64,000 bases of DNA, from the NCBI GenBank assembly GCA_021811085.1, contig JAJZPQ010000003.1, positions 43,750 through 107,749 on the forward strand. Direction: 5' to 3'. Both the position numbers and the translations under genes were made by a program. The notes under the pieces were generated by a model that ran no database searches, was not told the origin of the DNA, and worked only from the letters and a program-made list of their open reading frames with translations. This DNA comes from Pseudomonadota bacterium. Its GTDB lineage: Bacteria; Pseudomonadota; Gammaproteobacteria; Burkholderiales; SG8-39. This document shows positions 1-64,000 of the stretch, in pieces. The first letter of the stretch is position 1, and the number at the start of each line of letters is the position of its first letter.

Positions 1-2
1 CG

Positions 3-1400
3 GCGCCGCAAGCGCCACGCTATACCGAAGCGCCGCTTGCAGCGCAGACCGCGAGCGCAGCCAGCGCTTACGGCGCGGCACAACGCTATGCGCCGGGCGC
101 TGCAATTCCGGCCGACTGGTGGGAGCTGTTCCGCTCCGAGGCCCTGGGCAAGCTGGTGCGCACGGCGATCGCAGACAGCCCGACGCTGGATGCGGCCAGG
201 GCCGCGCTCACCCAGGCGCAGGAAAACCTGAACGCGGAATATTCGGTGCTCTATCCCGGCGTCGACGCTGGCGCCGGCGTCCGGCGCCAGCGCACCACCG
301 GCGCAAGTGCCGGCCTGCCGAACGCACCGCCGAATCTGTTCACGCTGTACAACGCCTCGGTCGGCGTGTCCTACGCGCTCGATCTCGCCGGCGGCGCCCG
401 GCGCGAACTCGAGGCGCTGCTCGCGCAAATCGATTACCAGCGGCTGCAGCTCGAGGCGGCCTATCTCGCGCTCACCGGCAATGTCGTCACCGCTGCGGTG
501 CAGGAGGCGTCGCTGCGCGCTCAGATACAGGCGACGCGCGCAGTCGCACACTCGCAGGAAGAGATCCTGCGCGTGGTGCAGAAGCAATTCGAACTCGGCG
601 CCGTAACTCGCGCTGAAGTGCTGGCGCAGCGTGCCCAGTTGGCGCAGCTGCGCACTGCGCTGCCGCCGCTGGAAAAAGCGCTGGCGCAGACGCGCAATGC
701 GCTCGCCGCGCTGATCGGCCGTTATCCTGCCGATGCGGGCTTGCCTGAGTCCGAACTCGCGCAGATGAGCCTGCCGCAGGAACTGCCGCTGAGCCTGCCG
801 TCGGAGCTCGCGCGCCAGCGGCCTGACGTACGTGCCGCCGAAGCGCTGCTGCACCGCGCGAGCGCGGAAATCGGCGTCGCCGAGGCGGCAAAGTACCCCC
901 AGCTCACGCTGAGCGCGACCTACGGTTCGGCGGCGACGAGAACCGGGGACCTGTTCAGCGGCGCAACCAACACCTGGAATCTGGGCGCGGCCCTGTTGCA
1001 GCCGATTTTCCATGCGGGCAAGCTCGAGGCACAGCGGCGCGCTGCGGTCGCCGCCTACGATCAGGCGCTCGCGCAATACCGGCAGACGGTCCTCACGGCG
1101 CTGCGCAATGTCGCCGATGTGCTCGAAGCGCTCGACGGCGATGCGCGCACGCTCAAGGCACAGGCCGAGGCCGAGGCCAGCGCGCGCGAAAGCCTCGCGC
1201 TGGCGCGAGCGCAATTCGAACTCGGCGCGACGAGCTATCTCGCGCTGCTCAACGCGGAGCGCCAGGCGCAGCAGGCGAAGATCGGCCTGGTACAGGCTCA
1301 GGCGGCACGCTTTGCCGATACCGCCGCGCTGTACCAGGCTCTGGGCGGCGGCTGGTGGCAACGCAAGGCGAACATCGAGAAAGGGAGCATGCAACGATGA
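3..1400 (+). CDS. RND efflux outer-membrane factor (NodT/OprM family), 5' end outside window
   Basis: Frame open from window edge (…ADWWELF…), 'LPSELARQRPDVRAAE' and C-terminal 'LYQALGGGW' OMF motifs; ATGA overlap with next gene. Confidence 0.9.
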   Translation, partial: APQAPRYTEAPLAAQTASAASAYGAAQRYAPGAAIPADWWELFRSEALGKLVRTAIADSPTLDAARAALTQAQENLNAEYSVLYPGVDAGAGVRRQRTTGASAGLPNAPPNLFTLYNASVGVSYALDLAGGARRELEALLAQIDYQRLQLEAAYLALTGNVVTAAVQEASLRAQIQATRAVAHSQEEILRVVQKQFELGAVTRAEVLAQRAQLAQLRTALPPLEKALAQTRNALAALIGRYPADAGLPESELAQMSLPQELPLSLPSELARQRPDVRAAEALLHRASAEIGVAEAAKYPQLTLSATYGSAATRTGDLFSGATNTWNLGAALLQPIFHAGKLEAQRRAAVAAYDQALAQYRQTVLTALRNVADVLEALDGDARTLKAQAEAEASARESLALARAQFELGATSYLALLNAERQAQQAKIGLVQAQAARFADTAALYQALGGGWWQRKANIEKGSMQR

Positions 1401-2521
1401 TTAGGCGCATGGTGGTGATGCTGGTGCTCACCGGTGTCGTTTTCGGAGGCATTTTCGGTTTTCAGGCATTCAAGTCGAAGATGATCCGCAAATACATGAG
1501 CGCCGGGCAGCCTGCGCAGACGGTGTCGACCACCAAGGTCCGGTACGAGCAATGGCAGACGCAGGAGCGCGCCGTGGGCACGCTGCGCGCGGTGCGCGGC
1601 GCCGACCTCGCGCCCGAGGTCGCCGGCATCGTGCAGGCGATCCGCTTCCAATCGGGCGACAGCGTAAAGGCGGGCACGCCGCTGGTGCAGCTCAACGCCA
1701 ACGCCGATACGGCCAGACTCAAGTCGCTCGAGGCGGCGGCGGCGCTCGCCGCGAGCACTTACCGGCGCGATGCGGAGCAATTCAAGGTGAATGCCGTGAG
1801 CCAGGCAACGCTCGATGCCGATGCCGCCGCCGCGAAGAGCACGCAGGCGCAGGTCGAGGAACAGCAGGCGCTGGTCGCGAAGAAGCTGATCCGCGCGCCT
1901 TTCGACGGCCGCGCCGGCATCCGCGCAGTGGACCTGGGCCAGTACCTGAGTCCGGGCACGAAGATCGTGACGCTGCAGGCGCTGGATCCGGTGTTCGCCG
2001 ACTTCCTCGTGCCGCAGGCTGCGCTCCCGCATTACCGCGTCGGGCAGAAAGTCGTCGTCGTGAGCGACAGCTTTCCCGGTGAGCGCTTCGAAGGCCGTGT
2101 CGCCGCGCTCGATTCGAAGGTGGACCCGGCAACGCGCAACGTCAAGGTGCGCGCCACGGTGCGCAATCCGAAGCAGCGCTTGCTGCCGGGCATGTTCGCG
2201 ACGGTGCAGACCGACCTGGGCGGGCCGCAGCGCCTGCTCACGCTGCCGCAGACGGCGATTTCGTTCAACCCCTACGGCAATACCGTTTTCGTGCTCGAGG
2301 AGAAAAAGGCCGCCGACGGCAAGACGGAACTGCTGGCGCAGCAGAAATTCGTCACCACCGGCGCGACGCGCGGCGACCAGGTGGCCGTGCTCTCCGGCTT
2401 GAAGGAGGGCGAGACGGTGGTGACTTCGGGGCAGATCAAGCTGCGCAGCGGCGCGCCGGTGGTCATCAATAACGACATCCAGCCCACGAACGACGCGGCG
2501 CCGCGCCCCGTGGACGAGTGA
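1397..2521 (+). CDS. RND efflux periplasmic adaptor (membrane fusion protein)
   Basis: N-terminal TM, 'IRAPFDG', 'LLPGMF' MFP motifs; between OMF and RND permease. Confidence 0.9.
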   Translation: MIRRMVVMLVLTGVVFGGIFGFQAFKSKMIRKYMSAGQPAQTVSTTKVRYEQWQTQERAVGTLRAVRGADLAPEVAGIVQAIRFQSGDSVKAGTPLVQLNANADTARLKSLEAAAALAASTYRRDAEQFKVNAVSQATLDADAAAAKSTQAQVEEQQALVAKKLIRAPFDGRAGIRAVDLGQYLSPGTKIVTLQALDPVFADFLVPQAALPHYRVGQKVVVVSDSFPGERFEGRVAALDSKVDPATRNVKVRATVRNPKQRLLPGMFATVQTDLGGPQRLLTLPQTAISFNPYGNTVFVLEEKKAADGKTELLAQQKFVTTGATRGDQVAVLSGLKEGETVVTSGQIKLRSGAPVVINNDIQPTNDAAPRPVDE

Positions 2522-2531
2522 CGGCGCGGCG

Positions 2532-5500
2532 ATGAAATTCACCGATATCTTCATCCACCGGCCGGTGCTCGCCAGCGTGGTGAGCCTGATGCTGCTGGTG
2601 ATCGGGCTGCGCTCGGTACAGCTGCTGCCGGTATTGCAATACCCGCGCACGCAGAACGCGGTGGTCACGGTGCAGACCGTCTATACCGGCGCCGACGCCA
2701 ATCTCGTGGCCGGGTTCATCACCACGCCGCTGGAGAATTCGATCGCGCAGGCGAACGGCATCGATTACATGACCTCGCAGAGCACGCCCAATGTCAGCAC
2801 GATCACCGCGAACCTGCGGCTGAATTACGACCACGACAAGGCGCTCACCGAAATCAACACCAAGGTGAATGCGGTGCTCAATCAGCTGCCGCAGGGCTCG
2901 CAGCAGCCCACGCTCAGCGTCAAGGTCGGGCAGACCATAGACGCGATGTACATCGGCTTCGCCAGTGACGAGCTGCCGCCGAACAAGATCACCGATTACC
3001 TGGTGCGCGCGGTGCAGCCGAAGCTGCAGGCGGTGGAGGGCGTGCAGACGGCGGAGATCCTCGGCGCCAAGCTGTTCGCGCTGCGCGCCTGGCTCGACCC
3101 GGTCAAACTGGCCGCCTACGGGCTCACCGCCACAGACGTGCGCGCCGCGCTCGCCGCGAACGACTTCCTCTCGGCGGTCGGCACGACCAAGGGTCAGATG
3201 GTGCAGCAGATTCTGACCGCGACCACCGGTCTGCATTCGGTCGAAGAATTCCGCAACATGGTGGTGAAGCAGCAGGACGGCGCCGTGGTGCGCCTCGCCG
3301 ACGTAGCCAATGTCACGCTCGGTGCCGAAGACTACGAATCTGCTGTCCAATTCGACGGCAAGAAGGCCGTCTATATCGGCATCCAGGTGGCGCCCGCCGC
3401 CAACCTGCTCGAGGTGGTCGCGCGCGTACGCGACGCCTTCCCCGGCATCCAGTCGCAGCTGCCGCGCGGCCTGGACGGAAAGATCGTCTACGACTCGACC
3501 AAGTTCGTCAACAGCTCCATCGTCGAGGTGGTAAAGACGCTGGCGGAAGCGCTGCTGATCGTGACGCTGGTGGTATACGCATTTCTCGGCTCGGTGCGCT
3601 CGGTCGCAATTCCGACGATCGCGATCCCGCTGTCGCTCATCGGCACTTTCGGCGTCATGCTCGCTGCCGGCTTCTCCATCAACCTGCTCACGCTGCTCGC
3701 GCTGGTGCTCGCGATCGGCCTGGTCGTGGACGACGCGATCATCGTGGTGGAGAACGTCAACCGCCACCTCGAGGACGGCATGGCGCCGCTGCCGGCGGCG
3801 CTCGCCGCCGCGCGCGAACTTGCCAATCCGATCATCGCGATGACCGTGGTGCTGGTCGCGGTATACGTGCCGATCGGCTTCCTCGGCGGGCTCACCGGCG
3901 CGCTGTTTACCGAGTTCGCGTTCACGCTGGTCGGCGCGGTGACGATTTCCGCGGTGGTCGCGCTGACGCTGTCGCCGATGATGTGCTCGCGCCTGCTCAA
4001 ATCCCACGACCCGGCGGAGCACGGCCTGGAGGCGCGCCTGGTGCTGTTCCTCGACCGCAGGTTCGAAGCGCTGCACCAGCGCTACGAGCGGCTGCTGCAC
4101 GGCACGCTGAACTACGTTGCGGTGACCGCGGTGTTCGCGCTGATCGTCCTGGGCAGCATCTATTTTCTCTACACCGGGGCGAAGTCGGAGCTCGCGCCGC
4201 AGGAGGACCAGGGCATCATCATCACAGTTTCCAGCGCAGCTCCGGATGCGACGCTCGAGCAGCGCCAGCTGTACTCGCACGCCGTGTTCAACACGTTCAA
4301 ACGCTTCACCGAGACCGACCACGTGTTCCAGTTCGACGTGCCCGGCCAGTCGGTCGCAGGCCAGGTGCTCAAGCCCTGGGACGAGCGCGCGAAAACCGCG
4401 ACGCAGCTGCAACCCGAGGTGCAGGGGGCGCTCGCGCGCATCGCCGGGGTGCGCGTCGTCGCTTTCCAGCCCGCGCCGCTGCCCGGCGCCTTCGGCCTGC
4501 CAATCCAGTTCGTGATCCAGACCACAGAGCCGTTCGAGCGCCTGAACGAGGTGGCCGACGCGTTCCTGCAGGAGGCGCAGAAAAGCGGCATGTTCATGTT
4601 CGTGGACAAGGACCTGCGCTACGACCTGCCGCAGTCGAAAATCGTCATCGATCGCGAGCTCGCGGCGCAGCTCGGGCTGCAGATGAACGACATCGGCAAT
4701 GCGCTCGGCTCCATGCTCGGCGGCGGCTACGTCAACTATTTCAGCCTCTACGGCCGCTCCTACAAGGTGATTCCGCAGGTGCAGCAGGCCGAGCGCCTGA
4801 ATCCGGCGCAACTCACCGGCTATTACCTGCGCAGCGCGAGCGGCGACATGGTGCCGCTGTCGACTGTCGCACACATCGAGACCGTCACCGTGCCGCAGTC
4901 GGTGAACCATTTCCAGCAGCTCAACGGCGCGACCGTTTCCGGTGTGCCGTTCCCCGGCGTGACCCAGGGCGAGGCACTGCGCTATCTGCAGGATCTCGCC
5001 GCGCGCACGCTGCCGCAGGGTTATACCGTCGACTATTCCGGCCAGTCGCGCCAGTTCATGCAGGAATCGAGCGCCCTCGTCGTGACCTTCTTCTTCGCGC
5101 TGATCATCATTTTCCTCACGCTCGCGGCGCTGTTCGAGAGCTTCCGCGATCCGACCATCATCCTGGTGTCGGTGCCGATGTCGATCTGCGGCGCGCTGAT
5201 ATTCATCGCGCTCGGAGTCGGCGGCGCGAGCCTGAACATCTACACCGAAGTCGGACTGGTGACGCTGATCGGCCTGATCAGCAAGCACGGCATCCTGATC
5301 GTCGAGTTCGCGAACAAACTACAGCTGCAGGGCCTGTCCAAGCGCGAGGCGATCGAACACGCCGCGGGCATCCGGCTGCGGCCCATCCTGATGACCACTG
5401 CGGCCATGGTGCTCGGCGTGCTGCCGCTCATCACCGCGAGCGGCGCCGGCGCGATCAGCCGCTTCGACATGGGCCTCGTGATCGCCACCGGCATCGCCAT

Positions 5501-5612
5501 CGGCACGCTGTTTACGCTGTTCGTGGTGCCGGCGATGTACCTGCTGCTTGCCACCGACCATGCGCGCAATGCCGCCGCAGAACCCGCCGCGGCGCCCGCG
5601 GCCGAGGGCTGA
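2532..5612 (+). CDS. RND efflux permease (AcrB/MexI-MexW type)
   Basis: 1026 aa; 'FIHRPVLA', 'IGLVVDDAIIVVEN', 'RLRPILMT'. Confidence 0.95.
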   Translation: MKFTDIFIHRPVLASVVSLMLLVIGLRSVQLLPVLQYPRTQNAVVTVQTVYTGADANLVAGFITTPLENSIAQANGIDYMTSQSTPNVSTITANLRLNYDHDKALTEINTKVNAVLNQLPQGSQQPTLSVKVGQTIDAMYIGFASDELPPNKITDYLVRAVQPKLQAVEGVQTAEILGAKLFALRAWLDPVKLAAYGLTATDVRAALAANDFLSAVGTTKGQMVQQILTATTGLHSVEEFRNMVVKQQDGAVVRLADVANVTLGAEDYESAVQFDGKKAVYIGIQVAPAANLLEVVARVRDAFPGIQSQLPRGLDGKIVYDSTKFVNSSIVEVVKTLAEALLIVTLVVYAFLGSVRSVAIPTIAIPLSLIGTFGVMLAAGFSINLLTLLALVLAIGLVVDDAIIVVENVNRHLEDGMAPLPAALAAARELANPIIAMTVVLVAVYVPIGFLGGLTGALFTEFAFTLVGAVTISAVVALTLSPMMCSRLLKSHDPAEHGLEARLVLFLDRRFEALHQRYERLLHGTLNYVAVTAVFALIVLGSIYFLYTGAKSELAPQEDQGIIITVSSAAPDATLEQRQLYSHAVFNTFKRFTETDHVFQFDVPGQSVAGQVLKPWDERAKTATQLQPEVQGALARIAGVRVVAFQPAPLPGAFGLPIQFVIQTTEPFERLNEVADAFLQEAQKSGMFMFVDKDLRYDLPQSKIVIDRELAAQLGLQMNDIGNALGSMLGGGYVNYFSLYGRSYKVIPQVQQAERLNPAQLTGYYLRSASGDMVPLSTVAHIETVTVPQSVNHFQQLNGATVSGVPFPGVTQGEALRYLQDLAARTLPQGYTVDYSGQSRQFMQESSALVVTFFFALIIIFLTLAALFESFRDPTIILVSVPMSICGALIFIALGVGGASLNIYTEVGLVTLIGLISKHGILIVEFANKLQLQGLSKREAIEHAAGIRLRPILMTTAAMVLGVLPLITASGAGAISRFDMGLVIATGIAIGTLFTLFVVPAMYLLLATDHARNAAAEPAAAPAAEG

Positions 5613-5641
5613 ACGCAGCCGCAAGGAAAGCACGAAATGAA

Positions 5642-5666
5642 AAGGGCCAGAGAAATTCTGGCCCTT
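5642..5666. terminator. Hairpin terminator between convergent RND operon and tRNA-Ala
   Basis: AAGGGCCAGA-gaaat-TCTGGCCCTT perfect stem; T-run follows on the minus strand. Confidence 0.7.
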
Positions 5667-5672
5667 GCGACT

Positions 5673-5748
<76 letters not shown>

Positions 5749-5862
5749 GTGGAGCGCGGATTTTAGCCTGATTTCCGCCCGGCGACAATGCGCCGGTTGT
5801 TGCCGACGGCGGCGGGGCGATATCATGCACCCATATTCGACTTACCCCTACCCGGAGCACGC

Positions 5863-6603
5863 ATGCAGATCAATCCGCCGTTCGGCTACAAGGAAATCGT
5901 ACCGCTGTACAAGAACAACAAGGTCAGGCTGCCTGCGCCGGGCACGCTGCCCGAATTCTGCAGGCAGCTCAACGCGATACCGGTCAGTTACAGCGAGTTT
6001 TCGGTGGCCTGCCGCGACTACCCGCTGGTATTTACCAGCGGCGACAACGGCCAGAGCTATGCGCCGGTGGCGGTGCTGGGCCTGGCCAACGGCGAGAATC
6101 TGTTCCTCGCCCGCGGCGCCTGGGATCCGGGCGTCTACCTGCCCGCTTACGTGCGGCGCCACCCGTTTTGCATGGCGCGGGTGAATCTGGATCAGGTGGA
6201 GCAGGCCGACCGCCTGATCTGCGTCGAGAAGGAGTTTCTCGACGACCAGGGCGAAACCATGTTCGACGCCGACGGCGAAGCCCTGCCGAAATGGCAGCCG
6301 ATTGAAAAGCTGCTGCGGGAATACGAGGCCGACCTGGAGCGCAGCCGCGAGATGTCCGCGATCCTGTCCGATTATGGGCTGCTGGAGCCGTTTGCGATGC
6401 AGGCGAAGACCCATGCCGGCGAAGCGATGAACCTCACCGGCATGCATCGCGTGGACGAGAAGAAACTGGAGTTTCTCAACGCCAGTCAGTTGAAGAACCT
6501 GGTCAAGAAGGGCGTGATGGGGCGCATTTACGCCCACCTGATTTCGCTGGACAACTTTGCCCGCCTGCTCGATCGGCGCGCAGGCAAAGCCGCGGCGGGC
6601 TAG
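5863..6603 (+). CDS. SapC family protein
   Basis: 'DYPLVF…PVAVLGL…ENLF…W…YLPAYVRRHPF' and C-terminal 'IYAHLISL' resemble SapC family. Confidence 0.75.
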   Translation: MQINPPFGYKEIVPLYKNNKVRLPAPGTLPEFCRQLNAIPVSYSEFSVACRDYPLVFTSGDNGQSYAPVAVLGLANGENLFLARGAWDPGVYLPAYVRRHPFCMARVNLDQVEQADRLICVEKEFLDDQGETMFDADGEALPKWQPIEKLLREYEADLERSREMSAILSDYGLLEPFAMQAKTHAGEAMNLTGMHRVDEKKLEFLNASQLKNLVKKGVMGRIYAHLISLDNFARLLDRRAGKAAAG

Positions 6604-7589
6604 GTACCCGAGGACGCGCGCAAGAGCCGGTCGTTCACGCCCTGCCACTCCGGCGCCGCGGGCGGCGCCTCGACCAGGATCAGATCGCAGCCCAATGCGT
6701 CGAGCCGGCGCAGGCTGGCGTAAAGTTCGTGCGCATAGCCTGCCACGGCGCGCGGCGCCGCCTGCCATTGCACATCGCGTAATCCGGGCGGCGCCTCGGT
6801 GCGCGCCAGCACCGCGAGCTTTTTCCCGCGCAGCGCTGCCAGCCGGGCCGGCAATTCCGCCGCGCTCACAAGGTGCAGCGGCGTGCGCGGCGCGTAATGG
6901 CTGTCCAATGCGCCGGGCGCACGCGGCGCGGCCGCATCGGGCGCGCCCACTTCCGCGCCCGTCATGGCTGCAATCTGCGCCGGCGTGATCTGCCCCGGGC
7001 GCAGCAGCACCGGCCGACCGCGCGACAGGTCGACGATGGTGGACTCGATGCCGACTTCGCATTCGCCGCCGTCGAGCACCCAGTCGACTGCCGCACCGAG
7101 CTCGGCGCGCACATGCTCGGCCGTGGTCGGGCTGATGCGGCCGAATTTATTGGCCGAGGGTGCGGCCACGCCGCTGTAGCGGCGCCCGCCCGCTGCGCGG
7201 GCGAACGCGCGCAACAGCGCAAGCGCGACCGGATGCCCCGGAATGCGCAAGCCCACCGTATCCTGCCCGCCGGTGACGCAATCGGGCACGCCTGCTGCGC
7301 GCTTCAACACCAGCGTGAGCGGACCGGGCCAGAACGCCGCGGCGAGCTGTTGCGCGGCTGGCGGAATTTGGGCCGCCCACAGCGGCAGCTGCGCGACGTC
7401 GGCCAGATGCACGATCAGCGGATGGTCCTGCGGCCGGCCCTTGGCGGCGAAGATCTTCGCCACTGCCGCGGGATTGGCGGCGTCGGCGCCGAGGCCATAG
7501 ACGGTTTCGGTGGGAAAAGCGACCAGGCCGCCCGATCGCAGGATCGCGGCGGCGCGCTCGATCTCGGCGGAGTCGGGAGTGGAAGGCAT
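6600..7589 (-). CDS. tsaC: L-threonylcarbamoyladenylate synthase (Sua5/TsaC)
   Basis: 'VAFPTETVYGLGADA', 'KGRP', 'APSAN', 'HYAP' Sua5 C-domain. Confidence 0.93.
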   Translation of the reverse strand: MPSTPDSAEIERAAAILRSGGLVAFPTETVYGLGADAANPAAVAKIFAAKGRPQDHPLIVHLADVAQLPLWAAQIPPAAQQLAAAFWPGPLTLVLKRAAGVPDCVTGGQDTVGLRIPGHPVALALLRAFARAAGGRRYSGVAAPSANKFGRISPTTAEHVRAELGAAVDWVLDGGECEVGIESTIVDLSRGRPVLLRPGQITPAQIAAMTGAEVGAPDAAAPRAPGALDSHYAPRTPLHLVSAAELPARLAALRGKKLAVLARTEAPPGLRDVQWQAAPRAVAGYAHELYASLRRLDALGCDLILVEAPPAAPEWQGVNDRLLRASSGT

Positions 7590-7600
7590 CGGTGGTCAGC

Positions 7601-7631
7601 CTCCCTCGCCCCCGTTCGGGGGAGAGGGGAG
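7601..7631. repeat. Short intergenic palindrome (REP-like)
   Basis: CTCCCTCGCCCCCG-tt-CGGGGGAGAGGGGAG imperfect inverted repeat between purC and tsaC. Confidence 0.5.
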
Positions 7632-7633
7632 CG

Positions 7634-8515
7634 TCAGGAAGTCAGCAGCCGCAGCGCTTCGCGGTACTTCTCGGCGGTCTTGGCGATGATGTCGGCCGGC
7701 AGACGCGGCGCCGGGGCCTTCTTGTTCCAGGGCTGCGTCTCCAGCCAGTCGCGCACGAACTGCTTGTCGAACGAGGGCGGGCTCATGCCGACTTTGTATT
7801 CGGCCATCGGCCAGAAGCGCGAGGAATCCGAAGTCAGGATTTCATCGATCAGGTAGATCTTGCCCTGGGCATCGGTGCCGAACTCGAACTTGGTGTCGGC
7901 GATGATGATGCCGCGCGTGGCGGCATATTCCGCCGCATGGGTGTAGAGCGAAATCGCCGCGTCGCGCACCTGGCGCGCCGCTTCCTTGCCCACGCGCTGC
8001 TCGGCCTGGGCAAACGAGATGTTCTCGTCGTGATGCCCCGCCGGCGCCTTGGTCGAGGGCGTGAACAGGGTCTGCGGCAGCTTCTGGGCTTCGCGCAGGC
8101 CCGCGGGCAGCGCGATGCCGCAGAGCGAGCCGGTCTGCTGGTAATCCTTCCAGCCCGAGCCGATGATATAGCCGCGCACGATGGCCTCGATCGCCATCGG
8201 CTTGAATTTTTTCACCACCATCGCACGCCCGCGCACCTGCGCGCGCTCGGCCTCGCCGCTCACCACCGATTCCGGATCGATCCCGGTCATGTGGTTGGGC
8301 ACCAGATGGCCGAGCTTGCCGAACCAGAAATTGGACAGGGCCGTGAGGACTTCGCCCTTGCCCGGGATCGGGTCGTCGAGGATCACGTCGAAGGCGGACA
8401 GGCGATCGGTCTGGATCACCAGCAGCTTGTCCTCGCCCACGGCGTAGATGTCGCGCACCTTGCCGCGATGCAGGAAAGGCAGGCTCTTGATATCGGTCGT
8501 CAGCAGTGTGGTCAT
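7634..8515 (-). CDS. purC: SAICAR synthetase
   Basis: 'GKVRDIY', 'TDRLSAFD', 'ADTKFEFG', '[11 protein letters not shown]'. Confidence 0.96.
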
Positions 8516-8516
8516 G

Positions 8517-9002
8517 TCATAGTTCCGGTAGTTTTGCGTTCTTCACGTTTTCGGCCTGCTTCGCGCGGAACGCGGCAAGCTTGGCCGCCAGCGCAGCGTC
8601 CGCGGCCGCGAGCATGGCGACGACGAACAGACCGGCATTGGCCGCGCCGGCCTCGCCGATGGCGAACGTCGCGACCGGTATGCCCTTGGGCATTTGCACC
8701 ATCGACAGCAGCGAATCGAGACCCTTGAGGTATTTCGACGGGATCGGTACGCCCAGCACCGGCAGCAGCGTCTGCGCCGCGACCACGCCCGCGAGATGCG
8801 CGGCGCCGCCCGCACCGGCGATGAACGCCTTGCAGCCGCGCCGCTGCATGCCCTTGATCCAGGCCTCGAGTTCGGCCGGCGTGCGGTGCGCCGACAGCGC
8901 TCTCGCTTCGTAGGCGATGCCGAAACCCTTGAGTTGCTGCGCCGCTTCTTTCATCACGTCCCAGTCGGACGTGCTGCCCATGACTATGCCAACTGTGCTC
9001 AT
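8517..9002 (-). CDS. purE: N5-CAIR mutase / AIR carboxylase
   Basis: 'MGSTSDW', 'SAHRTP', 'AGAGGAAHL', '[11 protein letters not shown]'. Confidence 0.95.
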
Positions 9003-9018
9003 AATTGGAGATTCCTTC

Positions 9019-10083
9019 CTATTTGACGACCTGGGCGAGTTCGCCCTTGCTGTAGCGCTGCGCCATGGATTCCAGCGGCAGCGGCCTGATTTTGGATGCC
9101 ATGCCGGCGCAGCCGAACTGCTCATAGCGCTGCTTGCACAGCGCCTTGGCGGCGGCGCGCGCGGGCTTGAGGAAGTCGCGCGGGTCGAACGCGCTCTTGT
9201 TCTCGTTCATGTACTTGCGGATGGCCGCAGTCATCGCCAGGCGTATGTCGGTGTCGATGTTGATCTTGCGCACGCCGTGCTTGATGCCTTCCTGGATTTC
9301 CTCCACCGGCACGCCGTAGGTCTCCTTCATCTCGCCGCCGTTGGCGCGGATGATCGCGAGCAGGTCCTGCGGCACCGAGGAAGAGCCGTGCATCACCAGA
9401 TGCGTGTTCGGAATGCGACGGTTGATCTGCTTGATGCGCTCGATCGCGAGGATATCGCCGGTCGGCTTGCGCGTGAACTTGTAGGCGCCGTGCGAAGTGC
9501 CGATCGCGATCGCGAGCGCATCGAGCTGGGTCTTCTTGACGAAGTCGGCGGCCTGGTCCGGATCGGTGAGCAGCATTTCGCGCGTCATCGTGCCTTCGGC
9601 GCCGTGGCCGTCCTCCTTGTCGCCCTTCATCGTCTCGAGCGAACCGAGGCAGCCGAGCTCGCCCTCTACCGTCACGCCGATGCGGTGCGCTGCGGCGACG
9701 ACCTTGCTCGTCACATCGACGTTGTAGTCGTAATCGGCGATGGTCTTGCCGTCGTCGCGCAGGCTGCCGTCCATCATCACGCTGGAAAAGCCGAGCTTCA
9801 TCGCCGACTCGCACACCGCCGGCGACTGGCCGTGGTCCTGGTGCATGACGATAGGCACTTTGGGATAGGTCTCGATCGCCGCCTGGATCAGATGCTTGAG
9901 AAAGGTTTCGCCCGCATATTTGCGCGCCCCGGCCGAGGCTTGCATGATGACCGGGCTGTCGGTCTCGCTGGCGGCCTCCATGATGGCCTGCACCTGCTCC
10001 AGGTTGTTGACATTGAACGCAGGCAGGCCGTAGCCGTTCTCGGCGGCATGGTCCAGCAGCTGGCGCATGGAAACGATGGGCAT
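9019..10083 (-). CDS. fba: Fructose-bisphosphate aldolase class II
   Basis: 'MHQDHG', '[11 protein letters not shown]', 'HLVMHGSS', 'KINIDTD'. Confidence 0.96.
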
Positions 10084-10210
10084 GATCAATACTCCTCGAA
10101 CTGGCTTGAAAATTGGCCGGGGGCGCGCCCCGGGGTCCGCCGCAGCCGCGGCTGGAGCAACAGGGTCTATTTTACCTGAGACCGCGGCTGACGATTGGCG
10201 GGCCGGGGCT

Positions 10211-11650
10211 TCAGGAGCGCCGGTTCTCGCCTACGCGCACGATTTTCATCGTATTCGTGCCGCCGGCCTTGCCTATGGGCTCGCCGATGGTGAGCACGAT
10301 CAGGTCGCCCTTGTCTACCAGGCCTGCGCGCAGCAGCACGTTCTCCGCCTCCTCCAGCAGCTCCTCGCGGTCGCTGCCGCCATAGTTCACCATCTGCGGA
10401 TAGGTGTCGCGCAGCAGCGCGCAGCGATAGCGCGTGGAGGTGCGCGTGGTCAGCGCGTAGATCGGCACGCCGCAGTTCAGGCGCGACATCCACAGCGCGG
10501 TCGAGCCCGATTCGGTCAGCGCGGCAATGGCCTTGACCTTCAGGTGGAAGGCGGTGAACAGCGCCGCCATCGCGATCGACTGGTCGACGCGGGTGAACAC
10601 GCGGTCGAGGAAATCCCGGTCGAGCGTGACCGGCGCCGAATTTTCCGCCTCGACGCAGATGCGGCTCATCGACGCCACGGTATCGACCGGATAGGCGCCG
10701 CTCGCGGTCTCGGCCGAGAGCATGACCGCGTCGGTGCCGTCGAGCACGGCGTTGGCGACATCGGACACCTCGGCGCGCGTGGGCACCGGGCTCGCGATCA
10801 TTGATTCCATCATTTGCGTCGCCGTGATGGTGAGCTTGTTGTGTTCGCGCGCCATCCGGATCATGCGCTTTTGCAGCGCCGGCACCGAGGCGTCGCCGAC
10901 TTCGACCGCGAGATCGCCGCGCGCCACCATGATGCCGTCGCAAGCCGACATGATGTCCTCCAGCGCCCCGGGCTCGACCGCTTCGGCGCGCTCGATCTTG
11001 GCGATCAGAAAAGCTTCGCCGCCGGCGGCGCGCAGCAGCTGGCGCGCCATGTACATGTCGGCGCTCGACTTGGGAAAAGACACGGCGAGAAAATCCACCT
11101 TGATCGCCGCCGCGGTGCGGATGTCCTCCATGTCCTTGCTCGTGAGCGCCGCCGCGGTCAGGCCGCCGCCGCGGCGATTGATGCCCTTGTTGTTCGACAG
11201 CACGCCGCCGTGGACCACGCGGCAATGCACTGCGTTGCCTGCGACCCGCTCCACTTCGAATTCGATGCGCCCGTCGTCGAGCAGCAGCACGTCGCCCGCG
11301 CTCACGTCGTGCGGCAGTTCCTTGTAATCCAGGCCGACGCGCCGCTCATCGCCGAGTTCGCAGTCGGCGTCGAGGATGAACGCATCGCCCGGCTTCAGCG
11401 TGACCTTGCCGTCCTTGAACTTGCCGACCCGGATTTTCGGGCCCTGCAGATCGCCCATGATGCCTACGGTGCGGCCGGTCTTGCGGCAGATCTCGCGCAC
11501 CAGCGCGGCGCGCTGCAGGTGATCCTCGTGCGTACCGTGGGAAAAATTCAGGCGCACCACGTCCACGCCCGCAACAAACATGCGCTCCAGAATTTCGGGG
11601 TCGCTCGATGCGGGACCGAGCGTCGCAACGATCTTGGTGCTGCGAATCAT
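10211..11650 (-). CDS. pyk: Pyruvate kinase
   Basis: '[11 protein letters not shown]', 'RLNFSHG', 'MVARGDL', 'VMLSAETA'. Confidence 0.96.
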
Positions 11651-11773
11651 CTTGGAGAAGTCCTTTTTATTTTACGCGGGAGTGCGGCGCAAGCGTAAGT
11701 GCGCAATGAGTTTAGCACCCCCTGGTGACACTTTGTATCGCGCGGCTCCGGGCCGCGCGCAGCGCAAATCCGC

Positions 11774-12121
11774 CTATTTGCAGCGCAAGTTTGCGCTGGG
11801 CAGCGGCAGCGGCTGGCTGCAGTCGCGCTCGGCGATGGCGCGGTCCGCGGCGAGCGGCGGCGGCTTGCGCCCATCGGGGCCATAGCGCCAGCTCAGATAA
11901 TCGTCCTCGACGCCGGCGGCGAAGGCGCCGATGAACAGCAGGCTGAAATACGCGTTCGCATTGACTTCGGCGTGCATCGCCGCCGCACTGTAGGAGGTGC
12001 CCGGCGCCGGCGCGCTGGCGCGCAGCGGTGAACTACCGCTGCGCAGCCCGATAGTGGTGCCGGCGCAGGCGGCAAGCAGGGCGCAAGCGAGCAAGGCGGC
12101 GATCGCAGCTCTGGGTTTCAT
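11774..12121 (-). CDS. Hypothetical lipoprotein
   Basis: Signal peptide with lipobox LAAC; fills intergenic gap. Confidence 0.6.
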
Positions 12122-12197
12122 GCCTGGATTCTAGACCGCCGTAGCACAGGCGACAAACCGCGGCCGCACGCTATGCGCCAGCATGGCTGGTCGTGCA

Positions 12198-12236
12198 TGC
12201 CGCAACTTGGTGCAGCTGCACGCTTTGCTGCACCAA
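12198..12236. promoter_or_regulatory. Probable NtrC-type enhancer sites (one near-complete, one half)
   Basis: TGCCGC-N5-GGTGCA at 12198-12214 and TGCACCA at 12229-12235, 31 bp apart; consensus TGCACC-N5-GGTGCA. Confidence 0.5.
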
Positions 12237-12247
12237 CTACGACCGCT

Positions 12248-13282
12248 GGCGCGACGCCGGCGGCGATCGACTGCTGCCTCGCGGTCGCCGACGAAATGGA
12301 CGTGCAGGTGGCGATCCACACCGACACCTTGAACGAATCGGGTTTCGTCGAGGCTACGATCGCCGCATTCAAGGGCCGCACCATCCACACCTATCACACC
12401 GAGGGCGCAGGCGGCGGCCACGCGCCGGACATCATCTGCGTCTGCGGCGAGGCCAACCTGCTGCCCTCCTCCACCAACCCGACGCGGCCCTATACCGTGA
12501 ACACCATCGACGAGCATCTGGATATGCTCGTGGTGTGCCACCACCTCGATGCCGCGATCGCCGAGGACGTGGCCTTCGCTGAATCGCGCATTCGGCGCGA
12601 GACCATCGCTGCCGAGGACATCCTGCACGACCTCGGCGCATTCAGCATGCTGTCCTCGGACTCGCAGGCGAGGGGCCGCGTAGGCGAAGTGATCATCCGC
12701 ACCTGGCAGACCGCGCACAAAATGAAAGTGCAGCGCGGCGCGCTGGCCGGGGACGAATCGGGCAACGACAATTTCCGCGTGAAGCGCTACATCGCCAAGT
12801 ACACCATCAATCCGGCGCTCACCCATGGCATCGCGCATGTGGTCGGCTCGATCGAGCCGGGCAAGCTCGCCGACCTGGTGCTGTGGAAACCCGCGTTCTT
12901 CGGCGTCAAGCCGACGCTGATCCTCAAAAGCGGCATGATCGCTGCCGCGGCCATGGGCGATGCGAACGCGTCGATACCGACGCCGCAGCCGGTGCATTAC
13001 CGTCCCATGTTCGGCGCCTTCGGCGGCGCGCTCGCGACCTCGGTCACCTTCGTGTCGCAGGCCGCGCTGAAAAACCCCAAGATCGCCTCGCTGGGACTGA
13101 AGAAATCCCTGGTTACTGTGCGCAACACGCGCAAGCTCGGCAAGCAGAACATGATCCACAATCAATACATGCCGAAGATCGAAGTCGATCCGGAGACCTA
13201 CCAGGTCAAGGCCGACGGCAAGCTGCTCATGTGCGAGCCGCCGAAAGTGCTGCCGATGGCGCAGCGCTATTTCCTGTTTTAA
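12248..13282 (+). pseudogene. ureC: Urease alpha subunit, 5'-truncated
   Basis: Homology begins at 'GATPAAID', just after the lost KLHEDW motif; '[12 protein letters not shown]', '[10 protein letters not shown]' present; SSDSQAMG changed to SSDSQARG. Confidence 0.88.
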
Positions 13283-13314
13283 AAGCTCAGACAAGAATAA
13301 CGATGCCAAACAAT

Positions 13315-13397
13315 TGTCATCCCGAGCGCAGCGAGGGATCTGCTTTTGAAGTAACAAAACAGAAGCAGATTCCTCAGCCTTTGGCTTCGGAATGACA
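13315..13397. repeat. Palindromic intergenic repeat (REP/RPE-like)
   Basis: TGTCATCCCGAG…GATCTGCTTTTG / CAGAAGCAGATTC…TCGGAATGACA; related copy at 50527-50561. Confidence 0.65.
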
Positions 13398-13434
13398 GGT
13401 AGTCTTTATTGAACCGCTTCCAAGTGAATTTTAG

Positions 13435-13920
13435 ATGTCGACCTTGATCGGACGATGCGAACCCATTGAGCATCCCTACGGCGAGCTGCTGCTACCCTTC
13501 GATCTGCGCATCAGGAGCCGGCTGCGCACGCGCCTCGTCTCGGGCGAGGAAGCCGCACTCAGGACCGAACGCGGCGCGGTCCTGCGCGGCGGCGACTGCC
13601 TGATGAGCGAAGATGGACGGGTGGTGCGCGTTGCGGCCATCCCGGAGAACGTGATGCACATCGTCTGCGCCAACCCATTCGAACTCACTCGCGCCGCCTA
13701 CCACCTCGGCAACCGCCACGTGCCGGTGGAGATCGGCGACGCCTATCTGCGCATCGCCGCCGACCGCGTGCTCGGCGATATGCTGCTCGGGCTGGGTGCG
13801 AAAGTCGAGGCGCTGGAGGCGCCGTTCGAACCGGAATCCGGCGCCTACGGCGGCGGCCACGGGCATCATGACGAAGCCGGGCATGGCGGCACGATTCACC
13901 AGTATGAGAAGAAGGAATAG
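13435..13920 (+). CDS. ureE: Urease accessory metallochaperone UreE
   Basis: 'AYHLGNRH', 'PFEPESGAY', His-rich tail. Confidence 0.93.
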   Translation: MSTLIGRCEPIEHPYGELLLPFDLRIRSRLRTRLVSGEEAALRTERGAVLRGGDCLMSEDGRVVRVAAIPENVMHIVCANPFELTRAAYHLGNRHVPVEIGDAYLRIAADRVLGDMLLGLGAKVEALEAPFEPESGAYGGGHGHHDEAGHGGTIHQYEKKE

Positions 13921-13982
13921 GAAAATCTATCCGAGCACGAATCGTCGTGTGCGAGTGTCCGCCAACGCAGGTATCCAGCACT

Positions 13983-14834
13983 CTAAACTGGAACAAAGCG
14001 TGTAGCTGTCGAAATCTTGAGCTGAAGTGCTTGAATAATCTGTTCTAGGTCAACCCGTGCCTCGGCTTGAAGGCCAAGGCAAAGCCCGATACCGTCTGCG
14101 TCGGTACTCAGGCGGGAGTCCATCGCCAACTTGTAAGAGCGGTCGCCTTGTAAATCCATTCGGTAGGCGTGCACATGCATTGAGTCGCCAATACTGGCCG
14201 GGTTGCGCAGGTGGTCGAAGTTGAATTCTCGGCTCATGTAATTCAGCAACTTGTCTTGAACGACTAATACCAATTTTTTGTGAACGTGTTCAAAGGTCTG
14301 AATCTTGTGGTGCATCTGCACCAGAATTGTCTTAGCCGTCATTTTCCAGTTCATGCCAAAGGAAGTGTCCGACTTTTCCCCATTGTCGCGGCGGGGGACG
14401 CCCAACTTTTTCAGCAATCGTTGACGTTCAGGCCACACGGTACCCGTGGTGTCGAGCGTCTGAAGCTCAATGCCGACAAAATCCTTTACCTTGCCTGCCT
14501 TCACTGACACAAGGAAATAATCGACGCTGCCGCCGGGGACAGAAACCTCAGAAACGATGTGCAACTCGTTTCCGGGTTCGTGCGTGGTCAACAGGTGGAA
14601 GCAGTCTGTGAATATCTGTCGGCGTTCAATCAGTCGCGTCGGACAGATGATGATAGGTTCCGGGTTGCGTCCATAAAGTACGGCGCATGAACCAATCGCC
14701 GTGTTCGGGTCACTCTTGCGAATCTTGTAGCATTTCTTATTCAAGTATAGGCATTGTTGCTCTGAGACGATCTTCCGCCAGTTCACGCGAGACTTGGCCG
14801 CTGAGTGGCCAAATAGTTCAACTACCTTACTCAT
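13983..14834 (-). CDS. NotI-family restriction endonuclease
   Basis: 'VVELFG', four N-terminal Cys (C-x6-C…GSC…ICP), 'SVDYFLV…IELQTLDTTG' PD-(D/E)xQ core, 'GMNW'; ATGA overlap with MTase. Confidence 0.75.
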   Translation of the reverse strand: MSKVVELFGHSAAKSRVNWRKIVSEQQCLYLNKKCYKIRKSDPNTAIGSCAVLYGRNPEPIIICPTRLIERRQIFTDCFHLLTTHEPGNELHIVSEVSVPGGSVDYFLVSVKAGKVKDFVGIELQTLDTTGTVWPERQRLLKKLGVPRRDNGEKSDTSFGMNWKMTAKTILVQMHHKIQTFEHVHKKLVLVVQDKLLNYMSREFNFDHLRNPASIGDSMHVHAYRMDLQGDRSYKLAMDSRLSTDADGIGLCLGLQAEARVDLEQIIQALQLKISTATRFVPV

Positions 14835-15982
14835 AACAGCGATTCGCACCTTTCTTGGGTTAGTTCTAAGTAATGGCGCGAAATGTCGATCCCAACTGAT
14901 TTCCGGCCAAAGACACGGGCGGCAACAAGCGTTGTGCCCGTTCCGCAGAATGGGTCGAGCACCGTGCCATTATCTGGACAGGTTGCGAGCATGGGGATGC
15001 GGCAAAGGTCTACAGGGTAAGGTGCAAAGTGAGCTTTCCTGCGTTGTGTGTCTTCAGGGATGATGTCCCACACATCACAAGGCTTGCTGCCATTTGGGTG
15101 GTACTTAAGTACGTAAAAGCCCTTTTCGCGCAGTTCCTTCGCACGCCCTGACAGCTTTTCGCTGTCTGAGTGTGTGGTGCGTTGTTGCCCGCGTAAAATC
15201 ATTCTGAAATCTGACGTGTGGCCTGAACTTAGATCGGCCAGCATTCGCTCAAGAGCGGCAAAGGCCGCTGCCTTCTCGGCATCTGAGAGCGCTGTCGATA
15301 GCTCGATCTGCCGCTTGTATCGAACGCCCGACACGCCAGTAGCGGATACGATTGACCCATTAACGACTTTTGCCTCGCGCGGTTTGGAGCGAATGGCATC
15401 GGCATTGTAGTAATAGCCTTTGGCCTGCTTCACGAAGTGAAAGACGTTCTCATGTACATTGCCTAGGCGGTCTTTGCTGTTGTCCATGCCGCCTTTTAGC
15501 TTGTTCCATATCACGCTGTTGCGCAGAATCCAGCCCTGGTTATCGACCAACTCGAAGGCGACACGCCAAGGTATGCCGACTAAGCCTTTGCCGTTATAAC
15601 TGTCGCCAAGATTTAACCAGAAAGAACCTGCGGGTTTGAGCACGCGCTTCAGTTCGCCGAAAACAACGGCCAAGTGTCTTACGAAATCCCGATAATCTTC
15701 TTCCAAGCCGATCCCGCCGCTTTCGTACTCGCGTTTGCCCCAGTACGGCGGGGAAGTCATCGCGAAATCGATGGATTCATCCGGCAAGTCGTGCAATACG
15801 GTCGCCGCATCGCCGTTCAGCAACAATGGCTGGCATGTCGTTTCCGCTTGGTAATCTGTGAATGCGTCCAGGAAGTTTTCGCTGACGATACCGCCAGTAG
15901 CTATGGAATTACGTGGTGGTGGGGATGCCCCGACTACGGTCGATCTAGTAGCAGGCGTCTTGGTGTATTCCATATTTTCCAC
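14831..15982 (-). CDS. Beta-class DNA methyltransferase, probably N4-cytosine
   Basis: 'TSPPYW' motif IV before 'VLDPFCGTGTT' motif I; 'HFAPYP'; start uncertain. Confidence 0.88.
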   Translation of the reverse strand: MENMEYTKTPATRSTVVGASPPPRNSIATGGIVSENFLDAFTDYQAETTCQPLLLNGDAATVLHDLPDESIDFAMTSPPYWGKREYESGGIGLEEDYRDFVRHLAVVFGELKRVLKPAGSFWLNLGDSYNGKGLVGIPWRVAFELVDNQGWILRNSVIWNKLKGGMDNSKDRLGNVHENVFHFVKQAKGYYYNADAIRSKPREAKVVNGSIVSATGVSGVRYKRQIELSTALSDAEKAAAFAALERMLADLSSGHTSDFRMILRGQQRTTHSDSEKLSGRAKELREKGFYVLKYHPNGSKPCDVWDIIPEDTQRRKAHFAPYPVDLCRIPMLATCPDNGTVLDPFCGTGTTLVAARVFGRKSVGIDISRHYLELTQERCESLL

Positions 15983-16180
15983 TATCTGATTTTGGCTGGC
16001 TCACCAGGGCCACTCTGGTTACGCGTAGCTGGACGGTAGGCTAGCACAAATCCACAGGTAAGCCTCCCATGTCAATATTGCCGACTTCCGCAAAAACGCA
16101 CGAGGCGAACTTGGCACTAGAACTGCGACACTTCACGCAGCCGGAATTGCGAAAGCCAGGAAAAGCTGGATATACAAAGA

Positions 16181-17305
16181 TTAGTCAGCCTTCATCGCCA
16201 ACTTCGACAGCTTCGGTATCGCCTCGACAGCCAGATCGAAATACTTGCGGTCCCGCTCCACGCCCACGCTTGCGTAGCCGACAGCCTCGCAGGCAGCGAG
16301 CGTGGACCCGGAGCCCGCGAATGGGTCGAGCACGATGCCTTTGCCGAGCGGCAACACTCCACGAACCAGTTGCCGCAGGAATGCTTGCGGCTTGAGGCTC
16401 GGATGCTGTGCCAGGGCCCGCTCGGCGGCGCGCGTGGGCGCGGAGGCAATTACATCGCCGAATGGACGTTCCGCCGAAATCCGCCTGAATCCCCCGGCGC
16501 CCCATTTGCGCAAGTTGTCCTGCACGCGTCCGTCGATGGGCTTGCGAAATACCAGCCAAGGCTCCCACATGGATCTCGGCATGACGCTCACGTCCGAGAA
16601 CTCGACGTGCGCAGCCTTCGGCCGATCGCCGCCGCGCATCGTCATCACCAATCTGACGATTTCGCCACGCCGCTCCAGGCCCGCACGGGAAAGCGCGCTC
16701 GAAACAAGGTAGGAGAGCAGTGGATTGCTGGCAACAACAACGTTGGCACCAGGAACAAGAACCGGCAGCAGCCGTGTCGCCCAAGCCGTAAAAAACTGTT
16801 CGAGCGCGTCCAGGTCTGTCGGCTTCAGAACCGTGAACCTGGGCAGCGGCGCCCGCTTCGCCCCGTCGAACGATGGTGGGATCCTCCAAATACCCCCCCT
16901 TCCTGATCGGAGCTTCGCTTGTTCCAGGTCCGAATACTCGATAAGGCCATATGGAGGATCGGTCACCACTGCATGTAGCGAGTTCGCGGGCTGACGCTCG
17001 AGCCACGAAAGACAGTCGTCCCTGACCAAGGTCGCCTTCCCAAATTGAAAGGTGCGCGCCACGACCTTTGGGGTGGTCGGTGCAGGGGCATACGAGAATC
17101 CTTTGAGGACGTATTGAGCTCGATCCATACGCGCGAATAACGCGGGCGTATTGAGTTGCAAATACGATCTCACCGACGACGCGGGAACAGCTCCGATCAT
17201 GGAGGCGACTTGCTGGGTAATCTCGGACACCGACGCACCACGCGGGCGCGCTTCGAGCACTCGCACAATCGCGTCTCGTACTTCTCCCGGGCGTTTTCTT
17301 GTCAT
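16181..17305 (-). CDS. Beta-class DNA methyltransferase (DPPY, probably N6-adenine) with N-terminal winged-HTH-like domain
   Basis: 'VTDPPY', 'HPSLKP', 'VLDPFAGSGST'; about 70 aa N-terminal extension 'AIVRVLE…ASVSEI…SSVRSYL…YVL'. Confidence 0.85.
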   Translation of the reverse strand: MTRKRPGEVRDAIVRVLEARPRGASVSEITQQVASMIGAVPASSVRSYLQLNTPALFARMDRAQYVLKGFSYAPAPTTPKVVARTFQFGKATLVRDDCLSWLERQPANSLHAVVTDPPYGLIEYSDLEQAKLRSGRGGIWRIPPSFDGAKRAPLPRFTVLKPTDLDALEQFFTAWATRLLPVLVPGANVVVASNPLLSYLVSSALSRAGLERRGEIVRLVMTMRGGDRPKAAHVEFSDVSVMPRSMWEPWLVFRKPIDGRVQDNLRKWGAGGFRRISAERPFGDVIASAPTRAAERALAQHPSLKPQAFLRQLVRGVLPLGKGIVLDPFAGSGSTLAACEAVGYASVGVERDRKYFDLAVEAIPKLSKLAMKAD

Positions 17306-17330
17306 GACAGGGTGCGGCGAACAATGACGC

Positions 17331-17359
17331 ATACTAGCCGCTTGACGTCCAGACGTCAA
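17331..17359 (-). promoter_or_regulatory. Sigma70 promoter of wHTH-MTase overlapped by an 18-bp palindrome
   Basis: Minus strand TTGACG-17bp-TAGTAT; palindrome TTGACGTC-ca-GACGTCAA at 17342-17359. Confidence 0.75.
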
Positions 17360-17380
17360 TAGTGTTTGGCCTTCCAAGTA

Positions 17381-17400
17381 TAAAAAGCCGACGCCGGCTT
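17381..17400 (-). terminator. Probable terminator of LytTR operon
   Basis: AAGCCG-gcgt-CGGCTT-TTTA on minus strand at the stop codon. Confidence 0.5.
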
Positions 17401-18196
17401 ACATCTGCCGGAACTGGTCGGCGAACACGCGGCTGACGGCCAAGGTTTCCTTGCGCTGTCGGAGGCGCAGCGACAGGCGGCCCGTGTCATCGCGCACCGC
17501 GGCGGCGACCTCGGCCAGATTGACCACGGTGCTGCGGTGGATCTGACTGAACTGCCGCGGCGGCAGTTGCGCCAACAGTTCCTTCAGCGGCGTGCGGATC
17601 AGCAGCTCTGCCTCGCGCGTGACCACACTGGTGTATTTGTCGGCTGCCTGGAAGTAGCACACCTCCTCCACCGGAATCATGCGCACGGTGTTGCCCACGG
17701 CGGCGCGGATGGTCTTGAGTACGGCTACGCCTGAAGCTGCCGGCCCGCCCGAATCGGCGGCAGCCATCACAAGCTGCAATTTGGAAACCAGCTGCGCGAC
17801 CCCTTCTTTGGGCGCGGCCAGCTGCGCTTGCAGGCGCGCCACCGCTGTTGCCAGCCGCTCGGGCGCCAGCGGCTTGAGCAGATAATCGGCGGCGGCGAGT
17901 TCGAACGCTTTCAAGGCGTACTCGTCGTACGCGGTGACGAACACGATGCGCGGCACGGGCTCGCCCTCATTGAGCCGGTCGGCCAGTTCGGCCGCGACTT
18001 CCAGCCCACTGAGCCCGGGCATGCGGATGTCGAGGAAAACCACGTCGGGGCGCTCCGCTACGGCCAGCCGCAGCGCCTCGATGCCGTTGGGCGCAAGTGC
18101 GATGACCTGCAGTTCGGGCCAGGCGAGCGCGAGCGCGCTCTTCAGGCCCTCGGCGAGCAGCGGTTCGTCTTCGGCAATCAGCGCGCGCGGCTTCAT
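17399..18196 (-). CDS. LytTR-family response regulator (AlgR/LytR-like)
   Basis: REC 'IAEDE…FLDIRMPG…FVTAYD…DYLLKP' plus LytTR 'QIHRSTVVN'. Confidence 0.93.
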   Translation of the reverse strand: MKPRALIAEDEPLLAEGLKSALALAWPELQVIALAPNGIEALRLAVAERPDVVFLDIRMPGLSGLEVAAELADRLNEGEPVPRIVFVTAYDEYALKAFELAAADYLLKPLAPERLATAVARLQAQLAAPKEGVAQLVSKLQLVMAAADSGGPAASGVAVLKTIRAAVGNTVRMIPVEEVCYFQAADKYTSVVTREAELLIRTPLKELLAQLPPRQFSQIHRSTVVNLAEVAAAVRDDTGRLSLRLRQRKETLAVSRVFADQFRQM

Positions 18197-19194
18197 GTTT
18201 GCAGGGGCAGGCGCAGCGTGATGCGCGTCCCGCCGCCCTCGTTCGCGCCGATCTCGGCACCGGCGGCATCGCCGTAGACTGCGGCGAGGCGCTCCTTCAC
18301 GTGCACCAGGCCGACACCCGTGCCCGGCTCCGAGGCCGCGCCGAATCCCAGGCCGCCGTCCTCCACGACTAGAACCAGTTGCCGGCCCTCGGCGCCGGCT
18401 GCGACGCGCAGCCAGCCGCCGTCCATCTTGGGTTCCAGTCCGTGCTTGATCGCGTTCTCCACCAGCGGCTGCAGCAGCATCGGCGGCAGCTTCGCCGGCG
18501 CAAGCGCCTCGGGCAGGTCGAGCTTGTACGCCAGGCGCGGTCCCATGCGGATGGCGAGAATTTCGAGATAGCCGCGCAGCAGCGCGAATTCCTCGGCCAG
18601 GGTGCAATCGGCGTTGCGCGCGGAAGCGAGCGTCGCGCGCAGATAGCCATCGAGGTGGCCGAGCATCGCCTGCGCGCGCGGCGGGTCCAGCGCGATCAGC
18701 TCGTTCAGGTTGGCGAGCGTGTTGAACAGGAAGTGCGGCTCGATCTGCGCCTGGAGCAGCTTCAAGCGCGCCTCGGCTGCGGCACGCTCGCTTTGCGCCA
18801 GCCGCTCGCGCGTCCAGAAGAAAAACGTGCCGCTCAGACCGGCGCCCGCGGTGAGCGCGAGGAATCCCAGGATGGCGTTCATGCTCATTCTGCCCGGCCC
18901 CCAGGGATCGCCCAGCAGCACGCTGGCGATGAAGCTGCCGCCGAACCAGCCGATGGGGGCAGCCAGCAGCACCAGGCCCACGATCGGCAGCAGCGCCGCA
19001 TCGCCGCGCAGCCACAAGCGGCGCCGCGGCAGATCGATCGCGGCGTAGGTAAGCAGGCCGATGCACAGACTGTAGACCAGGTTGGTGCTGAAGCGCTCGC
19101 TGCCCCATGCCGCCAGCGCCGCCGCGATCAATACACATAGCGCCAGCGTTACGAGGACACCGCGCAGCACGTGGGATTGGGCGGAGAGAGGCAT
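18193..19194 (-). CDS. LytS/YehU-type sensor histidine kinase
   Basis: 4 TM segments, 'LQAQIEPHFLFNTL', 'LQPLVENAIKHG', 'GVGL'. Confidence 0.92.
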   Translation of the reverse strand: MPLSAQSHVLRGVLVTLALCVLIAAALAAWGSERFSTNLVYSLCIGLLTYAAIDLPRRRLWLRGDAALLPIVGLVLLAAPIGWFGGSFIASVLLGDPWGPGRMSMNAILGFLALTAGAGLSGTFFFWTRERLAQSERAAAEARLKLLQAQIEPHFLFNTLANLNELIALDPPRAQAMLGHLDGYLRATLASARNADCTLAEEFALLRGYLEILAIRMGPRLAYKLDLPEALAPAKLPPMLLQPLVENAIKHGLEPKMDGGWLRVAAGAEGRQLVLVVEDGGLGFGAASEPGTGVGLVHVKERLAAVYGDAAGAEIGANEGGGTRITLRLPLQT

Positions 19195-19209
19195 GGCGTA
19201 TTGTCGCTG

Positions 19210-19500
19210 TCAGTGTGCGCCGCGATTGCTCTGCGATTCGAGCTTGCGCAGCTCGTCGTCTACCATGCGCTTGCGCAGCCCCGAGCCGGATAAGTATACC
19301 GCAAGGCCATGCATGCCCAGGCCGATGGCCCAGCCTCCCAGAGGGAACGCGAACCACGAGAAACCCGGCGTAGTCCTCTGATTGATGACGAAGAGCAGCA
19401 CATTCACTGCGATGAACACCGTGAGATGCACGAGAAAGCCGAATTTCATGCCTGCGCGGCGGCGGGCGATACGCAGGCGTTTTTCGTTTTGCATGGCCAT
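19210..19500 (-). CDS. 2TM domain protein
   Basis: 'ARRRA…GF.VHL.VF..VN…W..FPL.GW.IGL..HGL.V' 2TM signature. Confidence 0.82.
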   Translation of the reverse strand: MAMQNEKRLRIARRRAGMKFGFLVHLTVFIAVNVLLFVINQRTTPGFSWFAFPLGGWAIGLGMHGLAVYLSGSGLRKRMVDDELRKLESQSNRGAH

Positions 19501-19505
19501 TCCTT

Positions 19506-20003
19506 TCAGTCGGCCCTGCGCTGCGACCACACCCGTAGCGCGCGCGCGAAAAACGTGCCGCTCAGCAGGCCCAGGCCGAAGCCCGCGCCGGCCGCAAAAC
19601 CTGCCGATTGTGCGAGCGCAGGCTGCATCGCTGCGCCCACTGCGAGCGCGTACCTGGAAAAGAACATGACCATCATCAACGCGAGGGGCAACCAGCTTCC
19701 CGGCACATGGAACGTGCCGCTCGCGGCCGACCAGCGTGCACCACCAGGTTGCTCGAACGCACGATTGGCGAGCAAGGCTGCGCCGATTCCCGCGACCCAG
19801 GCAGCGAAGCCTAGCGGCTGCGCACTGAAGCTGCCCCATAACTGGACCAGCGAAAACACGCCCAGCGCCAGGGGCAGCGCGGCCAGCCTCAGTGGGCTCA
19901 CCTCGCGCGACTTCGACTGCAAATAGCCCAGAGCGAGCAGACCGAAGAACAGCCCAAACACCCAGACCGGCGTACGCTGCAGGATCTGGAACAGTATCTG
20001 CAT
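19506..20003 (-). CDS. Multi-pass membrane protein (DUF6622-like)
   Basis: 'TPVWV', 'FHVPGSWLPL', 'SGTFFARA'; family assignment from recall. Confidence 0.7.
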   Translation of the reverse strand: MQILFQILQRTPVWVFGLFFGLLALGYLQSKSREVSPLRLAALPLALGVFSLVQLWGSFSAQPLGFAAWVAGIGAALLANRAFEQPGGARWSAASGTFHVPGSWLPLALMMVMFFSRYALAVGAAMQPALAQSAGFAAGAGFGLGLLSGTFFARALRVWSQRRAD

Positions 20004-20082
20004 TCTCCTTTCGACTTCCAAGATGTGATTTCGAACAGCGATGCCAGTTTCCGCCCCCGGTCCGGCCCAAGGCGAGCACGAT

Positions 20083-20133
20083 GCGACGAAACGCCGATTC
20101 GGCGGGACGAAGCGTCATCGGCGGCGACGGCGC
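20083..20133 (-). promoter_or_regulatory. LytTR-type direct-repeat operator
   Basis: GCGACGAAACG (20083), GGGACGAAGCG (20104), GCGACGGCGC (20124): 21/20 bp period upstream of the DUF6622 gene. Confidence 0.6.
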
Positions 20134-20235
20134 GCAGGGCGGCGCGCGCGCCGCGTATCGCCTAAAATGGCCGCTATGCCGCCGCTGCGCCGCAAATCCG
20201 GGCGCGGCAGTCCCATTTCGCGAGATGGCGCTCCA

Positions 20236-20991
20236 TTGACGACTGATCACGACCCGGCCGCGTCCGGCAAGAAGCGCAAAGCCGGCGTCGGCCGTCATCG
20301 GCCGGCGCTGGGCAGCGATCTCGCGCTCGCGCGCCTGCTGCAGCTCGCCAGCCCCGCTTTGCCGGTCGGCGCCTACAGCTATTCGCAGGGACTGGAAGCC
20401 GCAGTGGACGCGGGCCTGGTGCGCGACGCGGCCAGCGCCGAGGCCTGGATCGGCGAGGTGCTCGCCTACGCCGTGGCGCGGCTGGAAGCGCCGGTGTGGT
20501 GGCGCCTGCATGCAGCCTGGTCCGCCGGCGAGCTGCCGCGCGTCGCGCACTGGAACGAGCTGTTCTGCAGCACGCGCGAGAGCGCCGAACTGCGCGCCGA
20601 AACGCTGCAGATGGGTTATTCGCTGCAGCGGCTGCTGCTCGAGCTGGGAGCATTCGATGCATCGTCGCTGGCGCAGCTGCGTGGCGTCGCGGATATCAGC
20701 TTTCCTGCCGCTTTCGCTTTCGCCGTGGCGCAATGGGAAATCCCGGCACGCAGCGCGCTGATCGCCTACCTGTGGGCCTGGCTCGAGAATCAAGTCATGG
20801 CCGCGCTGAAATCGGTGCCGCTGGGCCAGACCGACGGCCAGCGCCTGCTGCTTTCGCTGGCTGCACTGCTGCCAGGGATCGCGGACGCGGCGTGCGCGCT
20901 CGCGGACGACGATCTATGCAATTACACGCCTGGCTACGCCATACTGTGCAGCCAGCACGAAACCCAGTACAGCCGTCTGTTTCGATCCTAG
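20236..20991 (+). CDS. ureF: Urease accessory protein UreF (start uncertain)
   Basis: '[21 protein letters not shown]', 'PLGQTDGQ', '[11 protein letters not shown]'. Confidence 0.92.
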
Positions 20992-21005
20992 AAAGAGTCC
21001 ATGTC

Positions 21006-21643
<638 letters not shown>

Positions 21644-21647
<4 letters not shown>

Positions 21648-22483
21648 GCCCGCTGGAATTGAGTCAGCTGCCCAACGACTGGCTCGCGCTGCTGGCCGTG
21701 GTGTACGCGCTCGGCCTGAAGCACGGCATGGACCCGGACCATCTGGCGACCATAGACGGCATCGCGCGCAGCAATGCAAGGCACAATCCGCGCCTCGCGC
21801 GCTGGTCGGGCTTGCTGTTTTCCGCGGGCCATGGCGCCATCGTGATCCTGGTCGCAATCGGCGTCAGCCTGCTTGCGCGGCAGTGGCACACGCCAGCCTG
21901 GCTGGAAGCGCTGGGCGCGTGGATCTCGATCGGATTCCTGTATGCACTGGGCCTGCTCAATCTCTACAGCGTGCTCAGCGCCCCGCCCGGGACGGTGGTA
22001 GCACCCGCGGGGCTCAAGAGCCAGCTGCTCGGGCGCTTTGCGCGGGTCAGCCATCCGCTGCTGATCGCCGCCGTGGGCGCGCTGTTCGCCTTGTCTTTCG
22101 ACACCGTCAGCCAGATGGCGCTGCTTTCGCTCACGGCGCGCAACCTTTCGGGCTGGGGATTCGCCGCCATGCTCGGCGTCACCTTCATGCTCGGCATGAT
22201 GACCACGGACGGGCTCAACGGACTATGGGTCGCGCGCCTGCTTGCGCGCGCGGACCGGCGCGCGCTCATCGCCTCGCGCAGCATGGGCCTCGCCATCGCC
22301 GGCCTGTCGCTGCTGGTGGGCAGCTATGGCCTGGCGCGGCAGTTCTTTCCCGCCATCGCCGACCCGGCGCCGCAACACGAACTGCTGCTGGGCTGTGCCG
22401 CGGCGGCAATCGTTGGTCTCAGTTTTCTATTCGGCTTGCATCTCGCACAGTCTCCGCTGCAAGCGCGCGCACCGCGGAACTAG
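21644..22483 (+). CDS. HoxN/HupN/NixA-family nickel/cobalt transporter
   Basis: '[16 protein letters not shown]', 'FSAGHG', 'LFALSFDT'; GTGA overlap with ureG. Confidence 0.88.
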
Positions 22484-22497
22484 CGCGCAGACCGCAG

Positions 22498-22570
22498 CTA
22501 CTTGCCTACCGCTGGGTCAAAGCGCTGGTACTCCTTGGTGAGCTTGTCACCGTACTGCTTCAGCACCACC
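22498..22570 (-). pseudogene. Remnant of the C-terminus of a paralogous ABC substrate-binding gene
   Basis: Translates VVLKQYGDKLT-KEYQRFDPAVGK*, matching VLKQCGDNLT…KEYKAIGDVVGK* of the adjacent SBP. Confidence 0.6.
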
Positions 22571-22583
22571 TCAAACGGTGCAA

Positions 22584-22607
22584 CGGGCCGCCGAAAGCGG
22601 CGGCCCG
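22584..22607. terminator. Hairpin downstream of SBP gene
   Basis: CGGGCCGCCG-aaag-CGGCGGCCCG 10-bp stem. Confidence 0.6.
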
Positions 22608-22616
22608 GCCAGACTG

Positions 22617-23828
22617 CTACTTGCCCACCACGTCGCCTATCGCCTTGTATTCCTTGCCGTCGAACTGAACCAGCTGCATCGCCTCGATCGGCGCGTAGTC
22701 GGTGGCGCTGGTATTGATCTTGATCCCCGGCAACAGCACATCGGTGCGGAAATCCTTGAGGCTCGCCGCCTGCTTCATCACGTTTTCGCGCGTCAGGTTA
22801 TCGCCGCACTGCTTCAGCACCTGCACCATCGTCTGCGCCACGCCGTAGCCGACCATGTTGCTGCCGTCCTTGACGTTGCCTTCCGGATAATACTTGGCCA
22901 TGAACGCATACCAGTCCTTCATCGCCTTGTCGTCTTTCCACTTCGGATCGAGCGAATCCTTGAGGTACTGGATCGAGATCACGCCCTTCGATTTCTCCAG
23001 ACCCGCCGGGGTCAGCACCGAGCCGATCGAGGCCGAAACGTTGTTCAGGTACTGCACCGGCTTCCAGCCGATGTCGTAGGCCTTGCGGATCGCCTGCGCC
23101 GCGAATTTGGGCGTAGTGATGTTGAAGAACACATTGGCGCCGGAGGCCTGCAGCTGCACGATCTGCGAATCCACGGTCGGATCGCTGGTCTCGTAGGAGG
23201 CCTTGGCCACGATCATGGTCTTCGCCTTCGCGCCGAGCCCGTCTTCGAAGCCCTTCAGATAGTCCTTGCCGTAATCGTCGTTCTGGTAGAGCACGGCGAT
23301 TTTCGCATCCGGCTTGGTCTGCAGAATGTGCTTGGCGTAGGTCGCGGCCTCGGTCTGGTAGTTGGGCTGCCAGCCCATGGTCCAGGGAAAGTCCTTAGGA
23401 TCGTTCCACTTGCTTGCGCCGGTGGCGACGAACAGCTGCGGCACCTTCTTCGCGTTCATGTACTTGTGGATCGCCGAATTGGACGGCGTGCCGAGGGAGT
23501 TGAATATGAACAGCACCTGCTCCTGCTCGACCAGGCGGCGTGCATCCTCGACCGCTTTCGGCGGGCTGTAGCCATCGTCGAGGCTGATGAAGTTGATCTT
23601 GCGTCCGTTGATGCCGCCCTGGTCGTTGATCATCTTGAAATACGCGGCGTCGGTCTTGCCGATGGTGCCGTAAGCGGAAGCCGGTCCGCTGTAAGGCATG
23701 ATGTTGCCGATCTTGATTTCGGTGTCGCTTGCGCCCGGATCGTATTTCTTCTGCGCCAGCGCCGACGACGTACCCAGCGCAAGCCCGGCCATTACGGTAG
23801 CGGAAACTAACAATTGCTTGGTTGACAT
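22617..23828 (-). CDS. Liv-type ABC transporter substrate-binding protein
   Basis: Signal peptide, 'PYSGPAS', 'GGINGRKI', 'DDGYSPPK', 'YQNDDYGKD'. Confidence 0.9.
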   Translation of the reverse strand: MSTKQLLVSATVMAGLALGTSSALAQKKYDPGASDTEIKIGNIMPYSGPASAYGTIGKTDAAYFKMINDQGGINGRKINFISLDDGYSPPKAVEDARRLVEQEQVLFIFNSLGTPSNSAIHKYMNAKKVPQLFVATGASKWNDPKDFPWTMGWQPNYQTEAATYAKHILQTKPDAKIAVLYQNDDYGKDYLKGFEDGLGAKAKTMIVAKASYETSDPTVDSQIVQLQASGANVFFNITTPKFAAQAIRKAYDIGWKPVQYLNNVSASIGSVLTPAGLEKSKGVISIQYLKDSLDPKWKDDKAMKDWYAFMAKYYPEGNVKDGSNMVGYGVAQTMVQVLKQCGDNLTRENVMKQAASLKDFRTDVLLPGIKINTSATDYAPIEAMQLVQFDGKEYKAIGDVVGK

Positions 23829-23936
23829 GCTTACCTCCTTTGCGTGATTAATGAAATGAGGAGACATATCCCCTCACGCCCCTCTGATTCCTCGCTTCAT
23901 AACCGCCGGATACTTCTATGCGGTAACCCTGCGCCG

Positions 23937-24944
23937 TCACTGCTGCCCGTTGCGGCCGCTCCCGCGCCTGATCCGCGCCCAGGCGATGCGAATCGCGCCG
24001 GCCACGCCGACGGGCATCAGGTACACGAATCCGATCATGAACACGCCGTAGATCGCCCAGGGTGCCGCCTTGGAAATCTGGTCGGCAATATTCGGCACGA
24101 ACTGGATGAATATCGCGCCGTAGATCGCGCCCGGGATCGAGGCCAGCCCGCCGATCACGATGCCGACGAGGAAGGTGATCGACAGAAAGATGTTGAAGCT
24201 GTCGGGCGCGACGAACTGCACCGCGATCGCGCCGAGCGCGCCGGCGACGCCGGTGTACATCGCGGATACGCCGAACGCGAGCGACTTGTACAGCGAGTTG
24301 TTCACCCCCATGGCCTCGGCCGCGATCGGCTGGTCGCGGATGGCGATGAGCGAACGCCCGACGCGCCCGCGCAGCAGGTTCCAGCCGAGCAGGAACATCA
24401 CCAGCGCGATCGCGAGCGTGAAATAGTACAGCCACTGGTCCTGGTTGATCGGCAAGCCGAAGGGCGGGTCCGGCTTCATGATGACGATGCCCTGCACCCC
24501 GCCGGTCCAGTATTCCAGGTGCTTGTACTTGAGCAGCTGCGGCATCGATACGCCCAGCGCAAACGTCGCGAGCGCGAGATACAGCCCCTCCAGGCGCAAG
24601 GCCGGCAGGCCGAACAGGAATCCGGCCGCGAGGCAGACCAGGCCGGCCACCGGCACGGTCGCCCAATAAGGCACGCCCCACTTGTCCATCAGGATCGCGG
24701 CGACATAGGCGCCGATCGCGTAAAACGCGCCGTGGCCGAGCGATATCTGCCCGTTGTAGCCGGTCAGGATATTGAGCCCGAGCAGCGCGATCGCATACAC
24801 CAGCACCATGGTCAGCTGGAACGTATGGTAGTTGGTCACCAGGAACGGCAGCGCGCAAATTGCGAGCAGCAGCACGGCGAGCGCGATGCGCCGGGACTTG
24901 CCCGGTGCGGCGGAAGCGGCGGTGAGAGGCGATGCAGGCGTCAT
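23937..24944 (-). CDS. Liv-type ABC permease (LivM-like)
   Basis: 'GYNGQISLGHGAF', 'GLYLALAT', 'VIGGLAS'. Confidence 0.9.
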   Translation of the reverse strand: MTPASPLTAASAAPGKSRRIALAVLLLAICALPFLVTNYHTFQLTMVLVYAIALLGLNILTGYNGQISLGHGAFYAIGAYVAAILMDKWGVPYWATVPVAGLVCLAAGFLFGLPALRLEGLYLALATFALGVSMPQLLKYKHLEYWTGGVQGIVIMKPDPPFGLPINQDQWLYYFTLAIALVMFLLGWNLLRGRVGRSLIAIRDQPIAAEAMGVNNSLYKSLAFGVSAMYTGVAGALGAIAVQFVAPDSFNIFLSITFLVGIVIGGLASIPGAIYGAIFIQFVPNIADQISKAAPWAIYGVFMIGFVYLMPVGVAGAIRIAWARIRRGSGRNGQQ

Positions 24945-24948
24945 TCGG

Positions 24949-25824
24949 TCATACCCTGGTTACGTGAACTCGGCCGAACAGGCCCGAGGGGCGCACCACC
25001 AGCACGCCGACGATCAGCACCAGCGCGAACGCGAGCTTGAGCTCGTTGCCGATGACATAGGCGCCGAGCAGGTTTTCCAGCACCCCGACCATGAATCCGC
25101 CGAGCACCGCGCCGCCGGGGTTGTCTATGCCGCCGACCAGCGCCGCCGCAAATGCATACAGCAGAATGCCCGACATCATGTTCGGGTCGAGGTAGACCGT
25201 CGGCGCCACCATCATGCCGGCGATCGCGCCGATCGCCGCGGCGAGTCCCCAGCCCAGCGCCAGCATCCAGCCCACGCGTATCCCGACCAGGCGGCTGGAG
25301 GTTGGATTCTGCGCCGCGGCGCGCATCGCCAGCCCCAGCGGCGTATAGCGGAAAAACGCGTACAGCAGCGCCAGCACCACCAGCGTGACGCCGACCGCGC
25401 CGAGCTGGTGCGCGGAAAAGAAGTGATCGCCGACATGCAGCGGCTCCTTCGGAAACGGGCTCGGAAACACCTTGATGGTGTAGGTATAGATCCAGCCGGC
25501 CAGGCTGTTGAAAATCACCAGCAGCCCGATGAACACGACCACGACGGACAGCACCGGCGCCTGCTCCACCGGCCGCACGATGACGCGCTCGATCAGCACG
25601 CCGAGGACGAACGCGATCGCGATCGTGAGAAAGAACGCCGGCCAGTAGGGCATGCCGGCGTCGATCATGGTCCAGGCGATGTAGGTCGAGAACATCGCGA
25701 TTTCGCCCTGGGCGAAGTTCACCTGGTGCGTCGCCTGGTAGATCATCACCAGCGCCAGCGCGACGCTGGCGTAAATGCCGCCGGTGGCGAGACCGGCAAA
25801 TACCTGATTGAGAAAAGCGTCCAT
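24949..25824 (-). CDS. Liv-type ABC permease (LivH-like)
   Basis: 'GGIYAS', 'VNFAQGE', 'GLAMRAAAQN'. Confidence 0.9.
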   Translation of the reverse strand: MDAFLNQVFAGLATGGIYASVALALVMIYQATHQVNFAQGEIAMFSTYIAWTMIDAGMPYWPAFFLTIAIAFVLGVLIERVIVRPVEQAPVLSVVVVFIGLLVIFNSLAGWIYTYTIKVFPSPFPKEPLHVGDHFFSAHQLGAVGVTLVVLALLYAFFRYTPLGLAMRAAAQNPTSSRLVGIRVGWMLALGWGLAAAIGAIAGMMVAPTVYLDPNMMSGILLYAFAAALVGGIDNPGGAVLGGFMVGVLENLLGAYVIGNELKLAFALVLIVGVLVVRPSGLFGRVHVTRV

Positions 25825-25835
25825 GGAGTATCGCT

Positions 25836-26548
<713 letters not shown>

Positions 26549-26549
<1 letters not shown>

Positions 26550-27340
26550 CAGTCGCCGTTCCCCAGATAGGCCTGCACCACTTCGGGATGCTGCTGCACC
26601 TCGGCCGGCGTGCCCTCGGCGATCTTGCGCCCGAAATTGAGCGCGACCACCTTGTCCGACACGCTCATCACCAGGCTCATGTGGTGCTCCACCAGCAGCA
26701 CGGTGATGCCCAGCCGCCCGCGGATATCGTGGATCAGCTTGCCCAGGGCGTGGACTTCCTCGTGATTGAGGCCGCAGGCCGGTTCGTCCAGCAGCAGCAG
26801 CCGCGGCTCGCTCGCGAGCGCGCGCGCGAGCTCGACCCGCTTTTGCGTGCCGAAAGGAAGGTCGGACACGCGCTTGTCCGCATCCGCCTCGAGACCGAGG
26901 AACGCGACCAGTTGCGCCGCCTGCTCCGCCGAGGCGCGCTCCTCGCGCACCACGCGCGGCAGGCGCAGCGCATTAGACAGAAAACCGCTGCGCGTGCGGC
27001 AATGCCGGCCGAGCATGACGTTGTCGTGCACGCTCATGCTGCGAAACAGCGCGAGGTTCTGGAACGTGCGGCCGATGCCGACGGTCGCGATACGATGGCG
27101 CGGGATATCGAGCAGCGACTGGCCGTCAAACACGATCCGACCGCCCTGCCAGCGATAGAGTCGCGACAGGCAATTGAACAGCGTGGTCTTGCCGGCGCCA
27201 TTGGGCCCGATCAAGCCGGCGATCTGTCCCGGCGCGATATCGAACGACACGCCGTCGAGCGCAACAATACCGCCGAAGTGCACCGACACGCCGTCGACAG
27301 CCAGCAGGCTGTTCCCGCTTGTCGCTTGGGTTTGAAGCAT
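26549..27340 (-). CDS. Liv-type ABC ATPase (LivG-like)
   Basis: 'GPNGAGKTT', 'GRTFQN', 'LLVEHHM', 'VVQAYLG'. Confidence 0.92.
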
Positions 27341-27557
27341 CGATCCTCCTAAATTGGACAAGCGTTCTCCAGGGCAAAGCCCTGTTTCGAACTTGTCCTT
27401 GCGGTCCCGGTCTTTGCCGGAATCCGCCGCCCTTGCTGCGCCATGCGCGCGGGGGCCCGTGTGCCGCGGGCACATACTTCCATAAAACCGGGGCTGCGTA
27501 AAGCCGGGGAAACCTTTTATTGGACAATATTGGCCGAATTGGTTCGCCGGCAGCCGC

Positions 27558-30317
27558 CTAGCCGCTGTTGCGCAGGCCCGCAGTGAGCCCGTTGATGGAA
27601 AGATGTATGCCGCGCCGCGTCTGCTCGTCGCTGTCGCCGGCGCGATAGCGCCGCAGCAGCTCGATCTGCAGGTGATTGAGCGGATCGAGGTACGGAATCC
27701 GGTTGCGTATGCTTTGCGCGAGTTCCGGATTGTCGGCAAGCGGCGTCGCCTGGCCGGTGATCTGCAGCAGGTGGCGCAGGCAATGGTTCAGCTCCGCGCC
27801 GATGCGCGCCAGCACGCGCTCGCGCAGCGCCGCGTCCGGCAGCAGTTCGGCGTAGCGCGCAGCGATCGACAAGTCGGTCTTGGCCAGCACCATGTCCATG
27901 TTGGACACGACGCTGCGGAAGAACGGCCAGCCCTGATACATCTGCCGCAGCGTTTGCATGCCTTGCGGGTGCTCGGCGAGCCAGGCCTCGACCGCGCTGC
28001 CGAAGCCGTACCAGCCGGGCAGCAGCACGCGGCACTGCGCCCAGCTGAACACCCAGGGAATCGCGCGCAGATCGTCGATGCGCCAGGAAGCCTTGCGCGC
28101 AGCCGGCCGGCTGCCGATGTTGAGATCGGCGATTTCGGCGATCGGCGTGGTCATGCGGAAATACTCGACGAAGCCGGGCGTTTCGTAGACGAGCTCGCGG
28201 TACGCCCGGTAGGCATGCGCACTGAGCGCGTCCATGACCTCGGTCCACCCCAGCGCGGCCGGGTCGGCGTGCTGCGCGTGCAGCAGGCTCGCCTCGAGCG
28301 TCGCCGCGACCAGGGTCTCCAGATTCTCGCGGCCGAGCAGCGCGTCGGCGTACTTGCTCGCGATGGTTTCGCCCTGCTCGGTCAGGCGCAGCATGCCGTC
28401 CACGCTGCCCGGCGGCTGCGCCAGGATCGCCTCGTAGGCGGGGCCGCCGCCGCGGCCGACCGAGCCGCCGCGCCCGTGGAACAGGCGCAGGCGCACGCCG
28501 TGCTGGCGGAACACTTCGACCAGGTTCGCTTCGGCCCGGTACAGCGCCCAGTTGGCGCTGACATAGCCGCCGTCCTTGTTGCTGTCGGAATAGCCGAGCA
28601 TGATCTCCTGCACGCGCGCGCGCGCATCCAGCCAAGGTGCATAAGCCGCGTGCGCGAAGGCCTGCGCCATCACGCCGGCGCAGCGGCCCAGGTCGGCTAT
28701 GGTCTCGAACAGCGGCACGATGTTGAGCGCGAGGCGTGCCGGCTCACCCGGCGCGAGCAGCCCGACTTCCTTCAGCAGCAGGCCCACTTCGAGCAGATCG
28801 CTCAGCGAAGCGCAATTCGAAATGATGTAATTCTGGATCGCTTCGGCACCGAAGCGTGCGTGAACCTCCGCTGCCGCCTGCAGGATGGCGAGTTCGCCCT
28901 GCGTCGTCGCGCTGTACTCCAGGTGGCGCGAGTACAGCAGCCTGGGACCGCTCAACTCGCGCGTGAGCAGGTCCACGCGCTCGCGCTCGGCGAGCGCGGC
29001 GTAGTCGCCATGCACGCCGGCCGTGCGCAGCAGCTCGGCCACCACGCGCTCGTGCACTGCCGAGTTCTGGCGCAGATCGAGCGCGGCGAGATGAAAACCG
29101 AACACCTCGACTGCGCGCATCAAGGGCCGCAGCCGCCGCTCGGCCAATGCGGCCGAGCCGTGGTTGGCGAGCGAGTGCGCGATGACTTCCAGGTCCGCGC
29201 GCAGTTGCGCGCTGGCATGGTAGGGCGCGCCCGTCGCATGCGGCTCGCGCGGCGGCGCATAGCCGCACAGCAGCCGCGCGCTCGCCGCCAGGCGCGCGTA
29301 GATGCCCACCAGCGCGCGGCGATACGGCTCGTCGCGGCGGAACGGGGAATCGTCTCCGCCTGCATCGGCCAGCGCGAGCAGCTCCGGCGTCACGCTCACC
29401 AGGCGCGCGGCGAGCGAAAGCTCCCCGCCGAGCAGGTGGATCTGCTCCAGATAATGCGCAAATGCGACCTGTGCCTGACGCTCGATCGCCGCGCGCAGCA
29501 CCCCGGCATCGACGTAGGGGTTGCCGTCGCGGTCCCCGCCTATCCACGAACCCATGCGCAGCAGCGCGGGCAGGCGCTGCGCCGTGCCGCAGTGCCGGGC
29601 GAGCGTATGCTCCATTTCCGCGTACAGACGCGGGATCTGTTCGAGGAAAGTATCGCGGTAATAGGCGAGCGCATTGTCGATCTCATCCACGACGCGCAGC
29701 TTGGTCAGGCGCAGCATCGCCGTCTGCCACAGGGTCAGAATCCCGATATAAAGCTGGTGCGCGAGCTCGGTCTGCTCGGCCGGCAGCAGCTGCTCGCGAT
29801 CGCGCCGTTCGAGCAGGCGCGCAATTTCGCGCTCGCAATCGAGCGTGCTCTTGCGCTTGACCTCGGTCGGATGCGCAGTCAGCACCGGGCTCACCAGCGC
29901 GCCCTCGAACCAGGACTTGAGCGCGGCGGCGTCCACGCCGGCCGCCTTCAGCTGCGCCAGCGCCCGCGCCAGGCTGCCCTCGCGCGGCGGCAGCCCTTCG
30001 CGCGCCTGAGCGCGTCGCTTCCTTTTCTGGTGGCGGTCTTCGGCGATGTTGAGCAGGTGCAGGAAGTAGCTGAATGCGCGCACCACGTCCAGGCTCTGCC
30101 GCCGGGTAAGGCCGTCGAGGATCCCGGCAAGCTCGGTGCGCACGGCGCCGGCCTCGCCCGGCTGCGCGCGGCGAAAGCGCACCGCGGTCTGACGCACGTT
30201 TTCGATGAGCGCATAACCGGCCTCACCGGTGCGCTCCTGCAATACCCGGCCGAGCAGCCGCCCCAGCAGGCGCACGTCTTCGCGCAATTCGGAATCGAGG
30301 TCGCTTGTTTCGCTCAT
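27558..30317 (-). CDS. ppc: Phosphoenolpyruvate carboxylase
   Basis: 'LTAHPTE', 'MLGYSDSNKDGG', 'FHGRGGSVGRGGGP', C-terminal 'LRNSG'. Confidence 0.96.
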   Translation of the reverse strand: MSETSDLDSELREDVRLLGRLLGRVLQERTGEAGYALIENVRQTAVRFRRAQPGEAGAVRTELAGILDGLTRRQSLDVVRAFSYFLHLLNIAEDRHQKRKRRAQAREGLPPREGSLARALAQLKAAGVDAAALKSWFEGALVSPVLTAHPTEVKRKSTLDCEREIARLLERRDREQLLPAEQTELAHQLYIGILTLWQTAMLRLTKLRVVDEIDNALAYYRDTFLEQIPRLYAEMEHTLARHCGTAQRLPALLRMGSWIGGDRDGNPYVDAGVLRAAIERQAQVAFAHYLEQIHLLGGELSLAARLVSVTPELLALADAGGDDSPFRRDEPYRRALVGIYARLAASARLLCGYAPPREPHATGAPYHASAQLRADLEVIAHSLANHGSAALAERRLRPLMRAVEVFGFHLAALDLRQNSAVHERVVAELLRTAGVHGDYAALAERERVDLLTRELSGPRLLYSRHLEYSATTQGELAILQAAAEVHARFGAEAIQNYIISNCASLSDLLEVGLLLKEVGLLAPGEPARLALNIVPLFETIADLGRCAGVMAQAFAHAAYAPWLDARARVQEIMLGYSDSNKDGGYVSANWALYRAEANLVEVFRQHGVRLRLFHGRGGSVGRGGGPAYEAILAQPPGSVDGMLRLTEQGETIASKYADALLGRENLETLVAATLEASLLHAQHADPAALGWTEVMDALSAHAYRAYRELVYETPGFVEYFRMTTPIAEIADLNIGSRPAARKASWRIDDLRAIPWVFSWAQCRVLLPGWYGFGSAVEAWLAEHPQGMQTLRQMYQGWPFFRSVVSNMDMVLAKTDLSIAARYAELLPDAALRERVLARIGAELNHCLRHLLQITGQATPLADNPELAQSIRNRIPYLDPLNHLQIELLRRYRAGDSDEQTRRGIHLSINGLTAGLRNSG

Positions 30318-30368
30318 GATCGAAGCTCGGTTAGCGCACAGGCGGATAGCGCGCCGGTGGATCGCCGC

Positions 30369-31019
30369 TCAGGCGCGCGCCAGCACGCGATCGGCGACGA
30401 AAGGGTTGCTGTCGCGTTCGTCGCCGAACGTAGAAGTCGGCCCGTGTCCCGGGATGAAGGTGACGTCGTTTCCCAGTGGCCACAGCTGCTCGCGGATGGA
30501 GCGGATCAGGCTGGCGTGATCGCCGCGCGGAAGGTCGGTGCGCCCGATGGAGCCGGCGAACAGCACATCGCCCACCAGCGCGAGGCGGTATTCCGCGCTG
30601 AAGAAAATCACGTGCCCGGGCGTGTGCCCCGGGCAATGCCGCACCTCGAGTTCCACCGCGCCGAAGCGCACGCGGTCGCCGCCGGCGAGCCAGCGCGCCG
30701 GCGTGAACGCGCGCAGCTGCGGAAAACCGAAACGCAGGCCCTGCTGCGGCAGGTCGTCGATGAGGAAGCGATCCTCGATATGCGGACCTTCCACCGGCAG
30801 GCCCAGCGCCTCGGACAGCTGCGCCGTCCCGCCGCAGTGGTCGATATGGCCGTGCGTGAGCAGGATCTTTTCCAGTTCGACGCCCTGCTTCTTCACGGCT
30901 TCGAGTATGCGTTCCACATCGCCGCCCGGATCGACTACCGCGGCTTTCCCGGTTTGCTCGCACACCAGCAGCGAGCAGTTCTGCTGGAACGGGGTGACCG
31001 GAATAATGGAAACTTTCAC
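30369..31019 (-). CDS. MBL-fold metallo-hydrolase (YcbL/GloC-like)
   Basis: 'THGHIDH', 'PGHTPGH', 'GDVLF.GSIGRTD', 'PGHG'. Confidence 0.9.
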   Translation of the reverse strand: MKVSIIPVTPFQQNCSLLVCEQTGKAAVVDPGGDVERILEAVKKQGVELEKILLTHGHIDHCGGTAQLSEALGLPVEGPHIEDRFLIDDLPQQGLRFGFPQLRAFTPARWLAGGDRVRFGAVELEVRHCPGHTPGHVIFFSAEYRLALVGDVLFAGSIGRTDLPRGDHASLIRSIREQLWPLGNDVTFIPGHGPTSTFGDERDSNPFVADRVLARA

Positions 31020-31106
31020 ACGACCTCGGCAAAACGGTGGCTGGCGCAATCCGCGATCTGAATTCTACCCTTTCGGCGCGCACAGCCGCGCACCGCGCGC
31101 GCCGGA

Positions 31107-31940
31107 TCAGAGCATTTGCAGCGGGCTTGCTGCCGCGGGCGGCGGAAACAGCCGATCGAGCTCGGCCAGCTGCGCTGGCGCCAGCACCCGGGCCAGCGCG
31201 CCCAGATTTTCTTTGAGCCGCTCGCGGCTGCCGGTCTTCGGAATCACGATCACGTCCTCGCGCGCGAGCAGCCAGGCGAGCGCCGCCTGCGCCGGCGTCA
31301 TGCCCTCGCGCCTGGCAAATCCGGCGAGTCTGCGATCCTGCATGAGCCGCGCCTGCTCCAGCGGCGAATAGGCCATGATCGGCACGCGCCGCTGGCGCAG
31401 CCAGGGCAGCAGATCCCACTCTATGCCGCGCCGCCCGAGGTTGTACAGCAGCTGGTTGGTGGCGGCGGCTTCTCCCCCGGGCAGGCGCCACAGTTCCTGC
31501 ATGTCGGCGAGATCGAGATTGCTGACGCCGTAATGGCGGATCTTGCCCGCCTGCTTGAGGCGCATGAACGCCTGCAGCGTTTCGGCGAGCGGCACGGCGC
31601 CGCGCCAGTGCAGCAGATACAGGTCGATGTGGTCGGTGTTCAGACGCTTCAGGCTGCGCTCGCAGGCGGCGATCGCGCCTTTGGCCGAGGCATTGTGCGG
31701 ATAGACCTTGCTCACCAGGAACACTTCGTCGCGCCGCCCCGCGATCGCCTCGGCGATGAGTTCCTCGGCGCGCCCGTCGCCGTACATTTCGGCTGTGTCG
31801 ATCAGCGTCGCGCCGAGATCCAGGCCCAGGCGCAGCGTTGCGATTTCCTCGGCGCGCGCGGCGCGCTCATCGCTCAGGTTCCAGCTGCCGAGGCCGAAAG
31901 CGGGGACGCGCTCGCCGTCTGGAAGCGGAACGGTCTTCAT
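31107..31940 (-). CDS. Aldo/keto reductase
   Basis: 'IDTAEMYG', 'LVSKV', 'DLYLLHW', 'GVSN', 'IPKT'. Confidence 0.92.
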   Translation of the reverse strand: MKTVPLPDGERVPAFGLGSWNLSDERAARAEEIATLRLGLDLGATLIDTAEMYGDGRAEELIAEAIAGRRDEVFLVSKVYPHNASAKGAIAACERSLKRLNTDHIDLYLLHWRGAVPLAETLQAFMRLKQAGKIRHYGVSNLDLADMQELWRLPGGEAAATNQLLYNLGRRGIEWDLLPWLRQRRVPIMAYSPLEQARLMQDRRLAGFARREGMTPAQAALAWLLAREDVIVIPKTGSRERLKENLGALARVLAPAQLAELDRLFPPPAAASPLQML

Positions 31941-32079
31941 GCCCGGATTATGGCGCCTTTGCCCGAAAGCTTGCACATGCATTATGCTAGCGGGGTCCTG
32001 GCCCGGCCTCCGCGTCGAGCAGGGCACGCGCGTTGACATCCTTTCAGCGCACCCGGCAGCACTTGATCGACGGCATACG

Positions 32080-33435
32080 ATGAATCCTTTCCAGAAGCGC
32101 ACCGCGCTGCGAATCGCAGCCGTCAGCGTCGTTCTGGCGTCGATCGCGAGCCCTGTTTCGTGGTTTGTCGCGCGCGAACTGTCCGAACAAAGCATCGTCG
32201 CCCTCGCCACCGAGGAATCGCGCGGCCTGATCGAACAGCACAAGGCGGCGGATCTCAGCGGCCCCGATGCCGTCAAGAACGCGACGTTGGCCGCCCAATC
32301 CATTTCCGGCGGCTTGTTCGACATCGCCGAAATCTACGACAGCGCCGGACGCAAGCTGGCCGAAGCCATGACCGTCGAAGGGGCGGCGGTCGAATCCTAC
32401 CTGCCCCATCACGGCAACCCGGGCTACACCGAGGCATCCTACGCGAGCTTTTCGCTGCCGGGAAAGCGCTGGGTGCTGCGGATTTTCGTCCCGCTGCACA
32501 GCGCGCCTGCCGTCAGCAGCGGCCCGATTACGGGTTATTTCGAGGGCGTGCGCGTCGTGCCGAAATGGCAGGAGGACCAGCTATTCGCGAGTTCGCTCGC
32601 CGTCGCGCTCATGGTCTGCCTCGCGTCCTTGCTTTGCGGCGCCGCGCTGTATCCGGTGGTGGTGCATTTATCCGCGGAAAATGAGCGCAAGTCGCGCCAA
32701 GTGCTCGAATCCCAGGCGGCGCTGATCGAGGCTCTGCAGCGGTCGGAGCACGAACTGGAGGATAAGGTCTCCCAGCGCACGCGCGAATTGCAGCAGGAGC
32801 AGGTCCGCACCAAGGAGCTGCTGCACAATATCCTGCCGCTGGAAATTGCACAGGAGCTGTCTGCCACGGGCAGCGCGCGCCCGGCCCGGCACGAGTTCGT
32901 GACGATTCTGTTTACCGACTTCAGCGGCTTCACGCAGGCGGTCTCGGCCATGCCAGCCGACCGCATGGTCGGCGAACTCAACGAAATATTCGCGGCGTTC
33001 GACGACATCACCGATGAGTGCGGCGTCGAAAAGATCAAGACGATAGGCGATGCCTACATGGCGGCGGCCGGCCTGCCCAAAGCCTGCCCCGATCACGCGC
33101 AACGCTGCGTGCGCGCCGGACTGCGCATGCTCGATTATCTCGAACACAGAAACCGCACGGCCGCATTCAAGTGGTCGCTTCGGCTCGGCGTGCATTCCGG
33201 CCCGGTGGTCGCGGGCGTCGTCGGCAGGCGCAAATACGCCTATGACATCTGGGGCGACACCGTCAATATCGCATCGCGCATGGAAAGCGCGGGCGAGGTC
33301 GGCCGGGTCAATATCTCGGCCTACACCTACGATCTGATCCGGGACGAGTTCGAGTGCGAATACCGCGGTAAGCTGGACGCCAAAGGCAAAGGCCAGATCG
33401 ACATGTATTTCGTCAAAGGCGCCCGGCCGCGCTGA
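32080..33435 (+). CDS. Membrane class III adenylate cyclase
   Basis: 2 TM plus periplasmic region; 'ILFTDFSGFT', 'KIKTIGDAYM', 'YDIWGDTVNIASRMES' (K/D ATP-specifying residues). Confidence 0.88.
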   Translation: MNPFQKRTALRIAAVSVVLASIASPVSWFVARELSEQSIVALATEESRGLIEQHKAADLSGPDAVKNATLAAQSISGGLFDIAEIYDSAGRKLAEAMTVEGAAVESYLPHHGNPGYTEASYASFSLPGKRWVLRIFVPLHSAPAVSSGPITGYFEGVRVVPKWQEDQLFASSLAVALMVCLASLLCGAALYPVVVHLSAENERKSRQVLESQAALIEALQRSEHELEDKVSQRTRELQQEQVRTKELLHNILPLEIAQELSATGSARPARHEFVTILFTDFSGFTQAVSAMPADRMVGELNEIFAAFDDITDECGVEKIKTIGDAYMAAAGLPKACPDHAQRCVRAGLRMLDYLEHRNRTAAFKWSLRLGVHSGPVVAGVVGRRKYAYDIWGDTVNIASRMESAGEVGRVNISAYTYDLIRDEFECEYRGKLDAKGKGQIDMYFVKGARPR

Positions 33436-33475
33436 TACGCCGCTGCAGCCGGCAGCCCCGGCCAATGCCCGCGCG

Positions 33476-34531
33476 TTAGCGCAGCGCGGCGTTTATTTTT
33501 GCGAGCGCCGCCGCTCCGGGGCACAACTCCCGCGCGTTGAGCTGGTTGAACGGCGTGTCCACGGTATTGAGGTGGGCGTGCAGGTCTTCCGCGTCCGGAT
33601 GCACATAGAGCAGGCCGGTGACGAGTTCGCCTTTCGCCTGATGCTCAGCGATGTAGTTGAGCGCCTTGACCCGGTCGAGCGGATCGTACTCCGGGTGGAT
33701 CTTGCGCAGGCGCAGCACCGAGCCGTCGTGCTGCGCCACGTCGATCACGGCACCCGCCTGGTAATCGATGCTGATCGCGTCGCGCGTGGGCCAGAAGTCG
33801 AGCCGGTTCACGCTGTCATTGTGCTCGCGCACGTAGTCGTAGCTCTTGGTGCTGCCCTCGTGGTTGTTGAACGCGACGCAGGGGCTGACGATGTCGATGA
33901 ACGCCGCACCCTGGTGCGCAATCGCGCCTTTGATCAGCGGTACCAGCTGTTTCTTGTCGCCGGAGAAGCTGCGCGCGACATAGGTCGCGCCGAGCTGCAG
34001 CGCAAGCGACACCGTGTCCACCGGCGCATCGCGGTTGACCACGCCGCGCTTGGACTTGGAGCCCGCATCGGCGGTGGCGGAAAACTGCCCCTTGGTCAGG
34101 CCGTAGACGCCGTTGTTCTCGAGGATGTAGGTCAGGTTCACGCCGCGGCGCATGATATGCGCGAACTGGCCGATGCCGATCGAAGCCGAGTCGCCGTCGC
34201 CCGAGACGCCGAGGTAGATCAGCTCGCGGTTGGCGAGATTGGCGCCGGTCAGCACCGAGGGCATCCGGCCGTGCACGCTGTTGAAGCCGTGCGAATTGCC
34301 GAGAAAGTAGTCGGGGGTCTTCGAGCTGCAGCCTATGCCCGAGAGCTTGGCCACGCGATGCGGCTGTATGTCGAGCTCCCAGCAGGCCTGGATGATGGAC
34401 GCCGAAATCGAGTCGTGGCCGCAGCCGGCGCAGAGCGTGGAAATCTTGCCCTCGTAGTCGCGGCGCGTGTAGCCGACCTTGTTCTTCTGCAGCGTCGGGT
34501 GGTGGAGCTTGGGCTTGGTCAGATAGGTCAT
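33476..34531 (-). CDS. 2-oxoacid:acceptor oxidoreductase beta subunit
   Basis: 'LCAGCGH', 'SGIGCSS', TPP motif 'GDGD…NNGVYGLTKGQ'. Confidence 0.92.
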   Translation of the reverse strand: MTYLTKPKLHHPTLQKNKVGYTRRDYEGKISTLCAGCGHDSISASIIQACWELDIQPHRVAKLSGIGCSSKTPDYFLGNSHGFNSVHGRMPSVLTGANLANRELIYLGVSGDGDSASIGIGQFAHIMRRGVNLTYILENNGVYGLTKGQFSATADAGSKSKRGVVNRDAPVDTVSLALQLGATYVARSFSGDKKQLVPLIKGAIAHQGAAFIDIVSPCVAFNNHEGSTKSYDYVREHNDSVNRLDFWPTRDAISIDYQAGAVIDVAQHDGSVLRLRKIHPEYDPLDRVKALNYIAEHQAKGELVTGLLYVHPDAEDLHAHLNTVDTPFNQLNARELCPGAAALAKINAALR

Positions 34532-36375
34532 GCCGCTTTGTCCTTTTTCAGCGGGCGCACGTTCAGCGCCGCGGTCACCGCGGCGATTTCCTTGACGATG
34601 AAGCGCGCGGTGATCGGCGTGCCGTCGTAATGCAATACCGAGATCAGGCTGGCGGGGTTGATGTGGGCCTCGTTCACCAACAGGGTCTTCAACTGCGCGT
34701 CGCGGTTCTGCTCGATCACGAACACTTTCGAATGCGCCGCGACGAAATCGGCGATCTCGTCCTGGAACGGGAATGCGCGCACGCGCAGCGCGTTGACGTA
34801 GATGCCCTGCGCGGCGAGCGCGTCCAGCGCCTCGGCCATGGCCGGACTGGTGGAACCGAAATAGATCACGCCGAACCGCGCCGGATGCAGCGCGGCGCTG
34901 AGCAGCGGCTTGGGCACCAGCGTCTTCGCGGTCTCGAATTTTTTCAGCAGCCGCTGCATGTTGTCGACGTAGTCGGGACCGGCCTCGGAATAGCGCGCAT
35001 AGCGGTCCTTGGTCGTGCCGCGGGTGAAGTAGGCGCCGCGCGTCGGATGGGTGCCGGGGTAGGTGCGGTAGGGGATGCCGTCGCCGTCCAGGTCCAGATA
35101 GCGGCCGAAGTCCTTGCCCGCCTGCAGCTCTTCCGCACTCATGACCTTGCCGCGATCGTATTGCTTGGCGTCGTCCCATTCGAGCGGATCGCACAGGCGC
35201 GTATTCATGCCGATGTCGAGGTCGGTCATCACGAACACCGGCGTCTGCAGCCGGTCGGCCAGGTCCAGCGCCTGCGCGGTGAACTCGAAGCACTCTTTCG
35301 GGTCTTCGGGGAACAGCAGTACGTGCTTGGTATCGCCGTGCGAGGCGTAGGCGGTGGACAGGATGTCGGCTTGCTGCGTGCGCGTGGGCATGCCGGTGGA
35401 CGGGCCCCCGCGCTGCACGTCGATGACGGTTACCGGAATCTCGGCAAAATAGGCAAGGCCGATGAATTCCGTCATGAGCGAAATGCCGGGGCCCGAGGTC
35501 GCGGTGAAGGCGCGCGCGCCGTTCCAGCCGGCGCCGGTGACCATGCCGATCGAAGCGAGCTCGTCTTCGGCCTGCACGATCGCGAACTTGTTCTTGCCGG
35601 TCTCGGGATCGACGCGCAGGCGCTTGCAGTAGCGCTCGAACGCCTCGGCCACCGAAGACGAGGGCGTGATCGGGTACCAGGCGCACACCGTCGCGCCGCC
35701 GTACACCGCGCCCAGCGCCGCCGCGCTGTTGCCTTCCATGAATATCTTCTTGCCTACGGCATCTGCGCGCTGAACGCGCAGGCCGATCGGGCACTTGAGG
35801 TGGGCGAGCGCGTAGTCGCGCCCCATCTGCATCGCGTTCAGATTGGGCTTGAGCAGCTTTTCCTTGCCCTTGTACTGCTCGCCGATCAACTCGGCGATCG
35901 CGCCGGCGTCCATGTCGAGCAGCGCGGCGAGCGCGCCGACGTAGATGATGTTCTTGAACAGCTGGCGCTGGCGCGAGTCGTCGTAGGTCGCGTTGCAGAT
36001 GTCGGTGAGCGGCATGCCGATGACGTTGATGTCGTCGCGGAATTTCGATTGCGGCAGCGGCCGGGTGCTGTCGTAGAACAGGTAGCCGCCGGGCTCGATC
36101 TCGGCGATGTCCTGGTTCCAGGTCTGCGGATTCATCGCGACCATGAGGTCCACGCCGCCGCGGCGGCCGAGCCAGCCTTTCTCGGTCACGCGCACCTCGT
36201 ACCAGGTAGGCAGACCCTGGATATTGGAGGGGAAGATGTTGCGCGGGCTCACCGGCACGCCCATGCGCAGGATGGAGCGCGCGAACAGCTCGTTGGCCGA
36301 GGCCGAGCCCGAGCCGTTGACGTTGGCGAACTTGATGACGAAGTCGTTGATGCTCTCGATCCGTTTTGGCTTCAT
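34528..36375 (-). CDS. 2-oxoacid:acceptor oxidoreductase alpha subunit
   Basis: 'YPITPSS', 'QAEDE', 'TATSGPG', 'QRGGPSTG.PT'. Confidence 0.92.
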   Translation of the reverse strand: MKPKRIESINDFVIKFANVNGSGSASANELFARSILRMGVPVSPRNIFPSNIQGLPTWYEVRVTEKGWLGRRGGVDLMVAMNPQTWNQDIAEIEPGGYLFYDSTRPLPQSKFRDDINVIGMPLTDICNATYDDSRQRQLFKNIIYVGALAALLDMDAGAIAELIGEQYKGKEKLLKPNLNAMQMGRDYALAHLKCPIGLRVQRADAVGKKIFMEGNSAAALGAVYGGATVCAWYPITPSSSVAEAFERYCKRLRVDPETGKNKFAIVQAEDELASIGMVTGAGWNGARAFTATSGPGISLMTEFIGLAYFAEIPVTVIDVQRGGPSTGMPTRTQQADILSTAYASHGDTKHVLLFPEDPKECFEFTAQALDLADRLQTPVFVMTDLDIGMNTRLCDPLEWDDAKQYDRGKVMSAEELQAGKDFGRYLDLDGDGIPYRTYPGTHPTRGAYFTRGTTKDRYARYSEAGPDYVDNMQRLLKKFETAKTLVPKPLLSAALHPARFGVIYFGSTSPAMAEALDALAAQGIYVNALRVRAFPFQDEIADFVAAHSKVFVIEQNRDAQLKTLLVNEAHINPASLISVLHYDGTPITARFIVKEIAAVTAALNVRPLKKDKAA

Positions 36376-38234
36376 ACGGCTACAGGTTCCCTTTTTGGAG
36401 CGCGGCTGCGGCAGCCGGGGCCGGCATGGGTCATTTGCAGCAGGAATTTCTGCATGTCCCAGGCGCCCGTTGGGCAGCGCTCGGCGCACAGGCCGCAGTG
36501 CAGGCACACGTCCTCGTCCTTGGCCATGATGCGGCCGGTCTTGAGCGTGGATGAGACGTACAGGTCCTGCGTCAGGTTCTGCGCCGGCGCGTTGAGCCGC
36601 GTGCGCAGATCGGCTTCCTCGCCGTTGACGGTGAAGCTGATGCAGTCCATCGGGCAAATGTCGACGCAGGCGTCGCACTCGATGCACTTCGTCGTGGTGA
36701 ACACGGTCTGCACATCGCAGTTGAGGCAGCGCTCCGCTTCCTTGAACGCGGTGGCGCGGTCAAACCCGATCTCGACTTCGACCTTGATGTTTTTCAGCGT
36801 CTGGCTCGGATCGCGCCAGGGCACCTTGTAGCGCCGGTCGAGCGCGACTTCGTTGTCGTAGCTCCACTCGTGGATGCCCATTTTCTGCGACAGCAGGTGC
36901 ACCATCGGCGGCGGACGCTTCGCCACGTCCTCGCCCTGACAAAATTTGTCGATCGACACCGCGGCCTCGTGCCCGTGGGCGACGGCCCAGATGATGTTCT
37001 TCGGCCCGAACGCCGCGTCGCCGCCGAAGTACACGCGCGGCAGTGTGGATTGCAGCGTGATCTTGTCCACCACCGGCATGCCCCATTGGTCGAACGCGAT
37101 GCCGCAGTCCTTCTCGATCCAGGGAAACGCGTTTTCCTGGCCGACTGCGACCAGCACCTCGTCGCATTCGAAATGCTGGTCGGGCTCGCCCGTGGGCATC
37201 AACCGGCGCCGGCCTCGATTTGGCCCATCTGCATCGTACTGCGCCGCGACCTTTTCGAACGTGATGCCGGTGAGCTTGCCCTTGACGTGGGTGAATTCCT
37301 TGGGCACGAGATAGTTGAGGATCGGTATGCCCTCGTGCATCGCGTCCTCTTTCTCCCAGGGCGAGGCTTTCATTTCCTCGAAGCCGGAGCGCACGATCGC
37401 TTTGACGTCCTCGCCGCCCAGGCGCCGGCTGGTGCGGCAGCAGTCCATGGCGGTGTTGCCGCCGCCGAGCACGATCACGCGCTTGGATACCTTGGTGACG
37501 TGGCCGAAGGAAACGCTGGAGAGCCAGTCGATGCCGATATGGATGTGTTTCGCCGCTTCCTTGCGCCCGGGGATATCCAGGTCGCGCCCGCGCGGCGCGC
37601 CCGAACCGACGAATACCGCGTCGTAACCCTCGGCCAGCAGGGCCTTCATGCTGTCCACGCGCTTGCCGGCGCGGAATTCCACGCCCAGGCCGAGAATATA
37701 GCCGACCTCTTCGTCGATCACTTCCTCGGGCAGGCGGAAGCGCGGAATCTGGCTGCGGATCATGCCGCCCGCCTTCAGGTCGCCGTCGTACAGCACCACG
37801 TGATAGCCGTTCGGTGCCAGGTCGCGCGCGACGGTGAGCGAGGCCGGACCGGCGCCGACGCAGGCGACGCGCTTGCCGTTTTTCTTTTTCGGTACTGCGG
37901 GCAGACGCGCGCGGATGTCCGCCTTGTTGTCGGCCGCGACCCGCTTCAGACGGCAGATCGCGACGGGTTCTTTCGCCGCTGCGCCCGGCGCGCCACCGGC
38001 CGGGGCGTCCTCCACGCGGCTGCGGCGGCAGGCCGGCTCGCACGGACGGTCGCAGGTGCGCCCGAGGATGCCGGGGAACACGTTCGACTGCCAGTTGACC
38101 ATGTAGGCATCGTCGTAGCGGCCTGCGGCGATCAAGCGGATGTATTCGGGGACGGGCGTATGGGCGGGGCAGGCCCACTGGCAATCTACGACTTTATGGA
38201 AGTAATCTGGTGCGCCAATATCTGTCGGCTTCAA
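36372..38234 (-). CDS. GltD-like FAD/Fe-S oxidoreductase with C-terminal 2x[4Fe-4S] domain
   Basis: 'CQWACP', 'GRTCDRPCEPAC', 'GAGPAS', 'GGGNTAMD', 'CIECDACVDICP', 'CLHCGLCAERCP'. Confidence 0.88.
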   Translation of the reverse strand: MKPTDIGAPDYFHKVVDCQWACPAHTPVPEYIRLIAAGRYDDAYMVNWQSNVFPGILGRTCDRPCEPACRRSRVEDAPAGGAPGAAAKEPVAICRLKRVAADNKADIRARLPAVPKKKNGKRVACVGAGPASLTVARDLAPNGYHVVLYDGDLKAGGMIRSQIPRFRLPEEVIDEEVGYILGLGVEFRAGKRVDSMKALLAEGYDAVFVGSGAPRGRDLDIPGRKEAAKHIHIGIDWLSSVSFGHVTKVSKRVIVLGGGNTAMDCCRTSRRLGGEDVKAIVRSGFEEMKASPWEKEDAMHEGIPILNYLVPKEFTHVKGKLTGITFEKVAAQYDADGPNRGRRRLMPTGEPDQHFECDEVLVAVGQENAFPWIEKDCGIAFDQWGMPVVDKITLQSTLPRVYFGGDAAFGPKNIIWAVAHGHEAAVSIDKFCQGEDVAKRPPPMVHLLSQKMGIHEWSYDNEVALDRRYKVPWRDPSQTLKNIKVEVEIGFDRATAFKEAERCLNCDVQTVFTTTKCIECDACVDICPMDCISFTVNGEEADLRTRLNAPAQNLTQDLYVSSTLKTGRIMAKDEDVCLHCGLCAERCPTGAWDMQKFLLQMTHAGPGCRSRAPKREPVAV

Positions 38235-38396
38235 TCAGTCTGCTCCTTCCGGGCGCCTGCCGGGCCGGCCAGGATTGAAACGGCTTGGGGGCGCATAAGA
38301 GGCCGTGATTCTACTCTGGGCGAAGCGGGGTGAAAAGCACCTTTTTAATCCACCAAAAGCCGCATGGGTATAGGTCCAAATCGCGCCCGGCGCAGC

Positions 38397-40142
38397 CTAA
38401 GGCTGGGTACGAGGCGGCCGGCGCAGCAGACGCTGCAACGCTGCCAGCGGCCGCGCATTGAGCACATCCGCTTTTTCCAGCCAGCCGCGCCGCGCCTGCC
38501 CGATGCCATAGCGCAAATGCTCGAAGTCGAGTTCGCTGTGCGCATCGGAGCTGACGCAAACCAGCACGCCTTCGTCCTTGGCCATTCTGCAATGGGTGTC
38601 GAGCAGGTCGAGGCGCTCGGGATGGGCGTTCAGCTCGAGGAAGCGCCCGCAGGCGCGGGCCTTGCGGATAATGCGCAGCATGTCGACGTCGTAGGGTTCG
38701 CGCCGCTCGATCAAGCGCCCGGTCGGATGCGCCAGGATGTGCAAATGCGGTTGATCGAACGCTTTCAGGATGCGCTCGGTCTGGCGCTCGCGCGAGAGCT
38801 GGAAATCGCTGTGCACGGCACCCACCACCACGTCCAGGCGCGCAAGCACGGAATCGGGCAGGTCGAGCGTGCCGTCGGCGAGGATATCCACTTCTACGCC
38901 TTTGAGCACCCTGATGCCGGCGAGTTCGGCGTTGAGCCGGTCGATTTCGTCGATCTGGCGCGCGAGCGCTTGCGGGTCCAGTCCGTGCGCGAGCCGCAGC
39001 CGGCGCGAGTGCTCGGTGATCGCGAGATAGGACAGGCCGCGCGCGGCGGCAGCCTGCGCCATCTCCCTGATGCCGGCATGGCCATCGCTTGCGCGGGTAT
39101 GCACATGCAAATCCCCGCGCAAATCGCCCAACTCCACCAGACGCGGCAGTGTGCCTGCACGCGCGGCCTCGATTTCGCCCTGGTCTTCGCGCAATTCGGG
39201 CGGAATATAAGGCAGCCCGACCGCGGCGTAGACGGATTCCTCGGTGTCCCCGGCGACGCGCGCGGCACCGCGGTACACGCCGTATTCATTGATCTTCAGC
39301 CCGCGCGCCTGACCCAGGCGGCGCACGGCGATGTTGTGGGCTTTCGAGCCGGTGAAATAATGCAGCGCCGCGCCGTAACACGCCTCGGCCACGACGCGCA
39401 GGTCCACCTGTATACCCGCGTGCAATACCACGCTTGCGCGCGTGTCGCCACGAGAGAGAACCTGTCGGACCTCGGGGTAGGCGGTAAAGCGCTGCATTAC
39501 CTGGTCTGCGGCGGCGGCGGTGATCAGCATGTCGAGATCGCCCACGGTCTCGCGCATGCGACGGAAGCTGCCCGCGAGTTCGACCCGCCCGACGCCGGGA
39601 ATCCGGCGCAGATAGTCGGCATAGGCCTCGGCATACTGCGCGGCGACGGCGAGCTTGTAGCGCCCCGGACGCTTCAGGTGCGCTTCCACACCCCGCAGTA
39701 TTTTGAGCTCCGACTTTTCGCCGAAGCCGGCAAGCGCACGCAGCCGGCCGTCGCGCGCCGCGCGGTAGAGCTGCTCCGGCGTCTGCACGTCGAGTTCCTG
39801 GTACAGGCGCTGCACCCGCTTCGGCCCCAAACCGGGAACATGCAGCAGATCGGCGATGCCGGCGGGCAGTTCGCGCCTGAGTTTTTCCAGCAGCGCGCAG
39901 GTCCCGCTCGCGGCGACCTCGTGGATCTTGGCGCCGAGGTCCGCGCCTATGCCGGGGAGCTTGGGCAGTTCGCCGCCGCCGGCAAGGCGCGCGGCGAGGT
40001 CGAGCTGCAGACCCTCGACTATGCGCGCCGCGTTGCGGTAGGCGCGAATGCGAAACGGATTGGCCTGCTCGATCTCGAGCAGGTCCGCGATTTCGCCGAA
40101 CACCCGCGCGATGTCGGCGTTGTGTACGGCGTGCTCTGGCAT
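38397..40142 (-). CDS. polX: DNA polymerase X with PHP domain
   Basis: 'NPFRIRAY', 'AGSFRR.RETVGDLD', 'QVDLR', 'YFTGSK', PHP 'HVHT…SDG', 'HPTGR', 'SDAH'. Confidence 0.93.
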   Translation of the reverse strand: MPEHAVHNADIARVFGEIADLLEIEQANPFRIRAYRNAARIVEGLQLDLAARLAGGGELPKLPGIGADLGAKIHEVAASGTCALLEKLRRELPAGIADLLHVPGLGPKRVQRLYQELDVQTPEQLYRAARDGRLRALAGFGEKSELKILRGVEAHLKRPGRYKLAVAAQYAEAYADYLRRIPGVGRVELAGSFRRMRETVGDLDMLITAAAADQVMQRFTAYPEVRQVLSRGDTRASVVLHAGIQVDLRVVAEACYGAALHYFTGSKAHNIAVRRLGQARGLKINEYGVYRGAARVAGDTEESVYAAVGLPYIPPELREDQGEIEAARAGTLPRLVELGDLRGDLHVHTRASDGHAGIREMAQAAAARGLSYLAITEHSRRLRLAHGLDPQALARQIDEIDRLNAELAGIRVLKGVEVDILADGTLDLPDSVLARLDVVVGAVHSDFQLSRERQTERILKAFDQPHLHILAHPTGRLIERREPYDVDMLRIIRKARACGRFLELNAHPERLDLLDTHCRMAKDEGVLVCVSSDAHSELDFEHLRYGIGQARRGWLEKADVLNARPLAALQRLLRRPPRTQP

Positions 40143-40175
40143 GCTGACCTCAATGCGAATGCCCGGACCGGGACT

Positions 40176-41798
40176 TCACATCTCCATGTCCGCCGCCGGC
40201 GCAGATGCTGCTGCGGCCTCCTCGCGCAATTCCGCCACCATGCAGTCGGTGGTCAGGATGAGTCCGGCAATGGAAACGGCGTTTTGCAGCGCCGAGCGCG
40301 TCACCTTGCATGGATCGAGCACGCCCATCGCAACCATGCCGCCGAACACGCCGGTGGCGGCGTTGTAACCGAAGTCGCCCGCACCTTCCAGTACCCGGTT
40401 GAGCACGACCGAGGGCTCCTCGCCGGCATTGGCGACGATCTGCCGCAGCGGCTCTTCCAGCGCGCGCAATACGATCCGGATTCCGGCGTCCTGGTCCGGG
40501 TTGTCGCCGGCCAGCGCGCTCAGCGCCTGGCGCGCGCGCAGCAGCGCGACGCCGCCGCCCGGGAGCACGCCCTCTTCGACCGCCGCGCGGGTCGCATGCA
40601 GCGCGTCCTCGACGCGCGATTTGCGCTCCTTCATTTCAGTTTCGGTCGCGGCACCGACCTTGACCAGGGCGACGCCGCCCGCGAGCTTGGCCGCGCGCTC
40701 CTGCAGCTTGTCGCGGTCGTAGTCGCTCTTCGCCTCCTTGATCTCGCGCCGGATCGCGGCGATGCGCGCCTCGATAGCGGCGGGTTCGCCCATGCCGCCG
40801 ATGAGGGTGGTGTTGTCCTTGTCCACCTCGATGCGCCGCGCCCGGCCCAGATGCTCGAGGCCGGCATGCTCGAGCGTGAGTCCGAGCTCCTCCGCCACCA
40901 CCTGCGCGCCGGTGAGCACCGCGATGTCCTCGAGCATCGCCTTGCGCCGGTCGCCGAAGCCGGGCGCCTTGACCGCACAGGCCTTGAGCACGCCGCGCAG
41001 GCTGTTGACCACCAGCATCGCGAGCGACTCGCCCTCTACATCTTCGGCGACCAACAGCAACGGCTTCGCCGCCTGCGCGATCTTCTCCAGCAGCGGCAGC
41101 AACTCGCGTATCGCGGAGACCTTCTTGTCGCACAGCAGCACATAGGCGTCCTCGAGCACGCAACGCTGCTTGTCGGCGACGTTAATGAAATAGGGCGAGA
41201 GGAAACCGCGGTCGAACTGCATGCCCTCGACCAGTTCCAATTCGCTCGCGAGGCCGCGCCCGTCCTCGACCGTGATCACGCCGTCCCTGCCCACTTTCTC
41301 CATTGCGTCGGCGATGATGTCGCCGATGCTGCTGTCGGAATTGGCGGATATCGTCGCGACCTGCGTGATCTCCTTGCGCCCGCTGCAGGGCTGGGCCAGG
41401 CGTTTCAATTCCGCCACCACCGCTGCGCTCGCGCGGTCGATGCCGCGCTTGAGGTCCATCGGGTTCATGCCCGCAGCCACGTATTTCATGCCCTCGAGCG
41501 CGATCGCCTGTGCCAGAACCATGGCGGTGGTAGTGCCGTCGCCGGCCACTTCCGAGGTCTTCGCGGCGACCTCGCGCACCATTTGCGCGCCCATGTTTTC
41601 AAAGTGATCCTTGAGTTCGATCTCCTTGGCCACAATGACGCCCGAGTTGATGATGGTAGGCGCGCCGTACGCGCGCTCCAGCATTACCGTGCGCGCCTTC
41701 GGTCCAAGCGTGACTTTGACCGCGTTGGCGAGCACCGCCACGCCGCGCATGATCCGCGCGTGTGCGTCATCATGAAAAATCACTTGTTTGGCGGTCAT
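40176..41798 (-). CDS. groL: Chaperonin GroEL paralog (no adjacent groES)
   Basis: 'TLGPK', 'GDGTTTA', 'EGMQFDRG', '[10 protein letters not shown]', '[11 protein letters not shown]'. Confidence 0.92.
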
Positions 41799-41835
41799 AT
41801 GCGTGACTCCTTGGGATCCGGCACCGGCGTCGCGG

Positions 41836-42201
41836 CTAGCTGCGTGAACCGGGTGTATCGTGGCCATGGCGGCCATGTTCGAGATTGCGCCGGCACAGGT
41901 GATCCTCCAGTTGGAGGCGGGCGGCGGTGAACGCGTCGCGCAGCGCCATGTAGACGTCCTCGCCGTGCTCGCGGTTGACCACCACCTCGGTTCCCGGCAA
42001 CGTGATGATCAGCCGCACCGCGAACCTCGCGGCTTGACTTTGGTCCGGCTCCAGCGCCTCGACCACCACCTGGCTGCTGCGGATCCCGGCGTAAGCCTTG
42101 TCGAGCCTGCGCGCCTCGCTATCGATGTAGCGTTCGAGCGCGTCGGATGCGTGGATGCCGCGCAACGCGATCTCTACGGGAGTATGTCCAGCCCCGGCCA
42201 T
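41836..42201 (-). CDS. HPF/RaiA-family ribosome-associated protein
   Basis: '[12 protein letters not shown]', '[16 protein letters not shown]' resemble sigma54-modulation/HPF fold. Confidence 0.75.
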
Positions 42202-42217
42202 GGCAGCGCGCAAAGGC

Positions 42218-42436
42218 TCAGTTGTAGTCGTCGAAGTATGGAGGCCGACTCCTGCCGCCCTCATCCTGCACGATGCGCTGGCAATCGATCTCGTCGTCGC
42301 GCTCCTCGGGGACCTGCGCCGTCTGCTCCCAGGCGGCCGGGGCGGTCGTTGCGCTGCGTCCCCGCCCGGCCGGTGCTTTGGCCGCGTGCTTGCGCGCCGC
42401 GCTAAGGACTTTTCCCGACTTCGATTTGGCGCCCAT
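42218..42436 (-). CDS. Small hypothetical protein (72 aa, basic N-terminus, acidic C-terminus)
   Basis: AGGAG RBS before MGAKSK…; first ORF after an FNR-type promoter. Confidence 0.55.
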   Translation of the reverse strand: MGAKSKSGKVLSAARKHAAKAPAGRGRSATTAPAAWEQTAQVPEERDDEIDCQRIVQDEGGRSRPPYFDDYN

Positions 42437-42464
42437 CGCTTGCTCCTGCTGGGGATTGGAATTC

Positions 42465-42505
42465 ATCGTAACGGCAATCGCCGCCACACTGTTGATATTG
42501 GTCAA
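42465..42505 (-). promoter_or_regulatory. FNR-dependent class II promoter
   Basis: TTGAT-attg-GTCAA at 42492-42505; minus-strand -10 TACGAT at 42465-42470; box centred about -41. Confidence 0.75.
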
Positions 42506-42566
42506 AAAGCACGTTGCTTCGCGCAGGCGCGCTGCTTCTCACGCACTGCGGGAGACCGAAGCATGT

Positions 42567-42580
42567 TTGATCTGCGTCAC
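42567..42580. promoter_or_regulatory. FNR-like box
   Basis: TTGAT-ctgc-GTCAC upstream of the small membrane-protein gene. Confidence 0.55.
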
Positions 42581-42667
42581 ACCGCGGCGGCCCGATTTGC
42601 GTTCTCCTGATCACTGCGTCATGCGCGGACCAATTGCTGCCCGCGCCAACCCGGGGGGAACCTGTCG

Positions 42668-42838
42668 ATGATCAGAAACAAAGCGCTGCGTCGCAGCCTT
42701 GGCGCGCTGCTCGTATTGCTGGGTGCCCTGCTGATCTGGTTGCCTTACGATCTGGCGAGCGGCGTCGTGCTGGTGCTTGCCGGCGCCGCGCTGGAACTGG
42801 TCGGCGTGGCGCTGGAGAAAAACGACAAGCAGCCTTAG
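42668..42838 (+). CDS. Small two-TM membrane protein (56 aa; absent from ORF track)
   Basis: MIRNKALRRSLGALLVLLGALLIWLPYDLASGVVLVLAGAALELVGVALEKNDKQP*; G-rich RBS, GC3-biased codons. Confidence 0.65.
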   Translation: MIRNKALRRSLGALLVLLGALLIWLPYDLASGVVLVLAGAALELVGVALEKNDKQP

Positions 42839-42885
42839 AGGATGCAGCAACAGCCGGCGCGGCCGCCGGCGCCATTGCGCCGCGG

Positions 42886-43335
42886 CTAATGCCGCCGCTG
42901 CGCTTCGCGCCGCTGCTCGAGCCGTATTGCCTGCGCCAGCGCAGACAGCTCCTCCGCCAGGACCGGAATCAGGTCGTCCATGGCCACGATACCCAGCAGA
43001 TGCTCGTTTGCGTCCACCACGACCAGGCGGCGCACGCCGCCGCTGCGCATGCGCGCGATGATCTCGAACAGTCCTGCCGTCTCCTTGAGTGTAGCCGGGG
43101 GCTCCGACATGATATCGCCGACCGTGAGCTTGCGGTAATCCACATCCGCCGCGACCACCTCGACCACCAGGTCGCGGTCGGTGACGATACCGATCGCGCG
43201 GCGCGCTGCGGCACCGCCTTCGGTCACCACCAGCGCACCGATATGATTATCGCGCATGAGCTTTGCCGCCTCCTGCACGGGCGTGCCGCGTTCGGCGATG
43301 ACGACGATCCGGCTGCAAATTTCTCCGACATTCAT
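42886..43335 (-). CDS. CBS-pair protein
   Basis: 'EAAKLMRDNHIGALVV', 'GIVTDRDL', 'VRRLVVVD'. Confidence 0.9.
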   Translation of the reverse strand: MNVGEICSRIVVIAERGTPVQEAAKLMRDNHIGALVVTEGGAAARRAIGIVTDRDLVVEVVAADVDYRKLTVGDIMSEPPATLKETAGLFEIIARMRSGGVRRLVVVDANEHLLGIVAMDDLIPVLAEELSALAQAIRLEQRREAQRRH

Positions 43336-43398
43336 GGCTGCCCCCTGTACGCAAAGTCGACGCGCCCGCCGCCAGGTGCAGGTGCGAGCGATGACACA

Positions 43399-43440
43399 AG
43401 TATGGGTCGCCCTTGCGCACGCAGGCTTGATTTTGGTCAC
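43399..43440 (-). promoter_or_regulatory. FNR-dependent class II promoter of CBS gene
   Basis: TTGAT-tttg-GTCAC at 43427-43440; minus-strand -10 CATACT at 43399-43404. Confidence 0.65.
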
Positions 43441-43597
43441 AGCGCATGGACAGATACTGCCGCGCCGCCCGCTGCCAGCGGCCTGCGCATAATGCGAGTC
43501 GTCCCAGGGCAATCTCTTTTATACTGCTACCTGAGGGTCTGTAGGCTTGCGGCGGCGGAAGGCTGGGCGCCGACGGATCCTGACAAGGGGATTCAGT

Positions 43598-46054
43598 TTG
43601 CGGCAACCATCGGCCCAAGCCGATAAACCTATCGCTGCTGCGCGGCCACGAGCGACGCCCGCGCGGCGGCCGCGCTATCTGGTGCTCAGCCTGGGCGCCC
43701 TGGCGGTGCTGTCGATCCTCGCCAGCACCGTGTTCAACTTGTGGCGCATGCATGACGAGGTGACCCAGCTCGCCGAAGAGCATCTGCTCGGCTTGGCCCA
43801 TATACTCGCCGAGCAGACCGTGCGTTCGACCCACGCTGTCGATGCCGTACTTCGCGCTGCCGCGGAAGACGCGCAAAGAGCGGGAGCCGGCGACGCGCAG
43901 GTCCCGTCAAGGGAACTGCATCAGCAATTGCGCGAAATCATCGCGCACACGCCCTACGTCAGCGCACTCATGCTGTCGGACGCGAACGGCAATCTGCTGG
44001 CCCACACGGCGGAATTTCCGCCGCCGTCGATTCACCTCGGCAACAGCGAATTCTTTCGCGCACACCGCGAGCGCCGTGCCGCACCGGCGCGCGTGCCGCA
44101 GCCAATAGTCAGCAGGGCCGAAGGCGAGCGCGGCATCAGCGTGAGCCGCAGGCTGAATGCGCCGGATGGCCGCTTTGTCGGCGTCATCTCCGCCATCGTC
44201 GGTCCGGATTATTTCCTCGGTCCGGTGGGCTTGCAGGAACTCGGCCCGGATGGGATGGTACGGCTGCTGCGCCGCGACGGCGCCTTGCTCGCCGGTTATC
44301 CGATGGCGAATGCAGCCGCCACCCGCAACTATCGCGACTCAGCGCTGTTCACCCAGGGCGTAGACGCCGGACGCGAACTGATTCGCCACCCCAGCGCCAG
44401 CGGCGGCCAGGAACGCCTCAGCGCAATTCGCGTAATCGACGACTACCCGCTCGTCGTGACCGTGACCTCGTCCACCGATTTTGTCCTGCGCACCTGGCGC
44501 CGCAGCGCGGCGCTGTTCGGGGCTGTCGCCGCGCTCACCGCCACCCTGCTCGCCCTGATCACCCTGTCGCTTGCGCGCCAGTTGCGCGTCGACGAGGAGT
44601 TGAAAGCCGAGGTCAGCGAATCGGAGGAGCGCCTGCAGGCCATTATTCAGTCGGCCATGGACGCGATCATCATCGTCGATACGCAGCAGCGCATCGTGCT
44701 GTTCAACGCCGCCGCGGAGCAGACCTTCCGCTGCCCGAGCGCGCAGGCAATCGGCGCCGATATCAGCCGCTTCGTTCGCGGGCGCCTGCTCGAACTGCAG
44801 CCGCTGTACGCCGCCGAGGGCGGCGCCGCCGACGCCCCGATGCGCAGAATGGGACAGCATCTCGCGCTCAGCGGCATATCCGCCGCCGGCAGCGAATTTC
44901 CCATCGATGCCTCGGTTTCCCAGGTTCAGCTGCAAGACACGCTGCTGTACATCGTGATTCTGCGCGATGTCACCGAGCGCAAGCAGGTGGAGGCGGCGTT
45001 GCGCGCGAGCGAGCAACGCTACCGCACGCTGTTCAACCAGGCTACCGACGGCATCTTGCTGCTCGATGCGGACGGCAACGTCATCGACGTCAACGGCGCT
45101 TTCGCGCGTATGCACGGCTATGCCGTCGACGAGCTTCTGCAGATGAATCTGCGCGAACTGGATACGCCGGAGACTTTGGAGCTCGCGCCGGAGCGCCTCA
45201 GGCGCATACTCTCCGGGGAAACCATCGGCTTCGAGGTGGAGCACTTTCGCAAGGACGGCAGCATTCTGCCGCTCGACGTCGCCACTTCGGCGATCGATAT
45301 CGACGGGGGCATCTTCGCGCTGGCATTTCATCGCGACATCACCGAGCGCAGGCGCGCCGAGCAGGACCTCAAGCGCTCGCAGCAGGAACTGCGCGGCCTG
45401 TCCAAGGCCGCGAACGAGGCGCTGGAGGCGGAGCGCCGCCGCACCGCGCGCGAGCTGCACGACGAACTCGGCCAATCGCTCACCGCGCTGAAAATGGACC
45501 TCGAGTCGCTGCGCTCCGCCCTGCCCCCCGACCAGGTGGAGCTGGGCGAACGCGCGCTCGCCATGCACGGCCTGCTCGACAGCACGATCGCAGCCACACG
45601 CCGCATCGCCGCCGATTTGCGCCCGCTGATGCTCGACGACCTGGGACTGGCCGCAGCGCTTGATTGGCTGACGCACAATTTTTCCAAGCACACCGGCATC
45701 GCCACCGACCTGGTGATCGACGACGCCGTGGCGCAGGTGCCCGAGCCGATCGCGTCTGCGCTATACCGCATCACCCAGGAATCGCTCACCAATGTGGCGA
45801 AATATGCGCATGCGAGCACCGCCGAAATCCGTCTCGAGCGCGACGGCGACTGGGTGGAACTCCTCGTGCGCGACGATGGCCGCGGCATCGAGGCCGCGGA
45901 CCAGGGCAAGCAGGGCGCATTCGGCCTGCTCGGTATCCGCGAACGGGTGACGCTGCTCGGCGGGGAAGTCGCGATCACGGGCAAACCCGGCCAGGGCAGC
46001 CAGGTGCGCGCGCGCATTCCGCTCGCCGCGGCAGACGCGGGGGCGATCGCATGA
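43598..46054 (+). CDS. Sensor histidine kinase: Cache-like, 2 PAS, HisKA_3
   Basis: 2 TM, PAS 'FNAAAE', 'RDVTERK', 'ARELHDELGQ.LT', 'QESLTNV', 'DDGRG'; start uncertain. Confidence 0.9.
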   Translation: MRQPSAQADKPIAAARPRATPARRPRYLVLSLGALAVLSILASTVFNLWRMHDEVTQLAEEHLLGLAHILAEQTVRSTHAVDAVLRAAAEDAQRAGAGDAQVPSRELHQQLREIIAHTPYVSALMLSDANGNLLAHTAEFPPPSIHLGNSEFFRAHRERRAAPARVPQPIVSRAEGERGISVSRRLNAPDGRFVGVISAIVGPDYFLGPVGLQELGPDGMVRLLRRDGALLAGYPMANAAATRNYRDSALFTQGVDAGRELIRHPSASGGQERLSAIRVIDDYPLVVTVTSSTDFVLRTWRRSAALFGAVAALTATLLALITLSLARQLRVDEELKAEVSESEERLQAIIQSAMDAIIIVDTQQRIVLFNAAAEQTFRCPSAQAIGADISRFVRGRLLELQPLYAAEGGAADAPMRRMGQHLALSGISAAGSEFPIDASVSQVQLQDTLLYIVILRDVTERKQVEAALRASEQRYRTLFNQATDGILLLDADGNVIDVNGAFARMHGYAVDELLQMNLRELDTPETLELAPERLRRILSGETIGFEVEHFRKDGSILPLDVATSAIDIDGGIFALAFHRDITERRRAEQDLKRSQQELRGLSKAANEALEAERRRTARELHDELGQSLTALKMDLESLRSALPPDQVELGERALAMHGLLDSTIAATRRIAADLRPLMLDDLGLAAALDWLTHNFSKHTGIATDLVIDDAVAQVPEPIASALYRITQESLTNVAKYAHASTAEIRLERDGDWVELLVRDDGRGIEAADQGKQGAFGLLGIRERVTLLGGEVAITGKPGQGSQVRARIPLAAADAGAIA

Positions 46055-46695
46055 CGCGCATCCTGATTGCCGACGACCACGCGATCGTGCGCGACGGCCT
46101 GCGCCGCATACTGCAGAGCGCGCCCGGAATCGAAGTGGCGGGCGAGGCGGTGAGCGGCGACGAAGTCATGGCGCGGGTGCGCGCGGGCGGCTTCGATCTG
46201 CTGCTGCTCGACATGTCGATGCCTGGGAAAAGCGGCATCGAGCTGATCAAATGGGCCAAAACCACGCGCCCGGAGCTCGCCGTGCTGGTGCTGTCCATGC
46301 ACCAGGAGGAGCAGTACGCGGTGCGCGCGATTCGCGCCGGCGCATCCGGCTATGTGACCAAGGAAAGCGCCTCCGCGCTGCTGGTCGCCGCGATCCGCAA
46401 GGTCGCCGAAGGCGGGCTGTACATCAGCCCCGGCGTGGCGGAGCAGCTCGCGCTCACGCTGCGGCCGCAGGCCGATAATCTGCCGCATCAGACGCTGTCC
46501 GATCGCGAATACGAGGTATTCGGCCTGTTGGTGACGGGCGCGACCGTCTCCGATATCGCCGCTCGTCTGCATTTGAGCGGAAAGACCGTGAGCACGCACA
46601 AGGCGCGCATCTTCGAAAAGATGGGCATGGACAGCGTCGCCGACCTGGTGCGCTACGCCATGGCACACAAGCTAGGCGACGCGCGCGACGCCTAA
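46051..46695 (+). CDS. NarL/FixJ-family response regulator
   Basis: 'IADDH', 'LLDMSMPG', 'LSDREYEV', 'KTVSTHK'. Confidence 0.92.
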   Translation: MTRILIADDHAIVRDGLRRILQSAPGIEVAGEAVSGDEVMARVRAGGFDLLLLDMSMPGKSGIELIKWAKTTRPELAVLVLSMHQEEQYAVRAIRAGASGYVTKESASALLVAAIRKVAEGGLYISPGVAEQLALTLRPQADNLPHQTLSDREYEVFGLLVTGATVSDIAARLHLSGKTVSTHKARIFEKMGMDSVADLVRYAMAHKLGDARDA

Positions 46696-46704
46696 TCCCC
46701 GCCG

Positions 46705-46726
46705 CGTGTAGGCATCGCCCTACACG
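46705..46726. promoter_or_regulatory. Inverted repeat, candidate response-regulator site
   Basis: CGTGTAGG-N6-CCTACACG perfect arms, no U-tract. Confidence 0.5.
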
Positions 46727-46828
46727 GCTTCCGAAAAGTCCGATGCCCCGTTTCAGCCCGCGCCTATGGTGGGCGCGGCAGTTGATGTTCCATACTCGGG
46801 CCAACTACAGGCAGATCCGGCGGCGATT

Positions 46829-47239
46829 ATGGAATGGGCTCAACAGGACGCGACGCTCCAGGTATACCTGGTCGAGGATTCGCCGGCGATCCGCGCGCGC
46901 CTCGCTGCCACCATCAGGGGGATCGAAGGCGCCGAATTGGTGGGAGAAGCGGGCACGGTAGGCGCCGCGATCGAGGGCATCCGCTCGACCCATCCCGGCG
47001 CGGTGATTCTGGATCTGCAGCTGGAGGACGGCAGCGGCCTGGAAGTGCTCAAAGCGGTGTACCCCTCCGCGCCCGCGCTGCACGTCGCGGTGCTCACCAA
47101 TTACGCCACCGACCAGCACCGGCGCGCCTGCATGGACGCCGGCGCCGAATTTTTCCTGGATAAGTCCTCCGATTTCCCGCGCATCCGGGAGATTGTCCAG
47201 CGCTGGACAGCACGCCCCGCACCCGCCGTTTTCCATTAA
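46829..47239 (+). CDS. Stand-alone receiver-domain protein
   Basis: 'LVEDS', 'ILDLQL', 'VLTN', 'FLDK'. Confidence 0.85.
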   Translation: MEWAQQDATLQVYLVEDSPAIRARLAATIRGIEGAELVGEAGTVGAAIEGIRSTHPGAVILDLQLEDGSGLEVLKAVYPSAPALHVAVLTNYATDQHRRACMDAGAEFFLDKSSDFPRIREIVQRWTARPAPAVFH

Positions 47240-47265
47240 ACGGATGCAACCCGCAGATCAAACCC

Positions 47266-48180
47266 ATGGAGCCAAAAATGACCGCCGCAATGTCGCACTT
47301 TGATGCACTCGATTTTGTTGGCAGCATCGACGCGGGGGCGCCGGACCTGCAGGAGCATGAGGGCGCCAACGTTTCCGTACGCGATCTGACGCGGCTGCTG
47401 CATATCGAGTACCCCGACGACGCCTGGCTCGCGCGCACCGCATTCGCCCTGCGCCGCGTGCGCGAGGGCGAGGCGCTGGTGCATGCGGGTGACAAATTCC
47501 ATTCCCTCTACGTCGTCCGCTCCGGTTGCTTCAAGACCGTCTACACCGATTTCTCCGGCAGCGAACAGGTGCTGGGATTCCCGATGTGCGGCGATCTGAT
47601 GGGAGCCGATGGCATCGACTGCGGGCACTACAGCTCGACCGCCGTTTCGCTCGATACCAGCGAAGTGGTGATCGTACCGCTCACCAGTCTGGCGCGCCTG
47701 GTGTACGAATGCCCCAGCCTGGAAGCCATGCTGTATCGCGTGCTGAGCCGCGAGTTGGTGCGCGTGCAGAACATGGCCTGGACCCTGGGCACGCTCGGTG
47801 CGGAAGGCCGGGTGGCGGCGTTCCTGCTCAACCTTTCGGCACGGCTCGGCGCATTGGGCTATTCGCGCAGCTCGTTCAATTTGCGCATGACGCGCCAGGA
47901 AATCGGCAGCTACCTCGGCCTCAAGCTTGAAACGGTGAGCCGCGCGCTATCGGCATTGAATACCGCCGGCATCATCCAGGTGCACCAGAGAAGCATAGAC
48001 ATCGTGGACGCCGACGCATTGCGCGGCGTGATCGACCCGGCCGCGGGCGTCCCGGCCGGCGTCGCGCCGCAATTCGATTCACCCCCTGCGCACAGCGACG
48101 TCAGCGCCGGCAAGCACGCCAAAAAAGCCCGCGCACAGTTTCCGCCCGGGCTTGCCTGGCGGCAGCTCGCGGCGGCTTAG
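47266..48180 (+). CDS. Crp/Fnr-family regulator (FixK-like, no N-terminal Cys cluster)
   Basis: cNMP-like domain, 'MTRQEIGSYLGLKLETVSR' FNR recognition helix. Confidence 0.9.
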   Translation: MEPKMTAAMSHFDALDFVGSIDAGAPDLQEHEGANVSVRDLTRLLHIEYPDDAWLARTAFALRRVREGEALVHAGDKFHSLYVVRSGCFKTVYTDFSGSEQVLGFPMCGDLMGADGIDCGHYSSTAVSLDTSEVVIVPLTSLARLVYECPSLEAMLYRVLSRELVRVQNMAWTLGTLGAEGRVAAFLLNLSARLGALGYSRSSFNLRMTRQEIGSYLGLKLETVSRALSALNTAGIIQVHQRSIDIVDADALRGVIDPAAGVPAGVAPQFDSPPAHSDVSAGKHAKKARAQFPPGLAWRQLAAA

Positions 48181-48267
48181 CCCACGCATCGGCATCGGAC
48201 GCAATGCCGCCGCGCGGCCGCAGCAGGTATCATAGCGGCGCCTTCACCAACAAAAAGGGGTTCCGAC

Positions 48268-48711
48268 ATGTTCAAGCACATCCTCGTTCCGACCGACGGG
48301 TCGACTTTGTCGCTGCGCGCCGCGAAGAATGCCGTGCGCTTCGCCAAAGTCCACGGCGCGCGCATGACCGCCTTTTATGTGGCGCCGCAATATCATCCGA
48401 ATATTGCAGGCGATTACCTGCCGGCAAATTTCGTCCCGCTCGCCGTGTTCCAGAAGCAGATCAAGAAGACTGCGGAAAAATACCTGGATCAGATCAAGAA
48501 GCTCGCCAGCGTGGGCAGCGTTGCCTGCTCCGGCTTCTATGTCAGCGACGATTCGCCCTATCAAGCGATCATCAAGGCCGCCAAGGAGCGCAAGTGCGAT
48601 CTCATTTTCATGGCCTCGCACGGCCGCAGCGGGATCGCCGGGCTGTTGATCGGCAGCGAAACAAGCAAGGTGCTCACGCACTGCAAGCTGCCGGTGCTGG
48701 TCTATCGCTGA
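48268..48711 (+). CDS. Universal stress protein
   Basis: 'ILVPTDGS', 'DLIFMASHGRSG', 'IGSET.KVL…PVLV'. Confidence 0.93.
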   Translation: MFKHILVPTDGSTLSLRAAKNAVRFAKVHGARMTAFYVAPQYHPNIAGDYLPANFVPLAVFQKQIKKTAEKYLDQIKKLASVGSVACSGFYVSDDSPYQAIIKAAKERKCDLIFMASHGRSGIAGLLIGSETSKVLTHCKLPVLVYR

Positions 48712-48739
48712 GCCGGGAGCGCCGCAGCTGCGACGCAGG

Positions 48740-49047
48740 CGCGGGAAGAAAAGAGATGCTTGGCTGGCAGCGAGGACCGACCAAATGCGAGGATCACGAG
48801 CGTTTACCCTCAAGCCGACAATAAATATTTTTCGTGCACAGGATACTAAATCCGCAAAGTGCCGCTGTTGCTGTTCCACGAATTCAGGGCGAAACAGAAC
48901 CTCTTTCGCTTCAGAGTAGAGAGCCATGGCAGGCGCGAGACCGGTGTCGCCCGTGAGGAAACGATTCATGTCCTCCGGATGACTTGCTACACGAACGGGT
49001 CCGCTGTGTGCGCTGGCACCCGCGCCAAATAGCAGTAGGTTCGACAT
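48740..49047 (-). pseudogene. Internally deleted SIR2-like gene remnant
   Basis: 'LLLFGAGAS' start joined within about 25 codons to C-terminal-type 'P…K…IFIVG…D..IW'; no own stop before running into usp; lower GC by eye. Confidence 0.55.
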
Positions 49048-49070
49048 GACGCCACCACTAGCTTAGCGAC

Positions 49071-49367
49071 TCACGCAGCTTTCTTCACGAGAAGCCGCAC
49101 GCTCAATCCAGCGCGCGTAGCGATGTTGACCAGCGCGTCCAAGCTGAACAGGCCGATCTTGCCCTTGAGCAGGGCGTTGAGGCGCGGCGCCGTCAGACCC
49201 AGAACCTCTGCCATCTTTGCCTGAGGCACGCCACTTTTCTGACAGCAGTCCTCGATGCGCATCATCAGTTCGGCGCGCAGCTTCAGGTTCTCGGCTTCGT
49301 CCTTGTCGAAACCGATGTCGGCAAAGACGTTGCCCGAGCCGCGGGTAATTTTCAATTTCTTGCTCAT
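49071..49367 (-). CDS. HigA-like XRE antitoxin
   Basis: 'SGNVFADIGF', HTH 'Q…AEVLG.T.PR', 'FSLDAL'. Confidence 0.85.
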   Translation of the reverse strand: MSKKLKITRGSGNVFADIGFDKDEAENLKLRAELMMRIEDCCQKSGVPQAKMAEVLGLTAPRLNALLKGKIGLFSLDALVNIATRAGLSVRLLVKKAA

Positions 49368-49702
49368 CGCTGTCTTCTCTCCTGCACCAATTCCCTGAAG
49401 CGCCGCCGGGCAAGCTCGAGGTCCTGCTTCGGGGTCTTCTGCGCCTTTTTCTGGAAGGCGTGTAGCACGTACACCGCCTCCGCGAACTTGGCCACGTAGA
49501 TGACACGGAACGCGCCGCCGTCCTCGCGCACGCGAATCTCGTTGGCCCCGAGCCCGACCGAAGGCATGGGCTTCCAGTCGGCTGGTTCCTTGCCGGCTTG
49601 GACGCGCTCAAGCTGATACCCTGCCTCGCGCCGGAGGTCATCGGGAAACGCCCGAATTTGCTCCTGGCTGTCTCCGACCCATCGAACTTGCTTGAGCGTC
49701 AT
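49364..49702 (-). CDS. HigB/RelE (Gp49-like) toxin
   Basis: 'AGYQL..VQ.G..P.DWKPM', 'EIR', 'RVIY', 'VLHAFQKK'. Confidence 0.88.
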   Translation of the reverse strand: MTLKQVRWVGDSQEQIRAFPDDLRREAGYQLERVQAGKEPADWKPMPSVGLGANEIRVREDGGAFRVIYVAKFAEAVYVLHAFQKKAQKTPKQDLELARRRFRELVQERRQR

Positions 49703-49720
49703 ATTATCAGAACTGGTAAT
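49703..49720. promoter_or_regulatory. TA operon operator palindrome
   Basis: ATTATCAG-aa-CTGGTAAT directly upstream of the toxin ATG. Confidence 0.55.
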
Positions 49721-49807
49721 TATGGCAAGATCAGCGAGGCGGGCGCAGCGTCGCCGGGAATCACGCCAGATGTCGACAAAGTAGCGCGGCGGATTTTGGA
49801 CAAGAAT

Positions 49808-49846
49808 AAGGCCAGAAGCATTGCTTCCGCAACGACTTCTGGCCTT
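49808..49846. terminator. Long hairpin downstream of tRNA-Thr
   Basis: AAGGCCAGAAG…CTTCTGGCCTT. Confidence 0.6.
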
Positions 49847-49868
49847 TGTTGGATTGCGTTGAATTCGA

Positions 49869-49944
49869 TGGTGCCGGGTAAAGGAATCGAACCCTCGACC
49901 GTCGCATTACAAATGCGCTGCTCTACCAACTGAGCTAACCCGGC
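49869..49944 (-). tRNA. tRNA-Thr(TGT)
   Basis: GCCGGGTTAGCTCAG…GCGCA-TTTGTAA-TGCGA…GGTTCGATTCC…GGCACCA; TATAAT at 49956-49961. Confidence 0.93.
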
Positions 49945-50034
49945 ATGCGCGGCATATTATACGCGTGCGCCGGAGATGTCTCCGCGTACGCTTACCGAAA
50001 CCGCCCGCGGATTCGACTGCGCTGAGTCAGATGG

Positions 50035-50454
50035 TTACTTGACCCGCCGCAGCGACGGCTTGCCCGATGGACGCGGCGGCCCGGGCGGAGTTTCATCGGC
50101 CGCGCCGGCCTCAGCCGGCTTTTCCGGACTCGCCGTATCCGCAGGCGTGACCTCGAACGACAAACCTTGGCCGTTCTCGCGCGCGTAGATTGCCGACACC
50201 GCGCCTACCGGAATCGAGATGTCGCGGCTGCTGCCGTTGAAGCGGGCGCAGAACTCGATCAGGTCATTGCCCATCTTGAAACGCTCCACGGAAATCGGGC
50301 CGATGTTGAGCACGATCTGCCCGTCCTTGACGTATTCCATCGGGACGTGCGTGTGCGCGTCCACCGTCACCGTGATGTAGGGCGTATAGCCGCTGTCCAC
50401 GCACCATTCGTAGATGGCGCGCATCAGGTACGGCTTGGTGGAGAGTTCTGCCAT
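50035..50454 (-). CDS. sspB: ClpXP adaptor SspB
   Basis: 'KPYL.RAIYEW', 'IYARENGQG', C-terminal 'LRRVK'. Confidence 0.93.
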   Translation of the reverse strand: MAELSTKPYLMRAIYEWCVDSGYTPYITVTVDAHTHVPMEYVKDGQIVLNIGPISVERFKMGNDLIEFCARFNGSSRDISIPVGAVSAIYARENGQGLSFEVTPADTASPEKPAEAGAADETPPGPPRPSGKPSLRRVK

Positions 50455-50526
50455 AGATGAACTGGTCGCTCCGGATGCCCGCTTGGCACGGGCAATTTTT
50501 GCAGGGAGTCTGCTATTGCGTCGGCG

Positions 50527-50561
50527 GCAGATCCCGCGTCGCTCCCGCTCCTCGGGATGAC
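50527..50561. repeat. Palindromic repeat related to 13315-13397
   Basis: Reverse complement GTCATCCCGAGGAGCG…GCGACGCGGGATCTGC. Confidence 0.55.
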
Positions 50562-50571
50562 CGCTACGCGG

Positions 50572-51171
50572 TCACTTGCGCATCACCTTTTCCGAGGGCG
50601 TCAGCGCCTCGATGAACGCCGGCCGCGAGAACAGCCGCTCGGCATACTTCATCAGCGGCGCCGCAGGTTTTCCGAGCGAGATGCCGTAGTGGTTCAGGCG
50701 CCACAGCAACGGCGCGATCGCCACATCGAGCATGGAGAATTCGTCGCCCAGCATGTACTTCTGCTTGACGAAAATGGGCGCCAGCTCGGTCAGCCGGTCG
50801 GCCACGTGCGCGCGCGCCTTTTCCTGCTGTTTGGCCGTACCGTCCTCCAGGATTTCAATGCGGCTGAACAACTCCACCTCGAAATTGAACAGCAGCAGGC
50901 GCGCGCGCGCGCGCATCACCGGGTCGGGCGGCATCAGCTGCGGGTGCGGGAAGCGCTCGTCGATGTATTCGTTGATGATGTTCGACTCGTACAGCACCAA
51001 GTCGCGCTCGACCAGCACCGGCAGGCGGTTGTACGGATTCATCACCGCGATGTCTTCCGGCTTGTTGAACAGGTCGACGTCGATGATCTGAAAGTCCATG
51101 CCCTTCTCGTAGAGCACGATGCGGCAGCGTTGCGAAAAAGGACAGGTAGTGCCGGAATAAAGGTTCATCAT
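50572..51171 (-). CDS. sspA: Stringent starvation protein A
   Basis: 'LYESNIINEYIDERFPHPQLMP'. Confidence 0.94.
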   Translation of the reverse strand: MMNLYSGTTCPFSQRCRIVLYEKGMDFQIIDVDLFNKPEDIAVMNPYNRLPVLVERDLVLYESNIINEYIDERFPHPQLMPPDPVMRARARLLLFNFEVELFSRIEILEDGTAKQQEKARAHVADRLTELAPIFVKQKYMLGDEFSMLDVAIAPLLWRLNHYGISLGKPAAPLMKYAERLFSRPAFIEALTPSEKVMRK

Positions 51172-51252
51172 GATCGCGAAAGCCTTAAAAAATTAAGCGG
51201 GCGGCGCCCGCCTCCGAGTCTAGTTGCCGGTGTGTTTCAACCGGCTTCCAGA

Positions 51253-52032
51253 TCAGTGCACGTCCTTCCAGAATTCCCGTTTCAGCAGATAAACCAGAGG
51301 CAGCATTGCGAGCAGGTAGAGCAGCACGAAAATGCCGATCTGCTTGCGCGTGGTCGCCGCGGGCTCACCCATGTAGACGAGAAAGTTGACCAGATCGGCA
51401 ACCATTGCGTCGTATTGCACCGTCGTGAGGCTGCCCGGCTTGACCATTTCGTACTTGACCGTCGTGGCGCCGCCGTGGCCTTCCTTGCCCTCGCCGCCTT
51501 TCGCTTTTTCCTCGACGCGCACGCGCTCGCCCTGCAGCTGCCACAGCGGATTGGGCATGCCGACATTCTCGAACACGGTGTTGTTCCAGCCGGTGGGCCG
51601 GGCCGGATCGCGGTAGAAGCTGCGCAGGTAGCTGTAGAGCCAGTCCGCGCCGCGCGCGCGCGCGATCACCGACAGGTCGGGCGGCGCGGCGCCGAACCAT
51701 TTGCGCGCGTCTTTCTTGGTCATCGCGACATTCATGAGATCGCCGATTTTGTCGCCGGTAAAAATGAGATTGTCCGAGATCTGCGACTCGTTCAGGCCCA
51801 GTTCCTCCAGCCGGTTCCAGCGCATGAGCGAGGCGCTGTGGCAGTTGAGGCAGTAGTTGGCGAAGGTGCGCGCGCCGCGCTGCAGGCTGATCACGTCGGT
51901 CGGCTTGATCGGCGCCGTATCCAGCCGCACGCCGCCCTCGGAAGCCATCGCCGCAGGCGATCCAAGCAGGAACGCAGGCAATGCAACGAAAGTCGCCGCC
52001 GGTAGCAACAGGGTAGCAATGAGCTTTTTCAT
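51253..52032 (-). CDS. petC: Cytochrome c1
   Basis: 'CLNCH', 'PPDLS', C-terminal TM. Confidence 0.94.
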   Translation of the reverse strand: MKKLIATLLLPAATFVALPAFLLGSPAAMASEGGVRLDTAPIKPTDVISLQRGARTFANYCLNCHSASLMRWNRLEELGLNESQISDNLIFTGDKIGDLMNVAMTKKDARKWFGAAPPDLSVIARARGADWLYSYLRSFYRDPARPTGWNNTVFENVGMPNPLWQLQGERVRVEEKAKGGEGKEGHGGATTVKYEMVKPGSLTTVQYDAMVADLVNFLVYMGEPAATTRKQIGIFVLLYLLAMLPLVYLLKREFWKDVH

Positions 52033-52033
52033 A

Positions 52034-53341
52034 TTAGTGGGTCACCCTTTCCGGTTCGGGTTTGGTCTTGTCCACCTTGGTGTACCAGGGCATCAGGATG
52101 AAAAACAAAAAGTAGATTACCGAGCAGATGCGCGCCACCACGGTGGCGCGATCGACGTTGCCGAGCCACGGGCCGAACTGGCCCCACACCGTGGTCGGTT
52201 CCGTGCCGAGGTAGCCGAGCACGAGGAACACGATCACGAACGCGGTCAGCGGCACTTTGAAGTAGCGGCCGCGGTAGCGGATCGACTTGACCGCGCCGCG
52301 GTCCAGCCAGGGCAGCGCGAACAGGATCATCACCGATGCGCCCATCGCCACCACGCCCGGAAACTGCGAATTGAACAGCGGCGGCACCGAGCGCAGGATC
52401 GAGTAATACGGCGTGAAATACCACACCGGCGCGATATGCGGCGGCGTCTGCAGCGGGTTGGCGGGGATGAAGTTGTTGGCTTCGAGGAAGTAGCCGCCCA
52501 TTTCCGGCGCGAAGAATACGATGATCGCGAACACGATCAGGAACACGACCACGCCGAAGATGTCCTTAACCGTGTAATACGGATGGAACGGGATACCGTC
52601 AAGCGGTATGCCGTTGGCGTCCTTGTGCTTCTTGATTTCGATTCCGTCCGGATTGTTCGAGCCCACCTCGTGCAGCGCCAGCAGATGCGCCATCACCAGG
52701 CCCAGCAGCACCAGCGGGAGCGCGATCACATGCAGCGCGAAGAAGCGATTGAGCGTCGCGTCCGAAATGACGTAGTCGCCGCGGATCCACAGCGAGATAT
52801 CCGGCCCGACGAAGGGGATGGCCGAGAACAGATTGATGATCACCTGCGCGCCCCAGTAGGACATCTGTCCCCAGGGCAGCAGATAGCCGAAGAACGCCTC
52901 GCCCATCAGGCTCAGATAAATCAGCACACCGAAAATCCACAACAGCTCGCGCGGTCGGCGGTGCGAACCATACAGGAGCGAGCGGAACATATGCAGATAG
53001 ACACAAATGAAGAATGCCGACGCGCCGGTCGAATGCATGTAGCGGATGATCCAGCCGCCCGGCACCTCGCGCATGATGTATTCCACCGAGCCGAAGGCGA
53101 GGTTCGCGTCCGGCTTGTAGTTCATGGTGAGGAAAATGCCGGTGACGATCTGGATCGCAAGCACCAGCATGGCGAGCGAGCCGAAGTAGTACCAGAAATT
53201 GAAGTTCTTCGGCGCGTAATACTCCGACAAATGCGCCTTCCAGGTCGAGATCAGCGGAAAGCGCTGGTCGACCCAAGTGAGCGCGCCGTCCAGCGCGACT
53301 GAGCCGGTTCCGCTAACGGGGGGTTTTTCTGCGGCTGCCAT
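52034..53341 (-). CDS. petB: Cytochrome b
   Basis: 'GYLLPWGQMSYWGA', 'LNRFFALH', 'PVWY' (PEWY-equivalent). Confidence 0.95.
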   Translation of the reverse strand: MAAAEKPPVSGTGSVALDGALTWVDQRFPLISTWKAHLSEYYAPKNFNFWYYFGSLAMLVLAIQIVTGIFLTMNYKPDANLAFGSVEYIMREVPGGWIIRYMHSTGASAFFICVYLHMFRSLLYGSHRRPRELLWIFGVLIYLSLMGEAFFGYLLPWGQMSYWGAQVIINLFSAIPFVGPDISLWIRGDYVISDATLNRFFALHVIALPLVLLGLVMAHLLALHEVGSNNPDGIEIKKHKDANGIPLDGIPFHPYYTVKDIFGVVVFLIVFAIIVFFAPEMGGYFLEANNFIPANPLQTPPHIAPVWYFTPYYSILRSVPPLFNSQFPGVVAMGASVMILFALPWLDRGAVKSIRYRGRYFKVPLTAFVIVFLVLGYLGTEPTTVWGQFGPWLGNVDRATVVARICSVIYFLFFILMPWYTKVDKTKPEPERVTH

Positions 53342-53344
53342 GCG

Positions 53345-53938
53345 TCATGCCCCTTTCGTATCGTCGCCGATGAGAATGCGCGTATCGGACAGATACGTGT
53401 ATTTCGGCACTTCGAGATTGATCGGCGCCGGCGAGCCTTTGTAGACGCGCCCGGCGAGATCGAATTTGGATCCGTGGCAGGGGCAGAACCAACCGCCCTC
53501 CCAATCCGCCCCCATCAGCGCCTTGTTCGCGATCGGCTCGGACTCCGGCGAGCAGCCCAGGTGGGTGCAGATGCCCACCAGCACCAGCACTTCCGGCTTG
53601 ATCGAACGGTATTCGTTCTTAGCGTACTCCGGCTGCTGCGGCACGTCGGAATGGGGGTCGGACACCTTGCTGTCGACCTTCGCCAGGCCGTCGAGCATGG
53701 ACTTGGTGCGACGTACGATCCAGACCGGCTTGGAGCGCCATTCCACCGTCATGATCTGGCCCGGCTCCAGCGTGCTGATGTCGGCCACCACCGGTGCGCC
53801 GCCCGCCTTGGCCCGTTCCGACGGCAGCCAGCTCGCTGCGAACGGCACGGCTGCGGCCACGCCGGCGACACCGCCCGCGGCGCCGCAGGCGATCACCAGA
53901 TTGCGCCGGCCCTTGTTTACTTTCTTATCGTCGCTCAT
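53345..53938 (-). CDS. petA: Rieske iron-sulfur protein
   Basis: Tat RR, 'CTHLGC', 'CPCHGS'. Confidence 0.95.
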   Translation of the reverse strand: MSDDKKVNKGRRNLVIACGAAGGVAGVAAAVPFAASWLPSERAKAGGAPVVADISTLEPGQIMTVEWRSKPVWIVRRTKSMLDGLAKVDSKVSDPHSDVPQQPEYAKNEYRSIKPEVLVLVGICTHLGCSPESEPIANKALMGADWEGGWFCPCHGSKFDLAGRVYKGSPAPINLEVPKYTYLSDTRILIGDDTKGA

Positions 53939-54079
53939 TGAAGATTCCTCGATCTACAAGATTCTGCTGAGTGCAAAAGCACGCGATTATACCCGAAAGT
54001 GTCAGCCCGATTAAAGTTTTTTGCGCTAACACCATGAAATAGATAAACAAATTTAACGCCGGCGCAATTGGGGTTTGTC

Positions 54080-54324
54080 CCGGGTTGGAAGTCCCGATGT
54101 AGCCGCCGGGCCGAAGTGCGCCTTCGAATACTCGCCCAAAGCCTGTACGCTGCGCTACTCGGTAGCGTGGCGGCGCGCGGCGCTTCGCAATCCTATTTTT
54201 GCACGAACGCGGCAGCGCAAGATGCAACGCACCCTTCCACCAGCAGCGCATTTGGGCAATAATCCCGGAATCGGGAGACCTCCAACAGGCCGTCCAAGTA
54301 CCGGTTTAGTTCCTCGCGCTGCAT
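54080..54324 (-). pseudogene. Nif3/YbgI-like gene, internally deleted
   Basis: N-terminal 'MQREELNRYLDGLL…DYCPNALLVEG', then stop, then C-terminal relics 'HATE*RSVQALGE…HFG' and 'YIGTSNP'. Confidence 0.8.
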
Positions 54325-54487
54325 TGCGGCCGCTACCGAATTAGCCAGCGAGAATTGCACCCGCAGGTACGCCGGCGCAGCGTTCGCCCCGGAGCATGAG
54401 GCTGCCTCAGAACCACTGCCTCTGACTCGAGCGAGCCTGAAGGGCGCATCCCCTTCGCCTTCAAACGAACGCAAGGACACGCACGCG

Positions 54488-55645
<1,158 letters not shown>

Positions 55646-55651
55646 CCGATC

Positions 55652-56497
55652 TCATTCGGCGAGGAATTCCTCCACCAGGCCGATCTGCGCCGGCACGTTG
55701 AGCGCGGGCGCATGGCCGCAGCCGGCGATTTCCACCACGCGCGCGCGCGGGCCGCGGCTGCGCATCGCCTGCGCCGTCTCGGCCAGCAGCAAATCCGAGT
55801 CCGCACCGCGCAGGCACAGCAGCGGGAGGTCGAGCGCGTCGTACTCGGGCCACAGCTCGTAATCCTGCGGAAAATTGACGAACTGGCGCACCATGTTCGG
55901 GTCGTAGTGCGGCGTGACGCAGCCGTCGGGCAGGCGCCGCGCCGAAGTTTCGGTGAGCTTCACCCATTCGCGCTCGGTGAGCATGCCGTAAGGCGCATAC
56001 ACCTTGCGGAAATAGGCCTCCAGTTCGCTCATCCGCGCAAACGCCGCCGGATTGCCGGCGTAGGTCCGGATGCGCTCGATCGCGGCCTGCGCCAGCTGCG
56101 GACCGTTGTCGTTCAGCACCAGTTTGGCTATGCGCCCGGCCAGCGCGCCGCCCTTGCGGCTCGCCAGTTTGATGCCTATGGATCCGCCCATGGAGGTGCC
56201 GACCCAGTGCATATGCCCGATGTCGAGCGCGTCGCAGAACGCCGCTGCGAGGCGCGCGTAGAACGCGAGGCAATATTCGCGGTCGGGATCCGGACTCCAC
56301 TGCGACAAGCCGCGGCCGATGGTGTCAGGGCAGACGACGCGATAGCGGCGCGCGAGCACGGCGGCGAGGTCGTCGAAATCGCGCCCGGTGCGCGCGAGGC
56401 CGTGCCACAGGATGACCGTCGCGGCATTGCCCTGCCCCCATTCGGTGTAATGCAGTTCGCGCTCGAGCACGGTGATGTAATGCGAGCTCATGTTCAT
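55652..56497 (-). CDS. Alpha/beta hydrolase
   Basis: 'HGLAR', 'GTSMGG' nucleophile elbow, 'GHAP'. Confidence 0.9.
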   Translation of the reverse strand: MNMSSHYITVLERELHYTEWGQGNAATVILWHGLARTGRDFDDLAAVLARRYRVVCPDTIGRGLSQWSPDPDREYCLAFYARLAAAFCDALDIGHMHWVGTSMGGSIGIKLASRKGGALAGRIAKLVLNDNGPQLAQAAIERIRTYAGNPAAFARMSELEAYFRKVYAPYGMLTEREWVKLTETSARRLPDGCVTPHYDPNMVRQFVNFPQDYELWPEYDALDLPLLCLRGADSDLLLAETAQAMRSRGPRARVVEIAGCGHAPALNVPAQIGLVEEFLAE

Positions 56498-56757
56498 TGC
56501 CTAAGCCTCAGTTTGCCGACGATACCGGTGGGAAAGCGATAGACGCTGAGGATGAACAGTATCCCCAGCCACAACAGCCAGCGATCCGGATGCACCAGCG
56601 CCGGCAGCAGCGGTATCCCTATGGCCGCATCGCTGGCGAGCTTCATCAGGTCCCGCAGATAGTTCTGCGCGATCACGAACAGCGTCGCGCCGACCACCGC
56701 CCCGTACATGGTCCCCATGCCGCCGATCACCACCATCAGCAGGATGTCGATCATGAC
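56494..56757 (-). pseudogene. 3' fragment of LivM-like permease
   Basis: 'MIDILLMVVIGGMGT.YG…RWLLWLG…FPTGIVG'; upstream sequence is the antisense of another gene. Confidence 0.8.
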
Positions 56758-58201
56758 GTGCTCGAAGCCTGGGCGCATCTGTACCTGGGCGATGCGCTCG
56801 CCGCGATCCGTTCGATCCGCGCGGCCGAGCTGGCGCTCGAACGCGCGCGCCCTGGCCGGCGCCGCGTCGCCGGCCTGACCACGCTGCGCGCCGAGCTGCA
56901 GATCGTGCGCACCATGAGCGGCGTGACGCGCTACGACCTGCCCGATGTCGGCGGACTCAAGCCGGACCTGCCGCGGGCCTTCGGCCCCGAAGACCCGCTG
57001 CAGCGCGCCTATGCCCACGTCGTGCTGGGCTATGCCGAGCGCCTGGGCGGAAGCCTGGAGGGGGCGCGCGGGCATTTCACCGAAGCGGTGCGCATCTCCG
57101 ATGCCAGCGAGGAGACGGTCGTCAATTTGATGGCGCGCTACAACATCGCCATTGTCGACTACCTGCGCGCGCGCCCGGACATAGCGGCGGGCGAGCTTGC
57201 GCACTGGCTGCTCGACACGCGCAACCGGCGCTGGCTCAGGACCGGCAGCGCCGGCTTTCTGCGTGTGGCCCTGGCGATCATGCAACTTGAACTCAACGAT
57301 ACGGGCGCAGCGCTGACGGAGCTGGACGAGGCGATCGATTTGCTCGATTCCACCCAGACTTATGCCTTTGTCGGCGTGGCGCAAGTGATCCGCGCGCAGG
57401 TGCTGACGCTGCTGGGCGAGGACGCGGCAGCCGAGGCCGACCTGGCACGGGCGCGCGCAGTCGGAGCCGAACGCAACCTCGATCGCGTCGCCTTTCGCGC
57501 CGACCTCGCCGCAGCGCACCTGGCCTGCCGCAGCCAGGACTTCGCGCGCGCGGAGGAATGCCTGCGCCGGGCGCGCGCCATGCTGGAAGTCTTCGGCCAC
57601 GCAGCGGTTGCGCTGCAAACCGAGCATCACGCATCCTGGGTGAGCGCATCGGTCGAGCTGGCGCTGGCCCGCGGGCGCTTTGCCGAAGCGCTCAAACTCG
57701 CAACTGCCGCGTATACACACGCGTGCCGTGCGGGGGCGGGCACGCACGCAAATCGAATTCCGTATCTGGCAGGGGCTCGCGCGCGAGGGCATGGGCGCAT
57801 CCGCCGCCGCGGCCAAGGCGATCGGCGAAGCGCTCGCGCTGGCGGCGCCGGCCGGGGTCCTTTACCCCTTCCTTGCGGCCGGCACCCGCATCACCGGACT
57901 GCTGCGAAGCGACGCCGGCGCGCACGCCGCGCTCGCGCAGCGCTTGGTGCAGGCGCTGCTCCCACGCCGTACCGCGGCGGGGCAGGCCGGCGCCCCGCGA
58001 CGGCCGCCGCCCTTGCATCAGCGCGAAGTGCAGATCCTGAACCTGCTCGGCCTCGGCCTGCGCAACCGCGAAATCGGACAGCGCCTGTTCATTTCGGAAG
58101 AGACGGTGAAGTGGTACCTGAAGAAGATGTACGAGACCTTGCAGGTCGGCAATCGCACGCATGCGCTGGTGCGCGCGCGCGAATTGGGGGTGATGCCGTA
58201 G
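56755..58201 (+). pseudogene. 3' fragment of MalT-like LuxR regulator with +1 frameshift near 57750
   Basis: TPR-like helices, then other frame 'REVQILNLL..GL.NREI…LFISEETVKWY'; no start or ATPase domain. Confidence 0.75.
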
Positions 58202-58211
58202 CCGCTGGCCG

Positions 58212-58991
58212 CTACTGCAGGCGTTTCTGCTCCGGATCCGGTTCGCCCTCTTCCTCGGGCGCGCGCGCGCGGAAGAAACGCTGCATCAGTTGCGACAGGA
58301 TGATGCCGAACTCGTACAGCAGGCACATCGGGATCGCCAGCAGCAGTTGCGACACCACGTCCGGCGGCGTGACTACGGCGGCCACGACGAAGGCGCCGAC
58401 GATCACGTAGGGACGCACGTCCTTGAGCTTGGCCACCGTGAGCACGCCGGTGCGCACCAGCACCACTTCGATCAGCGGAATCTCGAACGTAACCCCGAAA
58501 GCCACGAACATGGTAAGCACGAAGCTCAAGTAGGCTTCGATATCCGGGGCGGGCGTGATGCTCTTGGGCGCAAAGTGGATGATGAAGCGGAACACCCAGT
58601 TGAACACCACGAAATAGCAGTAGGCGACCCCGGACAGGAATAGCGCGGTACTGCCGAACACCAGCGGCAGGGCGAGGCGCTTTTCATGGGAATACAGGCC
58701 CGGCGCGATGAAAGCCCAGATCTGATACAGCACATAGGGCAGTGCCAGCATGAACGCCGCCATCAGTCCGACTTTGAGCGGCACCAGAAACGGCGTGATC
58801 ACGCCGGTGGCGATCATGTGGGAGCCCTGCGGCAAGGTGCGCATCATCGGCAGCGCCAACAGGTCGTAGATCTCGGACAAGCCGGGCCAGAACCAGAGCA
58901 GCGCGAACACGCCGAACACGGCGTAAATCGAGCGCAGCAGTCGGTCGCGCAACTCGACCAGGTGGGAAATGAAGCTTTCCTGTGCGCTCAC
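58212..58991 (-). CDS. tatC: TatC
   Basis: 'SHLVELRDRL', 'FIAPGLY..EK', 'TPPD..SQ'. Confidence 0.95.
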   Translation of the reverse strand: MSAQESFISHLVELRDRLLRSIYAVFGVFALLWFWPGLSEIYDLLALPMMRTLPQGSHMIATGVITPFLVPLKVGLMAAFMLALPYVLYQIWAFIAPGLYSHEKRLALPLVFGSTALFLSGVAYCYFVVFNWVFRFIIHFAPKSITPAPDIEAYLSFVLTMFVAFGVTFEIPLIEVVLVRTGVLTVAKLKDVRPYVIVGAFVVAAVVTPPDVVSQLLLAIPMCLLYEFGIILSQLMQRFFRARAPEEEGEPDPEQKRLQ

Positions 58992-58997
58992 TGGACG

Positions 58998-59456
58998 TCA
59001 GACTTTCGGCGGCGGAGCCGCGGTCTCGTGAAGCGGCTGAGTTTCGAGGCCCAGATCCATCTGCGCCGGAGGGATGGGGATTTCGGCGGCGGCCTGATGC
59101 TCGGGTGCGCCCGTTTCGGCCTTGTTTTCCGCGGTCTTGTCTGCCGCGGCTTTGTCTTCCACGGCCGCGGAAATGCTTTGGTTCAGCGATTCCGCAGTCG
59201 CATTCAGTTCCTGCTGGACCTGATTCACCGACTGCTCCACCGATTTCGCCGCGTCCTCGAACGTCGACTTGAGATTCTTCAGCTCCTCCAAATCGACTTC
59301 GCGCTGTATGTCCGCCTTGACGTCGTTGACGTAGCGTTGCGCGCGCCCCAGCAGCGCCCCGACCGTGCGCGCAACCCGGGGCAAGCGCTCCGGACCGATC
59401 ACGATCAGCGCCACCAGGGCGATAACTATCAGTTCGGAAAATCCGACGTCGAACAT
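58998..59456 (-). CDS. tatB: TatB
   Basis: 'MFDVGFSEL…GPERLP'. Confidence 0.94.
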
Positions 59457-59532
59457 TTCAAGGACCGGGGTTGGGGAAGCGGGATCAACGCGGGCGCGGG
59501 GCAGGGCAGCCCCACGCCGGCCTCAGCGCAAC

Positions 59533-59757
59533 TTACGCGCTTTTCGATTTTTCCTTGATTTCGCCTTCGATCACGTTGCCTTCGGTTTTCTGCGCCGTGC
59601 TCGCCGGCGTATCGGAAGTGCCTTCCTTCATGCCTTCCTTGAACCCGCGCACCGCACCGCCCAGATCGGAGCCGATGTTGCGTAATTTCTTGGTGCCGAA
59701 TACCAGCATGACGATGATCAGAACGATCAGCCAATGCCAAATGCTGAATGAACCCAT
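59533..59757 (-). CDS. tatA: TatA
   Basis: 'MGSFSIWHW…FGTKKL'. Confidence 0.94.
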
Positions 59758-59862
59758 GGTTTTGCTCCTAAAAGGAATGACCGGGAAACGGAGCCCAGCC
59801 GCCCCGCCTTTACCCAGACCAGGGGAAGCGCCGCCAGGAATCACCTCCCCGGCCAAGCTGCC

Positions 59863-60210
59863 CTAACGTTTAATCATCCCCGGCAGAACCTCATTGCCGC
59901 CGATGATATGCATATGCAAATGATACACCTCTTGGCGGCCTACGCGGCCGGTGTTGATAACCGTGCGCCAGCCATCGCCGCAGCCTTGTTCCAGCGCCAG
60001 TCTGGATCCCAGCGCCAGCATTTTGCCGAGCAGCATCTGGTGGCCGGGCTCGACCTGCGCCAGCGATTCGATGTGCAGCTTCGGGATGACCATGAAATGC
60101 ACCGGCGCCACCGGGTGGATGTCGTGGAACGCAAGGATGTCCTCGTCCTCGAACACCTTCTTGCTCGGTATCTTGCCGGCGATGATCTTGCAGAAAATGC
60201 AGCCGTCCAT
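59863..60210 (-). CDS. Histidine triad (HIT) protein
   Basis: 'CIFCKI', 'HLHMH'. Confidence 0.92.
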   Translation of the reverse strand: MDGCIFCKIIAGKIPSKKVFEDEDILAFHDIHPVAPVHFMVIPKLHIESLAQVEPGHQMLLGKMLALGSRLALEQGCGDGWRTVINTGRVGRQEVYHLHMHIIGGNEVLPGMIKR

Positions 60211-60220
60211 GGCCAGCTTG

Positions 60221-60565
60221 CTATTTGCGCTCGGCCTCGACCCGCGGGCTCGCGGCCCGGGCAGCCTTCTCGTCGATGCCGGAAATGCCCTCGCGCCGCT
60301 TGAGTTCGAACAGCACGTCGGTGGGCCGCAGGCCGTAGTGCGCAAGCATGATCAGGCAGTGAAACCACAGATCGGCGGTCTCTCCGACGATGCGCAGCCT
60401 GTCCCCGTCCTTGGCCGCCATCACCGTCTCCGTGGCTTCCTCTCCGATCTTTTTCAGGATGGCGTCTTCGCCGCGCGCAAGCAGCCTGGAGACGTAGGAT
60501 GCATCGGCGTCGCCGCCTTTGCGCGCCTCGATGGTATCCGCCAGGCGTTCGAGTATGTCGCTCAT
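60221..60565 (-). CDS. hisE: Phosphoribosyl-ATP pyrophosphatase
   Basis: 'KKIGEEATE', 'ETADLWFH'. Confidence 0.94.
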
Positions 60566-60655
60566 GTTCGCTAGTCCTTGCACCGGGGGGCTACGCCCCC
60601 TTGCGCGATCCAAAGTTGGGGAAAACCCTGATTAAACGCGGGCTCGATCGGCGCT

Positions 60656-61051
60656 TCATTTGCGGTAAATGTCCTTCGGGTCCTTGATCACGGGGTCCGC
60701 CACGACCCATTTTCCGTCCGCGTATTTCTGGAAAAAACAGTTATGTCGGCCGGTATGGCAGGCAATACCGCCGACCTGCTCCACGCTGAGCAAGATCACG
60801 TCTTCGTCGCAATCCAGGCGCAACTCGCGCACTTTCTGTACATGCCCGGATTCCTCGCCCTTGTGCCACAGCTTGCGCCGCGAGCGCGACCAATAGACGG
60901 CTTCCCCGCTGGCGGCAGTCTGTTCCAGGGCTGCGCGGTTCATCCAGGCGACCATCAGCACCTTGCCGCTCGCCGCCTCCTGCGCGATCGCCGGCACCAG
61001 GCCGTTGGCGTCCCATTTAACCTTATCGAGCCAGTCCGTGTCCGCCATCAC
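60656..61051 (-). CDS. hisI: Phosphoribosyl-AMP cyclohydrolase
   Basis: '[15 protein letters not shown]', 'DCDED', 'ACHTGR.NCF'. Confidence 0.94.
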
Positions 61052-61824
61052 AACCTCACCTCGATGCCTTTTGACCGCAGCAGTTCCTTCGCCTCGCGCA
61101 CACTGTACTCGCCGTAGTGAAAAATGCTGGCGGCGAGCACGGCGTCGGCCTTGCCTTCGAGTATGCCCGCGGCCAGGTGTTCGAGGTTGCCCACGCCGCC
61201 GCTGGCGATCACGGGCACGTCCACCGCCTCGGCCACGGCCCGCGTCAACGCCAGGTCGAAACCGGACTTGGTGCCGTCGCGGTCCATGCTGGTAAGCAGG
61301 ATTTCGCCCGCGCCGAGAGTCTGCATTTTACGCGCCCATTCCACCGCGTCCAAACCGGTAGCATTGCGCCCGCCATGCGTATACACCTCCCAGCGCGGCG
61401 CGGCGCCCGAGGCGTCCGCCACGCGCTTGGCATCGATGGCGACGACGATGCATTGGGCACCATAGCGGCCCGAGGCGTCGGCCACCAGCTGCGGATTCTG
61501 CACCGCCGCAGTATTGATCGAGACCTTGTCCGCGCCCGCGTTCAACAGGCGCCGCACGTCCTCGACTTTGCGCACGCCGCCGCCGACCGTGAGCGGAATG
61601 AACACCTGCGCCGCCACGGCTTCGATGATATGCAGGATCAGGTCGCGTTCATCCGAGCTCGCGGTGATGTCGAGGAACGTGAGTTCGTCCGCGCCTTGAT
61701 CGTCGTAGCGGCGCGCGATTTCGACCGGATCGCCCGCATCGCGCAAACCGACGAAATTCACCCCTTTGACCACGCGGCCGCGGGTGACGTCCAGACAGGG
61801 AATGACGCGCTTGGCTAGGCCCAT
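61048..61824 (-). CDS. hisF: Imidazole glycerol phosphate synthase cyclase subunit
   Basis: 'RVIPCLDV', 'TSMDRDGT', 'AASIFH'. Confidence 0.96.
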
Positions 61825-61867
61825 ATGTCGGGAGGCGATCGGCGCAAAGGAGGTATCGCCCTGGCGC

Positions 61868-62626
61868 TCACGCCTCTCCCTTCTTCCCCTGGCCCAATTT
61901 GTCCGCCATCGCCTGCGCTTTCTTGAAGTCCACCGTCCCCTGGTAAATGGCGCGCCCGGTGATGACCCCGGTGATGCCCTCGGATTCGATTTTGCACAGA
62001 GCCTTGACGTCGTTGAGATTAGTGAGGCCGCCGCTCGCGATCACCGGCACCACCAGTTCGCGCGCGAGCTTGATCGTGGCGTCGATGTTGACCCCGCTGA
62101 GCATGCCGTCACGGCCGATGTCGGTATAGATCACCGCCTCGACGCCGTAGTCCTGGAACTTGCGCGCGAGGTCGATCACGTCGTGGCCGGTCATTTTCGA
62201 CCATCCTTCCACCGCCACCTTGCCGTCCTTCGCGTCCAGGCCGACGATGATATGGCCGGTGAACGCGGTGCAGGCATCCTGCAGGAAGCCTGGGTTTTTC
62301 ACCGCCGCCGTGCCGATGATGATGTAGCTGATACCGTCGTCGAGATAGCGTTCTATGGTGTCCAGATCGCGGATGCCGCCGCCGAGCTGGATCGGAATCC
62401 TGCCGTCGACCGCGCGCACGATGTCCTTGATCACGGCTTCGTTCTTGGGCTTGCCCGCGACCGCGCCATTCAGGTCGACCAGGTGCAGCCGGCGCGCGCC
62501 CTGCTCCAGCCAGTGCCTGGCCACTGCGGCCGGATCATCGGAGAACACGGTCTCCTTGTCCATGTTGCCCTGTTCGAGGCGCACGGCGCGCCCATCCTTG
62601 ATATCGATCGCCGGGATAATAAGCAT
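61868..62626 (-). CDS. hisA: ProFAR isomerase
   Basis: 'IIPAID', 'LHLVDL', 'TDIGRDG'. Confidence 0.95.
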
Positions 62627-62669
62627 GAGTCGTTGGAGTGGTGAAGAAAGAAGGGGGGATGCCCGCTGC

Positions 62670-63308
62670 CTAGGGCTTCCAGGTCACGAAATTGGCAAGC
62701 AGCGCGAGGCCGGCGGTCTGGCTTTTCTCGGGGTGGAATTGCACAGCGAAAATATTATCCTGCGCGACGGCGCAGGTAAAGGGGAAACCGTAGACGCTGT
62801 ATCCCGCGACGAGTTCGGGTTTTCCCGCCTCGACGTAAAAACTGTGCACAAAATAATAGCGGTTGCCGTCGGCAATGCCGCGCCACAGCGCGTGCGGCTC
62901 GGCCTGCATCACCTCGTTCCATCCCATGTGCGGCACTTTGAGCTTGCCGCCCTGCGCATCTTTCATCGCCTGCGGCGGAAATCGCTTCACCTGTCCGGGA
63001 AAAACACCCAGGCCGGGCGTGTCGCCTTCCTCGCTGCGCTCGAACAGCATCTGCAGTCCGATGCATATGCCCAGAAACGGCTTCGTGCGCGCCGCTTCGA
63101 GCACCGCCGGACGCAATCCCCGCGCATCCATCTCGCGCATGCAGTCTGGCATCGCGCCCTGCCCGGGAAACACCACGCGCTCGGCCTGCCGCACTACCAC
63201 GGAATCGGAGGTAACGATGACCTCGGCCTGCGGCGCGACATGTTCCAGCGCCTTGGATACCGAACGCAGGTTGCCCATGCCATAGTCGATTACTGCGATT
63301 GAAGTCAT
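62670..63308 (-). CDS. hisH: Imidazole glycerol phosphate synthase glutaminase subunit
   Basis: 'GICIG', 'PHMGWN', 'QFHPEKS'. Confidence 0.95.
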
Positions 63309-63421
63309 TGCAAATGCAATTGGACAAAATTAGCGGGAATAAAATCCATACGGCGGACAGGAATCCGGTTCGCGGCCCGTCGATTCGCCGCAAGCCGGCA
63401 CAGCCTGTCAAACGTGTGAAG

Positions 63422-64000
63422 TCACAAGCTGCCTTTAGTCGAGGGAATCGTACCCGCGGCGCGCGCGTCGGGCTCGGCCGCCATGCGCAGCGCCCGCCCG
63501 AAGGCCTTGAATACGGTCTCGCACTGATGGTGCGCGTTGTCGCCGCGCAGATTGTCGATGTGCAGCGTCACCTGGGCGTGATTGACGAAGCCCTGGAAAA
63601 ATTCACGCACCAGGTCGACGTCGAACTCCCCGATCCAGGCGCGGCTGAACTTGAGCTGATACACCAGCCCGGGGCGCCCGGAAAAATCGATCACCACGCG
63701 CGACAAAGCCTCGTCCAACGGTACGTAGGCATGACCGTAGCGGCGCAGCCCGCGTTTGTCCCCCAGGGCTTTTGCGAGCGCCTGCCCCAGGCTGATGCCC
63801 ACATCCTCGACCGTGTGATGCGCGTCAATGTGCAAATCCCCCTTGGCCGCAATCTCCAGGTCGATCATGCCGTGGCGCGCAACCTGGTCCAGCATATGGT
63901 CGAGAAACGGCAGGCCGGTGGCCAGTTTAGCCGTGCCGGCGCCGTCCAGGTTCAGGCTCACGCTGATCTGGGTTTCGTTGGTATTGCGGGTGACCGAGGC
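63422..64000 (-). CDS. hisB: Imidazoleglycerol-phosphate dehydratase (start just outside window)
   Basis: 'RNTNETQI', 'DAHHTVED', 'NAHH', 'PSTKG'. Confidence 0.95.

Follow-up and report, generated by a model that had tools for sequence, protein, structure and literature searches.

Four closely spaced minus-strand genes in the 64,000-nt window, i.e. the whole stretch of DNA analysed, are best read, at a probability of roughly 0.6, as an operon specific to this lineage, built from interchangeable genes for survival at low oxygen; an FNR/FixK-type regulator would be its likely switch, and its accessory Ser52 GroEL is predicted to be a slow ATPase. In the order of transcription the four genes encode a 72-aa protein (42218–42436, with AGGAG at 42447–42443), an HPF-family (PF02482) protein of 121 aa (41836–42201), a stand-alone GroEL paralog of 540 aa belonging to the NSG clade (40176–41798) and a canonical PolX-PHP of 581 aa (38397–40142). 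The coordinates confirmed the co-orientation and 16–37 nt gaps described in an earlier note on this DNA (16, 37 and 33 nt), and the family assignments made there were upheld by Pfam (HPF), NCBIfam (GroEL) or both (PolX), with the HPF falling below the NCBIfam HPF/YfiA cut-off. All four genes are under purifying selection, with dN/dS of 0.10–0.46, 0.26–0.51, 0.09–0.14 and 0.14–0.17, respectively. A sigma-70 scan revealed a separate promoter-like site at 38336–38308 ahead of the downstream oxidoreductase genes, which are thus excluded from the operon; a terminator scan detected none after polX. The 72-aa protein, previously called an orphan, turned out to represent a genus-level family of 128 homologues, with none found outside that group and no match in Pfam, NCBIfam or Atlas. 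Its N-terminal half is basic and, in the alignment, its C-terminal half is conserved and acidic/aromatic; the predicted fold has a mean pLDDT of 59, and the protein is probably disordered.

The replacement of the catalytic Asp52 by Ser in the GroEL is the most unusual feature of the locus; the earlier note had called this GroEL atypical but left the change unnamed. Like E. coli GroEL and the group I chaperonins, the protein is a full-length TIGR02348 match (798 bits versus a cut-off of 582), retains the GDGTTT motif (D87), N153, D398 and D495, and keeps the apical and inter-ring residues Y203, F204, L234, L237, L259, V263, V264, N265, R452 and E461, with Y199F and T261M as substitutions of this copy. 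Unlike E. coli GroEL, it has INSG for TKDG52 (Thr50-Lys51-Asp52 to Ile-Asn-Ser throughout the clade), no adjacent groES, no Gly-Met tail, and an FNR-type promoter in place of a heat-shock promoter. It is 72% identical to the housekeeping GroEL of the genome. Clade-wide, 150–174 of 174 NSG proteins keep D87, G88–T91, N153, D398, D495, Y203, F204, L237, L259, V263, V264, N265, E386 and R452, while the Gly-Met tail occurs in 5/174 (lost in 169) versus 72/80 canonical proteins. The clade-specific changes (G35A, N37T, T50I, K51N, D52S, S135A, G148A, D334G and V412L, E. coli numbering) concentrate near the nucleotide pocket, in its surrounding stem-loop and hinge. Asp52 is present in 80/80 sampled canonical proteins and missing throughout the NSG clade; since S52 and N51 were used in collecting the clade, their invariance within it is circular, and the independent evidence consists of the other changes and the tree only. 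NSG proteins formed one side of a branch with an SH-aLRT of 100, and of 99 after removal of the diagnostic columns; the trees were a quick IQ-TREE and a FastTree, and the frameshifted L148 was excluded from both.

The NSG clade spans at least seven betaproteobacterial families, and its genomic setting differs from that of the housekeeping groELs, for which a contig scan with the first 100 GroEL residues served as control and gave housekeeping copies in 78/80. A groES adjoins 0/60 NSG loci versus 78/78 canonical groELs, and in this genome the only groES lies ∼60 kb off, next to a canonical groEL, in agreement with the earlier description of a GroEL without GroES. Counting relatives, which are non-independent samples, an FNR-type box stands ahead of 54/59 family NSG-groEL copies versus 0/93 housekeeping groES starts, i.e. 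within 110 nt of the start in 36/59 loci (0/93 groES starts), and as a correctly −10-spaced box oriented towards the gene at a distance of up to 2.5 kb in a further 18/59 (again 0/93); a stricter box rule retained 30/59 versus 0/93. Among the 36 box-bearing promoters, 29 have a TAnnnT hexamer at a gap of 21, and outside the family (loci L172–182 and L191–193) a box with ≤1 mismatch or of the TTGAC/GTCAA form lies within 110 nt in 9/14. USP, CBS, Hsp20, phasin, PhaC, β-CASP RNase, BON, cation ATPase, RtcB/archease and DksA-like genes are the neighbours of NSG-groEL. The plasmid search gave no close NSG match (best 74%) and so no named carrier in culture, and the pattern was absent from 400 class-level genomes (only 3 of the same order); names in the homologue lists include uncultured Burkholderiales, Casimicrobiaceae, Ramlibacter sp., Opitutaceae and Verrucomicrobiota. 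The literature searched, which included few subscription papers, yielded no report on a GroEL clade with Asp52Ser. The conserved element of the locus is the GroEL and not the four-gene unit.

In E. coli GroEL, the D52A change reportedly leaves hydrolysis at about one fifth. D52 and D398 position the attacking water (PMC10723157, PMC12557358), so a Ser at the catalytic Asp52 predicts slow ATP hydrolysis, which NSG GroEL is likely to show; with D398 retained, the rate may be only modestly lower. A tentative extension, to which we give well under even odds, is that NSG chaperonins moved from heat-shock to low-oxygen control while losing half of the catalytic dyad, and would act as an ATP-sparing holdase or as a brake subunit slowing housekeeping rings in anoxia. 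If so, NSG GroEL would serve the chaperonin as a ‘hibernation factor’ and be made alongside PolX and the factors for ribosome hibernation. Rather unlikely is the view that it is an ordinary chaperonin adding low-oxygen folding capacity or serving anaerobic clients, the Asn51-Ser52 site being compensated and turnover near normal. The retention of all remaining nucleotide, apical and ring residues would suit such a protein, as would a dN/dS equal to that of the housekeeping oxidoreductase next door and the low-oxygen groELs in use in B. diazoefficiens; stand-alone groELs are also common (834/5,658, with 770/4,861 genomes carrying an extra GroES-less groEL), and M. xanthus GroEL2 functions with a shared GroES (PMC5406781). 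The clade-wide loss of an otherwise invariant Asp52, the clustering of changes around the nucleotide pocket and the loss of the Gly-Met tail, which is tied to general folding (PMC11978752), argue against it. The NSG clade bears on why bacteria keep extra GroES-less groELs: it pairs a regulatory signature with one named active-site change, so far mainly a laboratory mutation in studies of Asp52, and makes it directly testable that dormancy involves an adjustment of how much ATP the chaperonin uses.

The promoter of the operon is predicted from an FNR/FixK-type box, TTGATATTGGTCAA (42492–42505), which has one mismatch to TTGAT-N4-ATCAA and is the sole site with ≤1 mismatch in the window, and from a minus-strand −10 hexamer TACGAT (42470–42465) located 21 nt past it; both the near-consensus TTGAT-N4-GTCAA box and the −10 of the earlier note were recovered. 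The predicted +1 falls at ∼42457–42458 and the box centre at about −40.5/−41.5, so that a TTGAT-N4-ATCAA-like site lies near −41.5 relative to a sigma-70 −10, the arrangement of a class II FNR/FixK promoter; the class II FNR geometry proposed before thus stands as FNR/FixK-type. Among 14 same-genus genomes, the distance is kept in 12, with the box at −62/−63 from the small gene and a TAnnnT hexamer behind it. Genome-wide, TTGAY/RTCAA half-sites occur 68 times at a 4-nt spacer versus 0–14 times at each other spacer (0 to 10), and the distance from box to TAnnnT hexamer is 21 or 22 nt in 32 cases versus ≤3 for any other distance; both counts are above chance, and the TACGAT at 21 nt matches this genome-wide spacing. 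In the same genome, box and −10 are arranged in this way ahead of a DksA-like gene, a USP, two MtrC cytochromes and fumarate reductase as well. The sigma-70 scan detected no promoter ahead of the operon, being blind there because the box replaces the −35. A second, weaker box, TTGATCTGCGTCAC (42567–42580, 2 mismatches), has similar sequences in several relatives. No Rfam match was found within 36000–49500, and RNA runs, two with 5–9% of the sequence words and three with none, have no bearing either way.

Upstream of the operon lie a CBS-pair protein gene (42886–43335, minus strand, Pfam; 2-mismatch box at 43427–43440) and, on the plus strand, genes for a Cache/PAS HisKA_3 kinase (43547–46054), a LuxR-type response regulator (46051–46695) and a stand-alone receiver (46766–47239), all by Pfam/NCBIfam and syntenic within the genus as a block (43547–47239), followed by a CRP/FNR protein (47266–48180) and a universal stress protein (48268–48711, Pfam). 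The CRP/FNR protein has the FNR-type recognition helix LKLETVSR, including ETVSR, and lacks both the N-terminal cysteine cluster and the EVC cysteine; as FixK-like proteins are defined by an FNR-type helix without the iron-sulfur cysteines (PMC2908626), it is FixK-like and would not itself sense oxygen. FNRs bearing the cysteines, the C38 and C129 proteins, are encoded on other contigs. That the box reads another signal, i.e. nitric oxide via a DNR-type protein, or redox state or stationary phase via the two-component system, is unlikely: the adjacent regulator without iron-sulfur cysteines, the 14 CRP/FNR helix-turn-helix matches above cut-off in the genome and the virtual identity of FNR, FixK and DNR sites (PMC2908626) would allow it, but fumarate reductase and MtrC genes share box and spacing, cysteine-bearing FNRs are present, and in Burkholderia and Bradyrhizobium hypoxia induces the homologous sets of genes.

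The fixed four-gene system envisaged by the earlier note was not supported by the neighbourhood survey for conserved linkage, in which the small gene and hpf form a pair that is followed by groEL and polX in some genomes of the genus and not in others. Of the 14 same-genus genomes that could be assessed, 7 have a groEL behind hpf; in 4 of these polX comes next, and in the other 3 it is lacking or reduced to a remnant. NSG-groEL, HPF and polX together were found in 0/54 other family loci. A dedicated hibernation system selected as a unit to guard ribosomes, proteins and DNA is thus very improbable, despite the tight gene spacing, the gene order repeated in 4 other same-genus genomes, the joint occurrence of polX, NSG-groEL and HPF in different order in L221 of another family, and polX in 37/65 family genomes with NSG-groEL versus 25/136 without, since the small gene was moreover found only in the genus-level group and each gene also occurs with other partners. 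The four-gene arrangement is ordinary gene shuffling, and hpf and polX, beside the GroEL, are interchangeable parts of a regulon for low-oxygen survival whose kind is already known.

The 121-aa protein scores 43.1 bits against PF02482 (gathering score 23.7) and 25.4 bits against TIGR00741 (HPF/YfiA; cut-off 40.9), and a canonical HPF is encoded elsewhere in the genome. Its best solved relative is HPFcold (PF02482 plus a cold-shock domain; PDB 9t0z/9tze; E 7e-13), other HPF structures giving E 1e-4 or weaker. HPFcold was observed to occupy the tRNA cleft of the 30S subunit, with its cold-shock domain shielding the anti-Shine-Dalgarno (bioRxiv 10.1101/2025.11.08.686982). Unlike HPFcold, the window protein stops after the HPF domain and lacks the C-terminal cold-shock domain, so it is a shortened HPFcold relative; a full-length HPFcold-type fusion is encoded on another contig (C135) with its own box upstream. 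The hpf start at the 16-nt gap is an ATG without a Shine-Dalgarno-like sequence, the ATG used by 14/14 relatives is missing from this copy, and hpf (dN/dS 0.26–0.51) is under relaxed selection; the missing start codon and the relaxed selection count against the preferred reading of the operon.

PolX matches NF006375 (552 bits versus 426). As in canonical bacterial PolX-PHP (T. thermophilus 3AU2; PMC9226535), to which it was aligned, the palm triad (GDLD, VDLR) and the PHP ligands HxH, DG, TEH, E, H, H and DAH are present, so the catalytic Asp residues are intact, as previously claimed. Family polX loci have 1.70 boxes per 10 kb versus 0.36 in this genome, in favour of the preferred reading; against it, 16/40 have no box, and a correctly −10-spaced box lies within 1.5 kb upstream in only 5/37 (background 22/2908 tiles). 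Efflux protein, multicopper oxidase and DksA genes are given as betaproteobacterial PolX neighbours by Prostova et al. (PMC9226535, Table S3), whose accessible part names no link of PolX to a low-oxygen regulon. No description of PolX under FNR control was found in the literature searched, which included few subscription papers. Together, the loci suggest that PolX and HPFcold-family proteins are part of betaproteobacterial low-oxygen regulons, which, if true, would give these poorly understood proteins a physiological setting.

Under the preferred reading, i.e. an FNR/FixK-switched operon of interchangeable survival genes, the promoter has the geometry of the fumarate reductase and MtrC promoters of the same genome, and as oxygen falls, an iron-sulfur FNR encoded elsewhere or the adjacent FixK-like protein, downstream of the two-component pair, would activate a transcript from ∼42457. 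Judging from the 16–37 nt gaps, this transcript would cover all four genes from the small gene to polX, and these genes would have a common regulator rather than a common pathway. The GroEL, which keeps its ATP-, GroES/substrate-binding and ring-contact residues and lacks Asp52 and the Gly-Met tail, may bind ATP and clients, borrow the housekeeping GroES and cycle slowly, either alone or in mixed rings with housekeeping GroEL, so that holding its clients until oxygen is back would cost little ATP. HPF would block idle ribosomes, though its effect may be weak in this strain. PolX would fill gaps in DNA repair while cells are not growing or once oxygen has returned to them.

There is a published precedent for a stand-alone groEL under low-oxygen control, which contradicts, as far as the chaperonin goes, the earlier note that knew of no described system with PolX and a solo chaperonin under FNR control: Bradyrhizobium diazoefficiens groEL5 (blr4635) is listed as a separate transcription unit, carries a FixK2 box, is 29-fold down in a fixK2 mutant, and has hspC2, a USP and an RND adaptor as neighbours, the FixK2 regulon also including CBS and phaC2 genes (PMC9104804, Table 2). 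The window groEL is likewise stand-alone, preceded by an FNR/FixK box and set among stress genes, and the gene types of the FixK2 regulon match the NSG-groEL neighbours; a term search of the 37 genes in that table gave neither PolX nor HPF. The host of groEL5 is alphaproteobacterial, whereas the NSG clade is betaproteobacterial, and no in-frame groEL match to the NSG pattern was found in 151 genomes of the Bradyrhizobium genus, GroEL5 itself being compared by description. In 6 genomes of that genus all groELs keep Asp52, comprising only groES-linked groELs, fragments and two divergent Asp52-bearing copies; the published FixK2 box was matched in 6/81 genomes, none near a groEL. The Burkholderia cenocepacia lxa locus (PMC3721108) shares the TGA-N6-TCA motif, its gene types (Table 4) match the NSG-groEL neighbours (USP, CBS, Hsp20 and PHA genes), and its BCAM0287–0292 segment, an Anr-like regulator beside a response regulator, sensor kinase and USPs, resembles 43547–48711 with its CRP-FNR and two-component module; it differs as a 50-gene block with no groEL, HPF or PolX in Table 4 or the main text.

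The source organism is uncultured. GC is flat across the region (64–69%) and so gives no sign of recent transfer. Divergent from the operon, and absent from the earlier note, is a plus-strand gene (42668–42838) for a 56-aa hydrophobic protein, probably a two-helix membrane protein, with a weak Pfam match only and 79–95% identical copies in 10 same-genus genomes.

The operon lies on the minus strand behind an FNR/FixK-type box, TTGATATTGGTCAA (42492-42505), the sole site in the window with at most one mismatch to TTGAT-N4-ATCAA; a predicted -10 hexamer, TACGAT, stands 21 nt after the box, with AGGAG and then the small-gene ATG (42436) downstream on the same strand. Next come four ORFs in one orientation, separated by 16, 37 and 33 nt; family searches matched the first product (72 aa) to nothing and the others to PF02482, GroEL and PolX-PHP. 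The box, the TACGAT and the four closely spaced genes are as the earlier note described them, and its GroEL without a neighbouring GroES was confirmed as well, the only groES of this 98% complete genome lying ~60 kb off and adjoining a second, canonical groEL. Genome-wide, half-sites with a 4-nt spacer were counted 68 times versus 0-14 for every other spacer, and TAnnnT 21-22 nt from half-site pairs in 32 cases versus ≤3 at other distances. Across 20 regions of the genome, eleven boxes of this geometry were listed that had an ORF downstream; genes behind such boxes include frdA (fumarate reductase), two MtrC-type decaheme cytochromes, pntA, a USP gene and a DksA-like gene. The box of the small gene is found at -62/-63 in 12 of 14 genus genomes, a 13th has a 2-mismatch copy at the same place and one further genome a different upstream region. 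The predicted promoter of the operon belongs to a real kind, the FNR/FixK type.

The conserved element of the locus is its GroEL clade, stand-alone paralogs with Ile-Asn-Ser at residues 50-52 (NSG clade), which was collected by the pattern GPKARTV...NSGV; a GRN/ANSG variant is missed by this pattern. Matches were obtained in 65/201 family genomes, in 22/401 order genomes across seven families, and in the own genome only among 401 class-level genomes. In the 60 loci examined of the 65 other family matches, groES was never near, versus beside 78/78 canonical groELs. Of the 59 with upstream sequence, 36 had a box within 110 nt of the groEL start and 18 more a correctly spaced box facing the gene within 2.5 kb; none of 93 canonical groES starts passed either test. 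In 29 of the 36 box-bearing promoters TAnnnT stood at gap 21, the same as in the window. Neighbouring genes encode USP, CBS, Hsp20, phasin, PhaC and beta-CASP RNase, and further BON, cation ATPase, Lon-like protease, RtcB/archease and DksA-like proteins. What is novel here, and open to testing, is this widespread GroEL clade, which lacks Asp52 and is linked to an FNR box.

For a stand-alone groEL of the low-oxygen type there is already a precedent: Bradyrhizobium diazoefficiens groEL5 belongs to the FixK2 regulon, its FixK2 box lies at -150 and its expression falls 29-fold when fixK2 is mutated (excerpts of PMC9104804, Table 2). The earlier note knew of no described system with PolX and a solo chaperonin under FNR control; for the chaperonin, this does not hold. 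The NSG pattern gave five matches in 151 Bradyrhizobium-genus genomes, all off-frame and the same as the control, and Asp52 was kept in every groEL seen there, a set that excludes the GroEL5 sequence itself. Two of these genomes (loci L270 and L271) carry divergent stand-alone GroELs (~42% identity), also with Asp52, which presumably resemble monooxygenase-associated chaperonins. Literature searches returned neither a natural Asp52Ser GroEL clade nor PolX under FNR, and regulon supplements may list such genes; excerpts of PMC3759415, PMC6515984, PMC12973609, PMC1892554 and PMC11978752 served as context only.

In the tree, a single branch with a support of 100 separated the NSG proteins from the rest; its support was 99 when the first 59 residues, five diagnostic columns and the tail were left out. 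With alpha- and gammaproteobacterial rows taken as outgroup, the clade would be a betaproteobacterial duplication. Two NSG-clade GroELs labelled Opitutaceae and Verrucomicrobiota (P0043, P0069) nested within betaproteobacterial sequences, by either transfer or binning error. With E. coli GroEL as reference, 174 NSG proteins differed from 80 canonical ones in G35A, N37T, T50I, K51N, D52S, S135A, G148A, P218, D334G, V412L and the Gly-Met tail, which most NSG proteins lack; as residues 35-37 and 51-52 served to collect the set, only the other changes are independent. D87, the T89-T91 loop, N153, D398, D495, the apical hydrophobic residues and the ring contacts were retained. The groEL dN/dS within the genus (0.09-0.14) was similar to that of the neighbouring oxidoreductase, so the window GroEL is not a decaying copy. 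An E. coli D52A mutant reportedly keeps about one fifth of the activity. D52 and D398 position the water attacking ATP (excerpts of PMC10723157, PMC8440773 and PMC12557358).

We favour, at a probability of roughly 60%, a reading in which low oxygen would activate an FNR or FixK-like protein, which would drive a single transcript of the operon, whose products would act separately. The NSG GroEL would bind ATP and clients and could rely on the housekeeping GroES in the manner of M. xanthus GroEL2 (PMC5406781, in excerpt), and its putatively slow turnover would hold proteins cheaply, alone or perhaps in mixed rings. The readings weighed here are not all mutually exclusive. A chaperonin compensated for its changes and working normally is the best-placed alternative, though a doubtful one; the retained residues would suit it, and the loss of Asp52 would speak for slow turnover.

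Both FNR and the protein at 47266-48180 are candidate activators. The latter has the FNR recognition helix without the cysteine cluster and is therefore FixK-like by the definition in excerpts of PMC2908626; its gene, with a kinase, two response regulators and USP, mirrors BCAM0287-0292, a part of the low-oxygen (lxa) locus of Burkholderia cenocepacia (PMC3721108, in part). Cysteine-bearing FNRs are encoded on contigs C38 and C129 of the same genome; the overlapping protein sequences of C129:13590-14063 and C28:38686-39006 look like one second such FNR split by assembly. That the operon box answers a non-oxygen signal is unlikely; a regulator lacking the cysteine cluster would leave room for it, and frdA behind a like box would favour low oxygen. 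A HigB/HigA-like pair (Gp49-like and HTH_37; 49071-49702, minus strand) follows the USP gene.

The small protein, present in 14/22 other genus genomes (two more weak matches set aside) and with 128 homologues, is under purifying selection and predicted to be disordered. Next after its gene always comes hpf, and the genes beyond vary among genus genomes. In the 14 assessable ones (13 with the small gene plus the same-genus G385; one further contig breaks off before this point), groEL followed hpf in seven, of which four had polX after groEL, one a C-terminal remnant and two none. Outside the genus, NSG-groEL, HPF and polX occurred together in 0/54 family loci, an HPF-family gene being nearby in seven and polX in six (one frameshifted); another family offered polX-groEL-HPF (L221), one further polX-groEL locus and two groEL-HPF loci. 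Thus, the genes keep turning up near each other in varying order, like members of one regulon. Their four-gene arrangement is not conserved as a unit; the operon is a local assortment out of a known kind of low-oxygen regulon, to which the mycobacterial DosR regulon is a parallel. Of the earlier interpretation, the FNR/FixK-type promoter is supported and a fixed four-gene system is not; a dedicated four-part system, for which the tight gene spacing would speak, is highly improbable.

Downstream, the genus invariably has genes for a flavin/4Fe-4S oxidoreductase and, after it, 2-oxoacid:ferredoxin oxidoreductase alpha and beta (33476-38234, minus strand), which possess a separate promoter-like site at 38336-38308. 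A conserved 56-aa hydrophobic protein is encoded in the interval from the CBS gene to the operon promoter (42668-42838, plus strand); its gene points away from the small gene here and in seven relatives and is co-oriented with it in three, so the segment has undergone inversion within the genus. A 93-aa protein without Pfam match (L168:10992-11273, plus strand) occurs in nine NSG-groEL loci; in six polX loci (L310 and L313-L317 named) its gene lies between a box and polX, immediately before the latter. A second island of the window's genome (C3:39646-43600) encodes a protein whose likeness to PolX is confined to the N-terminal HhH part, together with CBS, hydrolase, PRPP synthetase-like and phosphoribosyltransferase-like genes (functions judged by eye).

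The window PolX is canonical, and polX matched in 62/201 family genomes. Boxes were present in 24 of 40 fetched polX loci (1.70 per 10 kb versus 0.36 in this genome), where CBS, USP, Hsp20, PhaC and RtcB genes were the usual neighbours. A box lay within 1.5 kb upstream of polX in 19/37 loci (background 154/2908), only 5/37 having the correct -10 spacing. PolX is therefore resident in such islands, and these sequence counts suggest direct FNR-type control for a minority of loci. Published PolX neighbour lists, in the parts available of PMC9226535 (including supplement Table S3) and PMC12926913, name no link to a low-oxygen regulon. In L308, L309, L311, L312 and L317, FNR-type boxes stood 21-33 nt before the aligned polX start, too near for class II activation and possibly sites of repression or of other promoters.

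The nearest solved relative of the window HPF is a 183-aa HPF-cold-shock fusion, described as the ribosome-bound HPFcold (bioRxiv 10.1101/2025.11.08.686982, in part), whose cold-shock domain the window HPF lacks. Selection on hpf was relaxed (dN/dS 0.26-0.51); the ATG with a purine-rich leader, the start in 14/14 relatives, is missing from the window gene, and no leader of this sort precedes the nearest in-frame ATG. Judged by these features, the window HPF may be poorly made. The same genome encodes a canonical HPF elsewhere and a full HPFcold-type fusion (C135:18300-18968), preceded by a separate FNR-type box; similar box-preceded genes in L166, L167, L223 and L224 suggest that HPFcold-family genes may be low-oxygen regulon members in Betaproteobacteria.
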